Shown here: piece by piece, positions 1 to 64,000 of the stretch | Layout of the letters: every line of letters starts with the position of its first letter | Numbering within the stretch: position 1 is the first letter of the stretch | Source of the DNA: Alphaproteobacteria bacterium | GTDB lineage: Bacteria; Pseudomonadota; Alphaproteobacteria; RF32; CAG-239 | DNA: 64,000 nt | Direction of reading: 5' to 3' | Assembly (NCBI GenBank): GCA_044432975.1 | Contig: JAWXUC010000001.1 | Span: 212,604 to 276,603 of the forward strand | The notes under the pieces: model-generated | What the model was told of the DNA's origin: nothing | The model's input: the letters and a program-made list of their open reading frames with translations, nothing else | Databases searched by the model: none | Program-made: the position numbers and the translations under genes

Positions 1-263
1 TCAACATATTCTCCAAACCTCATAGACTCTACACTATCTAAAGACACTTCAACATTATATTGTGTAAAGTTTCTCAAAGATGTTGCCATAGACCTAATAA
101 GCCTGTCAAAAACAATATCAAGCATAGGAAGTCGCTCATAAGAAACCAAAGAAGAGTCAAGTATTGCCATAACCCCTCCATTATTTTCTTCGCCATCTCC
201 GCTATAACCAAACACCTTATCTATAGCACCTTGCGTTAAATTTGCATCCAAATCTTCAGACAT
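1..263 (-). CDS. fliM: Flagellar motor switch protein FliM, N-terminal fragment (the gene continues past the window start)
   Basis: The reverse-strand translation from the ATG at 263-261 reads MSEDLDANLTQGAIDKVFGYSG...ERLPMLDIVFDRLIRSMATSLRNFTQYNVEVSLDSVESMRFGEYV. This matches the conserved FliM N-terminal region (ERLP.LE.I..RF.R..R.SL) and runs off the window. Confidence 0.6.
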   Translation of the reverse strand, partial: MSEDLDANLTQGAIDKVFGYSGDGEENNGGVMAILDSSLVSYERLPMLDIVFDRLIRSMATSLRNFTQYNVEVSLDSVESMRFGEYV

Positions 264-265
264 CT

Positions 266-814
266 TTATTCCTCTATTTCTTCTACCAAATCTTTTTCAA
301 GATTAAAACTAACAAAAGATATGTTTATAATTTCTATTGGAGCCAAAACTAAATTAGCTCTATACAAAAGTTCTTCCTTCAACCAAAAAATCCCCTTTGC
401 AGTATCAACTTCTGAAGGCTTTAATGCCATTGTTGTTAAAACAATCACATCTAACAGCTTAGGCAAAAGAACCTCAAAACCTTTAATTTGTGATGCATCC
501 TTAAACTCTAATGCAATTTGCAAACGCAAAATAAAATTATCATCAGATGAAGAATCTTTTAAAATCGCCTTCACCTCTGGCAAAGTATAAATAACAACAC
601 CAGCTTTATCATTGCCATCTGTACTTTCAAAAATCTTATAAGAAAGACTATCATTTGTTTTCTTAGAAAAAACACTATAAAGAGCAACACCAACAGCTGC
701 TGCAAGAAGAAGTAATACAAAAACAACTATAAGTTTTTTTTTCACAGAAGATTTCGCATCCGTAATTTTCTCATCTTCTACATCAACATCTGCAATATTT
801 TCATCTAAAACCAT
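266..814 (-). CDS. fliL: FliL-like flagellar basal-body-associated protein
   Basis: 182 aa with a short N-terminus, a KKK stretch, one TM helix and a periplasmic domain, all typical of FliL. It lies immediately upstream of fliM on the same strand. Confidence 0.5.
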   Translation of the reverse strand: MVLDENIADVDVEDEKITDAKSSVKKKLIVVFVLLLLAAAVGVALYSVFSKKTNDSLSYKIFESTDGNDKAGVVIYTLPEVKAILKDSSSDDNFILRLQIALEFKDASQIKGFEVLLPKLLDVIVLTTMALKPSEVDTAKGIFWLKEELLYRANLVLAPIEIINISFVSFNLEKDLVEEIEE

Positions 815-931
815 AATACACTCCCCTATTTATTATATATTAAAATAAATAAATAAAGAAATAAACCTAAAATATATGGTTGTGTGTATAAAATTCAATG
901 AAAAATTTTCAACTTAAACCATATATCACCC

Positions 932-2251
932 TTAAGGAAGAAGTGGAGACCATGCAGGATCTGACGCCTCAGAAGGAGTTAAAACCAAACGCTCATTATA
1001 TCCTGTTAAATCAATAGAATACAATTTAACAGCACCAGATTTTCTTTTGCTTCCTCTTTCTTGCCTAAAGAAAATTAAAACACGACCATTTGGCGACCAC
1101 GTTGGACCCTCAACCAAAAAACCACTTGCAAGCAAACGTTCACCACTACCATCAGGATACATAACCCCAATATAAAATTGTCCGCCACTCATTTTTGTAA
1201 ATGCAATATAATCACCCCTAGGAGACCAAACAGGAGTTGCATAACGACCACTACCAAAAGAAATCCTCTTAACATCAGAACCATCAGCATTCATAATATA
1301 CAACTGCTGATCACCACCTCTGTCAGAGTTAAAAACAATCTGTTTTCCATCAGGAGAATAACTAGGAGATGTATCAATACTACTGTTCTTAGTTAATTGT
1401 TTTATAGACTTATCTTTCAACATCATTTCATAAATATCAGACTTTCCGTTTGAAGCATAACTCAACAAAACACTAGAAGAATCTGGAGAAAATCTTGGAG
1501 CAAAAGTCATGCCAGGAAAGTTTCCTAAAAGAGTTTGCTCACCAGTTTGCAAATCAAGAGTATAAACCCTAGGATTTCCACCAATATAAGACATATAAGT
1601 AATAAGTTGCATATTAGGGGAAAATCTAGGAGTTAAAACCAAGTTAGCTCCATCTGTTAAATATTTATGATTTTCACCATCTTGATCCATAATTGCAAGA
1701 CGTTTTACTTTTTTTGTTGCAGAACCACTCTCTGAAATATATACGATTCTAGTGTCAAAATAACCTTTTTCACCAGTCAATCTTTCATAAATACTATCAG
1801 CAATAACATGGGCGATTCTACGCCAGTTATCTGTTGTTGTGCTAAAAGCTTGCCCTTTTAATTGATATGCGCCAAACACATCCCACAACCTCATTTCCAC
1901 CTTAAGCTCTGTTTCAGAAACCCTAAACAACTCCATTTGCACCAAAGCTTGAGCATTAATAGCTTTCCAATCATTAAAAATAGGCTCTTGATTAACAGAT
2001 GAAATGTCTTCAATATAGCTTCTATCTGGTATAACCTCAAAAAGTCCTGAGCGCTCTAAATCTGCAATAACAACTTTTCTAATTTTTTCAGCATATTGAG
2101 AATTCCAAAAACCATCCGCAACAATTTCTGGCATAGCAATAGGCATTGGCTCACGCATTGCACCACTAACATCAATTGTTAACTCAGCTTTTACACCTGC
2201 TGACAAAAAAAACGTTAAACAAAAAAATAAAATAGTTATTATTTTTCTCAT
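932..2251 (-). CDS. tolB: Tol-Pal system beta-propeller protein TolB
   Basis: 439 aa with a signal peptide, a TolB N-terminal domain and repeated SPDG/DIY beta-propeller blades ([36 protein letters not shown]). Confidence 0.9.
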
Positions 2252-2325
2252 AAAAAAGAACCTCTATAAAAAACATTTACATTAAAATTTTTATACATTA
2301 AACTCAACGCATAAGAGAGAGTATA

Positions 2326-2790
2326 ATGGATAATAATGAATTTATAGTAAATTTAAAAAAATACAAGTCAATTTTATGTTTTGATTATGGAAGCAAACGT
2401 TTAGGTGTTGCTGTTTCTGACTTATTATTAATAAGTGCCAATAATTTTAAGACAATACAAAGAACAAGCATAAAAAAAGACATAGAAGAAATAAAAAAAA
2501 TAATTAAAGAAAAAGAAGTCGGAGGAATCTTATACGGCCTACCTCTTCAAATGGACGGAGCAGAAGGACAAACCGCTCAAGAAGTAAAAGAATTTGCAAA
2601 CAAAATATCAGAACACATAAACCTTCCATACACTTTTTGGGACGAAAGATTATCATCTCGTGCTATGGATAATTTTTTAATAAAAGAAATAGACATGAAC
2701 CGCAAAAGAAGAAAAGAAATACTAGATTCCTCTAGTGCAACTTTTGTTCTACAAGGATTCTTAGATTATTTACACAATGTTTTTTCATAA
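2326..2790 (+). CDS. ruvX: Holliday-junction resolvase-like protein RuvX/YqgF
   Basis: 154 aa carrying the N-terminal motif LCFDYGSKRLGVAVSD (compare LGLDLGTKTLGVAVSD). It has the RNase H fold length and the acidic C-terminal half typical of YqgF. Confidence 0.75.
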   Translation: MDNNEFIVNLKKYKSILCFDYGSKRLGVAVSDLLLISANNFKTIQRTSIKKDIEEIKKIIKEKEVGGILYGLPLQMDGAEGQTAQEVKEFANKISEHINLPYTFWDERLSSRAMDNFLIKEIDMNRKRRKEILDSSSATFVLQGFLDYLHNVFS

Positions 2791-3419
2791 TCATAATTTG
2801 ATTGAACATCCAACTTCATTTGTTCATCTGATAAAATTTCATTAAAACGTTTAACAAGTGGCATTATCTCATCATAATATTGCTGATTAAGATTTTCTGT
2901 TGCCTTATTAATATCATTTATATCCGTAACATTAATAGGCTTAACCAAAGAAGTAATATCATTCAAAGCAACCTTAAAATGAGGCAAAAAATATTCTAAA
3001 GCTTTCTTGTTTATCTGCATATGCGCTTGCTCGTGCCTAAGAGTTACAAAAAACCGACAAGATTCTCTTTCTAAGTGGTTCGCAACATATATCGTTGGTT
3101 TTTGATAACCAATAAAAACATTAACTTTTTTAGGAATAACACAAGCATCATTAGGATCTGTATATTGTGTTGAAGAAACAAGACTTATACTTAACTCCAA
3201 AGAAGCTACCGCTAATCCACCTGCCACAAAGCCCTCATGAATACCACTTTGAGTAGCTAAATTAGACAGATATTCTTTACTTCGAGTTAGATCATAATTA
3301 AGATCACCATAAGAACTATAAAAAATAATTTCAGCTTCATTTTTCACTCCATCACATGCATTAGCATGTAATACTGACGGAAAAATAAACAACATTAATA
3401 TAAAATAAACTTTTTTCAT
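2766..3419 (-). CDS. Secreted protein with an HExxH motif (putative Zn-dependent peptidase-like, DUF922-like)
   Basis: It has a signal peptide, the motif LRHEQAHMQI (HExxH) and a length near 200 aa. Confidence 0.4.
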   Translation of the reverse strand: MKKVYFILMLFIFPSVLHANACDGVKNEAEIIFYSSYGDLNYDLTRSKEYLSNLATQSGIHEGFVAGGLAVASLELSISLVSSTQYTDPNDACVIPKKVNVFIGYQKPTIYVANHLERESCRFFVTLRHEQAHMQINKKALEYFLPHFKVALNDITSLVKPINVTDINDINKATENLNQQYYDEIMPLVKRFNEILSDEQMKLDVQSNYDYEKTLCK

Positions 3420-3458
3420 AATATAATATTATAAAATAAAAATATTAAGGTAGAATTA

Positions 3459-3815
3459 ATGCTAAAAGTTTTTTTAATATTATTTTTTATAATCAACACA
3501 AATATTAGTTATGGATATCAAAGAAAAGAAATATCCCCAAACTTTTTTGTCCCTACAGAAGTAACACAACCCAATATACCTACAGCAAAAAAACGCCCAG
3601 AAGCAGAACCTAAAAAAATAGAAAGTCAAACAATTGCAAAAGAAGTAAAAAACAAACAACAATCCTTTAATGAACATCCTGAATACACCCAAATTTATGA
3701 TGAATACAGAAAAGATATTAATGAAATTTCAAAAACAAAAAAATTTCCCGACGTCTCTCAAATAAAAAAAGATTTCAAAGGAATGGATTCCAACGACTAT
3801 TTCTTAGTTAAATAA
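3459..3815 (+). CDS. Small secreted lysine-rich hypothetical protein
   Basis: It has a signal peptide, low complexity and a consistent ORF. No motif was recognised. Confidence 0.3.
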   Translation: MLKVFLILFFIINTNISYGYQRKEISPNFFVPTEVTQPNIPTAKKRPEAEPKKIESQTIAKEVKNKQQSFNEHPEYTQIYDEYRKDINEISKTKKFPDVSQIKKDFKGMDSNDYFLVK

Positions 3816-3827
3816 AAAAAGAGCGAC

Positions 3828-3849
3828 AAAAGTCGCTCTTAAAAACAAA
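3828..3849 (-). terminator. Intrinsic terminator of the gatCAB operon
   Basis: The hairpin AAGAGCGAC-AAAA-GTCGCTCTT is followed by a T-run on the minus strand, immediately after the gatB stop. Confidence 0.5.
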
Positions 3850-3861
3850 ACTTTTTTATAA

Positions 3862-5283
3862 TCAAGAAAGTTTTTTAACAATCAAATCACTAACAATTGC
3901 AGGATTCGCCTTCCCTTTAGAAAACTTTAATGTTTGACCAACAAACCAACCTAACAAATTGTTACGTCCAGATTTATACGCATTAACATTGTCTGGATTA
4001 TTAGCAATTAATTCATCAATAAAAGCTTCAATTTCACTTAAGTTAGTTTCTTGTTTCAAGCCTTTTTCTTCAACAATTACAGAAGGATTTTGAGATGTCT
4101 CCCACATAATTTCAAAAACTTCTTTAGCAATTTTAGAGTTCAAAACCCCATCATTAATCAGGTTTACAAGCTCACCTATTTGTTTAGGAGAAACAGGAGA
4201 TTGACTTAATAACAAACCATCTTTTTTTAAGAAACCAAAAAAGTCTCCCATAATCCAGTTTGCAACTTTTTTAGCATCAGAACCCACAATAGCGTCTTCA
4301 AAAAACTTTGCGGTTTCTTTATCATCACACAACACCATTGCGTCATATTCTGTTAAACCCAAACCAACAAACCTAGCTTTTTTAGCCTCTGGCAATTCTG
4401 GCATATTATTTTTAATGCCATCAACATATTCTTGAGTTAACACCAAAGGTGGTAAATCTGGCTCAGGAAAATATCTATAATCATGAGCAAATTCTTTAGA
4501 ACGCAATGCTTTTGTAACTTGAGTTTGAGGATCAAAAGAACGTGTTTCTTGCGCCACTGTTCCGCCATTTTCATAAATTTCTGCCTGACGTTTTGCTTCT
4601 GCTTCAATTGCTTGCATCACAAATTTAACAGAGTTCATATTCTTCATCTCGCAACGTGTACGCAATTCTGTTGAGCCAATCGGACGGATTGAAACGTTAA
4701 CATCACAACGCATAGAACCCTCGTCCATATTACCATCACAAGTTTCAATATAGCGGAGCATAGAACGCAAACGTCTAATAAATTCTCCCACTTCTTCAGG
4801 AGTAGAAAAATCTGGGTGAGTAACAATCTCCATCAAACCAACACCAGCACGATTCAAGTCAATATAACTTTTATCTGGACTAATATCATGAATAGATTTT
4901 CCAGCATCTTGCTCGATGTGCAAGCGCTCGATTCTAATTTTTTTAGTCCCAATATCAAGACTTCCCTCACCTACGATAGGAAACTTAAATTGAGAAATTT
5001 GATACCCTTGAGGAAGATCCGCATAAAAATAATTCTTACGAGCAAATTCAGAATAAAGATTAATTTTTGCATTTAACCCTAAACCAGTTTTAACCGCTTG
5101 TTCAACACATTTTGCATTTAATGTTGGCAACATTCCTGGCATTCCCGCATCAATAAAAGATACATGAGAGTTTGCCTCAGCACCATATTGAGTAGAAGAA
5201 GGAGAAAAGATTTTTGATTCTGAAATTATTTGACAGTGAACTTCAATACCACAAACAATTTCCCATTTATCATTTATAATCAT
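3862..5283 (-). CDS. gatB: Asp-tRNA(Asn)/Glu-tRNA(Gln) amidotransferase subunit B
   Basis: 473 aa with GatB/GatE signatures ([22 protein letters not shown]) and a C-terminal GatB/YqeY domain. It sits in the gatC-gatA-gatB order. Confidence 0.95.
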
Positions 5284-6704
5284 TTCATATCTCCTTCCAA
5301 ATGAGAGGCTAATTTATATAAAGTTACCTCATCAAAAGACTTACCAATAAGTTGCAAACCAAGTGGCATATTTTTAGAATCAAATCCTGCAGGAACAGAA
5401 ATCGCAGGAATTCCCGCCAAGTTTACAGAAACCGTATAAATATCATTCAACCACATATTAACAGGATTCTCTAACATTGATTTATCACCAATTTTGAACG
5501 CAGAAGTTGGCGCTGTTGGGCATAAAATCGCATCAACATTTTCAAATGCTCTATCAAAATCTTGTTTAATAAGTTGACGTACTTTTTGTGCTTTCAAATA
5601 ATAAGCATCATAAAAACCAGAAGACAAAACATAAGTCCCAATCATAATTCTTCTTTTAACTTCAGCCCCAAAACCACTTGAACGAGAAGCAATATACATA
5701 TCATCTAAATCCTCTGCCTCAACACGCTTACCATAGCGCAAACCATCAAAACGAGCCAAATTAGAAGAAGCTTCAGCAGGCGCTAAAATATAATAAGTCG
5801 CCAACGCATATTTTGTGTGAGGCAAAGAAATTTCTTTAATTTCAGCCCCTCTAGACTTCAAAACATCAATTCCTTTTTCCCAAGCTTTAACAACATCGGC
5901 ATCCATTCCGTCTGCTTTATATTCTTTGGGAATACCGATTCTCAAATCTTTAACATCTTGATTCAAAAACTGTGTAAAATCAGGAACATCTAATTTAATA
6001 GAAGTTGCATCTTTTTTATCATGCCCAGCCATAACATTAAACAAAATAGCATTATCTTCAACTGTCTTTGTCATTGGCCCAGCCTGATCTAAAGATGAAG
6101 CAAACGCCACGATTCCATAACGAGAACATCTACCATAAGTTGGCTTCATTCCCACAATTCCGCAATAAGCAGCTGGCTGACGAATTGACCCACCAGTATC
6201 TGTTCCCAATGCCGCAACACACAAATCTCCACCAACTGCAGCAGCAGACCCACCTGAAGAACCACCAGCAACACAGTCTAAATTATGTGGGTTTTTAACA
6301 GGTCCAAAAATAGATTTTTCATTAGAACCGCCCATAGCAAACTCATCCATATTAAGTTTACCTAAACAAACCCCGCCATTATCCCAAAGTTTTTGAGTAA
6401 TTGTAGATTCATATTGAGGAACAAAGTTTGATAAAATATCAGAACAAACTGTAGTTCTAATGCCTTTGGTGCAAAAAATATCTTTAATACCCAAAGGTAC
6501 ACCTTCTAAAGCTTTTTGTGTTCCATTTGCATAATTATCATCTGCAGTTTTTGCCTGAGCTAAAGCGTGCTCTGGAGTTGTTAAAACATAAGCATTAATA
6601 TCTTTATTATCATCAATTTTTTTAATATATGCTGTTGTTAATTCTGTTGCTGAAACCTCTTTATTTTTAAGAGCTTTCAAAGTTTTTGCAATTGTAAATT
6701 CCAT
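5280..6704 (-). CDS. gatA: Glutamyl-tRNA(Gln) amidotransferase subunit A (amidase family)
   Basis: 474 aa carrying the amidase signature [13 protein letters not shown] and the catalytic S/K-rich core. It overlaps gatB by 4 nt. Confidence 0.95.
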
Positions 6705-6994
6705 TATTCCACCACCTTTGGCACTACAAAATATCCAAACTCTTTATTAGGAGCATTTTCCAAAACTTCTTTCGCTTGATTGCCTTCTAAAACTTCATCT
6801 AAGCGAAGCTCTATAGAAGTATTATTAACACAAGTTAAAGGCTCAACATTAGAGGTGTCAATCTCATCAATTTCTGCCACCCAATTAAGAATTTTATTAA
6901 ATTCTTCAGCAAATTCCGTTACCTTATCATCATCAAATTTCAAGCGAGATAAAAAAGCAACTTTTTTAACATCATCATTTGTAATCATTGTCAT
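6704..6994 (-). CDS. gatC: Glutamyl-tRNA(Gln) amidotransferase subunit C
   Basis: A 96-aa acidic protein upstream of and overlapping gatA, with a GatC-like sequence ([30 protein letters not shown]). Confidence 0.85.
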
Positions 6995-7104
6995 ATATCC
7001 TTTTGTTGCTCCAATTATATATCAATAAAAAAGTGTTGCAAGAAAAATCTATAAAAAATTCACCTTTTCTCATTGACACAAAACTCAATAAAAACTATAC
7101 TTTT

Positions 7105-7138
7105 CTTATTCCTATTTTCCTAGGAAAACAGGAATAAG
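7105..7138. repeat. Palindromic intergenic element, family 1, copy 1 (one mismatch)
   Basis: The sequence CTTATTCCTATTTTCCTAGGAAAACAGGAATAAG is a near-perfect 34-bp palindrome. A second, perfect copy lies at 8231-8264. Confidence 0.6.
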
Positions 7139-7198
7139 AAAATAAAAAAATTAAACAATAAAAACAGATAATTAAATAACATAAAAAGGAACTATAAA

Positions 7199-7474
7199 AT
7201 GAATAATATTTTAATAAATCAAATTAAAGCATTGTCAAACAAACATAGGATTCATATTTTAAATATAATTCATCAAAACAATGGCAATTTATGTTATGCA
7301 AATATTTATGAAGAAATAAAAATGCCTAGTCAAACATTTAACTACCATATAAAAAAACTAGAGAATGCTAAGATAATTTCATCTAAAAGAAAAAAACAAA
7401 AACAAATTCTAGCAATAAATTACCCTATATTAAATTCTCTAAAAACAAACTTCAACAAGCTTTTAGATTTTTAA
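7199..7474 (+). CDS. Small winged-helix (ArsR-like) transcriptional regulator
   Basis: The 91-aa sequence LCYANIYEEIKMPSQTFNYHIKKLENAKII follows the ArsR/SmtB HTH pattern. Confidence 0.4.
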   Translation: MNNILINQIKALSNKHRIHILNIIHQNNGNLCYANIYEEIKMPSQTFNYHIKKLENAKIISSKRKKQKQILAINYPILNSLKTNFNKLLDF

Positions 7475-7544
7475 CTTGACTTCTAAGGCATAAAGTTTAA
7501 TCTCAAACCATAGCTTAATGCTATGAATTATTATAAAAAATTCA

Positions 7545-7790
7545 TGTTGGGATCGCTAAACCGAACATAAATCACATAAAAATGCCGTAACGGAATAAGA
7601 TATTTTTCGTCAGTTCTATTTAAAGAACGAATGTCTCGACTCATATATATATGGTCGGGGTGCTTCCGACTATACAATAAGTATATGTCGGAGGTAACGA
7701 TGATATATACTAAAAGTCGAAGTCTCATTTTTACGGTGATGATTTAGCGACATTCCCGACCACCTTTTATAAGGTGGTTTAATTTTAAAC
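7545..7790 (+). ncRNA. Candidate structured non-coding RNA of unknown family, with an intrinsic terminator
   Basis: This ~330-bp intergenic segment has clearly higher GC than its surroundings. Bases 7545-7585 (GGGATCGCTAAACCGAAC...ATAAAAATG) pair over a long range with 7725-7760 (CATTTTTACGGTGATGATTTAGCGACATTCCC). There are internal hairpins such as CTTCCGACTATA/TATATGTCGGAGG. The 3' hairpin CCACCTTTTATAAGGTGG plus a T-run ends the segment on the plus strand. Confidence 0.35.
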
Positions 7791-7807
7791 TAAAAAAGGA
7801 AATCGCT

Positions 7808-8212
7808 ATGAAAAAACTAATAACAATCTTATTATTTGGCGCACTTACAGGCTGTGCATCAATTATAAGAGACAACAATCAAACTGTTCAAATAAAATCT
7901 AATGTAGATAAAGTTGATATTGAAATCAAAGATAAAAACGGCTTTGTTATTTTCAATGGTCAAACTCCAGCTATTGTTAATTTAAAGTCTTCTAAAGGAG
8001 GATATTTCAATCCAGAAGAATATACAATAAAAGCTTCAAAAGATGGCTACATTAATCAAACAGCTATCATAGACAGCCATGTTAGCAATTGGTACATCTT
8101 CGGCAACTTAGGTTTTGGTGGTTTAATTGGCTACTTAATTGTCGACCCAATTACTGGTGATATGTATTATTTAGATGAAGAAAAATTCTTAAACATGACA
8201 CCAATAAAATAA
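7808..8212 (+). CDS. Lipoprotein (hypothetical)
   Basis: It has a lipobox LTGCAS after the signal peptide and is 134 aa long. Confidence 0.6.
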   Translation: MKKLITILLFGALTGCASIIRDNNQTVQIKSNVDKVDIEIKDKNGFVIFNGQTPAIVNLKSSKGGYFNPEEYTIKASKDGYINQTAIIDSHVSNWYIFGNLGFGGLIGYLIVDPITGDMYYLDEEKFLNMTPIK

Positions 8213-8230
8213 TTAAAAAACAAACCATTT

Positions 8231-8264
8231 CTTATTCCTATTTTCCTAGGAAAATAGGAATAAG
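8231..8264. repeat. Palindromic intergenic element, family 1, copy 2 (perfect 34-bp palindrome; likely a bidirectional terminator)
   Basis: The sequence CTTATTCCTATTTTCCTAGGAAAATAGGAATAAG lies between the convergent genes 7808-8212 and amiC. Confidence 0.6.
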
Positions 8265-8316
8265 AAAATCAAAAATAATAATGACAAATCATACTGTTAA
8301 TCAGAAAGATAAAAGT

Positions 8317-9414
8317 TTATTTAAAAAAACTATTTATAGATTTAACGGTAGAATCAACCAACTTTTGACGATACCATTTTGTCTTCAATTGTTTTTCTTC
8401 TTGAGCATTTGAAAGATAACCAAGCTCTAATAACACCGCAGGAATATCAGGAGCTTTCAAAACTGCAAACCCTGCAAAACGATGAGAATTACTAACCAAC
8501 AAAACTTTTCTTGCCATTTCATTAACCAAAAAAGTCGCAAACTCAGCAGACTTATTCATACTCTCACGCTGAGCCAAATTAATCAAAATATCACTAACTT
8601 CTTTTGTATGTTCGTTCAAATCAAGACCATAAACCACATCTGACTTATTTTCTTTTTCAGCCAAAGCCTGCGCCTCTTTATCTGATGCTGTTTCAGATAA
8701 AGTATATACAGAAAGTCCTTTAGCTTTTTTATTTCTAGCACTATCCGCGTGTACAGAAATAAATAAATCTGCATGTTTTTCTCTTGCAATATTAACACGT
8801 CCGCGCAAAGTAATATACCTATCTGTTGAACGAGTTAAATAAACCGTATATTTTCCTGTTGCATCCAAAGCCTGTTTTAATTCTTTAACAAATGTTAAAG
8901 TAATATTTTTTTCATAAGTGCCTGAATGACCTATAGCTCCTGGATCTTTTCCACCATGACCTGCATCTAAAACAATTATTTTCTTTTTATGAGAATTCTT
9001 AACCTTTGGAGAATATCCATCCATAGAACTTTGAGAAACATTTTTAGCTTCAACGTCTATAACAAGCCTCCATGGCAAATTACTTTGTGGGCTTAAAACA
9101 AAATGTTTTTTAATAACGACAGGGCTTGTTAAATCAAACGCGATTCTTTTTCCATCTGTAGAAACCCTAGGATTTGTCGCTAATGCATTTTTATCCAAAT
9201 TTGCTAAAATATTTTTCTTAAAAGTTGCATTATATAAATCAACAACCAATCTATCTGGCTGCTTTAATAAAAAGGCTTTGTAGTCAACTTTTCTATCCAT
9301 TTCAAAAACCAAACGCATTGCACCCGTAGACTGTCCAAACCTAAGGGTATGAACCTGAGCATTAGCATAAAAACTAATAAAAACAAAACAAATAAGTAAC
9401 AACAATTTTTTCAT
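8317..9414 (-). CDS. amiC: N-acetylmuramoyl-L-alanine amidase (AMIN domain plus Amidase_3)
   Basis: It has a signal peptide, an N-terminal AMIN-like domain and the Amidase_3 core (IVLDAGHGGKDPGA ... FISVHADS). Confidence 0.85.
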   Translation of the reverse strand: MKKLLLLICFVFISFYANAQVHTLRFGQSTGAMRLVFEMDRKVDYKAFLLKQPDRLVVDLYNATFKKNILANLDKNALATNPRVSTDGKRIAFDLTSPVVIKKHFVLSPQSNLPWRLVIDVEAKNVSQSSMDGYSPKVKNSHKKKIIVLDAGHGGKDPGAIGHSGTYEKNITLTFVKELKQALDATGKYTVYLTRSTDRYITLRGRVNIAREKHADLFISVHADSARNKKAKGLSVYTLSETASDKEAQALAEKENKSDVVYGLDLNEHTKEVSDILINLAQRESMNKSAEFATFLVNEMARKVLLVSNSHRFAGFAVLKAPDIPAVLLELGYLSNAQEEKQLKTKWYRQKLVDSTVKSINSFFK

Positions 9415-9425
9415 AATTTCTATTA

Positions 9426-10541
9426 TTAACCTTTAGATGTAAAATTATTATTAAAATTTTTTCTTTTTAACAAATCTTTTTGCGCTCTTTGAAAAACTGC
9501 AAAAATATTTGCATCAGAACGTCTTCTTTCAACAACAGAAGCAGAGACAGTTAATGCCAAAGGCTCTTTATATCCTTTCAACAAAAAGTCTGTTGTTGCA
9601 ATATTTCGTCTTAAAAATTCAACCTCTTCAAACGCATCATCAAAATCAATGTCTTCAAAAATAATAATAAAATCATCTCTTTTTATATGATAAACTTTCA
9701 CATGTTTTTCCTTAAAAATCCTTGCGATCATAAAAATTAATTTATTAACATTTTCTTGCCCAAATTTTTCTTGCAAATTTTTCATCTCATCAATACAAAT
9801 AAGAGCCAAAGAACATTTTATTATTTTTTCTTGAGAATAATTAAGAAAAGCATATTTATTTTTAACCTGACTTACAGGATTATAAACAACATTAAAATAC
9901 AAATAAAATGCAACACTCAAACAATAAATAATTAAAGCAACTCCAAAAAACATTGAAAAAGCACTAGTATTAAAAGCAAAATAATATCCCAACATCACAC
10001 ATAAAAAAGCAAAAAAGAAACCATAATATAAAACTTTATTCTTCACGCTAGAATATAAAAACAAAGCAAACGCAAAAATCAAACTTGTTATAATAAAATT
10101 ATATGGAATAAAAATATCTCTATCAGACAAATATTCAACAGCACAAATAATTCCTAAAAAAACAAACAAATAAATAAGATTTTTTTTAACCGCCAACCTT
10201 TTCTCTGGCACAAAAAAAGATAACGACAAACTAGTTATTAAAAAAACACCAAAATTATAATACAAAGGAGTTTCTAACAAAAAGTTATTTCTCAAATAAT
10301 TTAATACAAAGTAAGAAACAACCAAAGTCAATAAAAAGAAAACAGGTTTTAAAGCATTAAAAAACAACAACACAAAAAACAATAAAAAACTAACCGCAAT
10401 AAAACTATAATGATAAATAGATTGATAAACAGGTTCTATATTATCTTTAGCAAAAAACGTTAAAGAAGCAAACAAAAATATAATAGCAAAAAGCCCAAGC
10501 TTATAAAAATTAGCAAATACTTTTTCTAAAACATTATTCAT
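9426..10541 (-). CDS. Polytopic membrane protein with a C-terminal degenerate GGDEF-like domain
   Basis: About 7 TM helices are followed by a GGDEF-fold segment in which the active-site motif is replaced (HIKRDDFIIIF instead of R-GGDEF). Confidence 0.5.
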   Translation of the reverse strand: MNNVLEKVFANFYKLGLFAIIFLFASLTFFAKDNIEPVYQSIYHYSFIAVSFLLFFVLLFFNALKPVFFLLTLVVSYFVLNYLRNNFLLETPLYYNFGVFLITSLSLSFFVPEKRLAVKKNLIYLFVFLGIICAVEYLSDRDIFIPYNFIITSLIFAFALFLYSSVKNKVLYYGFFFAFLCVMLGYYFAFNTSAFSMFFGVALIIYCLSVAFYLYFNVVYNPVSQVKNKYAFLNYSQEKIIKCSLALICIDEMKNLQEKFGQENVNKLIFMIARIFKEKHVKVYHIKRDDFIIIFEDIDFDDAFEEVEFLRRNIATTDFLLKGYKEPLALTVSASVVERRRSDANIFAVFQRAQKDLLKRKNFNNNFTSKG

Positions 10542-11575
10542 CGCTTAACCTTTATAATAGAACTATCTCCATAAGAGTAAAAACGATAACCATTGTCCAT
10601 TGCATGCTTATAAGCTCCTTGCATAAAATCCAAGCCAGCAATAGCAGAAATCAACATAAACAAAGTAGATTTTGGCAAATGAAAATTTGTAATAATATAA
10701 TCAATCACCTTAAACTTATATCCAGGAGTAATAAAAATATCTGTATCACCACACCAAGGCTTTAAAAAACCTGTTTCATCAGCAACCGTTTCTAAAACAC
10801 GCAAAGAAGTTGTTCCAACCGCAATTACTTTTTTTCCATTTTTTTTAGCTTCATTAATTGTATCACAAACATCTTGGGTAATAATTCCATATTCTGAATG
10901 CATTTTATGATTTTCAGTATTTTCAACCTTAACTGGCAAAAAAGTACCTGCCCCAACATGCAAAGTTAAAAAAACTTTTTTAACCCCTTTAGCTTCAAGC
11001 TTTGCAAAAACCTCATCCGTAAAATGTAACCCCGCAGTAGGTGCTGCAACAGCCCCTTCATGTTTTGCATAAATAGTCTGATAACTTTTGAAGTCATTTT
11101 CATTTTTTGCATCACGTTTAATATATGGAGGCAAAGGCATAAAACCATGCTGATTTAAGTTTATTTGCACATCTTCAGGCGCACATAAAAACTCTAACAA
11201 AACACCTTCATCACCTTTTTTCTCAATTATTTTTGCAGTAAAATCAGAATTGTTAATAACAATAACATCATCAATTTTCAAGCGTTTTGAGTTTTTAATA
11301 AAAGCCCACCACAACACTTGAGAAACAGGACGATATAAAGTTATTTCTAGCTTAGCCTCACCACGTTGAGCAAGCATTCTTGCTGGAATAACCTTTGTAT
11401 TATTAAACACCAAAACATCACCATCATCTAACAAATCTGGCAAATCATAAAAATGCTTATCACTAATCATAGGTGGATTAGACAAGTCCAAGAGCTTAGA
11501 TGCATCTCTAGGATTTGCAGGCTGATTAGCAATTAAACTTTTATCTAAATCAAAATCAAAAATATCTACTTTCAT
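10538..11575 (-). CDS. queA: S-adenosylmethionine:tRNA ribosyltransferase-isomerase
   Basis: 345 aa with the QueA N-terminus (FDFDLDKSLIANQPANPRDASKLL) and conserved core (GTFLPVK, PLPPYI). Confidence 0.9.
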   Translation of the reverse strand: MKVDIFDFDLDKSLIANQPANPRDASKLLDLSNPPMISDKHFYDLPDLLDDGDVLVFNNTKVIPARMLAQRGEAKLEITLYRPVSQVLWWAFIKNSKRLKIDDVIVINNSDFTAKIIEKKGDEGVLLEFLCAPEDVQINLNQHGFMPLPPYIKRDAKNENDFKSYQTIYAKHEGAVAAPTAGLHFTDEVFAKLEAKGVKKVFLTLHVGAGTFLPVKVENTENHKMHSEYGIITQDVCDTINEAKKNGKKVIAVGTTSLRVLETVADETGFLKPWCGDTDIFITPGYKFKVIDYIITNFHLPKSTLFMLISAIAGLDFMQGAYKHAMDNGYRFYSYGDSSIIKVKR

Positions 11576-11632
11576 AACAACGCACTATAAATCAAAGAAT
11601 ATAAAAAACAATTAATAAATTTAAAAATAATG

Positions 11633-11655
11633 TGTGAAAAACCATTCACACACTA
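11633..11655 (-). terminator. Intrinsic terminator downstream of pgk
   Basis: The hairpin GTGTGAA-AAACCA-TTCACAC is followed by a T-run on the minus strand. Confidence 0.45.
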
Positions 11656-11677
11656 TAAAATATATTTCAAATAAAAA

Positions 11678-12883
11678 TTATTTACTTAAAACAACAACAC
11701 CTGGAAGTTCTTTTCCTTCCATCCATTCTAAGAAAGCACCGCCTGCTGTAGAAATGTATGAGAAGTCTTTAGAAACACCTGCGTGTTCAAGAGCAGAAAC
11801 AGTATCTCCACCGCCGCCAACAGATGTTAATTTGCCAGCTTTTGTTAAAGCCGCAGCATAAGCTGCAACTTTGTTTGTTGCATTATCAAATGGTGTTAAT
11901 TCAAACACACCCAAAGGTCCGTTCCAAACAAGAGTTTTGCATTCATCTAACTTAGCGTTAATGTCTGCAATACTTTGTGTTCCAACGTCCATTAAAATCC
12001 AACCATCAGCAGGAATTTCATTTGGAGCAACAGTTTTGTTTTCTGCATTTGCTTTAAATTCAGTTGAAACCACAACATCAGCAGGCAAAATAATTTCACA
12101 ATTATTAGCTTTAGCTGTAGCCATAATTTCTGTTGCAGTGTCAAGCATATCCATTTGAACCAAAGAGTTCTTTTCATTAACTTCTTCAATACCATTAGCT
12201 CTCATAAATGTATGAGCCATACCACCAGCAATCACAAGTTTATCAACTTTTTTAACCAAGTTGTTTAACAAATCTAATTTTGTAGAAACTTTAGAACCAC
12301 CAACAACAGCCATTAAAGGACGAGTTGGATTGTTCAAACCAGATGTTAAAGCATTAACTTCTTCTTCCATCAATAAACCCATAGCAGATGGTCTTAATTT
12401 AACAGCAGCAACCATAGAAGCGTGAGCTCTGTGTGCAGTTGAGAAAGCATCAGAAACATAAAAATCAACAGGAGCAACTAATTTTGCAGCCCATTCTTCA
12501 TCACCTTTAGTTTCTTCTTTATAATAACGAAGATTTTCTAACAACAAAACTTCATCACTAGCCATAGAACCAATAGCAGCTTCTACTTTTTCACCAATAC
12601 AATCTGCAACAAAAGTTACTTTTGATCCCAAAGCAGATTGCAAATCTTTAACAATGTGGTTTAATGTTGTAGCTTCATCACCAAAACCAGCTGGTCTACC
12701 AAAGTGAGAAACAACCACAACTTTAGCACCTTTTTCCATTAAAGTTTTAATAGTAGGAACTGTTCTATCGATTCTAGCAGTATTTGTAACTTCAAATTTT
12801 TCATTAACAGGTACATTCAAGTCAGCTCTAAGCATAACAACTTTGCCACTAATATTACCTAAATCATTTATAGTTTTATACAT
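11678..12883 (-). CDS. pgk: Phosphoglycerate kinase
   Basis: 401 aa carrying PGK signatures (RADLNVP, GGGAS-like GGGDT...A). Confidence 0.95.
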   Translation of the reverse strand: MYKTINDLGNISGKVVMLRADLNVPVNEKFEVTNTARIDRTVPTIKTLMEKGAKVVVVSHFGRPAGFGDEATTLNHIVKDLQSALGSKVTFVADCIGEKVEAAIGSMASDEVLLLENLRYYKEETKGDEEWAAKLVAPVDFYVSDAFSTAHRAHASMVAAVKLRPSAMGLLMEEEVNALTSGLNNPTRPLMAVVGGSKVSTKLDLLNNLVKKVDKLVIAGGMAHTFMRANGIEEVNEKNSLVQMDMLDTATEIMATAKANNCEIILPADVVVSTEFKANAENKTVAPNEIPADGWILMDVGTQSIADINAKLDECKTLVWNGPLGVFELTPFDNATNKVAAYAAALTKAGKLTSVGGGGDTVSALEHAGVSKDFSYISTAGGAFLEWMEGKELPGVVVLSK

Positions 12884-12950
12884 AAATTTATCCTTAAAAA
12901 AACAATAAGCCTTGAGAGATTCCTCCCAAGACTTATTTTTATAAATATAA

Positions 12951-14042
<1,092 letters not shown>

Positions 14043-14063
14043 TCACCAACAGTAGCTAAAAAA

Positions 14064-15020
14064 TCAATTATCCTTAACATTAGTATCTTTAACAATATAA
14101 ATAGGTCTGTTCTTTATTTCCGTATAAATTTTTGCAATATATTCACCCAAAATACCCATGCAAAACAATTGAATTCCACCCAAAAAACCAATAATACAAG
14201 TTAATGTTGGATAACCTGCAACAGGGTTGCCATAAATAAGTGTTCTAACAAAAGTATAAAAAACAAATAAAAATGAAGAAGCACAAATAGTTAAGCCCAA
14301 AATAGACGCCAACCTCAAAGGAGCTGTTGAAAAAGCAAGAATTCCTTCTAAAGAATACTTAAACAATCCCCAAAAAGACCAACTTGTAGCACCTGCAACT
14401 CTTTCAACATTTTTATATTCAAGCCATTTTGTTTTATAACCAACAAACGGAAATAAGCCTTTAGAAAACCTATTATACTCTTTCAATCTCAAAATAGAAT
14501 CAACCATTTGCCGTGTCATCAATCTAAAATCCCTTGCCCCATTTACAACCTTGGTGCTTGAAAATTGATTAATTAATTTATAAAACAAATTTGCAAAAAC
14601 TGAACGAATAACAGGCTCTCCTTCTCTAGAAAACCTCCTTGCCCCAACACAATCATATCCTTCTTTTTTTATTGCATCATACATTTCTTTTATCATCTCA
14701 AGAGGATCTTGCAAATCAGCATCAACAATAGTTACATAATCACCAATTGCCTTTTCAAGCCCAGCATACATAGCAGCTTCTTTTCCAAAGTTTCTAGAAA
14801 AAGAAATATATTTAATTCTCTCATCTTTTTTTGCAAGTTTTAAGATTACATCTAAAGTCTTATCTTTTGAGCCATCATTTATAAACAAGCATTCAAAAAC
14901 CACATCTTTTTTCATTTCTTTAGAAAATTTATCAAAAGCCTTATAAAAAAAAGGAAGCGCCTCCTCTTCATTATAACAAGGAACAACCAAACTAATTTTT
15001 TCTAATCTATTTTTATTCAT
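14064..15020 (-). CDS. Family 2 glycosyltransferase (polyprenyl-phosphate sugar transferase-like)
   Basis: It has the N-terminal GT-A fold (LVVPCYNEEE, DXD motif VDADLQDP) and two C-terminal TM helices. Confidence 0.8.
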   Translation of the reverse strand: MNKNRLEKISLVVPCYNEEEALPFFYKAFDKFSKEMKKDVVFECLFINDGSKDKTLDVILKLAKKDERIKYISFSRNFGKEAAMYAGLEKAIGDYVTIVDADLQDPLEMIKEMYDAIKKEGYDCVGARRFSREGEPVIRSVFANLFYKLINQFSSTKVVNGARDFRLMTRQMVDSILRLKEYNRFSKGLFPFVGYKTKWLEYKNVERVAGATSWSFWGLFKYSLEGILAFSTAPLRLASILGLTICASSFLFVFYTFVRTLIYGNPVAGYPTLTCIIGFLGGIQLFCMGILGEYIAKIYTEIKNRPIYIVKDTNVKDN

Positions 15021-15547
15021 AATTTTTCCTCTTTTTTGAAAACAAAATTTTTAAACAATATATAAGTTATTATAGTTGTTAACAAAACAGCACCAACTTG
15101 AGCAATTAATGGAGACAACAAAAAATGTCTAACAATAATCTCTAACACAATTGCGTTTATAACATAAGCGATTCCCCAAGTAAATAAACATTTAGAATAT
15201 TCTTCAAGCCAATTTCCCTTTGTGCAAAAAACATAATTTTTTTGAGTTGCAAAAGAAATAAAAGAAGAAAACACCCACGCAAAAAACAATGATAACTGAT
15301 ATCGCTCTTGCCCCATAATCAACAAAAACAAAACAAACAACAAATAACTAACAACAGTATTAAAGCCACCAACCAATAAAAAACGAAGTTTCTCAGGTAT
15401 TTTAAGCCAATTATCAAAAAGAAAACTATAAAATTCTTTTACTTTTAACAAAGAACAACCCCTCACACATTTATCAAAAAAGAATAATACAACTTCATAA
15501 AAAGTCAATAATATTATAATAACTAAAATATCCTCTTGCACTCTCAA
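15017..15547 (-). CDS. Small polytopic membrane protein, possibly GtrA-like, coupled to the GT2 gene
   Basis: It has 4-5 predicted TM helices and overlaps the downstream GT2 gene by 4 nt. Confidence 0.4.
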   Translation of the reverse strand: MRVQEDILVIIILLTFYEVVLFFFDKCVRGCSLLKVKEFYSFLFDNWLKIPEKLRFLLVGGFNTVVSYLLFVLFLLIMGQERYQLSLFFAWVFSSFISFATQKNYVFCTKGNWLEEYSKCLFTWGIAYVINAIVLEIIVRHFLLSPLIAQVGAVLLTTIITYILFKNFVFKKEEKL

Positions 15548-15570
15548 TATATATAGTATAAGTTTTTATC

Positions 15571-16455
15571 ATGATGAAAAAAAACTTATATATTCTAATG
15601 CTTTTAGCATTAACCTCATGCGCTTCTGACTCTATTTACGAAGACGCAGGCGGCAGATACAGATCCTCAGAATCTATATATTTAGAAAGAGGCAACGGAC
15701 ATTACAAAGTAGGAAACCCATATAAAATAATGGGCAAAAAATATTACCCCGAAGAAGATTATAATTACGAAGAAACAGGAATAGCATCTTGGTATGGCGC
15801 AGATTTTCACGCAAAAGACACTGCAAACGGTGAAGAATATAACATGCACACTATGACAGCAGCTCACAGAACCCTCCCTCTTCCATCTATTGTAGAGGTT
15901 ACAAACTTAGAAAATGGCAAAACCGCAATTTTTAGAGTAAACGATAGAGGACCTTTTGCCAAAAACAGAATTATAGACATCTCTAAAAAAGGAGCAGAAG
16001 TTTTAGGCTTTTCAAATCAAGGTACAACAAAAGTTAAAGTAAAAATTTTACCAGAAGAATCTAAAGCTCTAAAACAAGCATTATTAACAGGAAAAGAAGT
16101 AAACTTAAGGGTTGTTAAAAACAAAACTAATAACAACTCTATTATATATAGTTCATCAATAAACGATGATAATTATTTACAACCAATATCTTCTCTTTCT
16201 AACAAAAAAGATTTGTCTCCCAAAGTTGGCAACTACTATGTTCAAGTAGGTGCTTTCAATCAAAAAACTGGGGCAGAAAATTTACAAAACCAATTATCTT
16301 CTTTTAATGAAGTAAAAATATATCCAGCAACCATCGGTAATGGTCATTTTTACAGAGTACGTTTAGGACCATACGGTTCAAGACAACAAGCAGATGATGT
16401 ATTAATTCAAGTAAAAAACAGTGGCATACCTAATGCCCAAACAATACAGGACTAA
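15571..16455 (+). CDS. rlpA: Septal ring lytic transglycosylase RlpA (DPBB plus SPOR domains), a lipoprotein
   Basis: It has a lipobox LTSCAS, a DPBB domain (ASWYG...GEEYNMHTMTAAHRTLPLPS...RVNDRGPF) and a C-terminal SPOR domain (YYVQVGAF...YRVRLGPY). Confidence 0.8.
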   Translation: MMKKNLYILMLLALTSCASDSIYEDAGGRYRSSESIYLERGNGHYKVGNPYKIMGKKYYPEEDYNYEETGIASWYGADFHAKDTANGEEYNMHTMTAAHRTLPLPSIVEVTNLENGKTAIFRVNDRGPFAKNRIIDISKKGAEVLGFSNQGTTKVKVKILPEESKALKQALLTGKEVNLRVVKNKTNNNSIIYSSSINDDNYLQPISSLSNKKDLSPKVGNYYVQVGAFNQKTGAENLQNQLSSFNEVKIYPATIGNGHFYRVRLGPYGSRQQADDVLIQVKNSGIPNAQTIQD

Positions 16456-16459
16456 ATAA

Positions 16460-17590
16460 ATGAAAAAAATAATTTTATTTTTATCTTTACTTTTAATATC
16501 AACACAAGCAAATGCTTTTGAAACAAAAGCAAAGAATGTTATTTTAATCGACGCAGATACTGGCGCATATCTACTCACAAAAAACCATCAAATTCCGACA
16601 CCTCCAGCTTCTATGAGTAAGTTAATGACAACTTATATTATCTTATCAAAATTAAAAGAAGGTAGCATAAATTTAGATGATAAATTTAGTGTATCAGAAA
16701 ACGCATGGCGCAAAGGTGGCGCAGCCAGCGGCGGCTCAACAATGTTTTTACCAGTTAACTCAGAAGCAACCGTTGCAGATTTACTTAAAGGCATAACTAT
16801 TGTTTCTGGTAATGATGCTTGCATAGTAGCTGCAGAAAACATCGCAGGCTCTGAAGAGGCTTTTGCAATAGAAATGAACAAAACAGCTCAAAAGTTAGGA
16901 TTAAAAGCGTCTCACTTTGCCAACTCAACAGGTCTTCCACATCCTGACCATAAAATGAGTGTTGAAGATTTAAGTATTCTAGCCAAAGCAATCATCAATG
17001 AATTTCCAGAACATTACTCAATCTTCAAAGAAAAATTTTTCACCTATAATGGCATAAAACAATCAAACAGAAACCCTCTTCTTTATTCAATGCCAGAAGC
17101 TGATGGCCTTAAAACAGGACACACAGAAGAAGCTGGGTTTTGCTTAACAGCAACAGCAAAAAGAGATGACAGACGCCTAATATTTGTAATGACAGGATTA
17201 AACTCAAACAAAGAACGCTCTGAAGAAGCTCAAAACATAATGAATTATGGATTTAGAACATTTGATAATTACAACATATTCTCTCAAGGACAAAACATTA
17301 TAACAATGCCTGTTGCATTAGGCGTAAGACCTAGTATTGAAGCAATAATAAATCAAGACGTAAAAGTAACAACAAAAAAAATTGATTTCAGTAACATAAA
17401 AGCAACTGCAATTTATAACTCACCATTACAAGCCCCTATTAAACAAGGCGACAAAATTGGCACCTTAAAAATAGAAATACCTAAACAAGACAGTATAGAA
17501 GTTGACTTAATAGCAAACTCTTCTGTTGCAAAAATTGGCAAAGTAAAACAATTCTTTGCAAATCTAAAATATTTAATTTTAGGAGAATAA
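16460..17590 (+). CDS. dacC: D-alanyl-D-alanine carboxypeptidase (PBP5/6 family)
   Basis: It has a signal peptide and the SxxK (SMSK), SGN (IVSGNDA) and KTG (LKTGHT) motifs. Confidence 0.85.
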   Translation: MKKIILFLSLLLISTQANAFETKAKNVILIDADTGAYLLTKNHQIPTPPASMSKLMTTYIILSKLKEGSINLDDKFSVSENAWRKGGAASGGSTMFLPVNSEATVADLLKGITIVSGNDACIVAAENIAGSEEAFAIEMNKTAQKLGLKASHFANSTGLPHPDHKMSVEDLSILAKAIINEFPEHYSIFKEKFFTYNGIKQSNRNPLLYSMPEADGLKTGHTEEAGFCLTATAKRDDRRLIFVMTGLNSNKERSEEAQNIMNYGFRTFDNYNIFSQGQNIITMPVALGVRPSIEAIINQDVKVTTKKIDFSNIKATAIYNSPLQAPIKQGDKIGTLKIEIPKQDSIEVDLIANSSVAKIGKVKQFFANLKYLILGE

Positions 17591-17591
17591 A

Positions 17592-18215
17592 ATGTTTATA
17601 ACATTTGATGGCGGTGATGGAGTTGGCAAAACAACTCAAATAAAATTACTAGAAGAATTCTTATCAAAAAAAAATATTGATTTCATCACAACAAAAGAAC
17701 CTGGCGGCACTTTAGTTGGTCAAGAAATCAGAAAAATATTAGTAAACAAAAGAGCTGAAGATGTTAACCCCATAGCAGAAGCAATGCTTTATTTTGCTGA
17801 TCGCTGCCATCATGTTGAATTTAAAATAAAACCAGCCCTAAAAGAAGGAAAATTTGTCATATCAGACAGATTTGCAGATTCAACAAAAGCTTATCAATAC
17901 TATGGCTACAATAAAAGAGTTAAAGAAGAAGTTTTAGATAACCTATATCAAATTGCTGTTGGAGACTTCAAACCAGACTTAACAATAATCTTAGACATAG
18001 ACCCAGAAATTGGATTAAAGCGCTCTTTAAGAGAAGGCAACACAGAAACACATTTTGAACTAAAAGAAATTGAGTTTCACCACAATCTTCGCAACGGATT
18101 TTTAGAAATTGCCAAAAAAGAACCTGAAAGATGCGTTGTTGTAAATGCCAACGACACACCTGAAAATGTTCATAAAAAAATAGTAGAGGTTATTTGTGAT
18201 AGAGCCAAAATCTAA
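17592..18215 (+). CDS. tmk: Thymidylate kinase
   Basis: It has the P-loop FITFDGGDGVGKTTQ and the DRF/DRY lid motif (ISDRFADS). Confidence 0.9.
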   Translation: MFITFDGGDGVGKTTQIKLLEEFLSKKNIDFITTKEPGGTLVGQEIRKILVNKRAEDVNPIAEAMLYFADRCHHVEFKIKPALKEGKFVISDRFADSTKAYQYYGYNKRVKEEVLDNLYQIAVGDFKPDLTIILDIDPEIGLKRSLREGNTETHFELKEIEFHHNLRNGFLEIAKKEPERCVVVNANDTPENVHKKIVEVICDRAKI

Positions 18216-19224
18216 TTCTTATTTAATAGCCCAAGAAGAAGCCGAAGCATTTTTATTAAACGCATATAAAAATGACAGCCTTCACAACTCATATATATTT
18301 GCAGGTCCAAAGGGAATTGGCAAAGCAACACTTGCATATAAATTTGCCAGATTTTTATTATCTGGTGGCAAAAAAGATGCTGCATCTTTAGACATTTCCC
18401 CCACCTCACCTATCTACAAACAAATAGAAAGCGGCGCCCATCCAGACTTTAAGGTTTTAAAAAAAAGCTATAATAAAACAGATACCGCAAAAATCATAAA
18501 AGCCATCAATTCTGGCAAACCATTATCAGCAGAAGAATTACAAGAATTCAAAAAATCTTCAGTTATAAAAATAGATGAAGTTAGAACTATAAATGAATTT
18601 TTAATGAAAAGCTCTGCACTTGGCGGATATAGAATTGTTATTGTTGATAGCATTGATGACATGAACCAAAATGCCGCAAATGCAATTTTAAAAACATTAG
18701 AAGAACCACCATTAAAAACAATTTTAATATTAATCTCACATAATATAAATTCATTGTTGCCAACCATAAAATCAAGATGTGCAAAATTGTTCTTAAAACC
18801 ATTAGAAGAAAATCAAGTAGCAAGCCTACTTAGAAGATACATCCCTACAATGGAAGAAAAAAACATAAAAGCATTAGCAACGTTAAGCCCCCAAAGCATT
18901 GGCAAAGCCATAGACTATGCAGACTTTAATGTTGTAAAACAAAATGAAATGCTCCAAAATATCGTCTATGCAAAAAATAATTTCATGCTAAAAGACCTCA
19001 TAACCTTAGCCAATGAACTCTCAAAAACAGAAGAAACATTTACATTTGGTTTTGAAATAATCACAAACTTCTTAAAAGAAAATGCCCATGGATTTGAAAA
19101 TGTTGACACATTAAGCGATTTATATTTTGAAGCAAACCAAATATACAACCAAACATTAAGCCTAAACTTAGATAAAAAACAAGCCATAATAAAAATAGTT
19201 ACCAAGATAGCTCAAAACATATAA
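18196..19224 (+). CDS. holB: DNA polymerase III delta-prime subunit
   Basis: It has an AAA+ Walker A-like GPKGIGKATLA and the tmk-holB synteny. Confidence 0.75.
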   Translation: MIEPKSNSYLIAQEEAEAFLLNAYKNDSLHNSYIFAGPKGIGKATLAYKFARFLLSGGKKDAASLDISPTSPIYKQIESGAHPDFKVLKKSYNKTDTAKIIKAINSGKPLSAEELQEFKKSSVIKIDEVRTINEFLMKSSALGGYRIVIVDSIDDMNQNAANAILKTLEEPPLKTILILISHNINSLLPTIKSRCAKLFLKPLEENQVASLLRRYIPTMEEKNIKALATLSPQSIGKAIDYADFNVVKQNEMLQNIVYAKNNFMLKDLITLANELSKTEETFTFGFEIITNFLKENAHGFENVDTLSDLYFEANQIYNQTLSLNLDKKQAIIKIVTKIAQNI

Positions 19225-19303
19225 ACAAAAAACTTGACAAAATTTATTTTTATGATAAATTTCAAGCAAACAAAAACTATTCATTAATTAAAAACACAGC
19301 ATT

Positions 19304-19831
19304 ATGACAGCATTACAAAGAATCATGGGTATCAACGAGAATGAAGTTTTTACACCTATTGTAGACCTTGTTAACAAAAAAATTACAGAGCAAGAATTCT
19401 ATCAAGCACTAACTTCACCTGATAGCCTCAACGACAATGATCTCTGCTATATTCTTTCTTCTATCGTAGAAAAGAAGATAAGCAAAAGCATTTTCACAAC
19501 AACAGCTACAGGAATTCAGAACTTTTCAATTTTTATTGATGAGCTTGTTCTCGAGATGACAGCATTAGGCCACTTCGAAGAAGAAGACTTGAAAGAATAT
19601 ATGGGTCCACACGACACCATACACCAAGGCTTCAACAACAAGTTTGTTCAATATGTAACATTGAACCTTCTATCAAAAGATATCTACAAGTTCTTCTTAA
19701 GCAAAGTTACAGAACTTGAGGATGTTCTCGACGAAAACTCTGAGCAATCAATATTCCTCTCACCTGATGAAACTCTAAGAGAAATCTACAGAGAATTCTA
19801 CCCTGAAGAAGAATGCAAAGATTTTGAGTAA
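19304..19831 (+). CDS. Acidic hypothetical protein
   Basis: 175 aa with no recognisable motif. Its codon usage is slightly different and richer in GC than the neighbouring genes. Confidence 0.35.
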   Translation: MTALQRIMGINENEVFTPIVDLVNKKITEQEFYQALTSPDSLNDNDLCYILSSIVEKKISKSIFTTTATGIQNFSIFIDELVLEMTALGHFEEEDLKEYMGPHDTIHQGFNNKFVQYVTLNLLSKDIYKFFLSKVTELEDVLDENSEQSIFLSPDETLREIYREFYPEEECKDFE

Positions 19832-19849
19832 CTTCAAACCGCAAAAAGA

Positions 19850-19878
19850 AAAGGGTGAAAATAATTTATTTTCACCCT
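19850..19878. terminator. Bidirectional intrinsic terminator
   Basis: The hairpin AAGGGTGAAAATAATTTATTTTCACCCTT lies between convergent genes and has T-rich flanks. Confidence 0.5.
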
Positions 19879-19898
19879 TTTCGCATATCTAAACAATA

Positions 19899-20915
19899 TT
19901 AAATTTCTGCATTTATGCCATATTCAAGAAGTTTATTTCTAACAAAACCACGCAATGCAACCTCTGATCTTGCTCCATAATGAGAAATAACCTCAGCAGC
20001 ACAAATAGAACCAATAATAGCGCAAGTTCCCAAACTTCTACCTTGATTTAAGCCAAACAAAAATCCTGCTGCATATAAATCACCAGCACCTGTTGTATCA
20101 ACCACGGCTTCTACTTTTTCTGCTTCAACAAAAGTCTTTGTTCTACCTTTTACAACAACAGAACCTTTTTCACCACGAGTAATTGCAGCAATCTCAACTT
20201 TGTCTTTTATAAAATCTAAACCTTCATAAAAGTCCATATCCAAAAGAGCAACAAATTCTTCTTCATTACCAAATAAAACATCAACATATCTATTGATAAT
20301 TTTCAAGAAATCAAGTCTATTATTTTCAGCCAACGTTTTACCAGAAAGACTAAACGCAACTTTTCTATTATTTCTTTTTGCCAATTTAAATGCTTTTAAT
20401 AAAGCCATTTTAGAACTATGATCATCCCACAAATAACCTTCAACATATAAATACTTACTTCTTTTAATAATATCTTCATCAATATCGTCTTTAGAAAGCT
20501 CTGCACTAGCACCAAGATATGTAAACATAGAACGCTTTGCATCAGGAGTAACAAGAATAATACTTCTACCAGTAGATGGACCTTGATTCAAAGGCTCAGT
20601 AAAAAAGTCAACACCAGCACTACCAATAGAACGCTTAAAACTTTGCCCTAATTCATCTTCATGAATTTTTCCAATATAAGCAGTATTTCCACCTAAAGAA
20701 GCAATGCCTGCAACTGTGTTTGCGCTAGAACCACCTGAAACTTGAATCTCTGGAATAATGTCATTATAAATTTTTCCAGCTTCAAGAGCTCCCAAAAGAA
20801 TCATATCATCTTTAGGAAGCTCTCTTTCTGTTAAAAAACCGTCTCCGACTCTAGCTAAAACATCTACAATTGCGTTACCAATACCAACAACATCATAAAA
20901 TGTTTCTTCAGTCAT
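19899..20915 (-). CDS. PfkB-family carbohydrate/nucleoside kinase (adenosine kinase-like)
   Basis: It has the C-terminal PfkB signature DTTGAGDLYAAGFLFG and an N-terminal GG motif. Confidence 0.8.
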   Translation of the reverse strand: MTEETFYDVVGIGNAIVDVLARVGDGFLTERELPKDDMILLGALEAGKIYNDIIPEIQVSGGSSANTVAGIASLGGNTAYIGKIHEDELGQSFKRSIGSAGVDFFTEPLNQGPSTGRSIILVTPDAKRSMFTYLGASAELSKDDIDEDIIKRSKYLYVEGYLWDDHSSKMALLKAFKLAKRNNRKVAFSLSGKTLAENNRLDFLKIINRYVDVLFGNEEEFVALLDMDFYEGLDFIKDKVEIAAITRGEKGSVVVKGRTKTFVEAEKVEAVVDTTGAGDLYAAGFLFGLNQGRSLGTCAIIGSICAAEVISHYGARSEVALRGFVRNKLLEYGINAEI

Positions 20916-20917
20916 AA

Positions 20918-22282
20918 CTATTTTTCAGCCTTTTTTGTTTTTGATTTTTTTTCTTCTGGAGTTTCTTCATCAAAAGCCATCAACTCTTTAATGCTAACAA
21001 CTTTAGTATCAACTTTACATTTTTCCAAAATAGAATCAATTATTTTTTCTTCAAAGATAAGAGCTCTAAGAGCTTCTACAGCTTGTTTGTTTTTAAGATA
21101 ATAATCAAACACCATTTGTTCTTGACCAGGATATCTTCTAGCTTCTTCTAAAATAGCTTTATTAATATCTTCTGGTTTAATTTCAACTTTAGCATCTTTA
21201 CCAATTTCAGATAAAACAAGACCAAGTCTAACACGTCTTACAGCCAATTCTTTATATTCAGCCAACAAATCTTCTTCTTTTTTAGATTTTTCATCTTCAG
21301 AAAGTTGATTGTTTTTCTTAGCAGCTTCATATTGTTGTTTAATACCATCAAATTCCATATCAACCAATTTTTCTGGCAATTCAAAAGAATATTGCTTATC
21401 CATAGCATCTAACAATGTTTTTTTCAATTTTGTTTTTGTAACATTATCATAATCTGCTTTAATTTTTTCTTTAATAGAAGTTTTAATTTCTTCTAAGCTA
21501 GAAGCACCCATAGATTTCGCAAATTCTTCATCAACAACAGTTGGAGTAACTTCATGAATTTCTTTAATATCAACAACAAACAAAGAAGGTTTTCCAGCCA
21601 AATCTTTTGCATGATACTCTTTAGGGAACTCAACATTAACGTCAACTTTTTCACCAGCTTTTTTGCCAATTAATTGGTCTTCAAAACCAGGAATAAAAGA
21701 ATTTGAACCTAATTCTAATTTATAATCAGAACCTTTACCGCCTTCAAACTCAACACCGTCAACAGAACCTACAAAATCAATAACAGCGATATCGCCTTTT
21801 TTAGTTTCTCTGTCTTCAGAAATTTTTGCAGTAGAACGACGTGAAGATGCTAAATACTCTAAAGTTTTATTAACTTCTTCTTCATCAACATCAGCTTCTA
21901 ATTTTGTTAAAGAAATTTTATCAAAAGCTTCTATTTTAATTTCTGGAAGAACTTCAAAGTTAACATCAAATTCAAGATCTTTATCTTCAGCAAAAGAAGT
22001 AATTTTAACATCTGGTTGATAAGCAGGAGTTAATTTGTTTTGTTTCAACAATTCATCAACACCTTCTTGAACACTAATTTCTAAAACTTCACCCATAACA
22101 GATTGCAAATATTTTTGTTTTAAGATGTTCATTGGCACTTTGCCTTTTCTAAAACCTTGCACTTTAGCAGTTTTAGAAACTTCTTTTAATTGTTTTTCTA
22201 CATTTTTTGCAATTTCTGCAGCTTCAACAACAACCTTAAACTCTTTTTTAAGGCCTTTTTTTGATAAATCTTCAATTTTCAT
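20918..22282 (-). CDS. tig: Trigger factor
   Basis: It has the trigger factor domain order (N-terminal ribosome-binding domain, FKBP-type PPIase GFRKGKVP / FIPGFEDQL, C-terminal domain). The start is placed at MKIEDLSK (22282). The longer ORF in the track reads through the tRNA-Leu gene. Confidence 0.9.
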   Translation of the reverse strand: MKIEDLSKKGLKKEFKVVVEAAEIAKNVEKQLKEVSKTAKVQGFRKGKVPMNILKQKYLQSVMGEVLEISVQEGVDELLKQNKLTPAYQPDVKITSFAEDKDLEFDVNFEVLPEIKIEAFDKISLTKLEADVDEEEVNKTLEYLASSRRSTAKISEDRETKKGDIAVIDFVGSVDGVEFEGGKGSDYKLELGSNSFIPGFEDQLIGKKAGEKVDVNVEFPKEYHAKDLAGKPSLFVVDIKEIHEVTPTVVDEEFAKSMGASSLEEIKTSIKEKIKADYDNVTKTKLKKTLLDAMDKQYSFELPEKLVDMEFDGIKQQYEAAKKNNQLSEDEKSKKEEDLLAEYKELAVRRVRLGLVLSEIGKDAKVEIKPEDINKAILEEARRYPGQEQMVFDYYLKNKQAVEALRALIFEEKIIDSILEKCKVDTKVVSIKELMAFDEETPEEKKSKTKKAEK

Positions 22283-22323
22283 GGAATCTCTTTCTATATA
22301 TCTATTATATGTTATACATAAAA

Positions 22324-22408
22324 TGGTGCGGGTGGAGGGACTTGAACCCCCATGCCTTGCGGCGCTTGATCCTAAGTCAAGTGCGTCTGCCAATTTCGCC
22401 ACACCCGC
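22324..22408 (-). tRNA. tRNA-Leu (anticodon TAG)
   Basis: The minus-strand 85-nt sequence GCGGGTGTGGCGAAATTGGCAGACGCACTTGACTTAGGATCAAG...GGTTCAAGTCCCTCCACCCGCACCA has a long variable arm and the anticodon stem-loop CTTGA-CTTAGGA-TCAAG. Confidence 0.85.
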
Positions 22409-22519
22409 TGTTTTTACAATTTCTAAGAGGCATAATACACAGGAAAAAAAAATAATCAAGATAATTCTTGAGATTTTTTTATTTTTATATAAGATAAAAT
22501 AAACAATGGAGAAAAAAAC

Positions 22520-23728
22520 GTGAAAAAATTAAGCATTTGCCTTGTGTTGCTAGCTCTTATAGGGTGTACACGAACTATGGATAAAATCAACGACGGAGCA
22601 AGTTCTGCTCAACAAGCAGCCGCATATTATGCTAGCGGAGACGTTATTGCGGCACAAATAAGAGCCGAAGATGCTTTAAGACAAAATTCCAGCCAAGTAT
22701 TAGCTCTTTTAGTTTCTGGCTTATGCGCAGAAGCAAGCCACAACCCAAACCAAGCAAAAGCTTTTTATGAACGTTTAGTTTTATTAAATCCTGATGACTT
22801 AACATTGTTAACAAAAACAGACTTAATTCCCATTAAAATGGTAGATTTGGCAAAAAAACGTATCAGGGCCTTAAACATTCAAAATTCTGAAATAATTATT
22901 CAAGATTATGATGGCAACACAACTTTTAACATAAAAGAAGATATTGCCAACAAACAAAACAGATCTGCTCTTGAAGAAGCCTTATTCTTAAAACAACAAA
23001 ATGACATAAGAAACAGCAAAAACACTGGCAATCAAAACAATAAAGCTGTAGAAATTCTTTTTTCAAATGAAGAAACAAATAAAATATCAAGATTCTTAAT
23101 CTTAAAAGAATTAGCTGAAAATGACTTAATTACTAAAGATGAATTTTTAACAGCCAGAACAAACAACCTTGGCGCATTATTGCCATTGACCAACAGAGCC
23201 CCTGCTTATGGCTTGGATAAACCTGTTCCTTCTGCAGACATTATTGTAGAAAGAATAACCATCTTAAAAGAAGGTGTTAAAGACAAAAGTATCACCTCTC
23301 AAGAATTCTCGGCAGAAAGAGATACTATTATAAAATCTTTATTACCACCAAACCCAAGAACAAGAGCTCAAAAAGAAAAACCTGAAAAAGATATTTTAAC
23401 TGCTGCTAAAAATTTAAGAAAATTAGAAGTTTTATTTGACTTAAATTTAATAACAAAAAAAGAAAAAGAAGCTGAAATAAAAGAAATTGAAAACTATTTA
23501 GGCTTAAATCAAGAACCAAAAATTGTTGAAAAAATAATTCACGTTCCAGCTCCTCAGCCAAAAACAAAGACAAAAGAAAAACAAAAAAATAAAGAAACTA
23601 AAAAAGAGATAGAACCACCTAAAGCTCCAACAGCAACACCAACAATAAGTGTTAGAGAAATTGAAGAAATATTAAAAAACAACAAAAGCTCTACTACACC
23701 AGATGTTCCAACCCCTGACCTTTTTTAA
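22520..23728 (+). CDS. Lipoprotein with an N-terminal TPR-like region, repeated SHOCT-like motifs and a Pro/Lys-rich tail
   Basis: It has a lipobox LIGCT and repeats of (D/E)EF(L/S)(T/A)(A/E)R...LLP. Confidence 0.5.
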   Translation: MKKLSICLVLLALIGCTRTMDKINDGASSAQQAAAYYASGDVIAAQIRAEDALRQNSSQVLALLVSGLCAEASHNPNQAKAFYERLVLLNPDDLTLLTKTDLIPIKMVDLAKKRIRALNIQNSEIIIQDYDGNTTFNIKEDIANKQNRSALEEALFLKQQNDIRNSKNTGNQNNKAVEILFSNEETNKISRFLILKELAENDLITKDEFLTARTNNLGALLPLTNRAPAYGLDKPVPSADIIVERITILKEGVKDKSITSQEFSAERDTIIKSLLPPNPRTRAQKEKPEKDILTAAKNLRKLEVLFDLNLITKKEKEAEIKEIENYLGLNQEPKIVEKIIHVPAPQPKTKTKEKQKNKETKKEIEPPKAPTATPTISVREIEEILKNNKSSTTPDVPTPDLF

Positions 23729-23730
23729 AA

Positions 23731-23770
23731 ATAAAAACCCCGTCTTATCAATCAATGATAAACGGGGTTT
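23731..23770. terminator. Bidirectional intrinsic terminator
   Basis: The hairpin AAAACCCCGTCTTATCAATCAATGATAAACGGGGTTTT is flanked by A/T runs between convergent genes. Confidence 0.55.
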
Positions 23771-23785
23771 TTACATACAAAGGAC

Positions 23786-24043
23786 TTAAAGCTTAAAACG
23801 TTTATCTTGTTGTTCTGCTACTTGCCAAGACTTTTTAATAAAATCCAAAGCTTCTTTAGAATGATTTAAATCTCTCAACAATTCAATACGAATATCGTTG
23901 GACGGCTGCTCAAGTGGAACTTCAATCTCTCTAGATGTAAAATTCTCTCCCTGAAAACAACCTTTAATATAAATGCGTTTTCCCTTACAGAGCAACAAAG
24001 CTTTTCCGTTTGCCAATCTCTTTGTCTCAATTACTTTTGCCAT
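23786..24043 (-). CDS. Small hypothetical protein
   Basis: An 85-aa ORF between terminators. No family was recognised. Confidence 0.3.
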   Translation of the reverse strand: MAKVIETKRLANGKALLLCKGKRIYIKGCFQGENFTSREIEVPLEQPSNDIRIELLRDLNHSKEALDFIKKSWQVAEQQDKRFKL

Positions 24044-24134
24044 AATTCAAAATATTAGTTAAAAAATGTGTTTAATTTGTAAATAAATATGTTTTCACAT
24101 AAAAAAATAGTCTTTTTTTAGACAAAGTCAATAA

Positions 24135-25271
24135 TTAAAAAAATTTTTTCACTTTAATTAGGGCTTCAACAAACAAATCAACATCTTTTTTAGTTGTATA
24201 AACCCCAACAGAAGCCCTAGCTAAAGAATTATAGCCAAGAGAATTCACCAAAGGTTGAGCACAATGATGCCCGATTCTAACACAAACATTATACTTATTT
24301 AACATAAAAGCGACATCAGAAGCATGAATACCACACAAGTCAAAACAAAAGACTCCATTATCACCAAACAATTTCAAACCATCTATCTCAAGCAATTTTA
24401 CTTTTAAATAATCACTTATTTCTTTTTCTTTTTCAAAATTAATTGTTTGCATAAACTCTATTGCAGATTTTAATCCAATAACTTCTACAATAGCAGGAGT
24501 CCCTGCCTCAAACCTCACAGGCGCTTTCTTAAAAGTAGAAGTTTCATAAGAAACATTTTCTACCATATCTCCACCATATTGATAAGGAGACAACTGATTT
24601 AACAAATCTTCTCTGCCATACAAAACCCCAACACCTGTCGGACCATAAATTTTATGCCCAGAAAAAACAATAAAATCCACATCAAACTCTTGAACGTCTA
24701 CTTTATGATGCACAATATATTGGCAAACGTCCAAAACAACTTTTGCACCATTATCATGTGCAATTTTTATAATTTTTTTTATCTCTGGAACATAACCCAA
24801 AACATTAGACATTGCAGTTATTGCCACAATTTTTGTTTTATCAGAAATTAAATCTTCAATATTATTTTCATCAAATATTTTAATATCAAACTGTTGCCAA
24901 GGAACAAGATTTGCGTGATGTTCATATTTAGAAACCAAAACCTCATCATCTTTATTTAACCCCAAACAAGATGCCAAAAGATTTACCCCTTCTGTTGCAT
25001 TACGAGTAAAAATTATTTCTTTATCAGATTTCGCATTAATAAATTTTTGCGCAGATTTTCTAGCTTCTTCAAACTCTGTAGTAATTTGAGACGCCCATTC
25101 ATAGCCTCCACGATGCACATTAGCATAATGATTACTCATAGCATCAACCACAGCATCAATCACACATTGAGGCTTTAACGCAGAAGCTGCAGTGTCAAAA
25201 AACACAACATTTGTATTTTGCAATTGCGGAAATTGTTTTCTAATATCATTCATAATCAAGATATTATTCAT
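24135..25271 (-). CDS. Cysteine desulfurase / class V aminotransferase (SufS/CsdA-like)
   Basis: It has the PLP-lysine region FDVDFIVFSGHKIYGPTGVGVLYG and the conserved C-terminal Cys (RIGHHCAQP). Confidence 0.85.
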   Translation of the reverse strand: MNNILIMNDIRKQFPQLQNTNVVFFDTAASALKPQCVIDAVVDAMSNHYANVHRGGYEWASQITTEFEEARKSAQKFINAKSDKEIIFTRNATEGVNLLASCLGLNKDDEVLVSKYEHHANLVPWQQFDIKIFDENNIEDLISDKTKIVAITAMSNVLGYVPEIKKIIKIAHDNGAKVVLDVCQYIVHHKVDVQEFDVDFIVFSGHKIYGPTGVGVLYGREDLLNQLSPYQYGGDMVENVSYETSTFKKAPVRFEAGTPAIVEVIGLKSAIEFMQTINFEKEKEISDYLKVKLLEIDGLKLFGDNGVFCFDLCGIHASDVAFMLNKYNVCVRIGHHCAQPLVNSLGYNSLARASVGVYTTKKDVDLFVEALIKVKKFF

Positions 25272-25362
25272 AATATATAAAAATGCAAGATAAATATATT
25301 ATCACAGCTACCGATAAAAATTTAAGATGAAATATCTCCAACCTAAAAAAACAATCACATGC

Positions 25363-25442
25363 CATTGCGAGCGAAGCGCGGCAATACAATCTAACAATAA
25401 AACTAATTACTTTAACTAGATTGCAGCGCTTCACTCGCAATG
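25363..25442. repeat. GC-rich imperfect inverted repeat (23-bp arms, 34-nt spacer)
   Basis: CATTGCGAGCGAAGCGCGGCAAT pairs with the reverse complement of ATTGCAGCGCTTCACTCGCAATG. The region is ~60% GC within ~30% GC surroundings. Confidence 0.5.
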
Positions 25443-25459
25443 ACAATGAAATAAAACTA

Positions 25460-25852
25460 TTATTGTTTTTCAGACATACTCTTTAATATTTCAACAAATT
25501 TATTTGCAACTCTTGAGGATTCTATCTTCTTAAAAAAATACACTAGTTTCATAACTTGAGGTTCTTTCATAACATCTTCACATAAAGGATTAATTGGCGG
25601 AAAAATATCACTTATTTCAATCCCCAAAATAGATGCAACATCATATAAACGAGCAGGAGAGATTCTATTAGCCCCACGCTCATATTTTTGTATCTGTTGA
25701 AAAGAAACGCCCAAAAAATCGCCTACATCTGTTTGACTCATTTTTAACATTTCACGCCTCATGCGCAACTGTTCTCCAACATATCTATCAATATCATTAG
25801 AACTACCATCGATATTGCGCCCACGCTCTAACTGTCTTTTTGTTGCTATCAT
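25460..25852 (-). CDS. XRE-family helix-turn-helix transcriptional regulator
   Basis: The HTH reads MSQTDVGDFLGVSFQQIQKYERGANRISPARLYDVASILGIEISDIF. The start is at MIATKRQ (25852), which is preceded by AAAGGGG. Confidence 0.7.
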   Translation of the reverse strand: MIATKRQLERGRNIDGSSNDIDRYVGEQLRMRREMLKMSQTDVGDFLGVSFQQIQKYERGANRISPARLYDVASILGIEISDIFPPINPLCEDVMKEPQVMKLVYFFKKIESSRVANKFVEILKSMSEKQ

Positions 25853-26158
25853 TTCAACCCCTTTAATAAAGAAAAACCACTGAAAATTATCAGTGGTGGA
25901 GCTAAGAAACTGCAACAAGTCAGCCGCCCTTATTCAAACAAACGCCCTATTCGGGCACTCCACCTATCGGTGAAGTTTCTTGTTGCAAATGGATTTCTTA
26001 GGTCCAACAATGCCCCTTGGCATTGCAACTATTAATATAGTTGATATTTCACTATTGTAAAGATATTTTTGTAGTAACGAAATTAAAAAACAGTCATCGC
26101 GCCTTAAAATATAATTTTAAGGCTAAGCGATCTTCTTATTTTAGAGTATCTGTGAATA

Positions 26159-26183
26159 AAAAAGGAGACTTTCGTCTCCCTTA
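26159..26183 (-). terminator. Intrinsic terminator of rpoD
   Basis: The minus-strand hairpin AAGGGAGACGAAAGTCTCCTT plus a T-run lies 4 nt after the rpoD stop. Confidence 0.55.
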
Positions 26184-26186
26184 AAA

Positions 26187-28259
26187 TTATTGATCCAAAA
26201 AGCTACGCAACTTTCTTGACCTTGAAGGATGCTTCAACTTACGCAAAGCTTTTGCTTCAATTTGTCTGATACGTTCACGAGTAACGTTAAATTGTTGACC
26301 AACTTCTTCTAATGTATGATCTGTATTCATACCAATACCAAAACGCATTCTCAACACACGTTCTTCACGAGGAGTTAAAGAAGAAAGAATCTTAGTACAA
26401 GTATCTTTTAAATTTACATGAATAGCAGAATCTAAAGGTTGCAATGCATTTTCATCTGCAATAAAATCGCCCAAAGAACTATCATCTTCATCACCAACAG
26501 GAGATTCTAAAGAAACAGGCTCTTTTGCAATCTTAAGCACTTTACGCACTTTTTCTAAAGGCATAGAAAGTCTTGTTGCCAACTCTTCTGGCACAGGCTC
26601 ACGACCTGTTTCTGCCAACATTTGACGAGAAGTTCTAACCAATTTATTAATAGTCTCAATCATGTGAACAGGAATTCTGATTGTGCGAGCTTGGTCCGCA
26701 ATAGAACGAGTAATCGCTTGCCTAATCCACCATGTCGCATAAGTAGAAAATTTATAACCACGACGATATTCAAACTTATCAACGGCTTTCATCAAACCAA
26801 TATTACCTTCTTGAATAAGGTCTAAGAATTGCAAACCACGATTTGTATATTTTTTAGCAATAGAAATCACAAGTCTTAAGTTTGCTTCAATCATTTCTTT
26901 TTTAGCACGTTCTGCTTCACGTTCACCTTTTTTGATTGTATCAACCATTTTTCTATATTCAGAAATAGGCAAACCACATTCTTGAGCCATTTGTGCCACA
27001 GATTCTCTTAATTCTGCAATTTCAAGACCATATTTTTCAACAAACAACTTCCAGTGCTTATCTTTCTTTTTAGAAATATTTTCAATCCAATTAGGATCAA
27101 GCTCAGAGGTTTGATATTCTGTTAAAAAGTCTTCCCTTTTAATTTTGCAAGAAACTGCATAACGCAACAACTTACCTTCTAAGCCCATAAGACGTTTATT
27201 AATAGAATTTAATTGTTCAACAAGTTGTTGAATTCTAGACGCGTTCAAGTGAATAGAACTCATCAATTCTACAAGTTCTTTTTTAATAGAAATATATTTA
27301 GCTTCAACAGCAGCTGTAATTTTTTTACCTTTTAAGATTGCATCAACACGTTGACTTTGAATTTTTTTCAAATCATCATAATAACTAGATATACTTGTTA
27401 AAATTTCTAATACAGGCTCTCTTAAAGCTTCTTCCATAGATGCCATAGAAGCACTAACCCTAGCAGAAGAAGCATCTTCATCATCTTCGCTTTCACCTTC
27501 TCCACCTTCAGAAGTTTCATCATCTTCATCAACATCAGCTTCATCAGAAGATCCTTCTATTTCAATTTCTGTAGCAAGTTCATCATCAATATCGTCAAGA
27601 TTATCTTCTTTTGACAACTGCTCTGCAACTTTATCAAAATCTTCTTCATCCTCTTCATCTTCATCAAAAGACAAAGATTCAGGATCATCACCATACATCA
27701 TTTCAAGATCAATAACATCTCTCAGTTGCATGGTTTCATTAATAAGTTCATCTTTCCATAAAGAAATCGCTTTTAAGGTCATAGGACTTTCACACAAACC
27801 GTCAATCATAACTGTTTTACCAGCTTCAATACGTTTTGCTATAGCAATTTCACCTTCACGAGATAAAAGCTCAACGATTCCCATTTCTTTAAGATACATT
27901 CTAACAGGATCATCAGAACGTCCCATTTCTTTTTCATCAAAATTACCACTATCATCATCGTCTGAAGATTTATTATCTTTATGTTCTTCAGGATCAAAAG
28001 AATCTGCTTCCGATTCGGCAATAATAGAAATTCCCATATCAGAAATAGAAGACATAATATCTTCAATAAATTCACTGGTTTCACGTTCAGCAGGCAAAGC
28101 TTTATTAAGCTCTTCTATAGTGATATAACCATTAGCACTACCTTTTTCTATTAATCTTTTAACCGCTGAACCAAGAGAATCGAGAATAGGAGCATCAGAA
28201 GCGCTATCTTCTGAAAAGTCCTCGTTTTGAGAATCTGACATAAAAAATCCTTTTTGCAA
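26187..28259 (-). CDS. rpoD: RNA polymerase primary sigma factor sigma-70
   Basis: 690 aa with an acidic region 1.1 insertion, region 2.4 ([12 protein letters not shown]), the region 3 and 4 HTH, and the rpoD box. Confidence 0.95.
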
Positions 28260-28534
28260 ATAAAATTTAATTCATATATAAAAATATTATACAAATTTGT
28301 CAAGATTATAATATATAATTAGTTAATTTTTATTTAACACCACATAATCTGCCCCCTTGCAGGGGAAGTGCCCGATATGGCGATGGGGGGGTAAAACAAA
28401 GCATCCTTATTTTTTAAAAAGCGGGAGATGCCTAAGCCCATAAATTCTTTATGGGCGACATGACTTTATTGTAATTAGGCTAATATGGTATCATATTATT
28501 AACATTATGTAGAGAAAAATCGCATATCTTAAAT

Positions 28535-29428
28535 TTATTTTATGGTAGCATCAAGCGGATCAAAACGTATCAACATAGTCTTCCACATATCATATTGCTC
28601 TGCATAATTATTAGAAAATACCGCATAAGGTGCGCAAACATAAACCGCGCGCCTTGCACTATCAGCCACAGCCTTAAAAGCTCTATCTGAAGAATATCTT
28701 GATGTGTCTAAAATTTTTGCATCACTAACTGTACCATCCCTGTTTAAGAAAACCCTAACTTCAATAATCATATTTTGAACACCCTGAGCACCAGGATCTA
28801 AGTTCCAACACGCACGCAAACGACCAGCAATAGCATCAACTTCTGAAATTGAAAGATCTGAGAAATAAGAACCTTTAGAACCACCTTCAATTCCCATATT
28901 ATTCAATTTGCTAATATCTTTTATTTTTGCAACACCTGATTTATTTCCTGTCTCTTTTTCAAGTGCATCAACAGATGCAAGCAAACTTTTTAATGGATTT
29001 GCCAACTTTGCCTCTTCTTTTTTAGGCTCAACTTTAGGCTCAACTTTTTTCACTTTTGGTTTAGGCTTAGGAGCTTCTTTTTTAGGTTTAACTTTTGGAG
29101 TTTCAACCAATTTTGAATCTTCCTTTTTAGGTTCTGACTTTTTAGGTGCCTCTTTTTTTGGCTCAGGCTGCTTTTTAGGCTTTGGCGCTTCTTTCTTTTT
29201 TGTAGTTTCTACTTTTCTTTTTACTTTACTAGCTTCTTCATCTTTATTTGCTTTTTTTGCTTTAGGAGGAAGATTTGTCATTTTAGAAATTTTTAATTGT
29301 GATAAATCAACAATAATTGGCACTTGTGTAGGATCTGGCTTTTTACGCCACAAAGAAGCAAAATCCGATAATAAAAATATTAGGATAATAACATGCAACG
29401 CCAATGATTTATATACATTTTTTTTCAT
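28535..29428 (-). CDS. tonB: TonB-family energy transducer (N-terminal anchor, Lys/Pro-rich spacer, C-terminal TonB domain)
   Basis: The operon order is exbB-exbD-this gene. It has a KPEPKKEAPK-rich periplasmic spacer and a conserved C-terminal domain. Confidence 0.7.
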   Translation of the reverse strand: MKKNVYKSLALHVIILIFLLSDFASLWRKKPDPTQVPIIVDLSQLKISKMTNLPPKAKKANKDEEASKVKRKVETTKKKEAPKPKKQPEPKKEAPKKSEPKKEDSKLVETPKVKPKKEAPKPKPKVKKVEPKVEPKKEEAKLANPLKSLLASVDALEKETGNKSGVAKIKDISKLNNMGIEGGSKGSYFSDLSISEVDAIAGRLRACWNLDPGAQGVQNMIIEVRVFLNRDGTVSDAKILDTSRYSSDRAFKAVADSARRAVYVCAPYAVFSNNYAEQYDMWKTMLIRFDPLDATIK

Positions 29429-29850
29429 TTTTTAGGATCTGTCTTTAACCCAACTTTTAAGAAACCTGCATCTTTTAACAATGCCATTAAACCAATTACT
29501 CTACCATATTCTGTTGTATTATCACCAGAGATTACAATAGACACGTCTTTATTTGCTTCTCTAATAGCATTAAGTTTTGCAATAATTTTATCAGCTGGCA
29601 CTTCTGTTTTACCAATATAAAAAAGCCCGTCTTTATCAATAGAAATATTAATACTAGTATCATCTGTAGCCAACTCTTTTCCGCCAACTTTAGGAAGCTC
29701 TAACTTTATACCTGTTGTCATTAAAGGAGCTGCCACCATAAAAATAACCAACAAAACCATCATTACATCAATTAAAGATGTAATATTAATTTCTGATTTT
29801 ATTTTTTTCTTTCTTTTTAATTTTCTAATTGCCAAAAGACTTGTGTTCAT
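29425..29850 (-). CDS. exbD: ExbD/TolR biopolymer transport protein
   Basis: 141 aa with the motif INITSLIDVMMVLLVIFMV and a single TM helix. Confidence 0.85.
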   Translation of the reverse strand: MNTSLLAIRKLKRKKKIKSEINITSLIDVMMVLLVIFMVAAPLMTTGIKLELPKVGGKELATDDTSINISIDKDGLFYIGKTEVPADKIIAKLNAIREANKDVSIVISGDNTTEYGRVIGLMALLKDAGFLKVGLKTDPKK

Positions 29851-29852
29851 AA

Positions 29853-30611
29853 TTATTCTCCAGCCATTTCCGCTTTAATAGAGGTGTCATCAATTTCTCT
29901 TGATAAAATTGTAGAAAATTCAGACATAAAACCTTCTAGTTTTAAGGAATAACGTTCAATATCTGAAGAAATTTTATTATAAGCAATCAAAGCAGGAATA
30001 GCCGCCACAAGCCCAAAAGCCGTTGTAAACAGAGCCTCTGCAATACCAGGAGCCATTGCGCTTAAAGAGTTATTGTTGCTCATTCCAATTGCATTAAAAC
30101 TGTTAATAATACCCCAAACAGTACCAAACAAACCAACCAGTGGTGCAACAGAACCTGTTGATGCCAAAAATCCCATACGAGTTTCCAACTCATCAACCTC
30201 TTTATCCATACAAACCAACATAGCTTTCTCAATTCGTTGTTGCAAAGAAACACCTCTCAAACCTCTGTCTGTTTTTGACTTTAAGATATTTGTCCTTTTC
30301 CATTCTTTCATTGCCGCAACAAAAACTGCACTCATAGGATCTCTTGGTTTATTGCCAATAGATTCATAAAGTTTATCCAAAGAACCACCTGACCAAAACT
30401 TTTTCTCAAAACTTTTAGATAAAGATTTAACAGAACGCAAAGTTCCCAACTTCTCAATAATAATCGCCCAAGACCAAACAGAAGCAGCAATAAGCCCCAA
30501 CAAAGCAATCTTTGTAACAAAATCAGCACTCCAAATTAAATCAAAAAAAGAACCACCAGATGCATTTGCCACATCATTTAAAGTTTGCGTATCCATAAAA
30601 TCACCTCTCAA
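29853..30611 (-). CDS. exbB: MotA/TolQ/ExbB proton channel protein
   Basis: 252 aa with three TM helices and the conserved motif TSGSVAPLVGLFGTVWGI. Confidence 0.85.
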   Translation of the reverse strand: MRGDFMDTQTLNDVANASGGSFFDLIWSADFVTKIALLGLIAASVWSWAIIIEKLGTLRSVKSLSKSFEKKFWSGGSLDKLYESIGNKPRDPMSAVFVAAMKEWKRTNILKSKTDRGLRGVSLQQRIEKAMLVCMDKEVDELETRMGFLASTGSVAPLVGLFGTVWGIINSFNAIGMSNNNSLSAMAPGIAEALFTTAFGLVAAIPALIAYNKISSDIERYSLKLEGFMSEFSTILSREIDDTSIKAEMAGE

Positions 30612-30721
30612 ATATTTTTTTGCATTCTAACACAAATATATAAATATTTGATTAATTCAGATATGTAAACAAATATTTTAAGTTTTTAGACCATTTCACA
30701 AAACATAAAAAATAACGCATA

Positions 30722-30754
30722 ACGTTAAACGTTATGCGTTATTTTTAAATACTC
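30722..30754. repeat. Palindromic element, family 2 (perfect 33-bp palindrome with an ACGTTAAACGT core)
   Basis: The sequence AATAACGCATAACGTT-A-AACGTTATGCGTTATT lies between atpC and exbB and is related to the palindrome at 41945-41987. Confidence 0.55.
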
Positions 30755-30762
30755 CGCTTTAT

Positions 30763-31142
30763 TTATGCCATCAAATGAGATTTAACTACTTCATAAAAAG
30801 CTTTATCTTCATCATAACGAGCTTGCTCAATTTTAACTTCAACACTTTCAGTATTATACTTATCATAAGCAATAACTTTTTCAGATGACACTGCACAACG
30901 ATTTCTTGCCACATCAGCAATTCCGCCTTTTACAAACCAACGCTCAATAACATTATTTTTATCATCTAAAATTTCAATCAAACCATTTGTTAACGCAACC
31001 ATAATTGGAGCCCTATCTGGTAAAATTGTAATTTTTCCATTCAAAGCAGGCAAAACCACTTTTTGAGCATTCATAGTTTTTGATTGCTTGTATGGTCTTG
31101 AGATTCTAAAAAGAATGCTATCTTGTTTAGTTTGTTTAACCA

Positions 31143-31143
<1 letters not shown>
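30763..31143 (-). CDS. atpC: ATP synthase F1 epsilon subunit
   Basis: It is the last gene of the atpHAGDC operon and has the epsilon subunit size (126 aa). Confidence 0.8.
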
Positions 31144-32684
<1,541 letters not shown>

Positions 32685-32688
32685 CTAT

Positions 32689-33597
32689 TTATAGTGCCTC
32701 TGCACCAGCGATGATTTCTATTAATTCTGTTGTAATTGCATTTTGACGCAATCTATTATATTTTAATGTCAAACCAGACATCATATCTTTTGCATTATTT
32801 GTTGCATTATCCATAGATGTCATTCTTGCTCCATGTTCACAAGCTTGAGAATTTGCAATAACCTGAAACATTGTAGCCCTTAATAACAAAGGCATCATAT
32901 GAGTTAAAAGCTCCAACTTATTTGGTTCATATTCATAAAACGCACCACGAATAATTGTCATTGGTTCATTAACTTTATTATAAGGAAACTCTTCAATTTT
33001 AATTGGCAAAACCTGATGACAATAGTTTTCTCTATTCATCACAGATTTAAAGTTTGTAGCCACAACTTCACAAACATCTATTTCTTTATTCTTAAACATT
33101 TTTGTAATACGCTCTGCAAGGTCTACACCTTCATAATATTTAACCCCTTTATGAGCAATATCTTCAATACAATCAACAATCAAACTAGGATGTTTTCTTT
33201 TAATAATATCCTTACCTTTTTTACCAGCGCAAATTATTTGTACTTCTTTACCTTGTTCTAACAATTCTTCAGCACGAGCAATTGCTTGCTTTGCAACTAG
33301 TTGGTTAAAATTTCCACACAAACCTCTGTCTGAAGTAAACACCAAAAGCAAATAATTTAAAGGATTTGCTCTCATTGTCATAAGCTCAGGATAAACATAA
33401 GCAACATCATCTGTTTTCATCTGATGCAACAACCTATAAGCATTAGCTGCCAAATTATGATTATAGAACTCAGATTTATGCAACAACCCTTCTGCCTTAC
33501 GCAAACGAGACGCCGCCACCAACTTCATTGCAGAAGTAATCTTATGCGTTGACTTAACGCTTTCAATTCTGGTTCTAAGCTCTTTAAAACCCGCCAT
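32689..33597 (-). CDS. atpG: ATP synthase F1 gamma subunit
   Basis: 302 aa with conserved gamma N- and C-terminal helices (ITKAMKLVAASRLRKA ... ELIEIIAGAEAL). Confidence 0.9.
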   Translation of the reverse strand: MAGFKELRTRIESVKSTHKITSAMKLVAASRLRKAEGLLHKSEFYNHNLAANAYRLLHQMKTDDVAYVYPELMTMRANPLNYLLLVFTSDRGLCGNFNQLVAKQAIARAEELLEQGKEVQIICAGKKGKDIIKRKHPSLIVDCIEDIAHKGVKYYEGVDLAERITKMFKNKEIDVCEVVATNFKSVMNRENYCHQVLPIKIEEFPYNKVNEPMTIIRGAFYEYEPNKLELLTHMMPLLLRATMFQVIANSQACEHGARMTSMDNATNNAKDMMSGLTLKYNRLRQNAITTELIEIIAGAEAL

Positions 33598-33598
33598 A

Positions 33599-35152
33599 TT
33601 ATGCAGCCTTTTGTTGGTTGTTAATAAACTCTTCTACAAAGCTTTCATAAAAAGAGATTAAATCTTGTTCTATTTTTTCAGAAATTTTCTCTTCTTTTTT
33701 GATAGTTTCTAGAATTTTTTTATTTTTTACTTTAACTTTTTTCAAAGCTTGTTCTTCAAAATCTCTAATATCTGACAACTTAATTTTATCAAGATAACCT
33801 CTAACACCTGCAAAAATCACAAACACTTCTTCTTCCATTGGCATTGGTTGATATTGTGGTTGTTTCAAAACTTCTGTAAGTCTTGCACCACGAGCCAACA
33901 ATGCTTGAGTAGAAGCATCTAAATCTGATGCAAATTGAGAGAACGCTGCCATTTCACGATATTGCGCAAGGTCTAATTTAATCTTACCCGCCACTTGTTT
34001 CATTGCTTTTGTTTGCGCACTAGAACCCACACGAGACACAGACAAGCCAACATTAACCGCAGGTCTAATACCTTGATAAAACAATCCTGTCTCTAAGAAA
34101 ATTTGACCATCAGTAATAGAAATCACATTTGTTGGAATATAAGCAGAAACGTCTCCAGCTTGTGTTTCAACAATTGGCAAAGCAGTTAAAGAACCACTAC
34201 CCATTTCTGAGCTAAGTTTTGCCGCACGCTCAAGCAAACGAGAGTGTAAATAAAACACGTCGCCAGGATAAGCCTCACGTCCTGGTGGACGACGCAATAA
34301 TAAAGACATCTGACGATAAGCAGTTGCTTGTTTTGATAGATCATCATAAAAAATAACTGCATTCATTCCGTTGTCCATAAAATATTCACCCATAGCACAA
34401 CCAGAATATGGAGCCAAAAATTGCATTGGCGCAGGATCAGATGCTGTTGCTGCCACAACGATTGTATAATCAAGCGCGCCCGCATCTTTTAATGTTTTCA
34501 CCACTTGTGCAACAGTAGAACGTTTTTGCCCCACCGCAACATAAATACAAAAAAGCTTGTCTTTATCAGACTTTGCCAAGTCATTATAACGTTTTTGATT
34601 AATAATAGTGTCTAACACAATTGCTGTTTTACCAGTTTGTCTATCACCAATAATAAGCTCACGTTGTCCACGTCCAATAGGAATCAAACTATCCACAACT
34701 TTTAACCCTGTTGGCATTGATTCACTAACTGTTTCTCTAGCAATAATACCATGAGCTTTCACTTCAGCACGAGAGCTTTCTTTTGCTTTAATAGCTCCCA
34801 ATCCATCAATCGGATTACCCAATGCATCAACTACCCTACCTAAAAGTTCTTTTCCAACTGGCACTTCAACAATTTTTTTAGTACGTTTAACACTATCGCC
34901 TTCTTTAATGTTTTCATCAGATCCAAAAATAACCACACCAACATTGTCTTCTTCAAGGTTTTGAGCCATTCCCACAACACCAGAAGCAAATTCAACCAAT
35001 TCTCCAGATTCCACATTATCAAGACCATAAACACGAGCAATACCATCACCCACACTTAATACTTGACCAACTTCTTGGACATCTGTTTGTACCTTTGCTT
35101 TAGCAATTTTTTCTTTAATAATAGAAGAAATTTCACTAACTTTTAAGCTCAT
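33599..35152 (-). CDS. atpA: ATP synthase F1 alpha subunit
   Basis: It has the Walker A GDRQTGKT and conserved alpha-subunit motifs. Confidence 0.95.
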
Positions 35153-35685
35153 AGATTTTCACCTTTCATAAGTTTTTCAAAATTTTTAATTTTACCCAAC
35201 ACAGAAGCATCAAGCATTTGAGAGTTGTACTTAATCACCAAACCACCCAAAATATCTGTATCAATAGCATTTTTTATAATTATTTCTTGCCCCAATTTAG
35301 AAACAAGTTTTTTTTCTAATTCTTTTAATTGCTTCTCTTTAAGAGCGTAAGTAGAAACAACGTCAACCACAATGATATTCTTTTGTTTATAATATAAAGA
35401 AACAAACTCTTCTAAAATCTCTTTAATATTTGCACTACGATTATTTTCTGTAACCACCAAAATAGAATCTTTTACTTCTTGAGACAATTTCAAACTTTCA
35501 ACAACTTGTTTTTTTATTGATAAATCAACAATAGGATTTGATAAGAATTTTGTTAAATCATCATCTTTTTTCAAAGTCTCTAACAAATCTTGAATTTCAA
35601 CCAATATTTTATCATGATTTTTAACTGCATCAAATATCGCTGTCGCATAAACCGTTGCAATTTTTGTCTTAGATGTTTTTTTCAA
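35149..35685 (-). CDS. atpH: ATP synthase F1 delta subunit (OSCP)
   Basis: 178 aa, the first gene of the operon, overlapping atpA by 4 nt. Confidence 0.8.
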
Positions 35686-35766
35686 AGTCGATTCCTCTTA
35701 TAATTTAGTCCAATTATAGATTCAAATTTATTATAAAAGAGTTAATGAATAAAAATTAATAAAAAA

Positions 35767-35788
35767 AAGCCACCTAAAAAGGTGGCTT
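35767..35788. terminator. Hairpin terminator (AAGCCACCT-AAAAA-GGTGGCTT) downstream of the 35811-38033 gene
   Basis: It is a perfect stem with a minus-strand T-run. Confidence 0.5.
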
Positions 35789-35810
35789 CTTGAGCAATAA
35801 ATGCTCTGCA

Positions 35811-38033
35811 TCATCTCTGATTTAAATCCTTCATCATCTTTAACTTAGTAGGATCTATAGAGGTTTTTTGAGTTTCAGGAGCTGCAACATTTGGATGCTC
35901 CTCCCTAACTCTATTTTTCATAGCCTCAAGCCTAGACTTTCTAGCCTCATCACCAGTAGACTCGTTATCTTTTTCAGGAGCTACCATTTTCAACTTACTA
36001 GGATCACTCAAATCAATTTGAGCTTGAGGAGCCGCAACGTTAGGATGCTCTTCCCTAATACTTCCTTTCATGGCCTCAAGTCTAGCTCTTCTATCCTCAT
36101 TACTAATAGTTTCCTTTTCTTTTTCAGGCATTACCATTCTCAACTTACTAGGATCACTCAAGTCAATTTGTGATTGAGGAGCAGCAACATTAGGATGCTC
36201 TTCCCTAATTTTTGCTTTCATAGCCTCCTTAGCTTCTTTTTCTTTATCTACTACTGGCTCATTAATATTCATCGCTTCTTTTGGTTTTTCAACACCATTA
36301 ATATAAACGGCTAGGTCTGCCTTTCTTGCATATTCTTCCATTTTTGCAATAAACTCGGGAGAAGATTTTTCAGGATTTAAGTTAATACCTTTCATTCCTC
36401 TCTCAAAAGCATTTTGCATAAATTTTTCAAAATATTTATCATTATCAGGATTCTTAGGATCACAAGCAACCTTAGCTTTATTAGAGCTTGCATATTTAGC
36501 TTGAAAACTACCAGTACCATTACCTTCTTTATCTTTCATATCAATGCTTAAGCCTTCGGCACCAACTTTTTCTGTTACCAATTCTTGATCTTTTTCATCG
36601 CGAAGAGCTTCCCAACGTTTGATTTCAGCATCTCTCCAGTCTTCACCCTCTTGAGTATTATCATCACCGTCAAGTTCAACTTCATCACCTTCGCCCTCTT
36701 GGCCTCCATTTGTTGGAGGAGTTGGCTCTGGAGTTGGCTCTGGAGTTGGTTCTGGAGTTGGCTCTGGAGTTGGCTCTGGAGTTGGCTCTGGAGTTGGCTC
36801 TGGAGTTGGCTCTGGAGTTGGCTCTGGAGTTGGTTCTACTACAGGAGTAGTTACCTCTGCCACAGGAGTAGTAATTACTTGACCATCATCTTCAAGCCCT
36901 ACTTCATCAATATCAAGCATAGGTGTACCTACCTCAACAGCAGGCCCGTCTATCTCAGCTTCTTCTTTTTCATTTAATTTTTGTTCTTTCCATTTATCAA
37001 ATTCTTCTTTAATAAAAGCACCAACACCCATATCAGTTCCGTGTTCTACATGCTCATCAAAAAGTCTTTCAAATTCCTCCCTAGCAGCCTCTTCTCCTTC
37101 TTTACCAAAACCACTGTCTGCTAAAAATTCATTAAATAACTCTTGTTCTTTGTTATAGTTATCTATCTCTTCTTGTGATAACTCCTCAGAAGGTAAATCC
37201 TGAACTTCTTGCTCAACTACAGGATCTTGAGTCTCTTGCTCTACTACAGGATCAGGAACAGTTTGAACCCTAATCTCTGGTTCAAAATCAGTAAAACCTC
37301 TTACAGCATCAACTTGCTCTTGATAAGCCTCGTCTTCATACCAAGAATCATCAACAGCAACTACTTCTGGTTCTGCTTCGGGCTCTTTATTTTCAACAAC
37401 TGTTACTTCTGGTTCTTTATTTTCAACAACATCTTCTTTTTTCTTATCTTCTACAGGCTTCTCAGGAGCAACTTCTTTATTATCAAGCTCTTTTTCTGCT
37501 TTTAATTTATTTCTTTCACGATTAATTTCTTGGTTTAAGGTTACAAGCTCTTTTCTATATTTACCCATTTCTTTAGCTTTTGCATTTTTTTCTTGAGCTT
37601 TTGCCTGTTGTTTTTCAACCTGTGCTTTTCTAGCCAAAAGAGTCTCTAGCTTTTTAGATGTTAACTCTTCTTCTTTAGCCTTATCTTCAGCCTCTTTAAC
37701 TTCTTCTTTAGCAGGAGTTTCAGGAACTTCTGGTGTTTCAACACCTTCTTTTTTTGCAGCATCTCTAGCTTTTCTCTCTTTATCAGCCTCAACCCCAATA
37801 TCCAAAGCAAGCTCTTTCTCTGCAAGAGTATAATCATTAGAATCCATTATTTCATCAAAAGCCTTCTCATCTAATAACTGAGCCAATCTGCTATCAGAAT
37901 TAATATTAGCTTTATCTTTAGAAAATTTATCAGCCCAAGAATCAAAATCACCTAAATCTGTTCCGTCTTTGCTTTTCTCCATATAAATATCTTCTAAATA
38001 TTTCAATAAATCTGCTGACATTGCCATAACCAT
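35811..38033 (-). CDS. Large acidic low-complexity repeat protein (hypothetical)
   Basis: 740 aa with no signal peptide, very rich in E, D and K. It contains an (EPTP)n block and three ~45-aa C-terminal repeats of REEHPNVAAPQxQIDLSDPSKLKMV. The codon usage is consistent and a terminator follows. Confidence 0.6.
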   Translation of the reverse strand: MVMAMSADLLKYLEDIYMEKSKDGTDLGDFDSWADKFSKDKANINSDSRLAQLLDEKAFDEIMDSNDYTLAEKELALDIGVEADKERKARDAAKKEGVETPEVPETPAKEEVKEAEDKAKEEELTSKKLETLLARKAQVEKQQAKAQEKNAKAKEMGKYRKELVTLNQEINRERNKLKAEKELDNKEVAPEKPVEDKKKEDVVENKEPEVTVVENKEPEAEPEVVAVDDSWYEDEAYQEQVDAVRGFTDFEPEIRVQTVPDPVVEQETQDPVVEQEVQDLPSEELSQEEIDNYNKEQELFNEFLADSGFGKEGEEAAREEFERLFDEHVEHGTDMGVGAFIKEEFDKWKEQKLNEKEEAEIDGPAVEVGTPMLDIDEVGLEDDGQVITTPVAEVTTPVVEPTPEPTPEPTPEPTPEPTPEPTPEPTPEPTPEPTPEPTPPTNGGQEGEGDEVELDGDDNTQEGEDWRDAEIKRWEALRDEKDQELVTEKVGAEGLSIDMKDKEGNGTGSFQAKYASSNKAKVACDPKNPDNDKYFEKFMQNAFERGMKGINLNPEKSSPEFIAKMEEYARKADLAVYINGVEKPKEAMNINEPVVDKEKEAKEAMKAKIREEHPNVAAPQSQIDLSDPSKLRMVMPEKEKETISNEDRRARLEAMKGSIREEHPNVAAPQAQIDLSDPSKLKMVAPEKDNESTGDEARKSRLEAMKNRVREEHPNVAAPETQKTSIDPTKLKMMKDLNQR
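36718..36838. repeat. Tandem 12-bp repeat (GGAGTTGGCTCT, ~10 copies) encoding (PEPT)n
   Basis: The array is a near-perfect direct tandem. The opposite-strand ORF reading (WSWLWS)n is an artefact. Confidence 0.85.
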
Positions 38034-38309
38034 TCTCCTGAAAAAACATATAATTTAAAACTATAATATCATAAAATTAACATAAAGTAAAGAACAAAAA
38101 TTGACAAAAAAAACAAGAACCCTTAAAAGGTTTTACGATTAAACATTCTATAAGCATCTATTTACTACATTACTAGTAATATAGTAATCACATTAACAAC
38201 ACACCACCTATTCTAAAATAATAAAAAGATAAAAGCATCACATCTCTTGACATAACCTATATTTTATATTAAAAAAGCAAGGTTAATTAATTTTCAAGGA
38301 AAATGCAAA

Positions 38310-40928
38310 ATGTTAGATAAAAATTTTAATCCTCAAGAGGCTGAGGCAAAAATTAGCCAACAATGGCTAGATAAAAAATTATTCAAATGTAATCCAGATT
38401 CAAACAAGCCTGCATTTTCTGTCATTATTCCACCACCAAATGTTACTGGCAACTTACACATTGGCCATGCCCTAAACAACTCTATTCAAGATTGCCTATG
38501 CCGTTATAAAAGAATGGCAGGCTTTGATGTTTTATGGCAACCTGGCACAGATCATGCTGGTATCGCAACCCAAATGGTTGTTGAACGCAATTTAGCAAAA
38601 GAAGGAATTTCTCGCCACGACTTAGGACGAGAAAAATTTGTTGAAAAAATTTGGGAATGGAAAGCCCATTCTGGCGGCCAAATCATCAATCAATTAAAAA
38701 GATTAGGCTCTTCTTGCGATTGGGATAGAGAACGCTTTACAATGGACGAAGGCTTGTCAAAAGCCGTATTAAAAGTATTTACAACCTTATTCAAAGACGG
38801 ACTCATTTATAAAGACAAAAGATTAGTAAACTGGGATTGTCAATTACAAACCGCCGTTTCTGATTTAGAAGTTATTCAAAAAGAAACCGTTGGTAAAATG
38901 TGGTATATGAAATATATGGTAGAAAATTCTGATGAATTTATTATTGTTGCCACAACCCGTCCAGAAACATTTTTTGGCGATACTGCCGTTGCAGTTAATG
39001 CTGAAGATCCAAGATACAAACACCTTATTGGCAAAAACGTAATGTTGCCAATCATCAATAAACCTATTCCTGTTATTGCAGATGAACATGCAGATCCAGA
39101 AAAAGGTACTGGTGCCGTAAAAATCACCCCTGCTCATGACTTTAACGACTTTGAAGTTGGCAAACGTCATAACTTACCATTAATAAATATCTTAACCAAA
39201 GAAGCTTTATTAAATGAAAATGTTCCTCAAAAATATCAAGGCTTAACTCCTTTAGAGGCTCGTCCTTTAGTATTGCAAGAAATTAAAGATTTAGGACTAT
39301 ATGTAAAAGAAGAAGACAACGCAATGGTTATCCCTTACGGAGACAGAAGCAACGTTATTATTGAGCCTTGGTTGACCGACCAATGGTTTGTAGATGCTAA
39401 AAAATTAGCGATTCCAGCAATAGAAGCCGTAAAATCTGGCAAAACAAACTTTGTGCCAAAACAATGGGAAAACACTTATTTTGAATGGATGAACAATATT
39501 CAACCATGGTGTATTTCTCGTCAACTTTGGTGGGGACATCAAGTTCCTGTTTGGTACGGTCCAGATGAACATATGTTCTGCGAAGAAACAAAAGAATTAG
39601 CTCAAAAAGTAGCAAACACTCATTATGGTAAAGAAGTAGAATTACGTCGTGACACAGACGTTTTAGACACTTGGTTTTCTTCAGGGCTTTGGGCTTTTTC
39701 AACCCTTGGTTGGCCAAAAGAAACTACAGAACTACACAAATATTACCCAACATCTGCACTAGTAACTGCATTTGATATTATATTCTTCTGGGTTGCTAGA
39801 ATGATGATGATGAGCATGTATTTCCAAAAAGAAGTGCCTTTCAAAGATATTTATATTCACGGTCTTGTTAGAGATGAACATGGTCAAAAAATGAGTAAAT
39901 CAAAAGGTAATGGTATTGACCCACTAACAATTATTGACAAATTTGGCGCCGATCCTTTGCGTTTTGCATTATTATCTCAAGCTGGCCATGGCAGAGATGT
40001 TTTAATGGGAGAAAAATTAGTTGAAGAAAACAGAAACTTTGTTACAAAAATTTGGAATTCTGTTAGATTCTGCGAAATGAACAATTGTGTTTATGATGCA
40101 AACTTTGACTTATCTTCTATTAAATTAGACATTAATAAATGGATGCTAACAAAACTTTCTGATAGTGCTAAAAAAATTGGCAAAAACATTGAAGAATATT
40201 CATTTAACGATGCCTCAAAAGAACTTTATCACTTCATCTGGTCAAATTTCTGCGACTGGTACTTAGAAGCTATTAAACCAATTTTCTACGGTGATGATGA
40301 AGCATTAAAAGCCGAAACATCTAAAGTAGCTGGCTTTGTGGTTAGAGAAATGTTAAAACTAATCTCTCCATTTATGCCATTTGTTGCTCAAGAACTGTGG
40401 TCTCAATTAGGAAATAATGACAATATGATAATGCAAGAATCTTGGACATCTATTGAAGCTTTAGAAAATCAAGCAACATTTAATAATGTAGAATGGTTGT
40501 TTGAATTTATTGGTTCAATAAGAGCTTTACGTCAAGAATCTAAAATACCTGCTGGAGCAAAAATTAAACTTTGCTTATCAGATATTAAAAATGCAGAAAA
40601 ATCTATTATAGAAAACAATACAAACATTATTCAATTTTTGGCTCGTGTTGAAAATATTGAATATGTAGATACAAAAATAGAAAACTGTGTTGCTTCTGTA
40701 ATGGGCGACTTCAGCTTTATGATTCCTCTAGAAGGTTTGATTGATGTTGAAAAAGAAAGGCTAAGAATAGCTGCAGAAAAAGAAAAAATAAATGCAGTTA
40801 TTGCCAAATTGAAAGTTCAACTAGACAACCCTAATTTTGTAAACAATGCCCCCAAAGCAGTTGTTGAAAAAAATCAACAAGCGCTAGCCGAGGCAATGGA
40901 ATCTCTAAAGAAATTAGAAGCTATTTAG
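38310..40928 (+). CDS. valS: Valine--tRNA ligase
   Basis: It has the HIGH motif (NVTGNLHIGHA), the KMSKS motif, an editing domain and a C-terminal coiled coil. Confidence 0.95.
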   Translation: MLDKNFNPQEAEAKISQQWLDKKLFKCNPDSNKPAFSVIIPPPNVTGNLHIGHALNNSIQDCLCRYKRMAGFDVLWQPGTDHAGIATQMVVERNLAKEGISRHDLGREKFVEKIWEWKAHSGGQIINQLKRLGSSCDWDRERFTMDEGLSKAVLKVFTTLFKDGLIYKDKRLVNWDCQLQTAVSDLEVIQKETVGKMWYMKYMVENSDEFIIVATTRPETFFGDTAVAVNAEDPRYKHLIGKNVMLPIINKPIPVIADEHADPEKGTGAVKITPAHDFNDFEVGKRHNLPLINILTKEALLNENVPQKYQGLTPLEARPLVLQEIKDLGLYVKEEDNAMVIPYGDRSNVIIEPWLTDQWFVDAKKLAIPAIEAVKSGKTNFVPKQWENTYFEWMNNIQPWCISRQLWWGHQVPVWYGPDEHMFCEETKELAQKVANTHYGKEVELRRDTDVLDTWFSSGLWAFSTLGWPKETTELHKYYPTSALVTAFDIIFFWVARMMMMSMYFQKEVPFKDIYIHGLVRDEHGQKMSKSKGNGIDPLTIIDKFGADPLRFALLSQAGHGRDVLMGEKLVEENRNFVTKIWNSVRFCEMNNCVYDANFDLSSIKLDINKWMLTKLSDSAKKIGKNIEEYSFNDASKELYHFIWSNFCDWYLEAIKPIFYGDDEALKAETSKVAGFVVREMLKLISPFMPFVAQELWSQLGNNDNMIMQESWTSIEALENQATFNNVEWLFEFIGSIRALRQESKIPAGAKIKLCLSDIKNAEKSIIENNTNIIQFLARVENIEYVDTKIENCVASVMGDFSFMIPLEGLIDVEKERLRIAAEKEKINAVIAKLKVQLDNPNFVNNAPKAVVEKNQQALAEAMESLKKLEAI

Positions 40929-40938
40929 TCAAAGCATA

Positions 40939-40966
40939 AAAAGAGCGTTGAAATTTCAACGCTCTT
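40939..40966 (+). terminator. Intrinsic terminator of valS
   Basis: It consists of the hairpin AAAGAGCGTTGAAATTTCAACGCTCTTT plus a T-rich tail. Confidence 0.55.
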
Positions 40967-40988
40967 TATTTATATGCAAAATAAACTA

Positions 40989-41834
40989 TTATTTAATTTC
41001 TTGAACTTTTTCTAATAACCCTTCCCAGTTGCGTTGATTATCCATATCAAACTGCATTTGTTTTTCATCAGCAATTTGAAAACGCTTAACCCCTGGGGTG
41101 TGGCTTGTTGCTTGATACAACCAATAAGCTTCTGCTTTTAGGGCTTCTTCAATTGGTTTATCAATAGATTCATAAACCATTTGCTTACAAGCATTAATAG
41201 ACTCTGCAGGAAACATTGCAATACGTTTTGCTAAAGCATCTACATAAGCATCAATTTCATCTGCATCAAAAGCTTTATTAATTGTACCATAAGCTTCTGC
41301 TTCATCAGCACTAAAATCTCTACCACTTAAGATGATTTCTAAAGCTCTACCCAAACCTGTTTGACGAGCCATTCTAGATGTTCCACCACCACAAGGTAAA
41401 ATGCCCATTCCAACTTCCATTTGCATAAATTTATATTTGCCACGCACCGCAAAACGCATATCACAAGCAAGAGCAAATTCATGACCGCCACCACGAGCAA
41501 AACCTTCTAGTTTTGCAATTGTTGCTTGTGGAAGCTTGCTAATTCTTTCAAGAACAAGTTGCAAATCTAAACATTTTGCTTCATCACGAGAAACCGCTTC
41601 AATAGACATATCTTTTAATAAATATGTGTCATAATGTGCTACCCAAATTTCTGGATTTGCAGATTGAAAAACAACAACCTTAACGCTTCTGTCTCTCTCT
41701 AATAAAATTGCTAAAGTGTTTAAGTCTACCATCATCTCCAAACCTTGAATATTCACAGGCGGATAATCAAAAGTAACAGTTAAAATTGCACCATCTAATT
41801 TAGTTTTAAACGTAGTAAATTTATCATAATCCAT
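40989..41834 (-). CDS. Enoyl-CoA hydratase/isomerase (crotonase) family protein
   Basis: It has the crotonase fold and an oxyanion-hole region (FARGGGHEFALACDMRF). Confidence 0.8.
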   Translation of the reverse strand: MDYDKFTTFKTKLDGAILTVTFDYPPVNIQGLEMMVDLNTLAILLERDRSVKVVVFQSANPEIWVAHYDTYLLKDMSIEAVSRDEAKCLDLQLVLERISKLPQATIAKLEGFARGGGHEFALACDMRFAVRGKYKFMQMEVGMGILPCGGGTSRMARQTGLGRALEIILSGRDFSADEAEAYGTINKAFDADEIDAYVDALAKRIAMFPAESINACKQMVYESIDKPIEEALKAEAYWLYQATSHTPGVKRFQIADEKQMQFDMDNQRNWEGLLEKVQEIK

Positions 41835-41944
41835 AAGTTCTCTCCTTTTTTTAATTTAGAACTTAGATATATCCTCAATCATAACAATTACAATATAACC
41901 TTAAGTTATCCTCCCAAACAATCATAACTATAACTAACAAATAT

Positions 41945-41987
41945 TACCAATAACGTCATACGTTAAACGTAATACGTTATTGGTAAT
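41945..41987. repeat. Palindromic element, family 2, second copy (13-bp perfect outer arms, ACGTTAAACGT core)
   Basis: The sequence is TTACCAATAACGT-CATACGTTAAACGTAAT-ACGTTATTGGTAA. Confidence 0.5.
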
Positions 41988-42032
41988 TAACAACAAAACA
42001 CTATTTCTCAAAAGACAATATATCTCCAGGGC

Positions 42033-42110
42033 TCTCATCGCGTGCTACTTACCAACAAAAAACCCCTGCTTTCAGCAGAGGATTTTTGTTGGTAGGCGCA
42101 CGGGGATTGA
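42033..42110. repeat. Direct repeat copy A of a tRNA-3'-end-like att sequence plus hairpin (78 bp)
   Basis: It shares ~75 of 78 identical nt with 42191-42273. On the minus strand the T-arm of the tRNA-like part is split by a 74-nt GC-rich insert. Confidence 0.6.
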
Positions 42111-42190
42111 CTTCGTCGTCCTTTGTTCATTCGCTTCGCTCACCGCCACACTTCCGTGTGGCTTTCACTGCAGTCTCGAACCCCTTTCTT

Positions 42191-42273
42191 CCGTGGTTCT
42201 CATCGCGTGCTACTTACCAACAAAAAACCTCTGCTTTCAGCAGAGGATTTTTATTGGTAGGCGCACGGGGATT
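42191..42273. repeat. Direct repeat copy B of the tRNA-3'-end-like att sequence
   Basis: See copy A. Here the tRNA-like 3' end is uninterrupted. Confidence 0.6.
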
Positions 42274-42291
42274 CGAACCCCGGACCCACTG
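42255..42291 (-). pseudogene. tRNA 3' fragment (variable loop, T-arm, acceptor 3' strand, CCA) followed by a terminator hairpin; putative attachment-site remnant
   Basis: The minus strand reads AGTGGGTC-CGGGG-TTCGAAT-CCCCG-TGCGCCT-A-CCA. No matching 5' acceptor strand (AGGCGCA), D-arm or anticodon arm was found within 150 nt upstream. The hairpin CCTCTGCTGAAAGCAGAGG plus a T-run follows. Confidence 0.5.
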
Positions 42292-42573
42292 ATTAAGAGT
42301 TATATAGCCTGTAAGAAAATACATAGCAATTTTAGATAGTTAAACCCTCTCAAAAATCCATCCATAAAAATTTTCCGAGTTTTTTCCGAGTTTTTGATAA
42401 AACCCGAACATAAATTATTTTTCAAAAAAATATAGGTGTATTAAAGTGCCTTTGTTAGTATCGGCTAATATTTTGCTGTATTTTGGTGTATTTAGTGGTC
42501 TCTTTTAGTGCTGAAAGTTAAAACGTTCTACTGTACTCTCTTAATTGTATTTAATTGAAATTTGGAGAATATT

Positions 42574-42810
42574 ATGCAAAAAAAATATATTAACACAAAA
42601 GAATTATCCGAGTATTTAGGGCTTGCTGTTTCTACATTAGCAACATTTCGCTCTGACGATAAAGGACCCCCATATAAAAAGATTGGTAGACTTGTCCGCT
42701 ATAATGTAGATGAAGTTGAAACTTGGTTGGAAGAAAATCAACAATATTTACAGAAATCGCTGGACAATCACGACAACATACCTAAGCTGAACATAATAAA
42801 AATCCATTAG
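42574..42810 (+). CDS. AlpA/excisionase-like HTH DNA-binding protein
   Basis: The sequence INTKELSEYLGLAVSTLATFRSDDKGPPYKKIGRLVRYNVDEVETWL fits the AlpA pattern. The ATG at 42574 is preceded by GGAGA; the TTG at 42562 used by the ORF track is less likely. Confidence 0.65.
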   Translation: MQKKYINTKELSEYLGLAVSTLATFRSDDKGPPYKKIGRLVRYNVDEVETWLEENQQYLQKSLDNHDNIPKLNIIKIH

Positions 42811-42832
42811 AAACAATGCGAAAGGATATATT

Positions 42833-44080
42833 ATGACACAGCGAGTAAAGAAAAAAATAACTCCCGAAGTTTTAGATAATTTTCTTAAAGGGCAAGAAGA
42901 CATCAAAGTCAAAGATACAGAAATATCTGGCTTCTATGTTTGGTATTATGCTGTCAGCGGGCGAAAAACATTTTTTATGCGTTATTATGCAAAAGAAGAG
43001 AAAAAAGAAAGAAACATCAAAATCGGCTGTTATCCAGACATTAGATTAAAAGAAGCAAGGGAAATTGCTTATGAATATAAATCAAGCGTTATCCGTGGTG
43101 GCAATCCAGTTGTAGAGATAAAACAACAACAAGAGGACGCTTACCAAGAAAAAGCCAATAATCTAAAAGTTAAAGTTGTTTTGCAAGAGTATTTAACTGA
43201 ATATACTGCTAGATATAACAAACCTCGCACATTAGAAATTCAAAAAGGTATTATAAAACGTTTTATAAACAAAGAAATTGGTAATATTTTTATCAAAGAA
43301 TTAAAACTATTAGATATAAATAAGCTTGTTTCAAAAGTAGGAGCTAAAACTCCTGCTCAAGCCAATCAATGCAAAGCCTTACTTTCTTGTTTTTTAAATT
43401 GGTGCGAAGATTATGGATATAGAGAGCTAAACTCAAATCCCTGCAGAAAAATAAAAAAGTTTAAATTGAAAGTTAGAGATAGAGTTTTATCGTTTGAAGA
43501 ATATGGACGTTTATTTGACGCAATAGAAAAAGGCAAAGAATATGATATATACGCCTCATCTTCCTTTGATATAATTAAATTTTTAGCTATTACAGGCTGT
43601 CGCTTATCAGAAGCCAAAGACTTAAAATGGGTTGAAGTTGATTTTAATAATAGCTTATTAAGATTATTAGATAGCAAAACGGGAGAAAAAGCCGTTCCAA
43701 TAGGCAATGAAGCACTTAATATATTAAAGGAAGCTTATAAGAAAAAGTCCTGTGAATACGTTTTTCCCTCTTCAAAACACGCTGGGCAACCATTCTTTGA
43801 TGTAAGAAGACCATGGTTCTTTATTAGAAAAGAGGCAAAACTAGATGGGCTTAGAATACACGACCTCCGCCATTCATTTGCAACCGCTGGCAGTATGATG
43901 GGCGAGAATATCGCAGTTATAGGAAGTGTTTTAGGGCATAGGCAAATATCAACAACACAAAGATATACCCATATAAATAACATTGCAGGAATAGAAGTTG
44001 CCAATAAGATTTCAAGCAAAATCATACAGATGTCTAAGCAATATTCCGAAGATTGCAATTTATTAGTCGCAAATGCTTAA
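42833..44080 (+). CDS. int: Tyrosine recombinase / phage integrase
   Basis: 415 aa whose C-terminal catalytic domain carries R...HDLRHSFAT...RYTH (catalytic Tyr). It lies adjacent to the tRNA-like att repeats. Confidence 0.9.
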   Translation: MTQRVKKKITPEVLDNFLKGQEDIKVKDTEISGFYVWYYAVSGRKTFFMRYYAKEEKKERNIKIGCYPDIRLKEAREIAYEYKSSVIRGGNPVVEIKQQQEDAYQEKANNLKVKVVLQEYLTEYTARYNKPRTLEIQKGIIKRFINKEIGNIFIKELKLLDINKLVSKVGAKTPAQANQCKALLSCFLNWCEDYGYRELNSNPCRKIKKFKLKVRDRVLSFEEYGRLFDAIEKGKEYDIYASSSFDIIKFLAITGCRLSEAKDLKWVEVDFNNSLLRLLDSKTGEKAVPIGNEALNILKEAYKKKSCEYVFPSSKHAGQPFFDVRRPWFFIRKEAKLDGLRIHDLRHSFATAGSMMGENIAVIGSVLGHRQISTTQRYTHINNIAGIEVANKISSKIIQMSKQYSEDCNLLVANA

Positions 44081-44198
44081 AAATGACAGATTTATTGAGT
44101 TTTTTCTGACATTTAGCTGGACATTAACGACAATCTCCTTAACATAATACACAAGGGCTAAGGCTTTGTAAAACAATAAAAAACATAGGAGAGCGCAC

Positions 44199-44561
44199 AT
44201 GAGCGAACTAGCATTTGAAATAGAAGAAATTGATGTAGAAAAAGTAAAATCATTAAACGATAGTTTTCGCAGAGAGATATATAACAGCAAATTGGGGCTT
44301 TTACATTATACACCAATGGTTAGTGCCTTAAACGATGAAGACCGATTCGAGCTAACAAGCCTCGTTCAACAGTTTGAAGATTTTAATGAAGACAATGACC
44401 CTTATGGCGAACACGACTTTGGCAAGATTGATTTTAGAGGGGAAAGCTATTTTTTCAAAATTGATTATTACGATAACGCCTTAAAATATCACTCGCCTGA
44501 TAAAAGCAACCCAAAATTAACAAAAAGAGTTTTAACCCTAATGAACACACAGGAATATTAA
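44199..44561 (+). CDS. DUF3768-like small protein
   Basis: The motif DNDPYGEHDFGKIDF...FKIDYYD...SPD...LTKRVLTLM matches my recollection of the DUF3768 consensus. A strong RBS AGGAGA precedes it. Confidence 0.4.
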   Translation: MSELAFEIEEIDVEKVKSLNDSFRREIYNSKLGLLHYTPMVSALNDEDRFELTSLVQQFEDFNEDNDPYGEHDFGKIDFRGESYFFKIDYYDNALKYHSPDKSNPKLTKRVLTLMNTQEY

Positions 44562-44562
44562 G

Positions 44563-44982
44563 ATGACAACAAGATGTATCATAAAAATAAAAGGCTATTA
44601 TAATGGCAAAATTGACATATACCACCACGCAGACGGCTATCCCGATGGCGTTGGACTAGACCTATATAATAAAATCCAACCATTATTAGAAGAAAATATC
44701 GGGCGAATTGAGCAAGGGTATAGCCTCAAAAATAATTTTGGCACAATTATAGAAAGTGTTATGGGTATTGATAATGGTTATGAATTTACAGAAAATCGCC
44801 ATTTTGATATAGATTATATGTATATTATAGATATGAAAAAATCAACTATCCTCTGCCATGAGGGTTATTATGACGATGACGGCTTTAAGGTTGTTTGCAG
44901 GCACGATTTAGCCAAAGTTAAAGAACACGAAGAAAAACAACAACTATTACACCAACAACAAGAAGAGCAAAAAGGAGCTTAA
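44563..44982 (+). CDS. Hypothetical protein
   Basis: 139 aa with a Gln/Glu-rich tail, in tight spacing with its neighbours. Confidence 0.4.
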   Translation: MTTRCIIKIKGYYNGKIDIYHHADGYPDGVGLDLYNKIQPLLEENIGRIEQGYSLKNNFGTIIESVMGIDNGYEFTENRHFDIDYMYIIDMKKSTILCHEGYYDDDGFKVVCRHDLAKVKEHEEKQQLLHQQQEEQKGA

Positions 44983-44984
44983 CC

Positions 44985-45233
44985 ATGACAAATAAAAATA
45001 TAGAATTATTCAAAAATTTAGTTAGCACACAAATAGAAGAAGTTAAGCAATATTTAGAAGAGCTTAATATGTTTCATACCGCATTAGAGGTTCACATGGC
45101 AGAATATACAGAAAAAGAAGTTTTATCTTATATAGTCGGTGGCGAGCCATTTGGCGATAATTTACCCGCAAAAAGAATATTAGATTTTCATCAATCAATC
45201 ACAACAATAGCCCATTCATTAAAAAAGCACTAA
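44985..45233 (+). CDS. Hypothetical protein
   Basis: 82 aa in the operon-like array. Confidence 0.35.
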   Translation: MTNKNIELFKNLVSTQIEEVKQYLEELNMFHTALEVHMAEYTEKEVLSYIVGGEPFGDNLPAKRILDFHQSITTIAHSLKKH

Positions 45234-45249
45234 ATAAAGGAAAAGTATT

Positions 45250-45522
45250 ATGGATACAATAGAAGCATTAGAAAGAAAGCTAAAAGAAGCCAAAAGCCAA
45301 AGAGCGGTGGAGGCAACTTATCCAACGGGGATTGTGGTTGATTTATCCAGCCCACAAGGCAATGCTTTTTATATTATAGGCTTGTGCCAAGAGATAGGAC
45401 GCAAGCTAAATATCCCCCAACAAGAAATAGATAAATTCATAAAAGAGTGCAAAAACAAAGACTATTCAAATTTATTACAAGCCACGCAAAAAATGTTTGG
45501 CTTGATTTTTATTGGAAAATAA
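45250..45522 (+). CDS. Hypothetical protein
   Basis: 90 aa in the operon-like array. Confidence 0.35.
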   Translation: MDTIEALERKLKEAKSQRAVEATYPTGIVVDLSSPQGNAFYIIGLCQEIGRKLNIPQQEIDKFIKECKNKDYSNLLQATQKMFGLIFIGK

Positions 45523-45564
45523 ATTGATATTCGCTTGCATTTTTAGATAAATATTAGTAAAATC

Positions 45565-47469
45565 GTGTCAATTCTGAATAATCGTTCTAAAACAAAGGAA
45601 TATAAAGTTATGGATATTAAGAAACTAGATGGCAAGAGTTTGGATATTGAAAATGTTGATATAGAAAAGTTAAAAGCTATATTTCCTCAAGTTTTTATGG
45701 AAAATAAGCTTGATATTAGTAAGCTTCTTAATCTTTGTGGTGAATATATTGAGAGAGATGATGAAAAATATAAGTTTGAATGGAAAGGTAAATCTGATTG
45801 TTATAAGGTTGCTGGCAAGCGTTCTACAGGCACTTTGCGTCCTGCACCGCAAGAAAGTATAGATTTTGAAAATACTAATAATCTTTATATTGAGGGAGAT
45901 AATTTAGAAGTATTAAAACTCTTGCAAACTGCGTATTATCGCAAGGTTAAAATGATTTATATTGACCCTCCTTATAATACAGGCCATGATTTTGTTTATG
46001 AAGATGACTTCAAAGACCCAATTGCAAAATATAAAGAAATTACAGAACAAACAACCAAATCAAACGTTGAAACAATGGGTCGTTATCATACCAACTGGCT
46101 TAATATGATGTATCCAAGACTAAGGCTCGCCTCAAACCTTTTGCGTGATGATGGCGTTATTTTTATATCTATTGATGATAACGAAATAACCAACCTCCGC
46201 CGTTTATGCGATGAAGTATTTGGGGAAGAAAATTTTGTTGACTGTTTACATTGGAAGAAGAAAAAACAACCATCTTTCTTGGCTAAGCATACAGCAAAAG
46301 TTATGGAGTATGTTTTAATATACGCAAAAAACTTTAATAGCTTAGAAAAATTATCTATTGAAACTCTTTCTGACGCAACAAAAAAAGTTATTAACATTTC
46401 AAATCAAGAAACAAAAAGACGTTTTAGCAAAGGTGTAAGAGTAAAGATTGGAGATACAGGCGTAATAAAAGCTGGACGATATAAAGTAAAAACAATGGAA
46501 GTTGAATATTTACAAGATATATACTACCAAAATGGATTGACTACAAATGAAGTTGATGTTGTTTCCAAGTTTTCTGTTTCTCAAGATAAAATAGATAATT
46601 TCATTTCTGAAAATTTACTTTTTATCACAGAAAATAAAGGATTAAGAAGAGATGTCTCTGAAGAAGAAAAATTAAAAAGAAAATCTATTACTGATTTGTT
46701 ATTAAGCGAATATGGAGATAGCCAAGAAAGTGATAATGAGCAAAAAGAAATTTTTGGTGAAAGATTATTTGATTATACAAAGCCAACAAAACTAATATAT
46801 AATTTTACTAAATCTCTTTTATGCAATGATAATGATATTATTCTTGACTTTTTCTCGGGAAGTGGAACAACCGCCCACGCTGTTATGCAATTGAATGCTG
46901 ATGATAATATAAATCGTCAATTTATTGTTGCACAAATACCCGAGCAAACAGGACTAGAAGAATATAAAACCATTTGTGAAATAGGCAAAGAGCGTATTCG
47001 CCGTGCTGGGGCTAAGATTAAAGAGCAAAATCCAAATGTTGATACTGGCTTTAAGGTTTTCAAACTAGATACTTCAAATTTGAAAAAATGGGACGACACG
47101 CCTATTCAAGATGATGATGAGGCAACTTTGTTTGAGCGTATGAATGAAATGGAAAAAACATTAAAAACAGATAGAAACGAGCTAGATTTCATCTATGAAG
47201 TTATGTTAAAATTAGGTATTCCATTGACTTATAGCATTTCCATAATGCAAATTGGCACACGCAAAGTTTATTCTATCGGAGATGATAGCTTGATTTTAGT
47301 TTGTATTGATAGCTCTAGCGGTGGTATAACAGCCGAAGACATTACAGCAATGTGCGACATTGCCCCTGCCAAAATAGTCGCAAGCGAAGAAGCCTTTGCC
47401 GATGATGTTGCCCTCTCAAATGCTTATTATATAAGCAAAGATAAAAAAATAGAAATTGAGTTGTTGTAA
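45565..47469 (+). CDS. mod: Type III restriction-modification Mod subunit (N6-adenine DNA methyltransferase)
   Basis: 634 aa. Motif IV reads IYIDPPYNTG in the N-terminal half and the AdoMet motif I (FFSGSGTTAHA) lies in the C-terminal half. A variable target-recognition region lies between them. Confidence 0.85.
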   Translation: MSILNNRSKTKEYKVMDIKKLDGKSLDIENVDIEKLKAIFPQVFMENKLDISKLLNLCGEYIERDDEKYKFEWKGKSDCYKVAGKRSTGTLRPAPQESIDFENTNNLYIEGDNLEVLKLLQTAYYRKVKMIYIDPPYNTGHDFVYEDDFKDPIAKYKEITEQTTKSNVETMGRYHTNWLNMMYPRLRLASNLLRDDGVIFISIDDNEITNLRRLCDEVFGEENFVDCLHWKKKKQPSFLAKHTAKVMEYVLIYAKNFNSLEKLSIETLSDATKKVINISNQETKRRFSKGVRVKIGDTGVIKAGRYKVKTMEVEYLQDIYYQNGLTTNEVDVVSKFSVSQDKIDNFISENLLFITENKGLRRDVSEEEKLKRKSITDLLLSEYGDSQESDNEQKEIFGERLFDYTKPTKLIYNFTKSLLCNDNDIILDFFSGSGTTAHAVMQLNADDNINRQFIVAQIPEQTGLEEYKTICEIGKERIRRAGAKIKEQNPNVDTGFKVFKLDTSNLKKWDDTPIQDDDEATLFERMNEMEKTLKTDRNELDFIYEVMLKLGIPLTYSISIMQIGTRKVYSIGDDSLILVCIDSSSGGITAEDITAMCDIAPAKIVASEEAFADDVALSNAYYISKDKKIEIELL

Positions 47470-47507
47470 AAATTCTAATTACGGCGAATGTGCCATAATT
47501 AAAAATA

Positions 47508-47969
47508 ATGATAAGAAAGGAAAACAAAATGAAAAGAAACTTTGAAACTATGAAAACCATTTTTTCTAATGCTATACTTGCATTAGAAAAAAAAGATAAT
47601 ATACAAATATCCGATATTGTTGACAGTAAAAACAAAGACGAAGTATATAATTTTAATTTAATGATAGAAGATGCGTTCTTTAATACATGGATAGATCCAC
47701 TGGATAAGATTCAATTCATATCAAATCTAACAGGAAAAGGAGAGCGTTTCTTCAATTTAACTAAAAATCAAAATTTATTAGAGGAACTTGATTTAAAATA
47801 TAGTGATTTGTTGAGTGTTCTTTCAACAGAATCTATTCTTGAAAAAGCGGAATGGATTATAAAAAATGACACTCATTTTCATAATATGAATATAATGTAT
47901 AGAGAATCTGGCGAAAAAATATCATATAAAGATTTTTGCAAACAATTTTCTGAAAGTTTATTTAAATAA
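47508..47969 (+). CDS. Hypothetical protein inserted between mod and res
   Basis: 153 aa with no recognisable motif. It is very AT-rich. Confidence 0.4.
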   Translation: MIRKENKMKRNFETMKTIFSNAILALEKKDNIQISDIVDSKNKDEVYNFNLMIEDAFFNTWIDPLDKIQFISNLTGKGERFFNLTKNQNLLEELDLKYSDLLSVLSTESILEKAEWIIKNDTHFHNMNIMYRESGEKISYKDFCKQFSESLFK

Positions 47970-48107
47970 TGAAACTACAATTTACAAAACAAGGCACTCG
48001 TCATCCCGAACTTGTTTCGGGATCTCCAAAAGGTGTAGATGAGATGCTGAAACAAGTTCAGCATGACGAATTATGTGTTCGTGATAATGCTTTGGGGGTG
48101 TTTCAAT
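47969..48107 (+). pseudogene. Duplicated 5' end of res (MKLQFTKQ...) reading into the insertion; probable remnant
   Basis: A 26-nt identity with the true res start (AATGAAACTACAATTTACAAAACAAG) is followed by 38 unrelated codons that include the left inverted repeat. Confidence 0.4.
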
Positions 48108-48621
48108 GAAGCAAGGATATGTTTATATAATGACAAATAAATACAATACTACTTTTTATATTGGGGTAACAAGTAATATTGAGCGTCGTGTATATGAACA
48201 TAAAAATAATTTAGTTAAAGGTTTTACAGAAAAATATAATGCTCATAAATTGGTTTATATCGAGCAATATAACTTAGTAACAGAGGCAATTGCTAGAGAA
48301 AAACAATTAAAAAATTGGCACAGAGATTGGAAAATAAATTTAATTAAAAAACAAAATCCTAACTTTGAGGACTTATATACTCGGAAAATTTCTAATGCAC
48401 AAGAGATTTTAGAGATCCCGAAACAAGTTCGGGATGACGAGAGTGGAGTTCAGGATTACGGATTGGGAATTAGTGATGGCGAGTGCGTTATTTGGGAGAA
48501 CGAGTGTGGAGTTCGGGATGAAAGCTTGGAAATTAAGGGTGATTGTTTAGAGTTGTACGAAAATATCGTACAACTGAAGATTCCAAAAAGTATTAAGCAA
48601 ATTGCAAAGGATAAGAAATGA
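48106..48621 (+). CDS. GIY-YIG nuclease domain protein (YhbQ/COG2827-like) with a C-terminal extension
   Basis: Its N-terminus GYVYIMTNKYNTTFYIGVTSNIERRVYEHKNN carries GIY...YIG with the catalytic R/E residues. The stop overlaps the res ATG (ATGA). Confidence 0.75.
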   Translation: MKQGYVYIMTNKYNTTFYIGVTSNIERRVYEHKNNLVKGFTEKYNAHKLVYIEQYNLVTEAIAREKQLKNWHRDWKINLIKKQNPNFEDLYTRKISNAQEILEIPKQVRDDESGVQDYGLGISDGECVIWENECGVRDESLEIKGDCLELYENIVQLKIPKSIKQIAKDKK

Positions 48622-51600
48622 AACTACAATTTACAAAACAAGAATTTCAAACAAATGCTGTTGAGGCGGTGGCTGGATTGTTTAAGGGGCAAGAAGAAGA
48701 TTCTGCAACTTTTTCGATTGTTGATAATTCGGCTCAAACATCTTTCTTGGCTGGAGGCTTGGGCAATCAAATCTTGATTGATGATAAAACTTTGGCAGAA
48801 AACCTTAACGCTATTCAAAAACATAACTCTTTGCCATTGAGCGATGTTTTGCCCTCACCCGCAGGCAAGCCTGCGACCTCTCCCCAAATGGGAGAGGTGT
48901 TAAAAGGTCTTCCCGTTTCTATTGAAATGGAAACAGGAACAGGAAAGACCTATGTTTATATTAAAACTATTTTAGAGCTTAATAAACGTTATGGATTTTC
49001 AAAGTTTATTATTGTAGTGCCAAGCGTGGCTATTCGTGAGGGTGTGTTGCAATCTTTTAAAGATACCACAGAGCATTTCAAAAAAGAATATCCAAAAGCT
49101 TTATATAACTTTTTTATCTATAATTCTTCTCGCTTGAATGATGTTCGCCATTTTGCCCGTTCGCAAGATATACAAATTATGATTATCAACATTGACGCTT
49201 TCAAAAAGGCAGAAAATGTTATCAACCAAGAGCGTGCAGATGACGGAAATGGTAAAATTATCAAATATCTTCAAGATACTAACCCTGTTGTAATTATTGA
49301 TGAGCCTCAATCTGTTGATAATACCGACAAGGCAAAAGAGGCAATTGCAAGCCTTAATCCACTTTGCGTGCTTAGATATTCGGCGACACATCGTGAAAAG
49401 AATAATCTTGTTTATCGTTTAACCCCTGTTGACGCTTACAAAAAAGGCTTGGTTAAGCAAATATGCGTTATCTCTAATTCTGTAATCAATGACGCTAATA
49501 AACCATATATAGCCTTAAAATCTGTGTCTAATGCCAATGGCTTTACGGCTAAGATTGAGATTGATGTTGAGGGAAAAGACGCAAAAATAACTCGTAAAGC
49601 AATAACCATTAAGCCTGGAACAGACTTATATCTTGAATCTGGCAACCGCTCTTTATATGAGGGATATGCGGTGGCAGGAATAGATTGCACCGCTGGTTTT
49701 GAGGGTGTTGAGTTTGCAAATGGCGAATATGTGGCTCTTGGCAAGGCAATTGGCTCTGTTGATGATAATGTTCTTAAACGTTCGCAAATTTATCATACTA
49801 TTAAAACGCATTTTGATAAAGAGCTTCGCTATTTTGCAAAAGATATAAAGGTTTTATCATTATTTTTTATTGATGAGGTTAAGAAATACCGCACCGAAGA
49901 TGGCGAACAAGGTATTTATGCAAAAATGTTTGAAGAATGTTATAACGAGTTATTAGCAAAACCCAAATATGCCCCATTAAAAGAGCTATTTAATACAGAT
50001 GTTGTAAATGCCCATGATGGCTATTTTTCTCAAGATAAAAAAGGTGCTTACAAAAACACCAAAGGCGATACTCAAGCGGACGATACGACATATAATGTTA
50101 TTATGAAAGATAAGAAAAAGCTGTTGTCTTTTGATTGTCCTTTGCGTTTTATTTTCTCGCACTCTGCCCTAAAAGAGGGTTGGGATAATCCTAACGTATT
50201 CCAAGTTTGCACATTATTAGAACAAAAATCTGTTTTTACTTGTCGTCAAAAGATAGGTCGTGGATTGCGTTTATGTGTTAATCAACAAGGAGAGAGAATA
50301 GAAGATAAAAATATCAATATTCTTCACGTTGTGGCAAATGAAAACTTTGCGGATTTTGCCGATAAACTTCAAAAAGAGATTGAAGCAGAAACAGGTATGA
50401 AGTTTGGCACGCTAGAAATTAGCAATCTTCTTGGGCTAACTTATGAAGAAGAAGTTGAGGTTGAAAAGGAAATCACTCAAGAGCAAGCTCAAATAATTGT
50501 GGAAGTTATAGAGGCAAGCAATAATATTGAAGAGGCAAATATTCCCGAGCCTATCAAAGAACAAGTCAAAGATTTGATTAAAGAAGAAAAGCCAATTTCT
50601 GTGGCAACCCTTGTTAATAAAACTTATACCGAAGTTATTAAAGAAGAAAAAACTGTTGACTATGCCGAGGCAGTAGAAATGCTGGAAGATTTGAAAGAGC
50701 AAAAAATTATTTCAAAAGATGGCAAAATAAAAGATACCATGAAAGAGCAACTAAAAGCAGGAACATTAGATTTAGGCGAGCGTTGGTCTAATGCTAAAAA
50801 AAGAGCCGTTTTACAAGCCGTTCAAAAAGCAGACAACAAGCCTGTAATTAGGGACGCAAGCAAAGAGGTTTCTGTAAAGCTTAAAAAGCAAGCTTTTATT
50901 AGCCCCGAGTTTATGGAGTTATGGAACAAAATCAAACAAAAAACAACATATCGTGTGCAATTTGATTTAGAAGAATTAACAAAAAATGCAATTAAAGACT
51001 TAAAAGCAATGCCCCCAATTGCAACCGCTAAAATTATGACGCAAACTGCAGGGCTTGATGTTGCAAAAGCAGGTATTACTCACGTTGAGCAATCTACAAC
51101 AACAGAAGAGCTAAAACAAAATTATTACTCTTTGCCTGATATTTTGCGTTTAATATCTATCAAAACCTTGCTAAAACGCTCAACTGTTAATAAGATTATT
51201 CAAGATAGTGGCAGAGCAAAAGACTTTTTGAAAAATCCTCAAGAGTTTTATGAAAAAGCCTTGGAGATTATAGAGAAAAATCGCCATGCGTTGGCAATTG
51301 ACGGAATTAAATATATTAAGCTTGCTGGCGAAGAATATTATATGCAAGAGATTTTTGAGAGCCAAGAGCTTATTGCTAACCTAGATAAAAATGCGGTGGC
51401 GGTTAATAATAGCGTTTATGACCATGTTATTTATGATAGTTCAACTGTGGAATTGCCTTTTGCAAAAGCGTTAGATAATGATCCCGAAGTTAAAATGTTT
51501 TTCAAAATCCCAAGCCGATTTAAGATTGAAACCCCAATTGGCACATATAATCCCGACTGGGCGGTTTATTTAGAGAAAAACGGCGAACACAAACTTTATT

Positions 51601-51761
51601 TTGTGCTTGAAACCAAAGGCTCTAGTGATTTTCTTCAATTAAGACCAGAAGAAAAGCTAAAAATTCATTGTGGCGAGCAACACTTCAAAGCTCTTGAAAA
51701 CAATACAGTCTTCCCAAGCAAACCCGTTGTAAACTGGCAAGACTTTAAGAAGAGTATGTAA
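48618..51761 (+). CDS. res: Type III restriction enzyme Res subunit (SF2 helicase plus C-terminal PD-(D/E)xK endonuclease)
   Basis: 1047 aa with Walker A METGTGKTYV, the DEAH-like IIDEPQS, a C-terminal YNPDW...LETKG nuclease motif and long coiled-coil inserts. Confidence 0.85.
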   Translation: MKLQFTKQEFQTNAVEAVAGLFKGQEEDSATFSIVDNSAQTSFLAGGLGNQILIDDKTLAENLNAIQKHNSLPLSDVLPSPAGKPATSPQMGEVLKGLPVSIEMETGTGKTYVYIKTILELNKRYGFSKFIIVVPSVAIREGVLQSFKDTTEHFKKEYPKALYNFFIYNSSRLNDVRHFARSQDIQIMIINIDAFKKAENVINQERADDGNGKIIKYLQDTNPVVIIDEPQSVDNTDKAKEAIASLNPLCVLRYSATHREKNNLVYRLTPVDAYKKGLVKQICVISNSVINDANKPYIALKSVSNANGFTAKIEIDVEGKDAKITRKAITIKPGTDLYLESGNRSLYEGYAVAGIDCTAGFEGVEFANGEYVALGKAIGSVDDNVLKRSQIYHTIKTHFDKELRYFAKDIKVLSLFFIDEVKKYRTEDGEQGIYAKMFEECYNELLAKPKYAPLKELFNTDVVNAHDGYFSQDKKGAYKNTKGDTQADDTTYNVIMKDKKKLLSFDCPLRFIFSHSALKEGWDNPNVFQVCTLLEQKSVFTCRQKIGRGLRLCVNQQGERIEDKNINILHVVANENFADFADKLQKEIEAETGMKFGTLEISNLLGLTYEEEVEVEKEITQEQAQIIVEVIEASNNIEEANIPEPIKEQVKDLIKEEKPISVATLVNKTYTEVIKEEKTVDYAEAVEMLEDLKEQKIISKDGKIKDTMKEQLKAGTLDLGERWSNAKKRAVLQAVQKADNKPVIRDASKEVSVKLKKQAFISPEFMELWNKIKQKTTYRVQFDLEELTKNAIKDLKAMPPIATAKIMTQTAGLDVAKAGITHVEQSTTTEELKQNYYSLPDILRLISIKTLLKRSTVNKIIQDSGRAKDFLKNPQEFYEKALEIIEKNRHALAIDGIKYIKLAGEEYYMQEIFESQELIANLDKNAVAVNNSVYDHVIYDSSTVELPFAKALDNDPEVKMFFKIPSRFKIETPIGTYNPDWAVYLEKNGEHKLYFVLETKGSSDFLQLRPEEKLKIHCGEQHFKALENNTVFPSKPVVNWQDFKKSM

Positions 51762-54397
51762 TGAGCGAAACAAAATCTATATTTCCCAATCCTTATTCTG
51801 CTTTTGTTGAGGCTCGGCGATTGCGTGATTGTTTAGATGATAAAAACCTTGCCCCTATATTTGCCTCAACTAATATTAAAATATTGCCTTATCAGATTGC
51901 AGCAGCTGGCTTTACTTTGCGTTCAAAATACTTAAAAGGCTGTATTTTATGTGATGAGGGTTCGCTTGGTAAAACTTATGAGGCGTTGCTTGTGGTCGCT
52001 CAAAAATGGTATGAGGGCGTAGAAAATATTTTAATTGTATTGCCCGATAATCTTATTAACCAATGGAAAAACAAGCTAGAAAATGAATTTAATCTGCCTT
52101 TTCATTTATGGGAAGATGTTAAAAGCGGAAAATATTTGCAATCTCTTGACGCTATTATTCGCAAAGGCGGTGTTTCGTATTCTTTATTAGAAGAAAACAA
52201 ACGTAAAGATAAAATGGTTGGAATTTGCCTTATATCTTACAAACAAGCAATTCAAAACACAGAGCAGTTACAACAGTTTTCTTGGGATTTAGCTGTTTTT
52301 GATGAGGCAGACTTTTTATTCAAGCCCGAGAATAAGTCTGTTATTAGTTTAAAACAAAGCGTTGGCAATGCTTTTAAGCTTCTTTTAACTCCAACGCCTA
52401 TAACCTCAAGCATTATGGATATATATGGGCTAATTCATTTTATTGATGAAGATGTTTTGCCTGATAGTGATACTTTTTATAAACGCTATTTTAGAAAACC
52501 CGAGAATTATGCTGAATTATCAGAATGGGTTTCAAGGTTTGCTTTTAGAACCTTAAAAAGACAAGCCTCAAATTATGTTAATTTTACAAATCGCTTGCCT
52601 GCGGTTATCAATTATAAACTAACAGATGAAGAAAAAGAACTTTATGTTTTAATTGAAAAATACTTGAAGTTGCCCGTAAAGCAAGCATATCCAAGTATGG
52701 ACATCTATCAATTGACTTTAATGTTTTATCATACAATAGCCTCAAGTCCCAAGGCTTTTGCAAATATGCTTAAAAATCCAATAGAACGAGCAGACGCAGA
52801 AGAAAAAGAATTATTGTTGTCTATGCAAGAAAAAGCAGAAAATATTGCTATTAGTGGCAAAATGCAAGATTTATCACAAGCCTTAAAACAAGTATTCAAG
52901 CACTTAAAAGAAAATAAAGAGCCTCAAAAGGCAATTGTTTTTACCGAAAATAATACAACTCGTGAAGTGCTTTATGATTTATTGTCTAATTATAATATAA
53001 CCTCAAATATTGATGATTTTAGAAATGATAAAAGTATACAAATTTTGATTGCTTCCGATGAGCTGGCAAAAGGTTTAGATATTGAGTTTTGCCCCGTTGT
53101 TGTTAATTATGATTTATTATATAATGCGGTGGAAATGGAACAACGTATTTGCAGGTGCCACCGTCAAGGGCAAGTTTCTGATGTGCTAGTTATCAATATG
53201 CTATCGCCTGATAATTTTTCCGATGTTAGAGTTTTAGAGCTTATCAATAAACGCACTTTACAATTTCAAGGGATATTTGGTATGTCCGATGATATTGTTG
53301 GCAATTTTGATGAAAGCTTAAACGATGTTATTGCCAAACTCCGAGAAAATAAAGCTATACAAGAAGATTTTAGAAATAATTTGAAACAACATAGGCAAGA
53401 TAATGAAGATGTTGTCTTAGAGGCAGAAAACGAGCTTTTTACAACCTTTACAAAAAACATTTCTGATAAAATGACTGTTTCTCCCAAGTATATTGAAGAA
53501 CAAGCAGAAAATATAAATCATAATTTATGGGAACTTGCAAAATTTTATTTTAATCATTATGAGCCTTATTATATTATTGATGATGAGAATAAAACTCTAA
53601 CCTTAAAAGAAAACGAAGAACGCCCACTTTTGTTTTATTATAACAATGGCACGCAAAATATTCGTTATTATGGCAAAAATGCTTATGGAATGGCAAAAGA
53701 TTTTAAGCCTGCCACAGGGCGTATAAGTATTCTTTCAATTCTTGGCGAAAATATTTTATACAATATAAAAGTCGCAACCGCTGGCACAATTAAAAGAACA
53801 ACCTTTGAGCCTTGTGAAATTGCTTTTTATAACATAAGCTTGTATTCGGGGCGTAAATATATCAAAGAATTTGATGTTTTAATTGGTAAAACAAATAATG
53901 GAGAGATTATTCCAAGAAGCAAATGTCTTGAAATCCTTAATAACCCAGATATAGAAATAATTGAAGATGAAACTGCAAAATCTTATACTAAAACACAAAA
54001 AATCCCACAAATATCTGATTTGGAAAACAATCAAGAGTTAAGCTATCTGATAGATGAAATTAAAAATAATTATCAGCAAAAAGAAGTAAGCCGAGATGAC
54101 CTTGATTTAATTAAATTGACAGCGAATCGCAAAAAAGACTTACTAAAAGAAAGCGTTGATAATATAAAAAACAAGATAAAGAAATCAAAAGAAAATGCTA
54201 TTGATGACCGCCTTGAGGCTCTTAAACTGCAAAAACAAATGAGCGTTTTAGAAAAAGAGCTAAAACAAAAAGAAGAAAGTCTTTTCTTTGATCAAATAAA
54301 AATTGATGCCGAAATGGAAGAAAAAATCAATTCTTTTATCGAGCTTGATAAATTAGAGATAAGAGTAGAAACCTTGTTTAAGCTTTCAAGTTTATAA
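51761..54397 (+). CDS. SNF2-family ATPase with a ~380-aa C-terminal domain of unknown function
   Basis: It has motif I CDEGSLGKTYEAL, motif II FDEADFL, the SNF2 motif III LLLTPTPITSSIMDIYGLIHFI and motif VI QRICRCHRQGQ. The start overlaps the res stop (TAATG). Confidence 0.8.
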   Translation: MSETKSIFPNPYSAFVEARRLRDCLDDKNLAPIFASTNIKILPYQIAAAGFTLRSKYLKGCILCDEGSLGKTYEALLVVAQKWYEGVENILIVLPDNLINQWKNKLENEFNLPFHLWEDVKSGKYLQSLDAIIRKGGVSYSLLEENKRKDKMVGICLISYKQAIQNTEQLQQFSWDLAVFDEADFLFKPENKSVISLKQSVGNAFKLLLTPTPITSSIMDIYGLIHFIDEDVLPDSDTFYKRYFRKPENYAELSEWVSRFAFRTLKRQASNYVNFTNRLPAVINYKLTDEEKELYVLIEKYLKLPVKQAYPSMDIYQLTLMFYHTIASSPKAFANMLKNPIERADAEEKELLLSMQEKAENIAISGKMQDLSQALKQVFKHLKENKEPQKAIVFTENNTTREVLYDLLSNYNITSNIDDFRNDKSIQILIASDELAKGLDIEFCPVVVNYDLLYNAVEMEQRICRCHRQGQVSDVLVINMLSPDNFSDVRVLELINKRTLQFQGIFGMSDDIVGNFDESLNDVIAKLRENKAIQEDFRNNLKQHRQDNEDVVLEAENELFTTFTKNISDKMTVSPKYIEEQAENINHNLWELAKFYFNHYEPYYIIDDENKTLTLKENEERPLLFYYNNGTQNIRYYGKNAYGMAKDFKPATGRISILSILGENILYNIKVATAGTIKRTTFEPCEIAFYNISLYSGRKYIKEFDVLIGKTNNGEIIPRSKCLEILNNPDIEIIEDETAKSYTKTQKIPQISDLENNQELSYLIDEIKNNYQQKEVSRDDLDLIKLTANRKKDLLKESVDNIKNKIKKSKENAIDDRLEALKLQKQMSVLEKELKQKEESLFFDQIKIDAEMEEKINSFIELDKLEIRVETLFKLSSL

Positions 54398-54606
54398 AAT
54401 ACATCTTTACAACCTATTAGTTTATTTGTATAAATTGACTTAAAATAACATTTCTTTAGATTAAAATGCTTTTTTTCTTTTAATATCAATGTATGTTTAT
54501 TAACCTTTTGTTTATATTTTCCTTGCTTTTTTATAAAAAATATTCTATCATTAGTATAATTTCATTATTTAATACAATTAGTGGTTGAGAAGATGAGAAG
54601 CAAGAA

Positions 54607-55371
54607 ATGGATATTACAAAGGAATATATGACTATTACAGAGGTTGCGAACCTTTGGGACGTGCCTTTGGAAGATATACGTTATCTCGGCGAAGAGGGAG
54701 AACTTACAATCTGCATTCGCCGTATTCCTATGCGAGTTGCAATAGAAAGCATATTAGAAAAAAGCCCATACTTAAAAAGTCTACCAAAAAAATCCAAAGA
54801 GATTATGAAACTACTTGATGAGCCTCAACCTTTGCACCCAACAGACATCTATTTGCTTTTTGCCAATAAAGATAGAAAAATTAAAATCAATCGCCTTAAA
54901 ACCTTGCCTTTAATGAATATTGTTCATATTAAAACTCCTGATATAGAAGTTGGCTTTGAAGATATGATTATAACTGCAAGCGAAAGAAAGCGTTTTGAAT
55001 TTGAAAGAACAAACAAAATCTTAAAAGAAAGCATTTGCGAGCCTTTAACATTAAAATCAAGTGATTTTACTTGTATTGAATTATATGGCGAAACATTTAG
55101 CTTTGGCGAAAAGCAAGCTATTATTATAAAATATTTATATGATAGATATTATTCTGGCGATCCGTGGGTGCATGGCAAAACCTTATTGGCAAAAGCAAAT
55201 TCTGAAAGTTATAAGTTGGCCAATTTATTTAATAAACATCATTCTTGGCGTAAAGCTATTATTTCAAATGGGCGGGGTTATTATAGAATAAACCTGCCTT
55301 TTGCAGAACCAGCTCCCACAAGGCGTTCTAACATAGATGACACACCCTCCCTTTTTGATAATTTAGATTAA
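54607..55371 (+). CDS. Protein with an N-terminal excisionase/MerR-like HTH and an unknown C-terminal domain
   Basis: The HTH reads MTITEVANLWDVPLEDIRYLGEEGEL. 254 aa, followed by a terminator. Confidence 0.45.
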   Translation: MDITKEYMTITEVANLWDVPLEDIRYLGEEGELTICIRRIPMRVAIESILEKSPYLKSLPKKSKEIMKLLDEPQPLHPTDIYLLFANKDRKIKINRLKTLPLMNIVHIKTPDIEVGFEDMIITASERKRFEFERTNKILKESICEPLTLKSSDFTCIELYGETFSFGEKQAIIIKYLYDRYYSGDPWVHGKTLLAKANSESYKLANLFNKHHSWRKAIISNGRGYYRINLPFAEPAPTRRSNIDDTPSLFDNLD

Positions 55372-55397
55372 GCCTTTTTATAAGGCTTTTTTTATTG
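55370..55397 (+). terminator. Intrinsic terminator
   Basis: It consists of AAGCCTTTTTATAAGGCTT plus a T-run. Confidence 0.5.
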
Positions 55398-55410
55398 CCT
55401 CCATTCCTCC

Positions 55411-55452
55411 GCCTTACCTTGACCTTACCTTATGCGTTTTACGCCTTACCTT
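55411..55452. repeat. Three direct copies of CCTTACCTT in a 42-bp stretch
   Basis: Copies of G/ACCTTACCTT lie at 55411, 55422 and 55443, between the cargo block and the phage module. Confidence 0.5.
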
Positions 55453-55616
55453 AGCCATACCCTAAAAACAACAATTTCAATAAAAATAAAGCATATAAAG
55501 GCTTTGCGGTGGTTTTTATATAGCCATACTCCGACCCGTTAGCCTCCTTACCGACAAGCTAGATATAACAATATATAATAAAATCAAGTTAAAACACATA
55601 AAATGGAGTTGCATAT

Positions 55617-55841
55617 ATGAATATACAAGAAAAATCAACAAGATTAACCGAGCAAGAATTAGTAAATTATTGGAAAATAAGCGTTCATACCTTACGCAAA
55701 TGGCGTTCAACAGGTTATGGACCCATTTATATTAAAGTTGGTGGACGTATATTATATAGGCGAGAAGATGTAGAAGAATTTGAAAAAAATAATCTTTATC
55801 AATCATCATCACAAAAAATCAACCTTAATAAAATGGATTAA
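55617..55841 (+). CDS. AlpA-family phage transcriptional regulator / excisionase-like HTH
   Basis: The sequence LTEQELVNYWKISVHTLRKWRSTGYGPIYIKVGGRILYRREDVEEF fits the AlpA pattern. Confidence 0.6.
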   Translation: MNIQEKSTRLTEQELVNYWKISVHTLRKWRSTGYGPIYIKVGGRILYRREDVEEFEKNNLYQSSSQKINLNKMD

Positions 55842-55843
55842 TT

Positions 55844-56503
55844 ATGAAAGTTTTAATAGACCCAGATTGGGTTCATCTTGCAGAAGATTTATCCACCGAA
55901 GAAAAAGCCGAGCTTTTAATGTGCATTCTTGATTATCCAAATAAAGAATGTAAAACGGGATTATGGCGTTTTATTAAGAAACAGCTTGATAAAGATGCAA
56001 TCAAATATAAAGAAAAAGTTTCTCGTATAAAAGAAGCTGCACAATATCGTTGGCAAGAAAAATCAAATGCGAACTTGGATATGAAATCAGATACGATATT
56101 GAATGCGAAATCGGATACGAAATCGCAGGCATATACAGATTCAATTACAGATTCAATTACAGATTCAAGTTCAATTACAATTACAAATACAAAAAAAGAA
56201 AAAGATAAAAAAGAAAATGATAATGTTATGTCTATAAAATCAATGATTAGTCAATTTTCAAAAGAACACCGCTTTGACAATGAAAGTAAGTTTGAAATTA
56301 CTTATGATTTTTCTTTTGGCAAAATGATGGAAAGAAACTCCTCATATATCCCTTATTTCTCGCCATATCTTCCAGAGGTTTTAATAAAAGGCGAAAGGTC
56401 TCTTATCAAAAAGAGATATGGGCAAAAATTAACCATGAAACAACTTATAAGTTGGCTTGATCAATCAAATGAATTTCATAAACAAGACACAGGGGGAGAA
56501 TAA
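55844..56503 (+). CDS. Hypothetical phage protein with an internal DSIT repeat
   Basis: 219 aa. Its DNA contains short tandem ACAGATTCAATT repeats. Confidence 0.4.
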   Translation: MKVLIDPDWVHLAEDLSTEEKAELLMCILDYPNKECKTGLWRFIKKQLDKDAIKYKEKVSRIKEAAQYRWQEKSNANLDMKSDTILNAKSDTKSQAYTDSITDSITDSSSITITNTKKEKDKKENDNVMSIKSMISQFSKEHRFDNESKFEITYDFSFGKMMERNSSYIPYFSPYLPEVLIKGERSLIKKRYGQKLTMKQLISWLDQSNEFHKQDTGGE

Positions 56504-56895
56504 TGAGTTATAAAAAACAGGTTTGGGATTATGAAGAAGTTGAAGAATATTTGCAGATTGCAGCAAAGGTTGATAAATCCTTACCCAAAGTGGTATCAAA
56601 AGGATATGGGACATCTTCATTTGTATATATCAGAACCGAAGCAGAATTATTTTGGAACGATAAAGAACCAGCTCGCTTTAAACCAACAGGAGAACAAGTA
56701 TCTATTTGGGAAGATGTTGTTTTGCGTTGGTTTAGTTTTATTGAAGCTGGCGAAGATAAGAAAATTGTGTGGTTACGCTCTTGTGGTATGGGTTGGTCAA
56801 GGCTTGGAAAAAAGTTCTCTCTAACACGGCAGACTGTTGCGACACGCTATAAAAAAGCAATAAAAGATATAGTTTTTCAATTAAATAAAGATTAA
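56503..56895 (+). CDS. Hypothetical phage protein with a C-terminal sigma-region-4-like HTH
   Basis: The sequence GWSRLGKKFSLTRQTVATRYKKAIKDIV suggests the HTH. It overlaps the upstream gene by 1 nt. Confidence 0.4.
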   Translation: MSYKKQVWDYEEVEEYLQIAAKVDKSLPKVVSKGYGTSSFVYIRTEAELFWNDKEPARFKPTGEQVSIWEDVVLRWFSFIEAGEDKKIVWLRSCGMGWSRLGKKFSLTRQTVATRYKKAIKDIVFQLNKD

Positions 56896-57053
56896 AAGAG
56901 ACAATGACATACAAAGAATAGTATTTGAAAGGCAAGTAAATACAAATAATTATAAAAGTGTTAAAAATTTTTAACTTAACATTTTTACAAAAATAGTTTA
57001 CATTTTTAGATATAATTGGAAATCGTTATATAAAAACACCAAACGGAACAATC

Positions 57054-57617
57054 ATGGCAATCATAAATATTTCATTAGACAAGGGCAATACAGCCCTTTT
57101 TTTTAATTCTACTCAAAGCAATATCAAGTTTGCCGTTGCCAAAAGTCTTACTAACACAGCCCAAGCAATTCAAAAAGATGTGCAAGAGCATATTCACAAT
57201 ACTTTTGTTATCAGAAAAAAAGCTGGAGGCTTTGAGCGTTCTATCAGAATAAAGCCCGCCACAAAACAAGCCTTGCAAGCAGAAGTCTATACGATGGCTG
57301 GCTTTGCCTCATTACAGCAAACAGGTGGTATTAGCAAGCCAAAGAGTGGACGCTTGGCAATCCCTCTTTACAATAACCTAAATGAAGTTAAGACCAAAGC
57401 AAAAGCAAACAAAGATATTAAAAACTCTTTTTTAGTTAAGTTCAAAAGCGGTGGATATGGTTTAGCAACACGCAAAGGAAAAGAAATGAAAATATTATTT
57501 GCATTAAGAAGCCAAGCTTATGTACCAAAGCGTTTGAATATGCTTGAAATCGGCGAGCAAACGGCACACAGGGTATTTGAGCAAATCTTCAATAAAAATA
57601 TCGCAGAAATAATTTAG
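57054..57617 (+). CDS. Hypothetical phage protein
   Basis: 187 aa. A terminator-like hairpin ACGAGG...CCTCGT plus a T-run follows. Confidence 0.4.
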   Translation: MAIINISLDKGNTALFFNSTQSNIKFAVAKSLTNTAQAIQKDVQEHIHNTFVIRKKAGGFERSIRIKPATKQALQAEVYTMAGFASLQQTGGISKPKSGRLAIPLYNNLNEVKTKAKANKDIKNSFLVKFKSGGYGLATRKGKEMKILFALRSQAYVPKRLNMLEIGEQTAHRVFEQIFNKNIAEII

Positions 57618-57686
57618 GTACTTTTGACACTTTTTTTTACGAGGGTAAAGGCGACCCCGCCACCTCGTTACACAGACAATTTTTTT

Positions 57687-57797
57687 TTGGGTTGCCACTT
57701 TGCAATCCTCAACGCCACAGAAACATTGACTTTTTACTGGCAACCCAAAATTTTGGGTTGCCATTTTAACATTTGGGTTGCCACTTTGGGTTGCCAC
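57687..57797. repeat. Iteron cluster: four direct copies and one inverted copy of TGGGTTGCCA
   Basis: Direct copies lie at 57688, 57754, 57774 and 57787. The inverted copy TGGCAACCCA lies at 57738. The cluster is immediately upstream of the ParB-methylase and terminase genes. Confidence 0.6.
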
Positions 57798-57820
57798 CTT
57801 AAAACGAAAGGAAAAACAAT

Positions 57821-59170
57821 ATGGATTTTAACATTATACTTCCCCCTGGAATACCAACATGGAAAATTGAGGATTTAGTCCCTTATGACAACAATCCCCG
57901 CACGCATAGTGAAGAGCAAATAAACCAGCTTGTTGCTAGCATTATTGAGTTTGGTTTTACTAATCCAATCTTGGTTGATAAAGAAAGCCGAGAAATTATC
58001 GCAGGTCATGGACGCTTAACCGCTGGTCGCCGTTTAGGAATGCCAAAAATTCCTGTTGTTGCTTTATCTCATTTAGATGAAACAAAACGCCGAAAACTTG
58101 TGATTGCCGACAATCAACTTGCCTTAAACGCTGGCTGGGATATGGATTTATTAGCCACAGAGCTTTCTGCGTTAAATGAAATGGGCGAAGATTTAGACGT
58201 TTTAGGCTTTGATGACAGTTTTCTTGACGATGTCTTAAAAGCAACTTTGGAGGAAGAAACAGGCGATAATTTAAAAAAAGAGTTTGGTTCTTTAGTAGAG
58301 CGTTTTGGCGTGCCACCATTTAGCATTTTAGAAGTTCGCAAAGGTTATTGGCAAAAAAGAAAAAATGCTTGGAAATCTATTATCGCCGAATACGGAGAAA
58401 GCCGTGAGGGAACTTTATTTTCTCCCGATACTTTTATTGCCGAAATGGGAACAGTTAGCTTGCTTGACCCTGTTTTGTGCGAAGTTTCTTTTAATTGGTT
58501 TGGCTTAGGTGCTGGCACAAAATGTGTTGACCCGTTTTGCGGTGATACAATGTTTGCTCATGTATGCTCGGCAAAAGGTGGAAGCTTTACAGGGATTGAA
58601 ATTCGTCCCGATCAAGTAGAGCTTAATAATCAGAAAAAAGAAGAATACAACCTAAATGCAAATTTTATTTGTGATGACGGAATAAATGTTTTGCAACACG
58701 TTGAAGAAAACAGCCAAGACCTTTTGTTTAGCTGTCCGCCTTATTTTGATTTAGAAGTATATAGCGATTTAGAAAAAGACGCAAGCAACCAAAAGGAATA
58801 TGATGATTTTATCAAAATTATTGATAAAGCCTTTGGGGACGCTATCAAAACCTTAAAAGATAATCGCTTTGCCACAATTGTCGTTAGCAATATCAGAAAC
58901 AAGAAAACAGGCTGTTATCGCAATTTCGTTGATGATGTTATTCGTATATTTCAAAAAAATGGAATGCACTTTTATAATGACATTATTCTAGTTGATTCTT
59001 TGGGTTCTGCCCCAAGAAGAGCTGCACATAATATGAAAAACAGAAAGGTTGTAAAAGTCCACCAAAATGTTTTAATTTTTTATAAAGGCAATCCACAAAA
59101 AATCAAAGAAGAGTTCACATCTGAGGTCTTTGTAGATAATTTTGCTGTGGAGGATAAAAACGAGGAATAG
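57821..59170 (+). CDS. ParB-like nuclease domain / DNA methyltransferase fusion protein
   Basis: The N-terminal ParB/Srx region reads PYDNNPRTHSEEQINQLVASIIEFGFTNPILVD...AGHGRL. The C-terminal amino-methyltransferase region carries LFSCPPYFD (motif IV) and VDPFCGDTMFA (motif I-like). Confidence 0.8.
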   Translation: MDFNIILPPGIPTWKIEDLVPYDNNPRTHSEEQINQLVASIIEFGFTNPILVDKESREIIAGHGRLTAGRRLGMPKIPVVALSHLDETKRRKLVIADNQLALNAGWDMDLLATELSALNEMGEDLDVLGFDDSFLDDVLKATLEEETGDNLKKEFGSLVERFGVPPFSILEVRKGYWQKRKNAWKSIIAEYGESREGTLFSPDTFIAEMGTVSLLDPVLCEVSFNWFGLGAGTKCVDPFCGDTMFAHVCSAKGGSFTGIEIRPDQVELNNQKKEEYNLNANFICDDGINVLQHVEENSQDLLFSCPPYFDLEVYSDLEKDASNQKEYDDFIKIIDKAFGDAIKTLKDNRFATIVVSNIRNKKTGCYRNFVDDVIRIFQKNGMHFYNDIILVDSLGSAPRRAAHNMKNRKVVKVHQNVLIFYKGNPQKIKEEFTSEVFVDNFAVEDKNEE

Positions 59171-59173
59171 AAA

Positions 59174-59689
59174 ATGGCAAAAAAGAAAAAAGGTGTGAGT
59201 ATTCGCTCTTATGCAGAACATAGGGGCGTTTCTCATTCTGCCATTCAAAAAGCCATTGAAACAGGACGCATAAAAACATTATCGGACGGCTCTATTGATA
59301 CAATCCAAGCCGATAAAGATTGGGAGGAAAACACTAATTTTGCAAAATCACGCTCAAGCTTTAAGCCAAATGCTTTTGCGGACGCACAAATATTAAAAAT
59401 GAAAGCTGAGGCAACTCTTGCTCAAATTAAAGTAAAAAAAGAAGTTGGTGCGGTGGTGCCAATAGATGATGTTGTTATTTTCCTGCGTGTTCTAACTTCT
59501 GATTTATCTAGTTATTTTTTGTCGCTGGGGCGTAATATTGCCCCCAAAATGGTTGGCGAAAAGGATATTGGTAAAATTACTCGCACTATTGATGATGAAA
59601 TAAAACACCTTATAAAAGAGTATAAAAATGACATTGAAAACAGATTATCAACGGCAACAGCGAAAATTATGGATAGCGAAGATTATTAA
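59174..59689 (+). CDS. Phage terminase small subunit-like HTH protein
   Basis: Its N-terminus KKGVSIRSYAEHRGVSHSAIQKAIETGRI is HTH-like. It lies immediately upstream of the large terminase. Confidence 0.55.
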   Translation: MAKKKKGVSIRSYAEHRGVSHSAIQKAIETGRIKTLSDGSIDTIQADKDWEENTNFAKSRSSFKPNAFADAQILKMKAEATLAQIKVKKEVGAVVPIDDVVIFLRVLTSDLSSYFLSLGRNIAPKMVGEKDIGKITRTIDDEIKHLIKEYKNDIENRLSTATAKIMDSEDY

Positions 59690-61544
59690 GCAAGGTATTC
59701 TTCCTGCATGGCGTGTTGATTTTAATTTATCGGTTAGCGAATGGGCAGATAAATACAGAGTGCTTTCACGGGCAACTTCGGGAGAACCTGGACGATGGAA
59801 AACAAGCAGAACCCCTTATTTGAAAGAGATTATGGATTGTTTATCTCCCTCGCATAGTGCAAAAAAAGTTGTGTTCTTAAAAGGAGCTCAAATCGGAGGC
59901 ACAGAGGCAGGACTTAATTGGCTTGGCTACATAATCCACTATATGCCCGCACCAACACTTTATGTGAACCCGAATATTGAACTTTCAAAAAGAAACTCAA
60001 AAATGCGTATTGCCCCAATGATTGAGGCGACAAAAGTATTAAGCAAATGTATAACGCCTGTCAAATCAAGAGATAGTGGCAATACAATCTTAATGAAAGA
60101 GTTTAAGGGAGGTGTTTTAATTATGACAGGTGCAAACTCTCCTGCGGGGCTTCGCTCAATGCCTGTTAAATATTTGTTTTTAGATGAAGTTGACGGCTTT
60201 CCCGAAGAGGCAGGAATTGAGGGAGACCCTGTTGATTTGGCAGTTCAAAGAACAGCAACCTTTAATAATAAAAAAATCTTTATGATTTCAACTCCAACCA
60301 TTAAGGGTTCTAGCCGTATTGAACAAGCTTTTTTAGAGGGCGACCAAAGACATTATCATGTGCCTTGCCCAAAGTGTGGACATTATCAAGTATTGCATTG
60401 GAAAAATGTTGTTTTTGATTCAAAAGATTTTAAGGAGGCACATTACAAGTGTGAAAGTTGTGGCGAATTATGGGCAGACTGGCAAAAACAAGAGATTTTG
60501 AAAAAAGGACATTGGATAGCAAAAAAGCCTTTTAACACAGAAGTTGCCTCTTTTCACTTATCTTCTTTGTATAGTCCTCATGGTTGGGCTTCGTGGACAG
60601 ATATTGCAAGAGAGTTCTTAAATGTTAAAGACGACCCAACTAGGTTGCAAGTGTGGACAAATACAAAGTTAGCTGAATCTTGGGAAGATATGGCAGGCGA
60701 AAAAGTTGATCCTTATAACTTAATGAATCGCCGAGAAGAATATGGCAAATTATTGCCTGCTGGCGTTGTTATCATAACTTGTGGCGTTGACGTTCAAGAC
60801 AACCGTTTAGAGCTTGAAATTGTTGGCTGGGGACGTGGAGAAGAAAGCTGGTCTATTGATTATCATATTTTATATGGCGACCCATCTAGTCCCGAATTAT
60901 GGGCAGAACTAGATAAAATCTTATCAAGAAAATATGCTCATTCAAAGGCTGTGCCTGATATACCTATATCGGCAACGTGTATTGATAGCGGTGGACACTA
61001 TACCGATTATGTTATCAATTATTGCTATGCAAGACGACAACATGGTATTTGGGCAATAAAAGGACAAGGTGGAAATGGCAAACCAATATGGCCTGCGTCT
61101 GCCTCAAAGAGCTTTAATACAAGAAAGCCCGTTTATATGGTGGGTGTTAATGACGCAAAAGAAACGCTTATGCGAAGACTTCATATTGAAAAAATCGGCG
61201 TTGGTTATTGGCACTTTCCTAAAGACAGGGAACTTGAATGGTTTGAACAATTAACAAATGAAGTTGTAAGAAAGAAATTTTCAAAAGGTCGTTTAATAAG
61301 AGAATGGCAACCCCGCAAAGAGGGTGTAAGAACGGAGGCGTTGGACTGTCGTGTTTATGCTTATGCGGGTTTGCGTGGTTTAATTAGAAATTACCGATTG
61401 AATATTGAGAATGGGGCAGACAGGCTAGAAAACACAAATTTTAAGGAAAACGTAAACAAAAAGGTTTCAGAGCCAGATACTGCCCCGCCTGTCAATGATA
61501 CGCCTATCAAAACAAGAAAAATTAGAAGTAAAGGAATTTTATAA
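59628..61544 (+). CDS. Phage terminase large subunit, GpA family
   Basis: It has the Walker A-like LKGAQIGGTEAG, the Walker B LFLDEVDGF, the GpA zinc finger CPKCGHYQ...CESCG and a C-terminal nuclease region. Confidence 0.85.
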   Translation: MTLKTDYQRQQRKLWIAKIIKQGILPAWRVDFNLSVSEWADKYRVLSRATSGEPGRWKTSRTPYLKEIMDCLSPSHSAKKVVFLKGAQIGGTEAGLNWLGYIIHYMPAPTLYVNPNIELSKRNSKMRIAPMIEATKVLSKCITPVKSRDSGNTILMKEFKGGVLIMTGANSPAGLRSMPVKYLFLDEVDGFPEEAGIEGDPVDLAVQRTATFNNKKIFMISTPTIKGSSRIEQAFLEGDQRHYHVPCPKCGHYQVLHWKNVVFDSKDFKEAHYKCESCGELWADWQKQEILKKGHWIAKKPFNTEVASFHLSSLYSPHGWASWTDIAREFLNVKDDPTRLQVWTNTKLAESWEDMAGEKVDPYNLMNRREEYGKLLPAGVVIITCGVDVQDNRLELEIVGWGRGEESWSIDYHILYGDPSSPELWAELDKILSRKYAHSKAVPDIPISATCIDSGGHYTDYVINYCYARRQHGIWAIKGQGGNGKPIWPASASKSFNTRKPVYMVGVNDAKETLMRRLHIEKIGVGYWHFPKDRELEWFEQLTNEVVRKKFSKGRLIREWQPRKEGVRTEALDCRVYAYAGLRGLIRNYRLNIENGADRLENTNFKENVNKKVSEPDTAPPVNDTPIKTRKIRSKGIL

Positions 61545-61753
61545 TGGCAATAAAAACATATACCGAGCAACTAGAAGAAGTGCAACAAGCAATAACCGAT
61601 GTCTTAACAAATGCCCAAGAGGCAAGCTATAATGGGCAAAAAGTTAAAAAAGCCGATTTAGATATGTTGCAAGCCCGAGAGGAATGGTTGCAAAATAAAC
61701 TACTTTCTCAAAAAAGAGGAGGAATAAGAGTAAGAGGAGCAACGCCTCTTTAA
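61544..61753 (+). CDS. gpW-like head-tail joining protein
   Basis: A 69-aa protein between terL and portal. Its sequence and size resemble lambda gpW. Confidence 0.5.
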   Translation: MAIKTYTEQLEEVQQAITDVLTNAQEASYNGQKVKKADLDMLQAREEWLQNKLLSQKRGGIRVRGATPL

Positions 61754-61816
61754 TTACTTAACAATATCTAGCAAGACCGCAGAAATGCGGTCTTTTTTAT
61801 ATGCAAAAGGTAAAAA

Positions 61817-63382
61817 ATGAAAAAACAAGCAATAAAATCAAATCTTATTGATAGAGCAATATCTTATGTCAACCCAATTAAAGGCTTGCAAAGAATGGAA
61901 GCTCGCACTCGTATGGCGGTTTATGGCGGTTATATCGGAGCAAAACGAGATAGACGGCAAACAACTAATTGGCACACTTTAATGGGTTCTGCTGATAATG
62001 CGAGCATTTATGACTTGCCTATTTTACGAGATAGATCAAGAGATTTATTAAGAAATGCCCCACTTGCCTGCGGGGCGGTTCATACTGTTATCACAAATGT
62101 TATTGGCACGGGACTAAAACCTCAATCTCATATTGATAGAGAAATATTAAAGCCTTACTTGAAAACAGAAGAGGCAATGGAAAAATTTGAGCGTGACGCA
62201 GAGCGTATTTTCAAGCTTTGGTCAGAAAATAAAGATTGCGATATTACAAGAAGTCAAAGCTTTACTCAAATGCAAGCGTTGGTCTTGCGTTCTTGCCTTG
62301 AAAGTGGAGATGTTTTTATTGTTAGAAGATTTAAGCAATACAAAGAAAATCCCTTTGAAACAACTTTGCAAGTTATTGAGGCCGATAGAGTTGATAATCC
62401 TAACAGAATAAAAGCAGATAATATTATTGCTGGCGTTGAGTTAAATGATGATGGTTCGCCTGCATATTATCATATTTATGATAAAAACCCTAATGATTTA
62501 GAGGACGGCGTGGCAACTGCTCATAAAGTGCCTGTTTTTGATAGCAACGGCAGACGACAAGTTTTGCATATTTTTTCAAGAACTCGCCCCGACTTAACAC
62601 GAGGTATTCCTTATCTTGCCCCTGTTATTGAAAGCTTAAAACAACTTGATAGGTATAGCGAGGCAGAAATTATGGCTGCGGTTATTTCAAGTATGTTCAC
62701 AGTTTTTGTAAAAACAGAAAGCGAGGAAGGTCTTGCCCCCATGTCGCCTTTGCCCGAAGCTCATAGCAATAAGCCCTCAAGGGGTGGTGATTATCAAATG
62801 TCGTCTGGGGCAATTTTAGATTTAGCACCCAATGAATCAATAGAAATTGCCGACCCTAAACGCCCCAATCAAGCTTTTGATGGCTTTGTTCAATCTGTAT
62901 TAAGGCAAATTGGCGTGGCTTTGGAAATACCTTTTGAAATCTTAATCAAGCATTTTACAGCCTCTTATAGTGCAGCACAGGCTGCACTTGTTGAAGCATG
63001 GAAAGCTTTTTCAACTCGCCGAAAATGGATTGCAAGTGATTTTTGCCAACCCGTTTATGAAATGGTTATCACAGAGGCTATTGCCAAAGGGATATTACAC
63101 GCACCTGCGTTTTTCTCTAGCCCCTTTATTCGCTCGGCTTATTTAGGGACAGAATGGATTGGACCCCCACGAGGACAAATAGACCAGCTTAAAGAAATAA
63201 AAGCAGCCCAACAACGAGTTGACTTAGGCGTTTCAACACTAGCCGAAGAAACAGCTATCATTACAGGCGGAGATTGGGAAGTAAAACACAAGCAAAGAGC
63301 CAAAGAGCAACGCTTGAGAGTAGAAGTTGGACTTCAAAGCATAATTGACAACACAACAAACGAGGAAACAGAAGATGAATGA
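61817..63382 (+). CDS. Phage portal protein (lambda gpB family)
   Basis: 521 aa in the terL-gpW-portal-protease order typical of lambda-like head modules. Confidence 0.75.
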   Translation: MKKQAIKSNLIDRAISYVNPIKGLQRMEARTRMAVYGGYIGAKRDRRQTTNWHTLMGSADNASIYDLPILRDRSRDLLRNAPLACGAVHTVITNVIGTGLKPQSHIDREILKPYLKTEEAMEKFERDAERIFKLWSENKDCDITRSQSFTQMQALVLRSCLESGDVFIVRRFKQYKENPFETTLQVIEADRVDNPNRIKADNIIAGVELNDDGSPAYYHIYDKNPNDLEDGVATAHKVPVFDSNGRRQVLHIFSRTRPDLTRGIPYLAPVIESLKQLDRYSEAEIMAAVISSMFTVFVKTESEEGLAPMSPLPEAHSNKPSRGGDYQMSSGAILDLAPNESIEIADPKRPNQAFDGFVQSVLRQIGVALEIPFEILIKHFTASYSAAQAALVEAWKAFSTRRKWIASDFCQPVYEMVITEAIAKGILHAPAFFSSPFIRSAYLGTEWIGPPRGQIDQLKEIKAAQQRVDLGVSTLAEETAIITGGDWEVKHKQRAKEQRLRVEVGLQSIIDNTTNEETEDE

Positions 63383-64000
63383 AATAAATTATATTTCAAA
63401 GCATTGGGCAATTGCACCCGATGTTTTACACGATTTATGCAATAGCTTAAAAGATATGAAGCTTAAAGCGTCCTTTTTATCAGAACGCCCAATGGCTAAT
63501 ACAAGAAATGTTCGCATTAAAAACGGCGTTGCCATTATCCCTATTCATGGGGTTATCACAGCAAGGGAAGATATTTTTACTTTTCTTTGCGGTGGCACGG
63601 CTCTTGATGTCTTAATCCGAGATTTTCATAGGGTTTTAGATGATAGCGAAGTTAATGCTATTTTATTTGACATTGACAGTCCAGGGGGTGTGGCAATTGG
63701 CACTTCTGAAATTGCCGAGGCTATTTATAACGCCCGCTCTAAAAAGCCTGTTTATGCTTATGTTGGGCGAAATTGTTGCTCTGCTGCATATTGGCTTGCA
63801 AGTGCCTGCGAAAAAATCATTGCTCATAAATCGGCGTTGGTTGGCAGTATTGGAGTTGTTTCTTCAATATCTGTTCAAGAAAAAGCAGATAAAGACGGGT
63901 TTAAGCATATTGAGGTTTTATCTTCTAATGCAAAAAACAAACGTCCTGATCCAAGAACGCCCGAGGGCTTAACAGAAATCAAAAAAGAATTAGACGCTAT
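63375..64000 (+). CDS. S49-family (SppA/ClpP-like) prohead protease, partial (runs off the window)
   Basis: The frame opened at the ATG at 63375 has no stop through the window end. It reads IIPIHGVITAR...LFDIDSPGGVAIGTSEIAEAI...YVGRNCCSAAYWLASACEKIIAHKSALVGSIGVVS, which is the S49 catalytic Ser region. The track ORF 63640-63972 is in the wrong frame. Confidence 0.8.
   Translation, partial: MNEINYISKHWAIAPDVLHDLCNSLKDMKLKASFLSERPMANTRNVRIKNGVAIIPIHGVITAREDIFTFLCGGTALDVLIRDFHRVLDDSEVNAILFDIDSPGGVAIGTSEIAEAIYNARSKKPVYAYVGRNCCSAAYWLASACEKIIAHKSALVGSIGVVSSISVQEKADKDGFKHIEVLSSNAKNKRPDPRTPEGLTEIKKELDA

Follow-up and report, generated by a model that had tools for sequence, protein, structure and literature searches.

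Genomic islands and prophages integrated into tRNA genes (tDNAs) were reportedly treated by Williams in 2002. A 3′ fragment is found in 3760 of the 3919 islands collected in Islander, and the crossover sites are anticodon-centred in 2083 of the 3919 and lie in the T-stem in 1836 (PMC4383910). Tandem island arrays are also known, with 125 cases recorded, each member of an array having its own integrase and its own tDNA fragment (Islander; Hudson et al., 2015; PMC4383910).

The window analysed here, a 64-kb stretch of DNA (64,000 nt) from an alphaproteobacterial MAG, holds a locus of this well-known kind: an ordinary prophage-tRNA junction beside an older, broken duplicate of a tRNA-end/terminator module. 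As in the Islander tDNA islands, a tyrosine integrase is accompanied by a displaced 3′ fragment that starts at a canonical crossover sublocation and marks the border of the element. Unlike those islands in which the intact tRNA stands at the integrase end, however, here the integrase end adjoins the displaced fragment, an orientation common to the window element and the three closest integrase relatives that we examined. We refer to the two copies of the tRNA end as copy B, which faces the integrase, and copy A, which faces the chromosomal genes; neither is a functional tRNA. Very probably, copy B represents the attR junction of this prophage and copy A is a non-functional relic that was there before it. 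The features on which this account draws are as follows.

42025–42108, minus strand: R(A), the second T-loop half, acceptor strand, CCA, terminator hairpin and inverted flank; adjoins the chromosomal crotonase gene and valS.

42081–42063, minus strand: terminator of R(A), from the terminator scan.

42109–42175, minus strand: insert splitting the T-loop of copy A, 67 nt (68 nt with one duplicated A).

42176–42184, minus strand: GGGGTTCGA, the T-stem 5′ strand and first T-loop half of copy A, cut off by the insert.

42185–42189, minus strand: spacer AGAAA from R(B) to the start of copy A, 5 nt, by direct reading.

42190–42273, minus strand: R(B), a T-loop half, acceptor 3′ strand, CCA, A-tract, terminator hairpin, T-tract and inverted flank.

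42246–42228, minus strand: terminator of R(B), from the terminator scan.

42255–42300, minus strand: copy B, displaced 3′ fragment of tRNA-Lys(CUU), 46 nt, from the anticodon loop to CCA.

42301–42561, no strand assigned: AT-rich arm from the tRNA fragment to the HTH_17 gene (P arm of the att site), with tandem repeats and a motif.

42562–42810, plus strand: HTH_17 (AlpA/excisionase-like) gene (Pfam PF12728, E = 3.6e-10); its start is at 42574 in Logan contigs.

42833–44080, plus strand: tyrosine integrase (PF00589, 1.8e-25) with an N-terminal arm-DNA-binding domain, Arm-DNA-bind_3 (PF13356, 3.1e-14).

44199–64000, plus strand: prophage body, from its Pfam domains, running off the window at 64000.

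Copy B (ACTCTTAATCAGTGGGTCCGGGGTTCGAATCCCCGTGCGCCTACCA, read from 42300 to 42255 on the minus strand) is the 3′ portion of a tRNA-Lys(CUU) and not a gene. Its parts can be followed in order as the anticodon loop, the 3′ anticodon-stem strand, the variable loop, the T-arm, the acceptor 3′ strand, the discriminator A and CCA, and 45 of the 46 positions are identical to the last 46 nt of an intact tRNA-Lys(CTT) that ARAGORN calls at a locus (L003) in another alphaproteobacterial MAG. The identity begins at the last base of the 5′ anticodon-stem strand, just before the anticodon loop, and the boundary of the fragment falls at the anticodon-centred one of the canonical crossover sublocations. The sequence on the 5′ side of copy B (minus strand) is AT-rich, unrelated to the L003 tRNA and without pairing to the fragment; at its other end, the fragment runs to the 3′ end of the tRNA, through the discriminator and CCA. 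The initial annotation had recognised a tRNA 3′ end at this position, and that identification holds, but it had placed the start at the variable loop, whereas the fragment begins further 5′, in the anticodon loop.

The 19-mer AATCCCCGTGCGCCTACCA from the tRNA end occurs exactly twice in the 64 kb, with none expected from shuffles. Scanning one genome per GTDB species recovered it at two loci, the intact tRNA-Lys of L003 and a further orphan tRNA fragment (L004) that begins in the same anticodon loop. Both belong to foreign MAGs, so the species of the window is not one of those represented in that scan. There was no match to the 19-mer in viral contigs. When phage and plasmid records were searched by BLAST, the matches were confined to the tRNA-derived part of copy B and lay under features annotated as tRNA-Lys or attP. 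Copy B is in this respect like the phage attP sites that carry a tRNA-Lys 3′ end, such as those of Serratia phage vB_SspM_BZS1 and many mycobacteriophages (matches at query positions 6–90). It can be seen, however, that only the tRNA-derived segment is shared with those sites, at 75–87% identity, and that the terminator, the flank and the insert are without a match.

Neither ARAGORN nor Rfam RF00005 found a cloverleaf with a 5′ acceptor strand, D-arm and anticodon arm at the locus, and no tRNA 5′ half is present there, in agreement with what had been read from the DNA at the outset. At default settings, ARAGORN called no tRNA at the locus, whether the insert was kept or removed. Nor did a permissive Rfam scan of 41800–42600 give a tRNA match; the rows that it did return were discarded as sub-threshold noise, for example miRNA models matching the palindrome described below. 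Across the whole 64-kb window the sole tRNA found by ARAGORN and by Rfam at gathering thresholds is a tRNA-Leu(TAG) at 22324–22408, and there is no tRNA-Lys gene. The tRNA-Leu(TAG) was considered as an intact partner for the fragment and rejected, its 3′ end being unrelated. None of these scans placed a complete tRNA over the site, so the reading of copy B as a fragment stands.

The HTH_17 gene lies approximately 270 nt from copy B, and the two-gene module reads away from it. That a tRNA fragment sits beside an alpA-int pair at the edge of an element had been proposed earlier and is confirmed here, the pair being an HTH_17 gene and a tyrosine integrase and the element a prophage. Its genes include DUF3768, type III mod and res genes with an intervening GIY-YIG gene, an SNF2 helicase, a ParB-methyltransferase, the small and large (GpA) terminase subunits and a lambda-family portal protein, the last two of which are matched at 3.6e-90 and 6.9e-99, respectively. 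The module is like those of P4/CP4-57 type in pairing PF12728 with PF13356/PF00589 as a two-gene operon at the att site. In contrast to a P4-type satellite, the cargo in the window comprises a lambda-like head module and type III restriction-modification, and the sequence relatives of the module are uncultured alphaproteobacterial or Rickettsiales-like elements, at no more than 60% identity.

Two smaller observations concern the body of the prophage. The GIY-YIG/T5orf172 nuclease gene (48106–48621) is placed between the type III methylase (45565–47469) and res (48618–51761) genes and overlaps the start of res by 4 nt. Further along, a gene-poor stretch before the ParB-methyltransferase gene (57504–57880) contains a perfect tandem 13-mer, TTTGGGTTGCCAC, in two copies (57772–57797), and could hold ParB-type or packaging-related sites.

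Within the P arm there are two sets of tandem repeats, 11-mers (TTTTCCGAGTT, 2.3 copies, 42371–42395) and 10-mers (TATTTTGCTG, 2.5 copies, 42469–42493), together with a 15-nt motif, TTTCAGCACTAAAAG (42516–42502, minus strand). In the form TTTCAGCAC[T/C]AAAAG this motif is common to the arms of the window element and of two related elements, L013 and L017. The 11-mers and 10-mers are plausible arm-type binding sites, and the repeats and motif of the P arm can be regarded as candidate integrase, Xis or promoter sites.

The nearest integrase relatives that could be recovered with their context are L017, L015 and L013, at 60%, 57% and 52% identity, and the HTH_17-then-int gene pair is present in all three. 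In L015 and L013, a tRNA(CAU) 3′ fragment starting in the anticodon loop (...GTATCATAATC...) lies on the opposite strand, 270–330 nt upstream, and neither has an intact tRNA. The contig of L013 ends 30 nt into its fragment, as expected of an exact attL/attR pair. L017 has a tRNA fragment in decayed form, which diverges right after the T-stem 5′ strand and may represent a secondary-site or nested junction. An anticodon-loop core, TC(T/A)TAATC, is shared by the window element, L013, L015 and L017; a more distant relative (L014, 44% identity) has no recognisable tRNA fragment, and IMG/VR yielded no relatives of the integrase. Since the geometry recurs in the relatives, it appears to be a property of this integrase clade, which makes copy B the integrase-proximal junction. 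It is taken to be attR because its far side continues into chromosomal genes. We also observed that positions 1–75 of L017 (minus strand) carry a Lys-like core, TATATCTTAATCAAT, with the decayed tRNA(CAU) fragment following approximately 18 nt later.

On that far side, to the left of the att site, are a chromosomal enoyl-CoA hydratase (crotonase) gene (40989–41834, minus strand) and valS, and the fragment side continues unbroken into 42 kb of chromosomal genes, among them valS and the tRNA-Leu. We propose that a temperate phage, equipped with an HTH_17 gene and a tyrosine integrase of the arm-binding kind, entered a minus-strand tRNA-Lys(CUU) gene, with the crossover probably falling within the anticodon loop. 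At the far junction, a presumed attL outside the window, the gene would be made whole by the tRNA 3′ half that the phage brought with it, and the original 3′ half would have been displaced to the HTH_17/int end, where it would be copy B (attR) with its terminator still following. Everything downstream of copy B would then have been in the chromosome before the phage arrived, including the second palindromic module (copy A, from the T-stem onwards), 5 nt beyond the first and with its T-loop broken by the insert of 67–68 nt.

This account would fix one border of a prophage to the nucleotide (approximately 42300) in an uncultured, AT-rich alphaproteobacterial genome, and it points to tRNA-Lys(CUU), with an anticodon-loop crossover, as the target of the phage. 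It also shows that, in a small clade of HTH_17-plus-integrase modules, the displaced fragment stays on the side of the integrase and anticodon loops are the sites used. For annotation, the gain is that the two fragments are not entered as tRNA genes and that the 119-aa ORF at 41980–42339, which we reject as spurious, is not entered as a gene; current understanding is otherwise unchanged.

Independent assemblies bear on both copies. The Logan contigs L001 and L002 begin within R(A) and extend from there into the crotonase gene and valS. In three samples, Logan contigs (L005–L007, compared with window positions 42200–42330) run unbroken through copy B and break exactly at a 32-nt stretch common to both repeats. 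The position of these breaks indicates that repeats of at least 31 nt do break these assemblies; as the contigs are unbroken at copy B, it has no 31-mer in common with any other locus of those samples. Either an attL copy is absent, then, or each of its 31-mers differs from copy B. A single central substitution, or a compensated change in the T-stem, in the phage-supplied tRNA half would suffice to remove the shared 31-mers.

The same contigs are relevant to two other ways of explaining the junction. Copy B could lie in the attP of a non-integrated element, or the element could have entered an already orphaned fragment, so that no intact tRNA-Lys would exist at the far end. An arrangement of P arm plus fragment is common to attP and attR, and in the Logan contigs the 31-mers of copy B are found at one locus only. 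Against this, the fragment side runs without interruption into the 42 kb of chromosomal genes, and the phage-supplied half may differ from copy B by just such a single central or compensated change; we regard this explanation as improbable. We give still less weight to an assembly artefact in which two strain variants of one locus were stitched together in tandem, in which case no read joining GAGAACCACGGAAGAAAGGGGTTCGAGACTGC would be expected. The sequence does come from a MAG, and the copies differ at 5 of 84 positions, as strain variants might. However, both variants are found in an independent sample (SRR26557936, Logan), B on the HTH_17/int side and A on the crotonase side; the contigs break exactly at the shared 32-mer, as for a true repeat; and the 81 nt between the copies are unique, a sequence that a stitching error would not create. 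Least credible of all, and barely worth entertaining, is a functional RNA at the site, whether a split or intron-containing tRNA, a tRNA-like minihelix or a piece of a permuted tmRNA. Once the insert is deleted and the threshold lowered, ARAGORN does report a 79-nt 'tRNA-???' whose anticodon has 4 nt; pairing is possible between the inverted flank of R(B) and the acceptor 3′ strand of copy A; and Rfam gives weak, sub-threshold rows for tmRNA models. These permissive rows reach 9–12 bits against gathering scores of 47–84, and nothing is found at ARAGORN default settings or at Rfam gathering thresholds. A tmRNA needs a G3:U70 pair in its acceptor, and the acceptor end here is without one; moreover, the fold of the copy A region, insert included, is not better than that of shuffled sequences (z = −1.37) and there is no 5′ half. 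The relaxed ARAGORN calls, intron-containing tRNAs and the pseudo-tRNA with the 4-nt anticodon, were set aside as implausible by-products of the palindrome. The reading of copy B as attR is retained in what follows.

R(B) and R(A) together form a direct repeat of 84 nt, identical at 79 of 84 positions (42025–42108 and 42190–42273) with a start-to-start spacing of 165 nt. The tandem repeat described in the initial annotation is thus real, but is longer than the approximately 75 nt given there. R(A) opens with AATCCCCGTGCGCCTACCA at 42108–42090 and continues with an A-tract, hairpin, T-run and flank as in R(B), to 42025. Beyond CCA the repeat carries on for a further 65 nt at 94% identity, taking in the terminator and the inverted flank. 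In the terminator scan both copies are followed by an 8-bp G+C-rich stem and the T-run TTTTTTGTTG (42246–42228 and 42081–42063), which bears out the earlier description of a terminator hairpin after the tRNA end; intrinsic terminator sites numbered 5, compared with 0.6 expected.

In each repeat unit, the flank past the hairpin repeats the T-arm, acceptor strand and CCA in inverted, degenerate form, and in R(B) this 30-nt flank after the T-run ends ...GATGAGAACCACGGA at 42190. Each unit is an imperfect palindrome of approximately 95 nt centred on the terminator, with arms of 46 nt that are 72% complementary, and the palindromic unit of R(B) folds with z = −8.25. The complementarity of the arms outside the terminator and the A/T tracts was reached by 12 of 20,000 shuffles and by 4 of 20,000 random 36-mers from the window (p ~2e-4 to 6e-4). 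A short inverted copy of a tRNA end was also observed in L015 (2130–2235, minus strand), where the 10-nt match is perfect (CACTACCAAA ... TTTGGTAGTG, approximately 75 nt apart); lying downstream of the tRNA fragment of that element, it echoes the palindrome in the window.

The first base of copy A is the first G of the T-stem, itself a canonical crossover sublocation. Ahead of the repeat in copy B stands the 9-mer GGGGTTCGA, which is seen again at 42184–42176 in copy A, with the insert and then AATCCCC after it. We estimate the chance of an exact match to this 9-mer within approximately 80 nt at ~3e-4. The split of the T-loop by a G+C-rich, hairpin-bearing segment, as originally noted, is upheld by this recurrence, although the segment measures 67–68 nt and not 74 nt. 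Its G+C content is 55%, against 32–37% in the region; it contains the hairpin CCACACGGAAGTGTGG (GCCACAC-GGAA-GTGTGGC), and its ends form a 4-nt terminal inverted repeat (GACT/AGTC) with a duplication of at most 1 nt.

The insert had no match in IMG/VR, in phage or plasmid records or in Rfam, and comparison with L013–L017 gave nothing above shuffles; a G+C-rich stretch in L014 was considered as a relative and rejected, the resemblance not being significant. Among JGI metagenomes the search returned only a 25-nt identity (AGCCACACGGAAGTGTGGCGGTGA...), at 4642–4666 of L008 and 8880–8904 of L009, in which the hairpin of the insert matches the last codons (3′ end) of a LacI-type regulator gene of an unrelated metagenome organism. 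There is no similarity beyond the hairpin, and we judged the match coincidental. As regards a possible REP/RPE/PATE-like or MITE identity, which would call for many copies dispersed through the genome, neither the palindromic module nor the insert has a further copy within the 64 kb, and the terminal inverted repeat of the insert is only 4 nt.

For the origin of copy A, we tentatively put forward a local duplication of the palindromic module with a few nucleotides of filler. Such a duplication accounts both for the 65 nt over which the repeat continues past CCA (94% identity) and for the absence of anything between the copies. A pure tandem duplication leaves the spacer AGAAA unexplained, as it matches neither flank, and the duplication reading is not secure because the T-stem boundary and the placement of the insert exactly in the T-loop are also expected from integrase events. 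It is possible, if doubtful, that copy A is the last relic of an older integration of T-stem type, the element having been deleted. In the fuller version of this idea, and one no less doubtful, successive integrations were nested, a T-stem/T-loop integrase acting in the same tRNA-Lys having left copy A before its element was lost, with the insert as the scar of another T-loop integration. The start of copy A at the T-stem and the position of the insert in the middle of the T-loop are both canonical crossover locations, the ends of the insert loosely resemble decayed T-loop copies (TTCGAga... / ...gTC-AAT), and in L017 a related fragment loses its similarity immediately past the T-stem 5′ strand. 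On the other hand, the gap between R(B) and copy A is only 5 nt, with no integrase or other gene between; the lost element must have carried a near-copy of the host flank as far as the repeat extends past CCA; the deletion must have stopped exactly at the homology borders; and the insert is without relatives in anything searched.

With two 3′ fragments of one tRNA lying one after the other, in the same orientation, downstream of an integrated element, the locus does resemble a tandem island array. Unlike such an array, however, only 81 nt of unique, non-coding sequence separate the window repeats, with no integrase among them, and copy A falls outside the Islander definition of an array member. 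The proposal in the initial annotation that the site holds attachment-site remnants is therefore borne out for copy B, a tRNA fragment beside HTH_17 and int, and is unproven in its suggestion of nested integrations for copy A, there being no element DNA between the copies, only 5 nt and the split T-stem. Some further origin for copy A, neither duplication nor an older integration, is unlikely. That the insert sits midway through the T-loop suggests a site-specific event. Two specific versions can be imagined, together something of a long shot: the insert between TTCGA and AT could be the footprint of a small, undescribed element that targets tRNA T-loops or an integrase scar, or the palindrome of approximately 95 nt could be a module that duplicates itself through template switching at tRNA terminators. 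A hint towards the latter is that the tRNA fragment of L015 is also followed by its 10-nt inverted copy of the tRNA 3′ end.

Several features of the chromosomal flank were observed in passing. The crotonase is 79–84% identical to proteins from Vibrio, Shewanella, cyanobacteria, Planctomycetota and others, a conservation across phyla that is unusually high for a gene in a 32% G+C alphaproteobacterial MAG and suggests, as judged from these identities, that the gene has spread horizontally. Its homologues were rejected as a synteny anchor, given this level of identity across distant phyla. At approximately 38000–42000 the cumulative GC skew of the window reaches its minimum and the gene orientation changes from mostly minus to mostly plus, a switch that could be replication-related or could reflect the prophage's own strand bias. 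Next to this region, 35811–38033 (minus strand) encodes an acidic protein of 740 aa that has a long run of (PEPT)n and, at its C-terminus, three repeats of approximately 40 aa (REEHPNVAAP...IDLSDPSKL.M). Finally, a near-perfect palindrome with 22-nt arms that are 91% complementary (ATTACCAATAACGTCATACGTT / AACGTAATACGTTATTGGTAAT) lies at 41943–41987, approximately 110 nt upstream of the crotonase start codon, and looks like the operator of a dimeric regulator.

Follow-up and report, generated by a model that had tools for sequence, protein, structure and literature searches.

The cassette beside the integrase in the window (the whole 64-kb stretch of DNA that we analysed, from a gut alphaproteobacterial MAG) is probably a three-component Type III restriction-modification (RM) system, in which Mod, Res and a dedicated SNF2 ATPase form one inherited and expressed module carried as prophage cargo. 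Its genes run in the order mod, orf153, an inserted GIY-YIG element, res and SNF2. Genomically the unit comprises three conserved genes, compared with the two-gene mod-res of the Type III definition. The original prediction had proposed an uncharacterised system; in the searchable literature the SNF2-Type III trio is apparently undescribed, while its individual components are already recognisable by PADLOC and NCBIfam models.

The cassette and its prophage setting

The features of the locus are listed by their positions in the window.

42255-42299, - strand: displaced 3' half of tRNA-Lys(CUU), from anticodon loop to CCA, then a terminator (direct sequence reading)
42562-42810, + strand: excisionase/AlpA-like small HTH_17 protein (PF12728, E 3.6e-10)
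42833-44080, + strand: P4-type tyrosine integrase (Arm-DNA-bind_3, SAM-like and Phage_integrase domains)
44199-44561, + strand: DUF3768 protein, a mobile-element backbone gene (PF12599, E 4e-31)
45565-47469, + strand: N6-adenine methyltransferase of Type III (Mod), DPPY and FxGxG motifs present (PF01555, 122 bits; PADLOC MTase_III PDLC03634, 592 bits)
47508-47969, + strand: orf153, a 153-aa orphan cargo gene in the mod-res hotspot
47994-48617, + strand: inserted GIY-YIG mobile element with hairpin-rich ends (PF01541, E 1e-16; repeats)
48106-48621, + strand: GIY-YIG ORF (PF01541 on residues 4-78 only)
48618-51761, + strand: Type III Res, ATPase of superfamily SF2 (GTGKT, DEPQ) followed at the C-terminus by a PD...ExK nuclease (ResIII; RE_endonuc PF19778, 123 bits)
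51761-54397, + strand: SNF2-family ATPase, 878 aa, the conserved third component (Pfam SNF2-rel_dom and Helicase_C)
51857-53305: SNF2 ATPase core, residues 33-515
SNF2 residues 520-599: helical linker
53570-53998: SNF2 beta-rich domain, about residues 604-746
54032-54340: SNF2 antiparallel coiled-coil hairpin, about residues 758-860
SNF2 residues 865-877: terminal strand
54607-55371, + strand: 254-aa protein without family matches, bounding the cargo slot on the phage side
59628 and 61817: terminase-like and portal-like ORFs, respectively (labels from translations only)

Mod, the 153-aa ORF, the GIY-YIG gene, Res and the 878-aa SNF2 protein are all present where they had been predicted from the letters alone. 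The cassette lies 1.5 kb from the prophage integrase, and the integrated element has its left attachment site at the tRNA-Lys fragment. A shorter and older copy of this remnant is found at about 42020-42110; at the fragment itself ARAGORN detects no intact tRNA, and Rfam gives no match. The predicted integrase-proximal cargo slot is borne out, and the cassette is best explained as integrase-adjacent cargo of a prophage inserted in tRNA-Lys. Homologs of the DUF3768 protein adjoin related cassettes at three other loci (L001, L017 and L054). The 254-aa protein on the phage side had been labelled an HTH protein, a label that we could not confirm: it matches no family and does not resemble the HTH_17 protein nearby. 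It has a homolog in locus L123 (28% identity, E 2e-30), adjoining a distantly related SNF2-Mod-Res cassette, and that locus also has DUF6362 in common with the window.

Mod is a member of the N6_N4_Mtase family. The MTase_III match spans residues 19-630, and the Mod matches listed from PADLOC are all MTase_III or MTase_II. Homolog alignments begin only at residue 16, which makes the ATG at 45610 the probable true start. Res joins a ResIII ATPase to a PD-(D/E)xK endonuclease at the C-terminus and matches PADLOC REase_III (942 bits), EcoP15I Res (E 4.8e-63) and NCBIfam NF012027 (PRK15483) at 345 bits, under the 564-bit equivalog cut-off of that model.

The SNF2 protein has both the N-lobe and the Helicase_C lobe (PF00176, 97 bits; PF00271, 45 bits), with Walker A, DExx and motif VI intact. 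The motifs GKT, DEAD and QRxxRxxRxGQ are invariant in an alignment of 16 homologs, the last reading QRICRCHRQGQ in the window protein, and matches in the PDB are to ISWI, RapA and SsoRad54. The domain layout listed above draws on AF2 models (pLDDT 80 and 87). As in the earlier description, the C-terminus has a coiled coil and no recognised motif: the last ~360 aa match no Pfam or PADLOC model, and their beta-domain with its coiled-coil hairpin matches no solved fold. A homolog search finds this region solely as the C-terminal end of proteins 827-912 aa long, or in fragments. Pfam and PADLOC profile searches detect no nuclease or other effector domain in the SNF2 protein. Its start codon overlaps the res stop as TAATG, as had been claimed and as we verified in the sequence, and this overlap is predicted to couple the expression of the two genes.

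The space between mod and res is occupied differently from locus to locus. The window's orf153 has no family in Pfam, PADLOC, PHROG or NCBIfam and no homolog but itself among 5.8 billion clusters, so that its description as an ORF of no recognised family holds. Reading of the junction indicates that its stop and the res ATG overlapped (TAATG at 47966-47970) until the GIY-YIG element was inserted. That the GIY-YIG gene is a real insertion, as proposed, follows from a flanking 31-nt direct repeat of the res start (47963-47993 vs 48612-48642, 94%) and from 35-nt terminal inverted repeats (47997-48031 and 48407-48441, 97%); catalytic domain and signs of insertion together identify it as a GIY-YIG mobile element. 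Homologs of the GIY-YIG protein are ~95 aa long. The element recurs with the same hairpins directly upstream of res in L012 and L080 (76% aa identity), and most homologous loci are without it. In other loci the mod-res gap holds AbiTii, AbiJ, PDC-S13, Mrr (Mrr_cat) or TIR genes, and RhuM, AIPR and DUF262 are added to these if inserts in the SNF2-mod gap are included. The mod-res gap is a hotspot, elsewhere filled by unrelated abortive-infection or nuclease genes, and orf153 and the GIY-YIG element are variable cargo, outside the core.

Linkage and co-divergence of SNF2 with Mod and Res

A forward search seeded from SNF2 found 70 genome loci, and 56 of these, spread over at least five phyla, carry Mod, Res and SNF2 side by side, arranged in one of two gene orders. 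Most loci that are short of one of the three are cut by a contig end. The homologous loci are mostly from MAGs or metagenomes, where assembly errors are possible. Alphaproteobacteria have the order Mod-[insert]-Res-SNF2, and SNF2-Mod-[insert]-Res is seen in Gastranaerophilales, Clostridia, Rikenellaceae and one Bartonella plasmid. Five minimal cassettes (L065, L004, L055, L061 and L064) have intergenic spacing of only 6-30 nt. The neighbourhood test proposed with the original prediction asked for co-occurrence with the same overlap; co-occurrence is found, but the exact TAATG overlap is not conserved and only tight spacing recurs (for example, a 3-nt gap in L001).

Co-divergence was assessed by Mantel tests on 38 non-redundant loci with 2000 permutations. 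The correlation was 0.89 for SNF2 vs Res, 0.78 for SNF2 vs Mod and 0.87 for Res vs Mod, and the observed values were reached by none of the 2000 permutations. Such co-divergence shows co-inheritance, as distinct from physical interaction. In the reverse search, seeded from Res, mod is preceded by an SNF2-type helicase in 26 of the 36 informative metagenome loci (a full-length SNF2 of the window architecture in 12, a ~1070-aa HKD+SNF2 helicase in 14), and the helicase is absent from the remaining 10. At least one close Mod/Res pair, that of locus L079 (Res 59% identical), stands without SNF2 on a 15.8-kb contig. Mod/Res can evidently persist without SNF2, given L079 and these 10 loci. SNF2 homologs, for their part, almost always adjoin orthologous Mod and Res and co-diverge with Res, which upholds the proposed coupling to mod/res over a chance neighbourhood; judged from sequence comparison, the adjacency appears not to be fortuitous.

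A full-length relative of the SNF2 protein also partners a different Type III family, including on enterobacterial plasmids. Its alignment with the window SNF2 runs over the full length (26% identity, E 4e-71), and its partner Res has motif-level similarity only to the window Res (E 3e-9). Plasmids of Salmonella, Klebsiella, Rhizobium, Planctomycetes and Monoglobus have the layout HTH-SNF2-Mod-Res, and a Deinococcus plasmid has SNF2-Mod-Res without the upstream HTH; some plasmid cassettes sit in the IncF region near psiB/ssb. A small HTH regulator lies ahead of SNF2 in the commoner gene order. The architecture had been called unusual. The third, SNF2 gene stands as a departure from the two-gene plan, but rarity does not: within the Type III clade of the window the combination is common, and it is found on enterobacterial plasmids as well.

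Possible roles of the SNF2 ATPase

By analogy with canonical Type III enzymes, Mod would mark host DNA at an asymmetric site and supply sequence recognition, and Res would supply the ATP-triggered switch and the PD-ExK nuclease. The SNF2 protein, an intact ATPase without a nuclease domain, may act alongside Mod-Res as a dsDNA translocase or remodeller, with the beta-domain and coiled-coil arm of its C-terminus, which are specific to the family, probably serving for docking. It would likely remove protein roadblocks, or lend directed movement to the long-range communication of Type III enzymes, which is otherwise diffusive, and either would give stronger or broader restriction. We infer both the physical complex of SNF2 with Mod-Res and the direction of the SNF2 effect. 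Since the canonical EcoP1I and EcoP15I function as two-gene systems, SNF2 may be dispensable or regulatory. Precedent for a defence role comes from ARMADA (ArmA) and DISARM (drmD), whose SNF2 ATPases are required in methylation-based defence: ArmA Walker mutants abolish defence (10.1101/2025.09.15.676423), and deletion of drmD with drmMI almost abolishes the protection of class 1 DISARM against phage Nami (10.1101/2021.12.28.474362).

A stronger version, which we put forward tentatively, makes SNF2 an obligate third subunit that alters Type III DNA search and cutting, in a widespread and distinct RM subtype with an Abi-recruiting hotspot. Active directional translocation or roadblock removal would here supplement an otherwise passive one-dimensional diffusion and would permit, for example, restriction of DNA with all sites pointing one way. 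If true, the subtype would reach across many phyla and several Type III families and onto clinical IncF plasmids, and the abortive-infection genes recruited to the hotspot would form a second defence layer.

SNF2 might instead be a control or establishment factor that serves the mobile element by modulating Mod/Res, with no help to cleavage. It could hold restriction back during the methylation of a new host, shield replication forks from self-restriction, or detect and oppose anti-restriction proteins. The residence of the cassettes on mobile elements (the window prophage, and plasmids, among them those with the cassette in the psiB/ssb-proximal IncF region), the small HTH regulator before SNF2 and the survival of some Mod/Res pairs without SNF2 are all consistent with such a role. 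The present data fit this role and the three-component reading alike, and none of them counts specifically against it. We consider it unlikely; the related SNF2 ATPases of ARMADA and DISARM are required for the defence proper.

Less probable still is that SNF2 is an independent neighbour, a stand-alone defence or housekeeping helicase brought here by the clustering of defence genes in islands and cargo slots. Defence genes do accumulate at these loci, as the contents of the mod-res gap attest, L079 retains Mod/Res alone, and single-gene SNF2 defences such as HmaA exist (PMC11232893). Yet inserted cargo varies between loci and SNF2 is constant, its linkage is kept across phyla in both gene orders, and its correlation with Res is as high as that of Res with Mod. 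The pairing of the same architecture with a different Type III family, the want of a nuclease or other effector domain and the overlap of the res stop with the SNF2 start codon also argue against independence.

Comparison with named defence systems

Class 1 DISARM resembles the cassette in combining an SNF2 ATPase, an N6-adenine methylase and a helicase-nuclease effector in defence islands. The best matches of the SNF2 core are indeed to DrmD, in PADLOC (PDLC02619, 269-280 bits) and in NCBIfam (NF038318 DrmD_b, 269 bits vs a 950-bit equivalog cut-off; NF038317, 97 bits vs a cut-off of 610). The match is restricted to about positions 22-656 of the 868 in the profile, and the C-terminal 362 aa have no match to DrmD models. 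The Type III-linked relatives reach 650-700 bits on DrmD models, still under the 950-bit NCBIfam cut-off. DrmA, DrmB (DUF1998) and DrmC (PLD) are absent within 42-64 kb of the window and from every homologous context inspected. Where DISARM has DrmMI, which is pfam13659 (10.1101/2021.12.28.474362), the cassette has a Type III Mod (PF01555), and its effector is a Type III Res. The DrmD matches suggest a reading in which SNF2 is DrmD and the cassette a class 1 DISARM that has decayed or recombined. This reading is very improbable given the sub-threshold and partial scores, the unrelated C-terminal region, the missing DrmA/B/C triplet, the Mod-type methylase and the intact Res, in keeping with the prediction that the cassette is not DISARM.

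ARMADA, BREX type 3 (BrxHII) and the BREX-related 'BR' systems, whose architecture logic has been described (PMC12839542), likewise rely on methylation and bring together an adenine methylase and a RapA/DrmD-like SNF2 ATPase. They differ from the cassette in using PglX-like methylases with YprA, PglZ or HKD effectors; their helicases carry an N-terminal Tudor domain, an inactive REase and an alpha+beta C-terminus. Type I RM loci may embed abortive-infection genes, such as PrrC between hsd genes, and the variable Abi-like and nuclease genes inside the present RM operon recall this arrangement; the window operon is instead Type III plus SNF2, and its orf153 is without known relatives.

In its core genes the cassette resembles canonical Type III RM (EcoP15I and EcoP1I): Mod belongs to PF01555, and Res couples an SF2 ATPase with a PD-ExK nuclease at its C-terminus. 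The window unit differs in its co-inherited third gene, the SNF2 ATPase, and in the accessory genes between mod and res. EcoP1I is prophage-borne, as is the window cassette.

Composition and conserved linkage of the cassette

The cassette encodes three intact, co-inherited and tightly spaced enzymes: Mod, Res and an SNF2-family ATPase. All five ORFs listed in the original prediction are located where it placed them, and its underlying observation of a Mod/Res/SNF2 cassette near an integrase is real.

45565-47469: Mod
47508-47969: orf153
48106-48621: GIY-YIG ORF
48618-51761: Res
51761-54397: SNF2 ATPase, 878 aa

Mod is a Type III methyltransferase (PF01555; PADLOC MTase_III, 592 bits), whose true start is probably the ATG at 45610, since homologs align only from residue 16. 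Res presents ResIII and RE_endonuc domains, scores 942 bits with PADLOC REase_III and matches the EcoP15I Res at E 5e-63. The SNF2 protein consists of SNF2-rel_dom and Helicase_C domains, with the motifs GKT, DEAD and QRxxRxxRxGQ invariant in the homolog alignment, and its start indeed overlaps the res stop (TAATG). K71 is the Walker A lysine of this protein, and E182 lies in its DEAD box.

More than 600 full-length proteins are related to SNF2 at 40-55% identity, and their C-terminal region is conserved. A scan seeded with SNF2, limited to one genome per species, gave 70 loci, and the neighbours were scored by tblastn with the Mod and Res of the window. Where the flank is long enough, both genes almost always adjoin SNF2, and all three occur together in 56 loci (a total that includes separately inspected context loci). 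The order is Mod-(insert)-Res-SNF2 in gut Alphaproteobacteria and SNF2-Mod-(insert)-Res in Gastranaerophilales, Clostridia, Rikenellaceae and one Bartonella plasmid; one Opitutales locus is rearranged. Minimal copies (L065, L004, L055, L061 and L064) have intergenic gaps of only 6-30 nt. The exceptions are L030, which is decayed with Mod split and Res absent, and L079, where a close Mod/Res pair has no SNF2 gene within 15.8 kb. The L079 locus (6060-15432) has an insert of 2.8 kb in which a TIR-domain protein is encoded; a GmrSD-like gene begins 13 nt downstream of res, and a Schlafen/AlbA-Fic_C protein comes next. The locus may show replacement of the third component.

Co-divergence was computed over 38 non-redundant loci as Mantel correlations between pairwise distance matrices. 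The r values are 0.89 for SNF2 and Res, 0.78 for SNF2 and Mod, and 0.87 for Res and Mod, and none of 2000 permutations reached them. SNF2 thus follows Res no less closely than the two established partners, Res and Mod, follow one another. Conserved linkage and co-divergence together reject a chance adjacency of SNF2 to mod and res. The original prediction was largely right in reading SNF2 as their partner, and the system is more widespread than it supposed.

For the reverse test, the Res alignment was seeded in metagenomes and ORFs were scored against an HMM of the aligned SNF2 proteins; a locus was informative if Mod was present with at least 3.5 kb upstream of it (n=36). Upstream of mod, 12 of the 36 loci carry a full-length SNF2 protein of the window architecture, 14 carry a helicase of ~1070 aa whose best PADLOC match is 'HKD+Snf2' (C3a139, 405-442 bits), and 10 have no helicase, such that an SNF2-type motor accompanies 26/36 informative relatives of the window Res. 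The ~1070-aa helicase (L091-L094, L100, L101, L106, L110, L115, L118, L120, L131, L148 and L154) also weakly matches an NCBIfam phospholipase-D anti-phage protein. Together with mod and res it could form a three-gene architecture that is sister to that of the window, with a nuclease in the helicase itself.

The SNF2 motor and its likely role

The best models for the ATPase core (residues 33-515) are those of the DISARM component DrmD (PADLOC PDLC02619, 269-280 bits; NCBIfam DrmD_b, 269 bits against a curated cut-off of 950 bits). The DrmD profile is matched only at positions about 22-656 of 868, even by plasmid relatives scoring 650-700 bits, and no PADLOC model matched the C-terminal 362 aa. 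DrmA, DrmB and DrmC were found in none of the inspected contexts. Whereas the DISARM methylase is DrmMI, that of the cassette is a Type III Mod. On these grounds we reject membership in DISARM; a common ancestry of the SNF2 motor with DrmD is likely.

AlphaFold models of the SNF2 C-terminus (pLDDT 80 and 87) show four elements.

Residues 520-599: helical linker
Residues about 604-746: beta-rich domain
Residues about 758-860: long antiparallel coiled-coil hairpin
Residues 865-877: final strand

The fold search in BFVD gave no match. HMMER found the region 133 times among 1.84 billion representatives; apart from fragments, every hit is a protein of 827-912 aa that has the region in the same place at its C-terminus. 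A PD-(D/E)xK nuclease formed by D607...D647-F-K649 was considered and rejected: some homologs have arginine in place of the lysine, K649 lies outside the invariant and near-invariant columns, and the C-terminus gave no match to a REase fold.

For decades, work on Type III RM enzymes has treated them as machines of two subunits. We consider the cassette a probable three-component variant of Type III RM. Mod and Res would work as in EcoP15I, and the SNF2 ATPase, having no nuclease domain, would probably be a dsDNA translocase or remodeller that aids restriction, either by removing roadblocks or through directed motion, probably tethered through its own C-terminal domain and coiled-coil arm. An assisting role has precedent in related SNF2 ATPases, which are required in ARMADA (10.1101/2025.09.15.676423) and in class 1 DISARM (10.1101/2021.12.28.474362). 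A regulatory role for SNF2, or one in establishment, is a less likely alternative. The system appears to be unstudied: no account of a Type III Mod/Res joined to SNF2 was found in the searchable literature, whose coverage is incomplete.

A whole clade of Type III RM comes with a second, SNF2-type motor. If this motor is needed, much of the family is not fully covered by models of long-range communication in Type III restriction, and annotation tools that call 'RM type III' and an orphan 'DrmD' split one system. The cassette would also provide an evolutionary bridge from classical RM to DISARM, ARMADA and BREX-type defences, because the logic of SNF2 plus adenine methylase is common to them.

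Insertions and the prophage setting

The GIY-YIG gene is a true insertion, as originally proposed. Direct repeats at 47963-47993 and 48612-48642 (94% identical) consist of 25 nt from the start of res and the six bases before them, and the segment between them has 35-nt inverted repeats (97% complementarity) and additional hairpin copies. With the element taken out, the orf153 stop again overlaps the res ATG (TAATG). Because the element in the window brings along a duplicate of the initial 25 nt of res, the gene remains intact. The same element with the same hairpins lies directly upstream of res in L012 and L080. The small element with its REP-like hairpins (window 47994-48617; L012 3800-4180; L080 9620-10000) thus occupies the res 5' end in three loci, among which Res identity is only about 69%. 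This placement could be the outcome of site-specific homing, with the start of res as target.

orf153 has no homolog in any database searched and no copy in any related locus. When the ORFs of the mod-res and SNF2-mod gaps were clustered and scanned for families, the inserts were found to differ from locus to locus: AbiTii, AbiJ/Abi_C, PDC-S13 (a Bro-N protein; 13 loci), and KilA-N, Mrr_cat, YaaC-like, DUF6602 and TIR proteins. If the SNF2 motor is needed, the mod-res hotspot would be a source list of candidate defence genes, orf153 included.

The window belongs to an alphaproteobacterial MAG, and its proteins are identical to NCBI entries MFI3241188 to MFI3241201 (locus tags R3Y43_013xx). The surroundings of the cassette are as follows.

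Left: valyl-tRNA synthetase and enoyl-CoA hydratase
About 42020-42110: shorter, older tRNA-Lys 3' copy
42255-42299, minus strand: tRNA-Lys(CUU) 3' half, 45 nt, plus terminator
Between the tRNA-Lys fragment and the cassette: HTH_17 excisionase-like gene, then P4-type integrase
Between integrase and cassette: DUF3768 gene (44199-44561) and three small ORFs
Downstream, phage-type genes: HTH_17, DUF6291, DUF6362, tail-completion-like protein
Downstream, labelled from reading of translations alone: small terminase-, large terminase- and portal-like ORFs
57821-59170, in the prophage: ParB_N-methyltransferase fusion (PF02195 plus PF01555)

With the integrase on one side and phage-type genes downstream, the cassette is cargo of an integrated phage-like element and sits at its integrase end; the element extends beyond the window. 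ARAGORN found no intact tRNA at the tRNA-Lys fragment site, and no Rfam family matched within 41-58 kb of the window. The terminator and tRNA-Lys 3' end occur at 42020-42300 in two tandem copies, carrying 17 nt and 45 nt of the tRNA, which suggests two successive integrations at one site, with only ~85 bp of the earlier element remaining. DUF3768 genes recur near SNF2/Mod/Res cassettes (L001 3174-3491, also L017 and L054), in elements that differ in recombinase: a tyrosine integrase in the window, a serine recombinase in L001. The ParB_N-methyltransferase fusion is probably a phage orphan methylase; a similar gene of 458 aa precedes the SNF2-Mod-Res cassette of L004. The SNF2 cassette cannot be called typical of phages, as the phage database held no full-length SNF2 homolog; the main carriers seen are plasmids and integrated elements.

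The 254-aa ORF that follows SNF2 (54607-55371) matched no family, and its earlier label as an HTH protein is not substantiated. A homolog (28% identity, E 2e-30) at L123 4016-4693 adjoins a distant SNF2-Mod-Res cassette, and DUF6362 is common to both loci, which suggests that related phage backbones put different versions of the system into one slot. The two SNF2/Type III cassettes next to which the 254-aa protein is conserved differ greatly and lie in opposite orientations; the protein may be a marker of a shared cargo slot, or else a regulator.

Plasmid-borne versions

HTH-SNF2-Mod-Res cassettes occur on annotated plasmids of Klebsiella (IncFII), Salmonella (IncFIB), Rhizobium, Planctomycetes and Monoglobus, and on a Deinococcus plasmid, which carries SNF2-Mod-Res, the annotation shows no HTH gene before SNF2. 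Genes are often wedged into these cassettes (DUF262, AIPR, RhuM, VapC and Abi). Between the Salmonella SNF2 and that of the window the alignment runs from end to end, C-terminal region and coiled coil included (26% identity, E 4e-71). The Salmonella Res is of a different Type III family and resembles the window Res only at the level of motifs (E 3e-9; PADLOC PDLC03648). The linkage of the SNF2 module is thus with Type III RM at large rather than with one lineage.

Versions of SNF2-linked Type III RM are present on Klebsiella, Salmonella and E. coli plasmids, and these Enterobacteriaceae copies make the SNF2-partner hypothesis directly testable. The E. coli plasmid NZ_CP018955.1 has the order HTH-SNF2-Mod-Res. 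On a Klebsiella grimontii IncFII plasmid (L158, 8652-16694), HTH-SNF2-Mod (1046 aa)-Res adjoins the ssb/psiB/psiA region; its Res may be truncated, as the ORF has 550 aa against a model of 1154 positions. An SNF2 segment identical to that of L158 is found in 2 of 5426 complete E. coli genomes.

Follow-up and report, generated by a model that had tools for sequence, protein, structure and literature searches.

The closest described systems are the Ssn nucleases and their NTS/SRM repeats, as exemplified by SsnA of Neisseria meningitidis (Chenal et al., Nat Commun 2025; PMC11893778). These enzymes cut only single-stranded DNA, next to their own hairpin repeat, and are inactive on double-stranded DNA. 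SsnA cleaves "a few nucleotides upstream" of its repeat and is a single-strand-DNA restriction mechanism in Neisseria (PMC11893778). A nuclease gene with flanking hairpins is the architecture that Chenal et al. published, so the gene-plus-hairpin unit itself is already described. The authors liken Ssn units to REP/RAYT-type elements and note only a resemblance to an insertion sequence. The family was described only in 2025 (PMC11893778).

We analyzed such a unit within a 64,000-nucleotide stretch of alphaproteobacterial DNA (the window). It lies in an operon that encodes both Mod and Res and that PADLOC and Pfam identify as a Type III restriction-modification system. The mod gene (methyltransferase) is at 45565-47469 (+ strand; Pfam N6_N4_Mtase, E = 3e-35; PADLOC MTase_III, E = 5e-178), and res (helicase-nuclease) is at 48618-51761 (+ strand; Pfam ResIII and RE_endonuc; PADLOC REase_III, E = 1e-283). 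Between them are three more ORFs on the + strand: ORF153 (47508-47969), whose stop overlaps a duplicated res ATG (TAATG); ORF46 (47969-48109), whose stop overlaps the ssn ATG (ATGA); and ssn (48106-48621), whose stop overlaps the ATG of res (ATGA), as an earlier, sequence-only reading of this DNA had stated. ORF153 is an orphan accessory ORF: it has no match in Pfam, NCBIfam, or PADLOC, and among 5.8 billion proteins it matches only itself, so a search for homologues that would define the native ORF153-res junction returned none. ORF46 opens with the duplicated res start, which is fused to the read-through of two hairpins (…RHPELVSGS…MLKQVQHD…); it is the 46-codon remnant that was reported before, and its 38 codons past the repeat contain no stop (p≈0.08).

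The ssn product has a GIY-YIG domain at residues 4-78 (Pfam, E = 1.3e-16). In a tblastn search of the N. gonorrhoeae chromosome, it matched a 94-amino-acid ORF (44.9% identity, E = 4e-20) that lies within 16 canonical NTS repeats and is the SsnA orthologue; pairwise BLASTP of the two proteins gave 45% identity over 89 amino acids (E = 5e-29). Chenal et al. assigned proteins to the Ssn family by homology to Neisseria SsnA with E < 1e-10 (PMC11893778), and by this published rule the window protein is classified, from its sequence, as an Ssn-family nuclease. It keeps 26 of the 26 invariant residues, including the catalytic ones, and its dN/dS of 0.08-0.18 indicates purifying selection. PADLOC and NCBIfam gave nothing for ssn, and the UPF0213 structure 1zg2 showed only weak similarity (E = 0.004). 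Residues 1-95 (48106-48390) align end to end with 95-amino-acid homologues, and the window ORF has 171 amino acids because ssn lacks its stop codon, so that a ribosome would read on through a hairpin. The resulting extension (codons 96-171) ends on the res ATG, has no Pfam domain, and is stop-free for 76 codons (p = 0.0016, or ~0.002). The inverted repeats do bracket the coding sequence of the catalytic domain, as had been noted, but the ORF continues through the right arm.

These inverted repeats contain an exact 30-nucleotide match, CTCGTCATCCCGAACTTGTTTCGGGATCTC, at 47997-48026 (+) and 48412-48441 (-). This agrees with the perfect repeat of the sequence-only reading, but the right arm is 1 nucleotide off the 48411-48440 given there. 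With their flanks, the arms extend to 35 nucleotides at 97% identity (47997-48031 and 48407-48441). As single-stranded DNA, each arm folds into a hairpin whose stem has 8 bp (-7.3 kcal/mol, z of -3.4 to -4.6), which bears out another early claim. The left SRM hairpin (47997-48031, + strand) has CGTCAT at 47999-48004 and a stem of 48003-48010 paired with 48016-48023; the right one (48407-48441, - strand) lies within the extended ssn ORF. A second SRM hairpin, GAGATGCTGAAACAAGTTCAGCATGACGA, is at 48041-48069 on the - strand (86% complementary) and has a GCTGAA stem with compensatory changes; this third copy had been overlooked. It forms a near-palindromic doublet with the left arm (fold of -20.4 kcal/mol, z of -6). 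The layout of the unit is SRM(+) SRM(-) ssn SRM(-), and the 64 kb contain three hairpin copies. Degenerate half-SRM repeats similar to GTTCGGGATGA, which had also been overlooked, follow the right hairpin (48428-48535, + strand). Half-repeat arrays of a similar kind are present in three of the homologous loci (L005, L006, and L015) and upstream of Neisseria ssnA.

The inverted repeats are SRM/NTS-type hairpins, predicted to be cognate to the Ssn nuclease. They consist of CGTCAT, the 8-bp stem, and ATC, and CGTCAT, a stem, and ATC are common to the published NTS. Hairpins of this type were found near ssn in 80 of 80 homologous loci from many phyla, mostly upstream on the + strand and downstream on the - strand. 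The stems covary: 285 of 473 left-half-anchored sites are perfectly paired, with 6 stem types, versus 3 in a shifted control. The degenerate SRM pattern of Chenal et al., HGTCWYN(0-2)YYVSBRHN(0-5)WNVSBRGN(0-2)RNCYNB, which is a hand-made search tool and not a definition, had 0 matches in the window, whereas the canonical NTS does match. It misses the window hairpins because their inner stem and loop differ (CCCGAA-CTTGT-TTCGGG, with differences at two inner-stem positions), and we therefore searched for SRMs structurally. No Rfam family covers the hairpins; the sole gathering-level match in the window was a tRNA. SRM doublets also insert alone, as in the mod gene of L015, where the insertion is in frame. 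A double hairpin is present in the window's own res gene as well.

The unit lies between two exact copies of a 26-nucleotide direct repeat, AATGAAACTACAATTTACAAAACAAG, at 47968-47993 and 48617-48642 (both on the + strand), where shuffled sequences lead us to expect 0. These are the positions reported from the sequence alone. Copy 1 contains the res ATG and first 8 codons, which now open ORF46, while copy 2 is the functional start of res; there are no other copies in the window. If the flanks are included, the repeat is 31 nucleotides at 94% identity, starting at 47963 and 48612. The left edge of the insert (the end of copy 1) is 5 nucleotides 5' of CGTCAT. On the right, copy 2 is 175 nucleotides past the right hairpin, so the hairpins do not bound the insert symmetrically.

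A second locus, L190, has an exact 17-nucleotide repeat (the 3' end of ssn plus the res ATGA) around a 321-nucleotide insert with an SRM doublet, and the res start is again rebuilt. By its sequence, this case appears to be analogous, which would support the duplication as an insertion footprint. In the window, the duplicated 26 nucleotides do regenerate the start of res, in agreement with the proposal that the start of the target gene was restored. Long duplications of host sequence are not a general hallmark of Ssn units, however: we surveyed 77 loci, and the longest flanking repeat had a median of 11 nucleotides, with the long ones being SRM arrays. We also considered a 7-nucleotide repeat, GTAATGT, at the edges of the L005 cassette, but it is out of frame for an ancestral overlap and we deemed it to be due to chance. 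The empty site (the uninterrupted junction) would be TTTAAATAATGAAACTACAATTTACAAAACAAGAATTTCAAAC. This exact sequence was not found in viral contigs, and searches of proteins and viral contigs found no empty-site allele of exactly this locus.

The closest relatives of the window's Res are L096 (Res 83% identical, Mod C-terminus 81%) and L097 (Res 71%). Neither has a GIY-YIG gene or hairpins upstream of res. Instead, their mod-res slots hold AbiTii and DUF6602 plus Bro-N, respectively, and the junction is a variable slot for accessory genes. Among 160 further Res relatives, none has ssn. The segment looks like an acquired cassette, in line with the original claim of an insertion. In L005-L008, res is 98% identical and mod only 65-72%. 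We rejected the idea that mod alleles are exchanged by recombination at the hairpins: mod varies in its central target-recognition region, and its 3' end is conserved up to the hairpins.

Overall, the segment at 47994-48616 is probably an Ssn/SRM unit that entered the mod-res slot, duplicated its target, and stayed in an operon that should still be expressible. By homology to SsnA, the nuclease would bind its cognate hairpin only in single-stranded DNA and would cut a few nucleotides 5' of the hairpin. We infer that the event was an insertion of the unit: it would have entered the variable slot of the Type III operon and landed after codon 8 of res. The insertion would have duplicated 26 (perhaps 31) nucleotides of the target, which would explain the intact res start downstream of the insert. 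The duplication probably arose by repair synthesis or template switching and not from a transposase with a fixed stagger. With the ssn stop lost, ribosomes would follow the stop-free extension across the right hairpin and reach the res ATG. Because we found no + strand terminator between mod and res, and because every ORF overlaps the next in an unbroken chain (ORF153 > ORF46 > ssn > res), the operon should stay expressible, with translational coupling likely along the chain.

An alternative explanation, which we consider unlikely but not negligible, is that this family of Type III operons has long had ssn as a third gene that is under selection; there, it could add single-strand-DNA restriction, the role of SsnA in Neisseria, to a double-strand system. 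The 26-nucleotide repeat would then be due to a later local rearrangement: ORF153 could have entered together with a 5' fragment of res, or the operon could have recombined with a second Type III locus. The gene ssn lies between mod and res in five Type III lineages: the window, L005-14, L015/L098-100, L185-187, and L190. The nearest GIY-YIG homologues (74-78% identical) are at this junction in the other four lineages, without duplication of res; in those lineages, ssn abuts res or only a later hairpin-bearing insert intervenes. The ssn stop overlaps or abuts the res ATG in three of the five lineages, as it did in L190 before the later insert. Because four other lineages carry ssn at the same junction, ssn could be old in the operon family. 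The comparison of mod-res loci thus cuts both ways for the mobile-element reading: the closest relatives lack the unit, but these four lineages have the gene in place without the res duplication, which is part of what an ancestral subunit would predict. Purifying selection on ssn also fits a resident gene, as does the co-divergence of ssn (89%) and Res (79%) between L015 and L185. In addition, the context upstream of copy 2 of the direct repeat (AAGGATAAGAAATG) is nearer to the native res leader of L096 (AAGGCAAAAAAATG) than the context of copy 1 is.

Several observations argue against a resident third gene. It is missing from all of the 160 other Res relatives and from both of the closest ones. 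The ssn identities of 74-82% do not track Res identities of 41-70%; for instance, L005 and L015 are 82% identical in ssn but 43% identical in Res. Equally similar ssn genes adjoin alaS and rplS, which are housekeeping contexts. The window also holds a full unit with hairpins on both sides, which is typical outside of restriction operons. Finally, PADLOC has no such system, and none of the papers searched ties Ssn to Type III systems. Parsimony does not separate a recent entry of ssn from an old ssn plus another rearrangement.

It is improbable that the hairpins serve mainly to adjust res relative to mod in cis (as RNA structures, as attenuators, or through inversion of the 375 bp between the 35-bp inverted repeats) and that ssn is incidental. 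In favour of this view, the hairpins immediately precede res, the doublet has a strong fold, inversion could occur between the exact inverted repeats, and the frames stay open across the hairpins, which suggests that ribosomes have to pass them. However, ssn has these hairpins around it whatever its genomic context, and they thus belong to ssn and not to res. Also, there are no T-runs after the hairpins, no + strand terminator was found, no Rfam family matched, and all four independent assemblies have the same orientation.

The sequence-only reading had proposed a homing-endonuclease-like insertion. In such a case, a free-standing GIY-YIG enzyme would cut double-stranded DNA at the res start of empty alleles, and repair would then copy its gene into them. 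Phage Seg and Mob genes are located between or inside conserved genes, and ssn has a similar location, a GIY-YIG domain, and a patchy presence among related res genes. Nevertheless, we consider homing to be very improbable: the ~95-amino-acid core is not joined to a DNA-binding domain (Pfam reports GIY-YIG only), the match to the group I intron endonuclease model in NCBIfam (TIGR01453) is 23 bits versus a cut-off of 56, relatives occur in many unrelated contexts and always with their own hairpins, we found no phage homologue of the window ssn, and the single-domain Ssn family, to which the 45% identity to the N. gonorrhoeae SsnA orthologue points, cuts only single-stranded DNA (PMC11893778). 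The other proposal, a MITE-like element, was correct in that hairpin doublets do insert alone, but this unit encodes a conserved protein, its right direct repeat is far beyond the right inverted repeat, and its duplication is 26 nucleotides. An IS200/IS605 or REP-RAYT element was rejected as well, as there is no Y1 HUH transposase.

The repeats are almost certainly not an assembly artefact. Of the four Logan contigs shown, three do break within the palindromic doublet (at 48039/48040), but the Logan assemblies of four independent runs reproduce the repeats with 0 mismatches to the window, one of these contigs (L002) spans 46971-50744 and crosses both direct and both inverted repeats, and the NCBI MAG and Logan assemblies agree. 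Alternative junctions or an inversion at the breaks were rejected, as the contigs do not differ from the window and simply stop in the palindrome.

The repeated lodging of such units in restriction operons and the duplication footprint are modestly new and were not described before. Physical linkage of ssn to Type III restriction operons is thus seen repeatedly. If this linkage is functional, it would point to a defence that covers both double-stranded and single-stranded DNA; if it is selfish, it would show how such units can live in an operon without silencing it. The window locus and L190 also provide concrete and testable footprints, with hairpin-bearing inserts between duplications of 17-26 nucleotides that each rebuild a gene start. 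A broader and rather doubtful idea is that Ssn/SRM units are active mobile cassettes that leave long and variable target duplications (26 nucleotides here and 17 in L190) and that, in one host group, repeatedly colonise or are recruited to the Type III mod-res junction, where the translation of ssn would be chained to that of res and ssn may contribute restriction of single-stranded DNA. If so, these duplications would be the first known trace of the way in which Ssn/SRM units move.

Among known systems, phage GIY-YIG homing endonucleases (Seg proteins and I-TevI) share the GIY-YIG fold, an intergenic or gene-start site between conserved genes, and a patchy presence, but Ssn has no DNA-binding domain, is inactive on double-stranded DNA, and brings its own flanking hairpins. 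Rickettsia palindromic elements are short palindromic repeats with in-frame insertions in protein-coding genes, much like the SRM doublet in L015 mod and the window's own double hairpin in res; their sequences differ, and, to our knowledge, a cognate nuclease has been proposed for SRMs but not established for the Rickettsia elements. REP/BIME elements with RAYT (Y1 HUH) and IS200/IS605 elements are similar in having a small nuclease gene between inverted hairpin repeats, doublets elsewhere, and recognition of single-strand hairpins. However, the window enzyme is a predicted hydrolytic GIY-YIG nuclease and not an HUH tyrosine transposase, and we know of no strand-transfer chemistry for GIY-YIG Ssn enzymes. 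Also, insertion of IS200/IS605 leaves no target duplication, whereas 26 nucleotides are duplicated here. The closest match remains SsnA, with its single-domain GIY-YIG core of ~95 amino acids, 45% identical in the N. gonorrhoeae orthologue, its oriented hairpins on both sides of the gene that start with CGTCAT and end with ATC, and its half-repeat arrays adjoining the gene. The window unit differs from SsnA in its inner stem and loop, in its ORF that is extended to 171 amino acids through a hairpin, and in its three hairpin copies in 64 kb, as compared to hundreds across a Neisseria genome. Furthermore, it lies inside a Type III restriction operon, probably as a link in its translational chain, and it is bracketed by a 26-nucleotide duplication of host coding sequence.

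The GIY-YIG gene between mod (45565-47469) and res, the two genes of a Type III restriction-modification system, can be assigned with high confidence to the Ssn family. These single-domain GIY-YIG enzymes of about 94 amino acids bind an oriented hairpin repeat (NTS or SRM; NTS consensus CGTCATTCCCGCGMAVGCGGGAATCYRG) in single-stranded DNA only and cut a few nucleotides 5' of it; repeats lie near 71% of ssn genes and on both sides in 42%, and the authors remarked on an insertion-sequence look and a resemblance to REP/RAYT (Chenal et al. 2025, PMC11893778). In the window protein, the GIY-YIG domain spans residues 4-78 (Pfam), and all 26 invariant residues of a 30-sequence alignment are present. 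It is 45% identical over 89 amino acids (E=5e-29) to a 94-amino-acid ORF of Neisseria gonorrhoeae, which lies amid 16 canonical NTS copies in a 3.3-kb stretch. Thousands of homologues turned up among 5.8 billion proteins searched, nearly all of about 95 amino acids, so the last 76 codons of the window's ssn ORF (48106-48621) are an extension. The gene is under purifying selection (dN/dS of 0.08-0.18).

ssn belongs to an unbroken chain of ORFs: ORF153 (47508-47969) meets ORF46 (47969-48109) at TAATG, ORF46 meets ssn at ATGA, and ssn meets res (48618-51761) at another ATGA. The sequence-only reading had described this last overlap, a duplicated res start, and perfect inverted repeats that are each a hairpin, and all of these held up. 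The direct repeat AATGAAACTACAATTTACAAAACAAG is an exact 26-mer at 47968-47993 and 48617-48642 (none expected in shuffles) and extends to 31 nt at 94% identity. The inverted repeat CTCGTCATCCCGAACTTGTTTCGGGATCTC is a 30-mer at 47997-48026 with its exact reverse complement at 48412-48441; the arms reach 35 nt at 97%. A third hairpin copy (48041-48069) has compensatory stem changes, and degenerate half-copies lie at 48428-48535. As single-stranded DNA, each hairpin copy folds with an 8-bp stem (z of -3.4 to -4.6), and the first two together make a near-palindrome that folds strongly (-20.4 kcal/mol, z of -6). Logan assemblies of four independent sequencing runs show no difference from the window and one contig (L002) crosses every repeat, so the repeat structure is real. 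Of the four Logan contigs shown, three begin exactly at 48039/48040, within the palindromic SRM doublet; we rejected a variant junction there, as the contigs otherwise match the window and the palindrome causes the assembly break.

In this Res family, the stretch between mod and res serves as a variable slot for accessory genes. Many Res relatives are on IMG/VR viral contigs. Among 74 of these viral-contig relatives, the gap was under 100 nt in 49 and over 500 nt in 19, and JGI metagenome relatives were similar; about a quarter of relatives have more than 500 nt. An AbiTii-domain gene lies in the slot of the closest relative, L096 (505-1176 of that contig; Res 83%, Mod C-terminus 81%), DUF6602 and Bro-N genes in that of L097 (1347-3117; Res 71%), and the orphan ORF153 in that of the window. 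Neither ssn nor the hairpins were found in the slots of L096 and L097.

The sequence-only reading had suggested comparing related mod-res loci. Besides L096 and L097, ssn was absent from all of 160 further Res relatives; it was present in four other Type III lineages. The nearest ssn homologues (74-78% identical) form several groups, four of which sit between mod and res: contigs L005-L014 (Res 41% identical to the window's), L015/L098-L100 (69-70%), L185-L187 (68%), and L190, from another Type III lineage. The first three have a hairpin doublet 5' of ssn and an ssn stop that overlaps the res ATG, with no downstream hairpin or res duplication. Equally close ssn genes also adjoin alaS or rplS in housekeeping regions, and none of 80 more distant ssn loci was near a Type III system. 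Identities are uncoupled: L005 and L015 share 82% in ssn and 43% in Res, while the window and L015 share 75% and 70%. L097, L098, and L185 form a clade (Res 77-80%) in which two members carry ssn and one does not. This patchiness, and ssn identities that do not track Res, require more than one gain or loss; both several separate entries within a single host group and a single capture with later exchange and loss would fit. Separately, L005-L008 have identical ssn and 98% identical res, and their mod genes are only 65-72% identical (about 1500-2300); only the central target-recognition region diverges, a sign of swapped specificities.

Between mod and res we found no + strand terminator and no enrichment of promoter-like sites. 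The usual ssn stop is missing, and the 76 codons after the core stay open across both the right hairpin and the half-repeats, as do only 0.16% of shuffles; both other frames have several stops. The extended ORF finishes in ATGA on the res start, and ssn directly overlaps or abuts res in three of the four other Type III lineages, as it did in L190 before a later insert. As judged from the sequence, there may be selection for continued translation into res.

How did the 26-nt duplication arise? Long flanking duplications were not borne out as a general feature of Ssn units. L190 provides an independent parallel: an exact 17-mer, GAGGCATTATAAAATGA, which runs from the third-to-last ssn codon through the stop and one further base to the end of the res ATGA, occurs at the ssn end (1872-1888) and at the res ATG (2210-2226). 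The 321 nt between them hold an SRM doublet that is 81% identical to the one upstream of ssn, so an ancestral ssn/res abutment was split by an insert and the res start was rebuilt. SRMs also spread alone into coding sequence, as shown by copies within mod and another methyltransferase gene: in L015 and L098, a doublet forms a 36-amino-acid in-frame insertion in mod (FSSRHAKLQNRHAELVSASHGIPKQVRDDGVGVRDD) that four related Mods lack. With its half-repeats it lies at about 2290-2400 in L015 and about 4035-4120 in L098-L100. L009 also has a doublet within the mod ORF, and L098 has more SRM copies in a second methyltransferase gene (9466-9930).

The window's insert is asymmetric: on the left it begins 5 nt 5' of CGTCAT, which is roughly where SsnA cleaves single-stranded DNA, and on the right it reaches 175 nt past the right hairpin. 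We propose that a hairpin-bearing unit would have inserted at the res start, with the duplicated 26-31 nt rebuilding that start. We have moderate confidence in this scenario and in translational coupling. Alternatively, ssn may already have been resident, and ORF153 may have come with a fragment of a res start. This requires the same number of events, and it is slightly favored by the leader just 5' of the second repeat copy, which resembles the native res leader of L096. If a unit did insert at the res start, the duplication may stem from repair synthesis or template switching, which we infer fits better than a fixed-stagger transposase because the lengths vary (17 and 26-31 nt) and there is an imperfect TAA match just outside the 26-mer. 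Of the homing-endonuclease-like or MITE-like insertion initially proposed, the acquisition of a cassette and the rebuilding of the gene start are supported, and the homing endonuclease falls, as the gene belongs to the Ssn family.

Within res, a 45-nt in-frame insertion (48849-48893, LPSPAGKPATSPQMG) is absent from five Res relatives and folds into two adjacent G+C-rich hairpins (-16 kcal/mol, z of -5). It resembles the Rfam whalefall-1 motif (48851-48900, - strand; E=2.9e-5) at 29.6 bits, under the gathering score of 37, and its hairpin pattern is found at this one place in the window. The insertion appears to be another palindromic element, unrelated to SRMs. More broadly, a tyrosine-integrase-like ORF (42833-44080) lies upstream of the operon, a SNF2-family helicase gene (51761-54397) overlaps the end of the res stop codon by one base, and a ParB-N/methyltransferase fusion (57821-59170) lies downstream; the region may be an integrated mobile element. 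The helicase resembles DISARM DrmD (269 bits, far under the curated cutoff). SNF2 genes directly follow res in L185-L187 and lie further downstream in L098-L100 and L097, which suggests that the Type III and SNF2 arrangement is conserved.

The window hairpins share CGTCAT, the stem, and ATC with the NTS, but the inner stem and loop differ, so the published degenerate SRM pattern does not match them. Nevertheless, the same hairpin type occurs at all 80 homologous ssn loci from species-representative genomes (candidate phyla radiation, Bacteroidota, Gastranaerophilales, Proteobacteria, and others), mostly with a + hairpin 30-70 nt 5' of the ATG and a - hairpin 30-50 nt 3' of the stop. Outer stem positions co-vary across six stem types, with 285 of 473 sites perfectly paired versus 3 in a shifted control. 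Given this conservation and the published family, perfect inverted repeats around the GIY-YIG gene are normal Ssn/SRM architecture. A literature search found nothing that ties Ssn to Type III systems. Thus, the unit is of a known, already published kind; what is modestly new is its recurrence within Type III operons, together with the extended and chained ssn ORF and the long duplications that rebuild res.

Follow-up and report, generated by a model that had tools for sequence, protein, structure and literature searches.

Lambda-like cos sites consist of three elements in the order cosQ-cosN-cosB, and the complex form of cosB contains three R sequences bound by the small terminase, TerS (PMC4669245). 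These follow the order R3-I1-R2-R1, where R2 alone is inverted and R3 and R2 are separated by an IHF site, and the packaging specificities of lambda and phage 21 are set by the TerS recognition helix together with R-site bases (PMC4669245). The DNA-binding domain of the lambda small terminase, gpNu1, is reported to belong to the winged helix-turn-helix (winged-HTH) class (PMC4669245). Among cultured phages, a tblastn search of a phage collection with the TerS of the locus studied here retrieved the RcC phages of Rhodobacter capsulatus (RcDormio, RcKemmy and RcBaka), whose genome ends are defined and carry 11-nt 5′ overhangs, as determined from sequencing reads (PMC8601537). Here we analyse a 64-kb stretch of alphaproteobacterial DNA, hereafter the window, in which five TGGGTTGCCA repeats very probably form the cosB, that is, the predicted TerS docking sites (R sites), of a lambda-type cosQ-cosN-cosB in an integrated temperate phage.

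The window carries a prophage. Small regulatory genes and a block of Type III restriction-modification and SNF2 genes lie after its integrase gene, and that block forms a defence-like stretch in the prophage early region (45565-54397). The sign of the GC skew flips at ~42000-44000, near the host/prophage junction, along with a switch in gene orientation. The repeats occupy an intergenic region of 203 bp, flanked by a gene for a DUF6441/neck-like protein on one side and by the ParB-methyltransferase gene and terS on the other. The genes referred to below are as follows:

42833-44080, integrase gene
45565-47469, Type III methyltransferase
48106-48621, GIY-YIG protein
48618-51761, Type III restriction enzyme, C-terminal endonuclease domain
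51761-54397, DrmD-like SNF2 helicase
57054-57617, 187-aa gene preceding the repeat-bearing intergenic region
57821-59170, plus strand, ParB_N plus N6/N4 DNA methyltransferase gene (Pfam, PHROG), the first gene past the predicted cos
59174-59689, plus strand, terS, small terminase (phrog_57), proposed reader of the repeats
59628-61544, plus strand, terL, lambda gpA-type large terminase, proposed cosN nickase

The large terminase, TerL, matches the Pfam families GpA_ATPase (PF05876, 3.6e-90) and GpA_nuclease (PF20454, 3.7e-89), and terL is followed by a gpW-like gene (phrog_118) and then by a lambda-family portal gene (PF05136, 6.9e-99). The ParB-methyltransferase joins a ParB_N domain at residues 15-98 to a methyltransferase domain (Pfam, NCBIfam). 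A TerS identical to that of the window is on record in an uncultured alphaproteobacterial MAG.

The first-pass annotation had described a GC-rich 10-bp motif present five times, four times direct and once inverted, within 110 bp and directly 5′ of the ParB-methyltransferase gene. This description is borne out: five exact copies of TGGGTTGCCA in that arrangement span 109 bp (57688-57796), the last ends 24 nt before the ATG, and the GC content is 60% for the motif and 30-39% for the window. The same annotation had placed the cluster two genes upstream of terS, which needs correction, because the ParB-methyltransferase gene is followed by terS and the cluster therefore lies one gene upstream of it. 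The repeats and the spacer between the first two are arranged as follows:

57688-57697, plus strand, Ra (R3-like), TGGGTTGCCA, starting 34 bp past the cosN core
57698-57737, no strand, 40-bp spacer between Ra and Rb, in the position of the lambda I1/IHF site
57738-57747, minus strand, Rb (R2-like), inverted copy, left arm of the palindrome at 57738-57763
57754-57763, plus strand, Rc (R1-like), direct copy
57774-57783, plus strand, Rd, additional direct copy
57787-57796, plus strand, Re, additional direct copy, 13 bp past Rd

Outside the cluster, no exact copy of TGGGTTGCCA exists on either strand of the whole 64-kb window. When one mismatch is allowed, the window holds 17 matches where 2.4 are expected, a number reached by none of 100 shuffles of the window. 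The 12 one-mismatch matches outside the cluster are scattered over both strands in host and phage genes, and are explained by a general excess of TTGCCA/TGGCAA in the genome. This hexamer occurs 113 times in the window and is the most frequent of 180 permutations (mean 17). The true repeat unit is longer than the 10-bp motif, ~15-17 nt, and reads TTTGGGTTGCCA(C/T)TT. Rb and Rc together form a perfect 26-bp palindrome, TGGCAACCCAAAATTTTGGGTTGCCA (57738-57763); a palindrome like it is seen in the related locus L109 and is absent from the other relatives. The 13-bp spacing of Rd and Re is also the spacing of the repeats in RcDormio. The best match to the IHF consensus in the Ra-Rb spacer is 6/9, which 1806 of 2000 shuffles equal, and the spacers of some relatives reach 8-9/9 (in L029, 3 of 2000 shuffles are as good). 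The repeat/cos region has no match in Rfam, RNA folding of 57610-57700 shows nothing unusual (z = -1.05), and a promoter and terminator scan of the region gave nothing convincing.

To compare the locus with its relatives, we assembled loci by several routes. A TerL-based scan of genome contigs yielded 80 loci, mostly from uncultured low-GC Alphaproteobacteria such as Enterousia, and the relatives keep the gene order 187-aa gene, intergenic region, ParB(-methyltransferase), terS, terL, gpW and portal. A search of viral contigs with TerS alone returned no relatives; closer TerS relatives came from a protein search, and more lineages from a viral-contig scan with a TerS alignment. Exact TGGGTTGCCA is absent from the TerL-related genome loci save for a single copy in L076, so the intergenic regions were read by synteny. 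Two copies of TGGGTTGCCA occur in 25 viral-contig loci, nearly all of them high-GC. De novo clustering on the best 8-mer often chose other clusters (GGTGTGAC in L129, ACTTCCCG in L133), so that a search anchored on cosQ was needed, together with manual checks. The GGTGTGAC iterons of L129 (1092-1200; three direct and three inverted copies) are separate, lie ~1.4 kb upstream of cos and may be an origin or operator.

Directly upstream of the repeats, these comparisons revealed a cosQ/cosN-like element that the first-pass annotation had not flagged and that is kept in at least 13 related prophages. In the window it comprises:

57616-57622, plus strand, cosQ-like heptamer AGGTACT (lambda GGGTCCT), 28-30 nt before the predicted left end
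57639-57668, plus strand, cosN-like nicking region ACGAGGGTAAAGGCGACCCCGCCACCTCGT, with the conserved core GGGTAAAGGCGAC at 57643-57655
57664-57688, plus strand, conserved post-cosN segment CTCGTTACACAGAC (family consensus TCGCTAGACAC), with a T-run into Ra

Set side by side, the intergenic regions share AGGTWCT, ~20 nt and then CGAGGGTAAMGGCGAC, directly after which come repeats that are specific to each locus. The succession AGGTWCT, ~20 nt, GGGTAAMGGCGAC is present at the syntenic site in L026-L032, L036 and L044 and in variant form in L033/34/39/42, and the core GGGTAA[AC]GGCGA is exact, in syntenic position, in nine loci. The pattern GGTNCTNT-N(22-32)-GGCGA[CG] has a single match in the window and a syntenic-site match in 13 loci; stray matches numbered two in the ~1.9 Mb searched, both strands counted.

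The same element aligns with lambda cos. A first alignment of 12 sequences (the set of 11 relatives plus the joined ends of lambda from NC_001416) puts lambda cosQ, GGGTCCT, on AGGTACT and the GGCGAC of the lambda cohesive end on the GGCGAC of the family. GGT.CT.T, GGCGA and part of the downstream TTCGCTA are invariant in all 12; GGCGA matches bases 5-9 of the lambda cohesive end, and the post-cosN columns T60, T64 and A65 are invariant with the lambda TTCGCTA included. GGT.CT is kept in all relatives, in RcDormio, in the Acidithiobacillus phage AcaML1 and in lambda, and the post-cosN segment recurs in RcDormio, AcaML1 and L163. A second alignment combined the joined ends of RcDormio with the window, L109, L110, L026, AcaML1, L163 and lambda. 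Here base 1 of RcDormio falls on window position 57644 and base 1 of lambda on 57646, which would place the predicted cohesive-end segment at ~57644-57657 (GGTAAAGGCGACCC).

Relative to this element the layout of the repeats is conserved, while their sequence is not. Absence of the repeats from related prophages, which the first-pass annotation had named as speaking against iterons, is not what is seen: the motif is unchanged at the same position in L109, and each relative carries a variant of its own at this place, among them GGTTGCCA, GGTAGCCA, GGTTACCA, GTCGCCA, GGTACGCA, GGTTCGCA, GTCCGCA and GGTGCGCA. L109, whose TerS is 72% identical (helix SHTAVQKAI), has four copies of TGGGTTGCCA in the same place and layout; L110 (helix SHPAVIKAI) has three of GGGGTTACCA; and L108, L026, L027 and L112-114 (helix xHGAVQKAI) have G(G/A)GTAGCCA. 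Despite the differing motif, the first repeat starts 34-37 bp past the cosN core in all loci, and despite spacer divergence, the first direct and the inverted copy are 44-48 bp apart, start to start, in most of them. The window and its relatives thus share one layout: a direct copy, 44-48 bp, an inverted copy, and then one or more direct copies.

Several relatives show local peculiarities around the module. The insert that follows cosB in L029 and L030 has replaced the last direct R copy and contains CAAATTG-type repeats with a period of ~23 bp (L029 3720-3800; L030 3710-3790). In L042, the cosQ-like element is closely preceded by a tRNA-like fragment at 3860-3960 with the T-arm-like sequence GGTTCGAATC (minus strand), an arrangement that hints at prophage truncation or at an attachment site beside cos. 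Several close relatives have a small AdoMet_dc-like gene (PF02675) between the ParB-methyltransferase gene and terS, and the window has none:

L109, 2530-2856, AdoMet_dc-like gene
L112, 4176-4508, AdoMet_dc-like gene
L113, 4175-4501, AdoMet_dc-like gene
L114, 4175-4501, AdoMet_dc-like gene

The RcC phages tie the repeats to a physical genome end. RcC phage records begin with GGGGGCGGAAG; that of RcDormio opens with GGGGGCGGAAGCGCG..CTAGCGTGACACG and continues into a T-run, past which three copies of TTTGGGTTTCCACTT lie at 42-82, next to the virion left end. Gene 1 of RcDormio is ParB-like (164-811) and is followed by terS, terL, gpW-like and portal genes, and its right end carries AGGTTCTTCCGG (AGGTTCT) 28 nt before the terminus. 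The ends of RcKemmy and RcBaka are as in RcDormio. In RcDormio, then, the repeats adjoin a sequenced virion end, and the record ends fall exactly at the site homologous to that in the window. We found no description of the RcC repeats as cosB in PMC8601537.

TerS of the window has a candidate domain for reading the repeats. In its AF2 model (mean pLDDT 71.6; 82-85 across residues 10-50), residues 8-54 form a strand-helix-helix-wing-helix unit followed by long helices; the N-terminal winged HTH thus spans ~8-54, and its recognition helix is SHSAIQKAIE (~20-29). A Foldseek search matched Xis of the mycobacteriophage Pukovnik (probability 0.97, rmsd 1.9 Å, 46 columns), as well as MerR-family regulators, excisionases and some packaging proteins, all of these being local matches with E-values >0.1. 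The modelled fold is consistent with a winged-HTH DNA-binding domain. BLASTP detected no significant similarity between TerS and lambda gpNu1 (E = 0.35), and a PDB profile search with TerS gave only weak matches, to E2 peripheral-subunit-binding domains.

Across the relatives, and in independent lineages among them, the residues at positions 21/22/25 (window TerS numbering), which lie in the modelled recognition helix, vary together with the repeat motif:

H-S/T-Q with GGTTGCC: window, L109, L145, L127/129
H-E-R with GGTTGCC: L130 group, L143, L162
H-T-R/G/A with GGTTTCC: L139, L140, L163, L184, L201, RcC phages, AcaML1
H-G-Q with GGTAGCC: L026, L108, L027, L112-114
H-P-I with GGTTACC: L110
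H-R-Q with GTCGCC: L044/L126
E-G-R with GGTACGC: L028/L128, L158 group, L178, L204
D-K-R with GTCCGC: L036
E-S-R and one E-A-R with GGTGCGC: L033, L039
another E-A-R with GGTTCGC: L031
Q-P-N with GGTTATA: L117

A glycine at residue 22 pairs with A at motif position 4, in H/Q and E/R backgrounds alike, and arginine or lysine at residue 22 pairs with C, again in both backgrounds. All repeat copies of one locus change together. L109 and L110, whose motifs differ, have TerS proteins that are 85% identical in the C-terminal part and 67% identical over the N-terminal 55 aa. A one-residue code pairing Q25 with G was considered and is contradicted by SHEAVRKAI loci bearing GGTTGCC; the correspondence is instead one at the level of the helix (21/22/25). 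Because there is no one-residue code and E-A-R is ambiguous, we treat the match between helix and motif as a correlation. Whole-protein covariation was also tried as a means of discriminating TerS from the ParB-domain protein and failed, as the two phylogenies are largely congruent: both proteins follow the same phylogeny, so whole-protein identities cannot separate them. The same motif and the same TerS helix recur together in lineages whose ParB proteins are only ~50% identical.

This last observation bears on a different reader of the repeats. The first-pass annotation had entertained a parS-like or operator site, and for parS-like loading of the downstream ParB-domain methyltransferase, or for its autoregulation, the cluster is well placed, ending 24 nt before the start codon; in most relatives, RcDormio included, the next gene past the repeats also encodes a ParB-domain protein, and with the phylogenies congruent the motif may covary with ParB as well. 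ParB-domain genes are near-universal in the module of cos, TerS and gpA-type TerL, standing before or after terS and sometimes two in tandem; they are usually fused to a methyltransferase, and as a rule such a gene would be packaged first. However, the fixed offset of the repeats is to cosN and not to the ParB gene. Where that gene is displaced, by 0.6-1.5 kb, the repeats remain by cosN and none precede the ParB gene: in L029 and L030 the repeats run into a 1.4-kb insertion, and nothing but a terminator-like hairpin and an RBS stands ahead of ParB; in L033, L034 and L039 another gene follows them, and ParB is 1.4 kb off; in L117 three small ORFs intervene. The repeats are directly followed by terS in AcaML1 and in the viral contigs L130/131/133, L143, L162 and L201; L201 has no ParB gene within 5 kb though the repeats are present, and wherever the others have ParB-domain genes these come after terS, as in three of them:

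L143, 2072-3932, ParB-domain genes after terS
L162, 2338-4168, ParB-domain genes after terS
L124 (AcaML1), 4319-6240, ParB-domain genes after terS

In the window protein, moreover, ParB_N (15-98) is the only ParB domain detected; no HTH was found in residues 91-240, nor any ParA partner gene. Given this, and the recurrence of motif and TerS helix across divergent ParB proteins, a parS or operator function is highly improbable, and the ParB-methyltransferase is an unlikely reader of the repeats. It might still act at the site in a second capacity, the repeats serving two proteins: the ParB-domain protein would be recruited at cosB via TerS or the repeats and would modify DNA during cutting or packaging, or aid cos cleavage. 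HNH proteins assist cos cleavage by HK97-type terminases. An extra role for the repeats is conceivable because there are five copies, as against three in lambda, and because a ParB-domain gene is a near-constant neighbour; we regard it as unlikely.

Readings that invoke transcription or replication fare no better. The repeats are intergenic and head a co-oriented gene block, each contains TTGCCA, which resembles a -35 hexamer, and one promoter-like match lies at 57791-57820, so that the binding of an activator or repressor at a late promoter driving the packaging operon might be considered. That match, however, scores 9/12, with a -10 element that shares bases with the RBS and stops at the ATG, and shuffled sequence yields no fewer promoters. 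The GGTACGCA and GTCCGCA of relatives occupy the same positions relative to cosN and are not -35-like, no regulator gene covaries with the motif, and in RcDormio the repeats abut the physical end of the genome; a promoter function is about as improbable as a parS. Origins typically have short direct and inverted repeats clustered in AT-rich intergenic DNA, and a methyltransferase gene is adjacent; the first-pass annotation had listed a methylation-regulated switch among its candidate roles. Yet the neighbouring genes form a packaging module and include no initiator, and the separate iteron cluster of L129 is different and lies elsewhere. The region 57600-57830 contains no GANTC or GATC, though the enzyme may target other sites, and the methyltransferase part changes type among relatives while the architecture stays constant. 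Replication-origin iterons or a methylation-controlled switch are the least credible of the readings considered.

The remaining proposal of the first-pass annotation, a pac or cos recognition site for the small terminase, survives in its cos half. The fixed offset from cosN, the R3/R2/R1 pattern, the virion end of RcDormio and the covariation with the TerS helix all point to cos, and with a gpA-family TerL, and cohesive ends that are defined in relatives, the site is cos rather than pac. For the lambda-type cos site, TerS binding, nick positions, overhang length and any bending factor are inferences. By analogy with lambda, TerS dimers would bind Ra (plus strand) and Rb (minus strand) across the ~40-bp spacer, and Rc-Re in addition. 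Bound TerS would anchor the gpA-type TerL on the cosN-like core, whose end is 34 bp upstream of the first repeat, and TerL would introduce staggered nicks into this core at ~57644-57657. Packaging would then run rightward, with the ParB-methyltransferase gene entering first, and the cosQ-like AGGTACT at 57616 would serve termination at the next cos.

The assignment locates cos, and thereby the virion genome ends and the packaging direction, in an uncharacterised prophage group. This group, with relatives among phage WO-like and Rhodobacter phages, occurs commonly in gut and host-associated Alphaproteobacteria of low GC content. The comparative set provides at least 10 specificity pairs of TerS helix and R site on a conserved cosQ/cosN scaffold, and the occurrence of identical helices with identical motifs in divergent backgrounds offers material for the evolution of packaging specificity. 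Such pairs could help to predict cross-packaging among prophages, satellites and gene-transfer elements.

Compared with known systems, the locus departs from the complex cosB of lambda, 21 and Monarch in having five copies rather than three, with Rb and Rc forming a perfect palindrome, and in a spacer whose best IHF match is no better than chance. In lambda, Nu1 directly follows cosB, whereas a 1.35-kb ParB-methyltransferase gene separates cosB from terS in the window; the cosN core is GGGTAAAGGCGAC in the window and GGGCGGCGACCT in lambda; no sequence similarity to gpNu1 is detectable in the window TerS, and the host of the prophage is a low-GC uncultured alphaproteobacterium. In N15, the simple cosB (a single R3 plus the accessory rR2) also has a TerS site at the R3 position by a lambda-like cosN, as is predicted for the window, but there one site is critical and a second lies inside the terS gene, whereas the site in the window is complex, with several copies in the style of lambda. 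The RcC phages differ from the window in having three copies, all direct, and no clear inverted one, a ParB protein without a methyltransferase, three reverse-strand genes between ParB and terS, and genomes of 64% GC. They share with it a TerS N-terminus that is ~50% identical (helix SHTAVGKAI versus SHSAIQKAI in the window), a near-identical repeat (TTTGGGTTTCCACTT versus TTTGGGTTGCCACTT), the same offset of the repeats from the genome end and T-run, a ParB-like first gene and the order terS-terL-gpW-portal. With the complex cosB phages, the locus shares a gpA-type TerL, a gpW-like protein and a lambda-family portal, and repeats that begin a few turns past cosN, of which the first is followed by a ~40-bp spacer and the middle one is inverted. 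Its cosQ-like heptamer and cosN-like core align with those of lambda at about equal spacing, and, as between lambda and 21, the R-site sequence varies among relatives together with the TerS recognition helix (PMC4669245). The repeats are best regarded as a cosB-type element of a familiar kind in an unstudied phage group, and not as a new kind of system.
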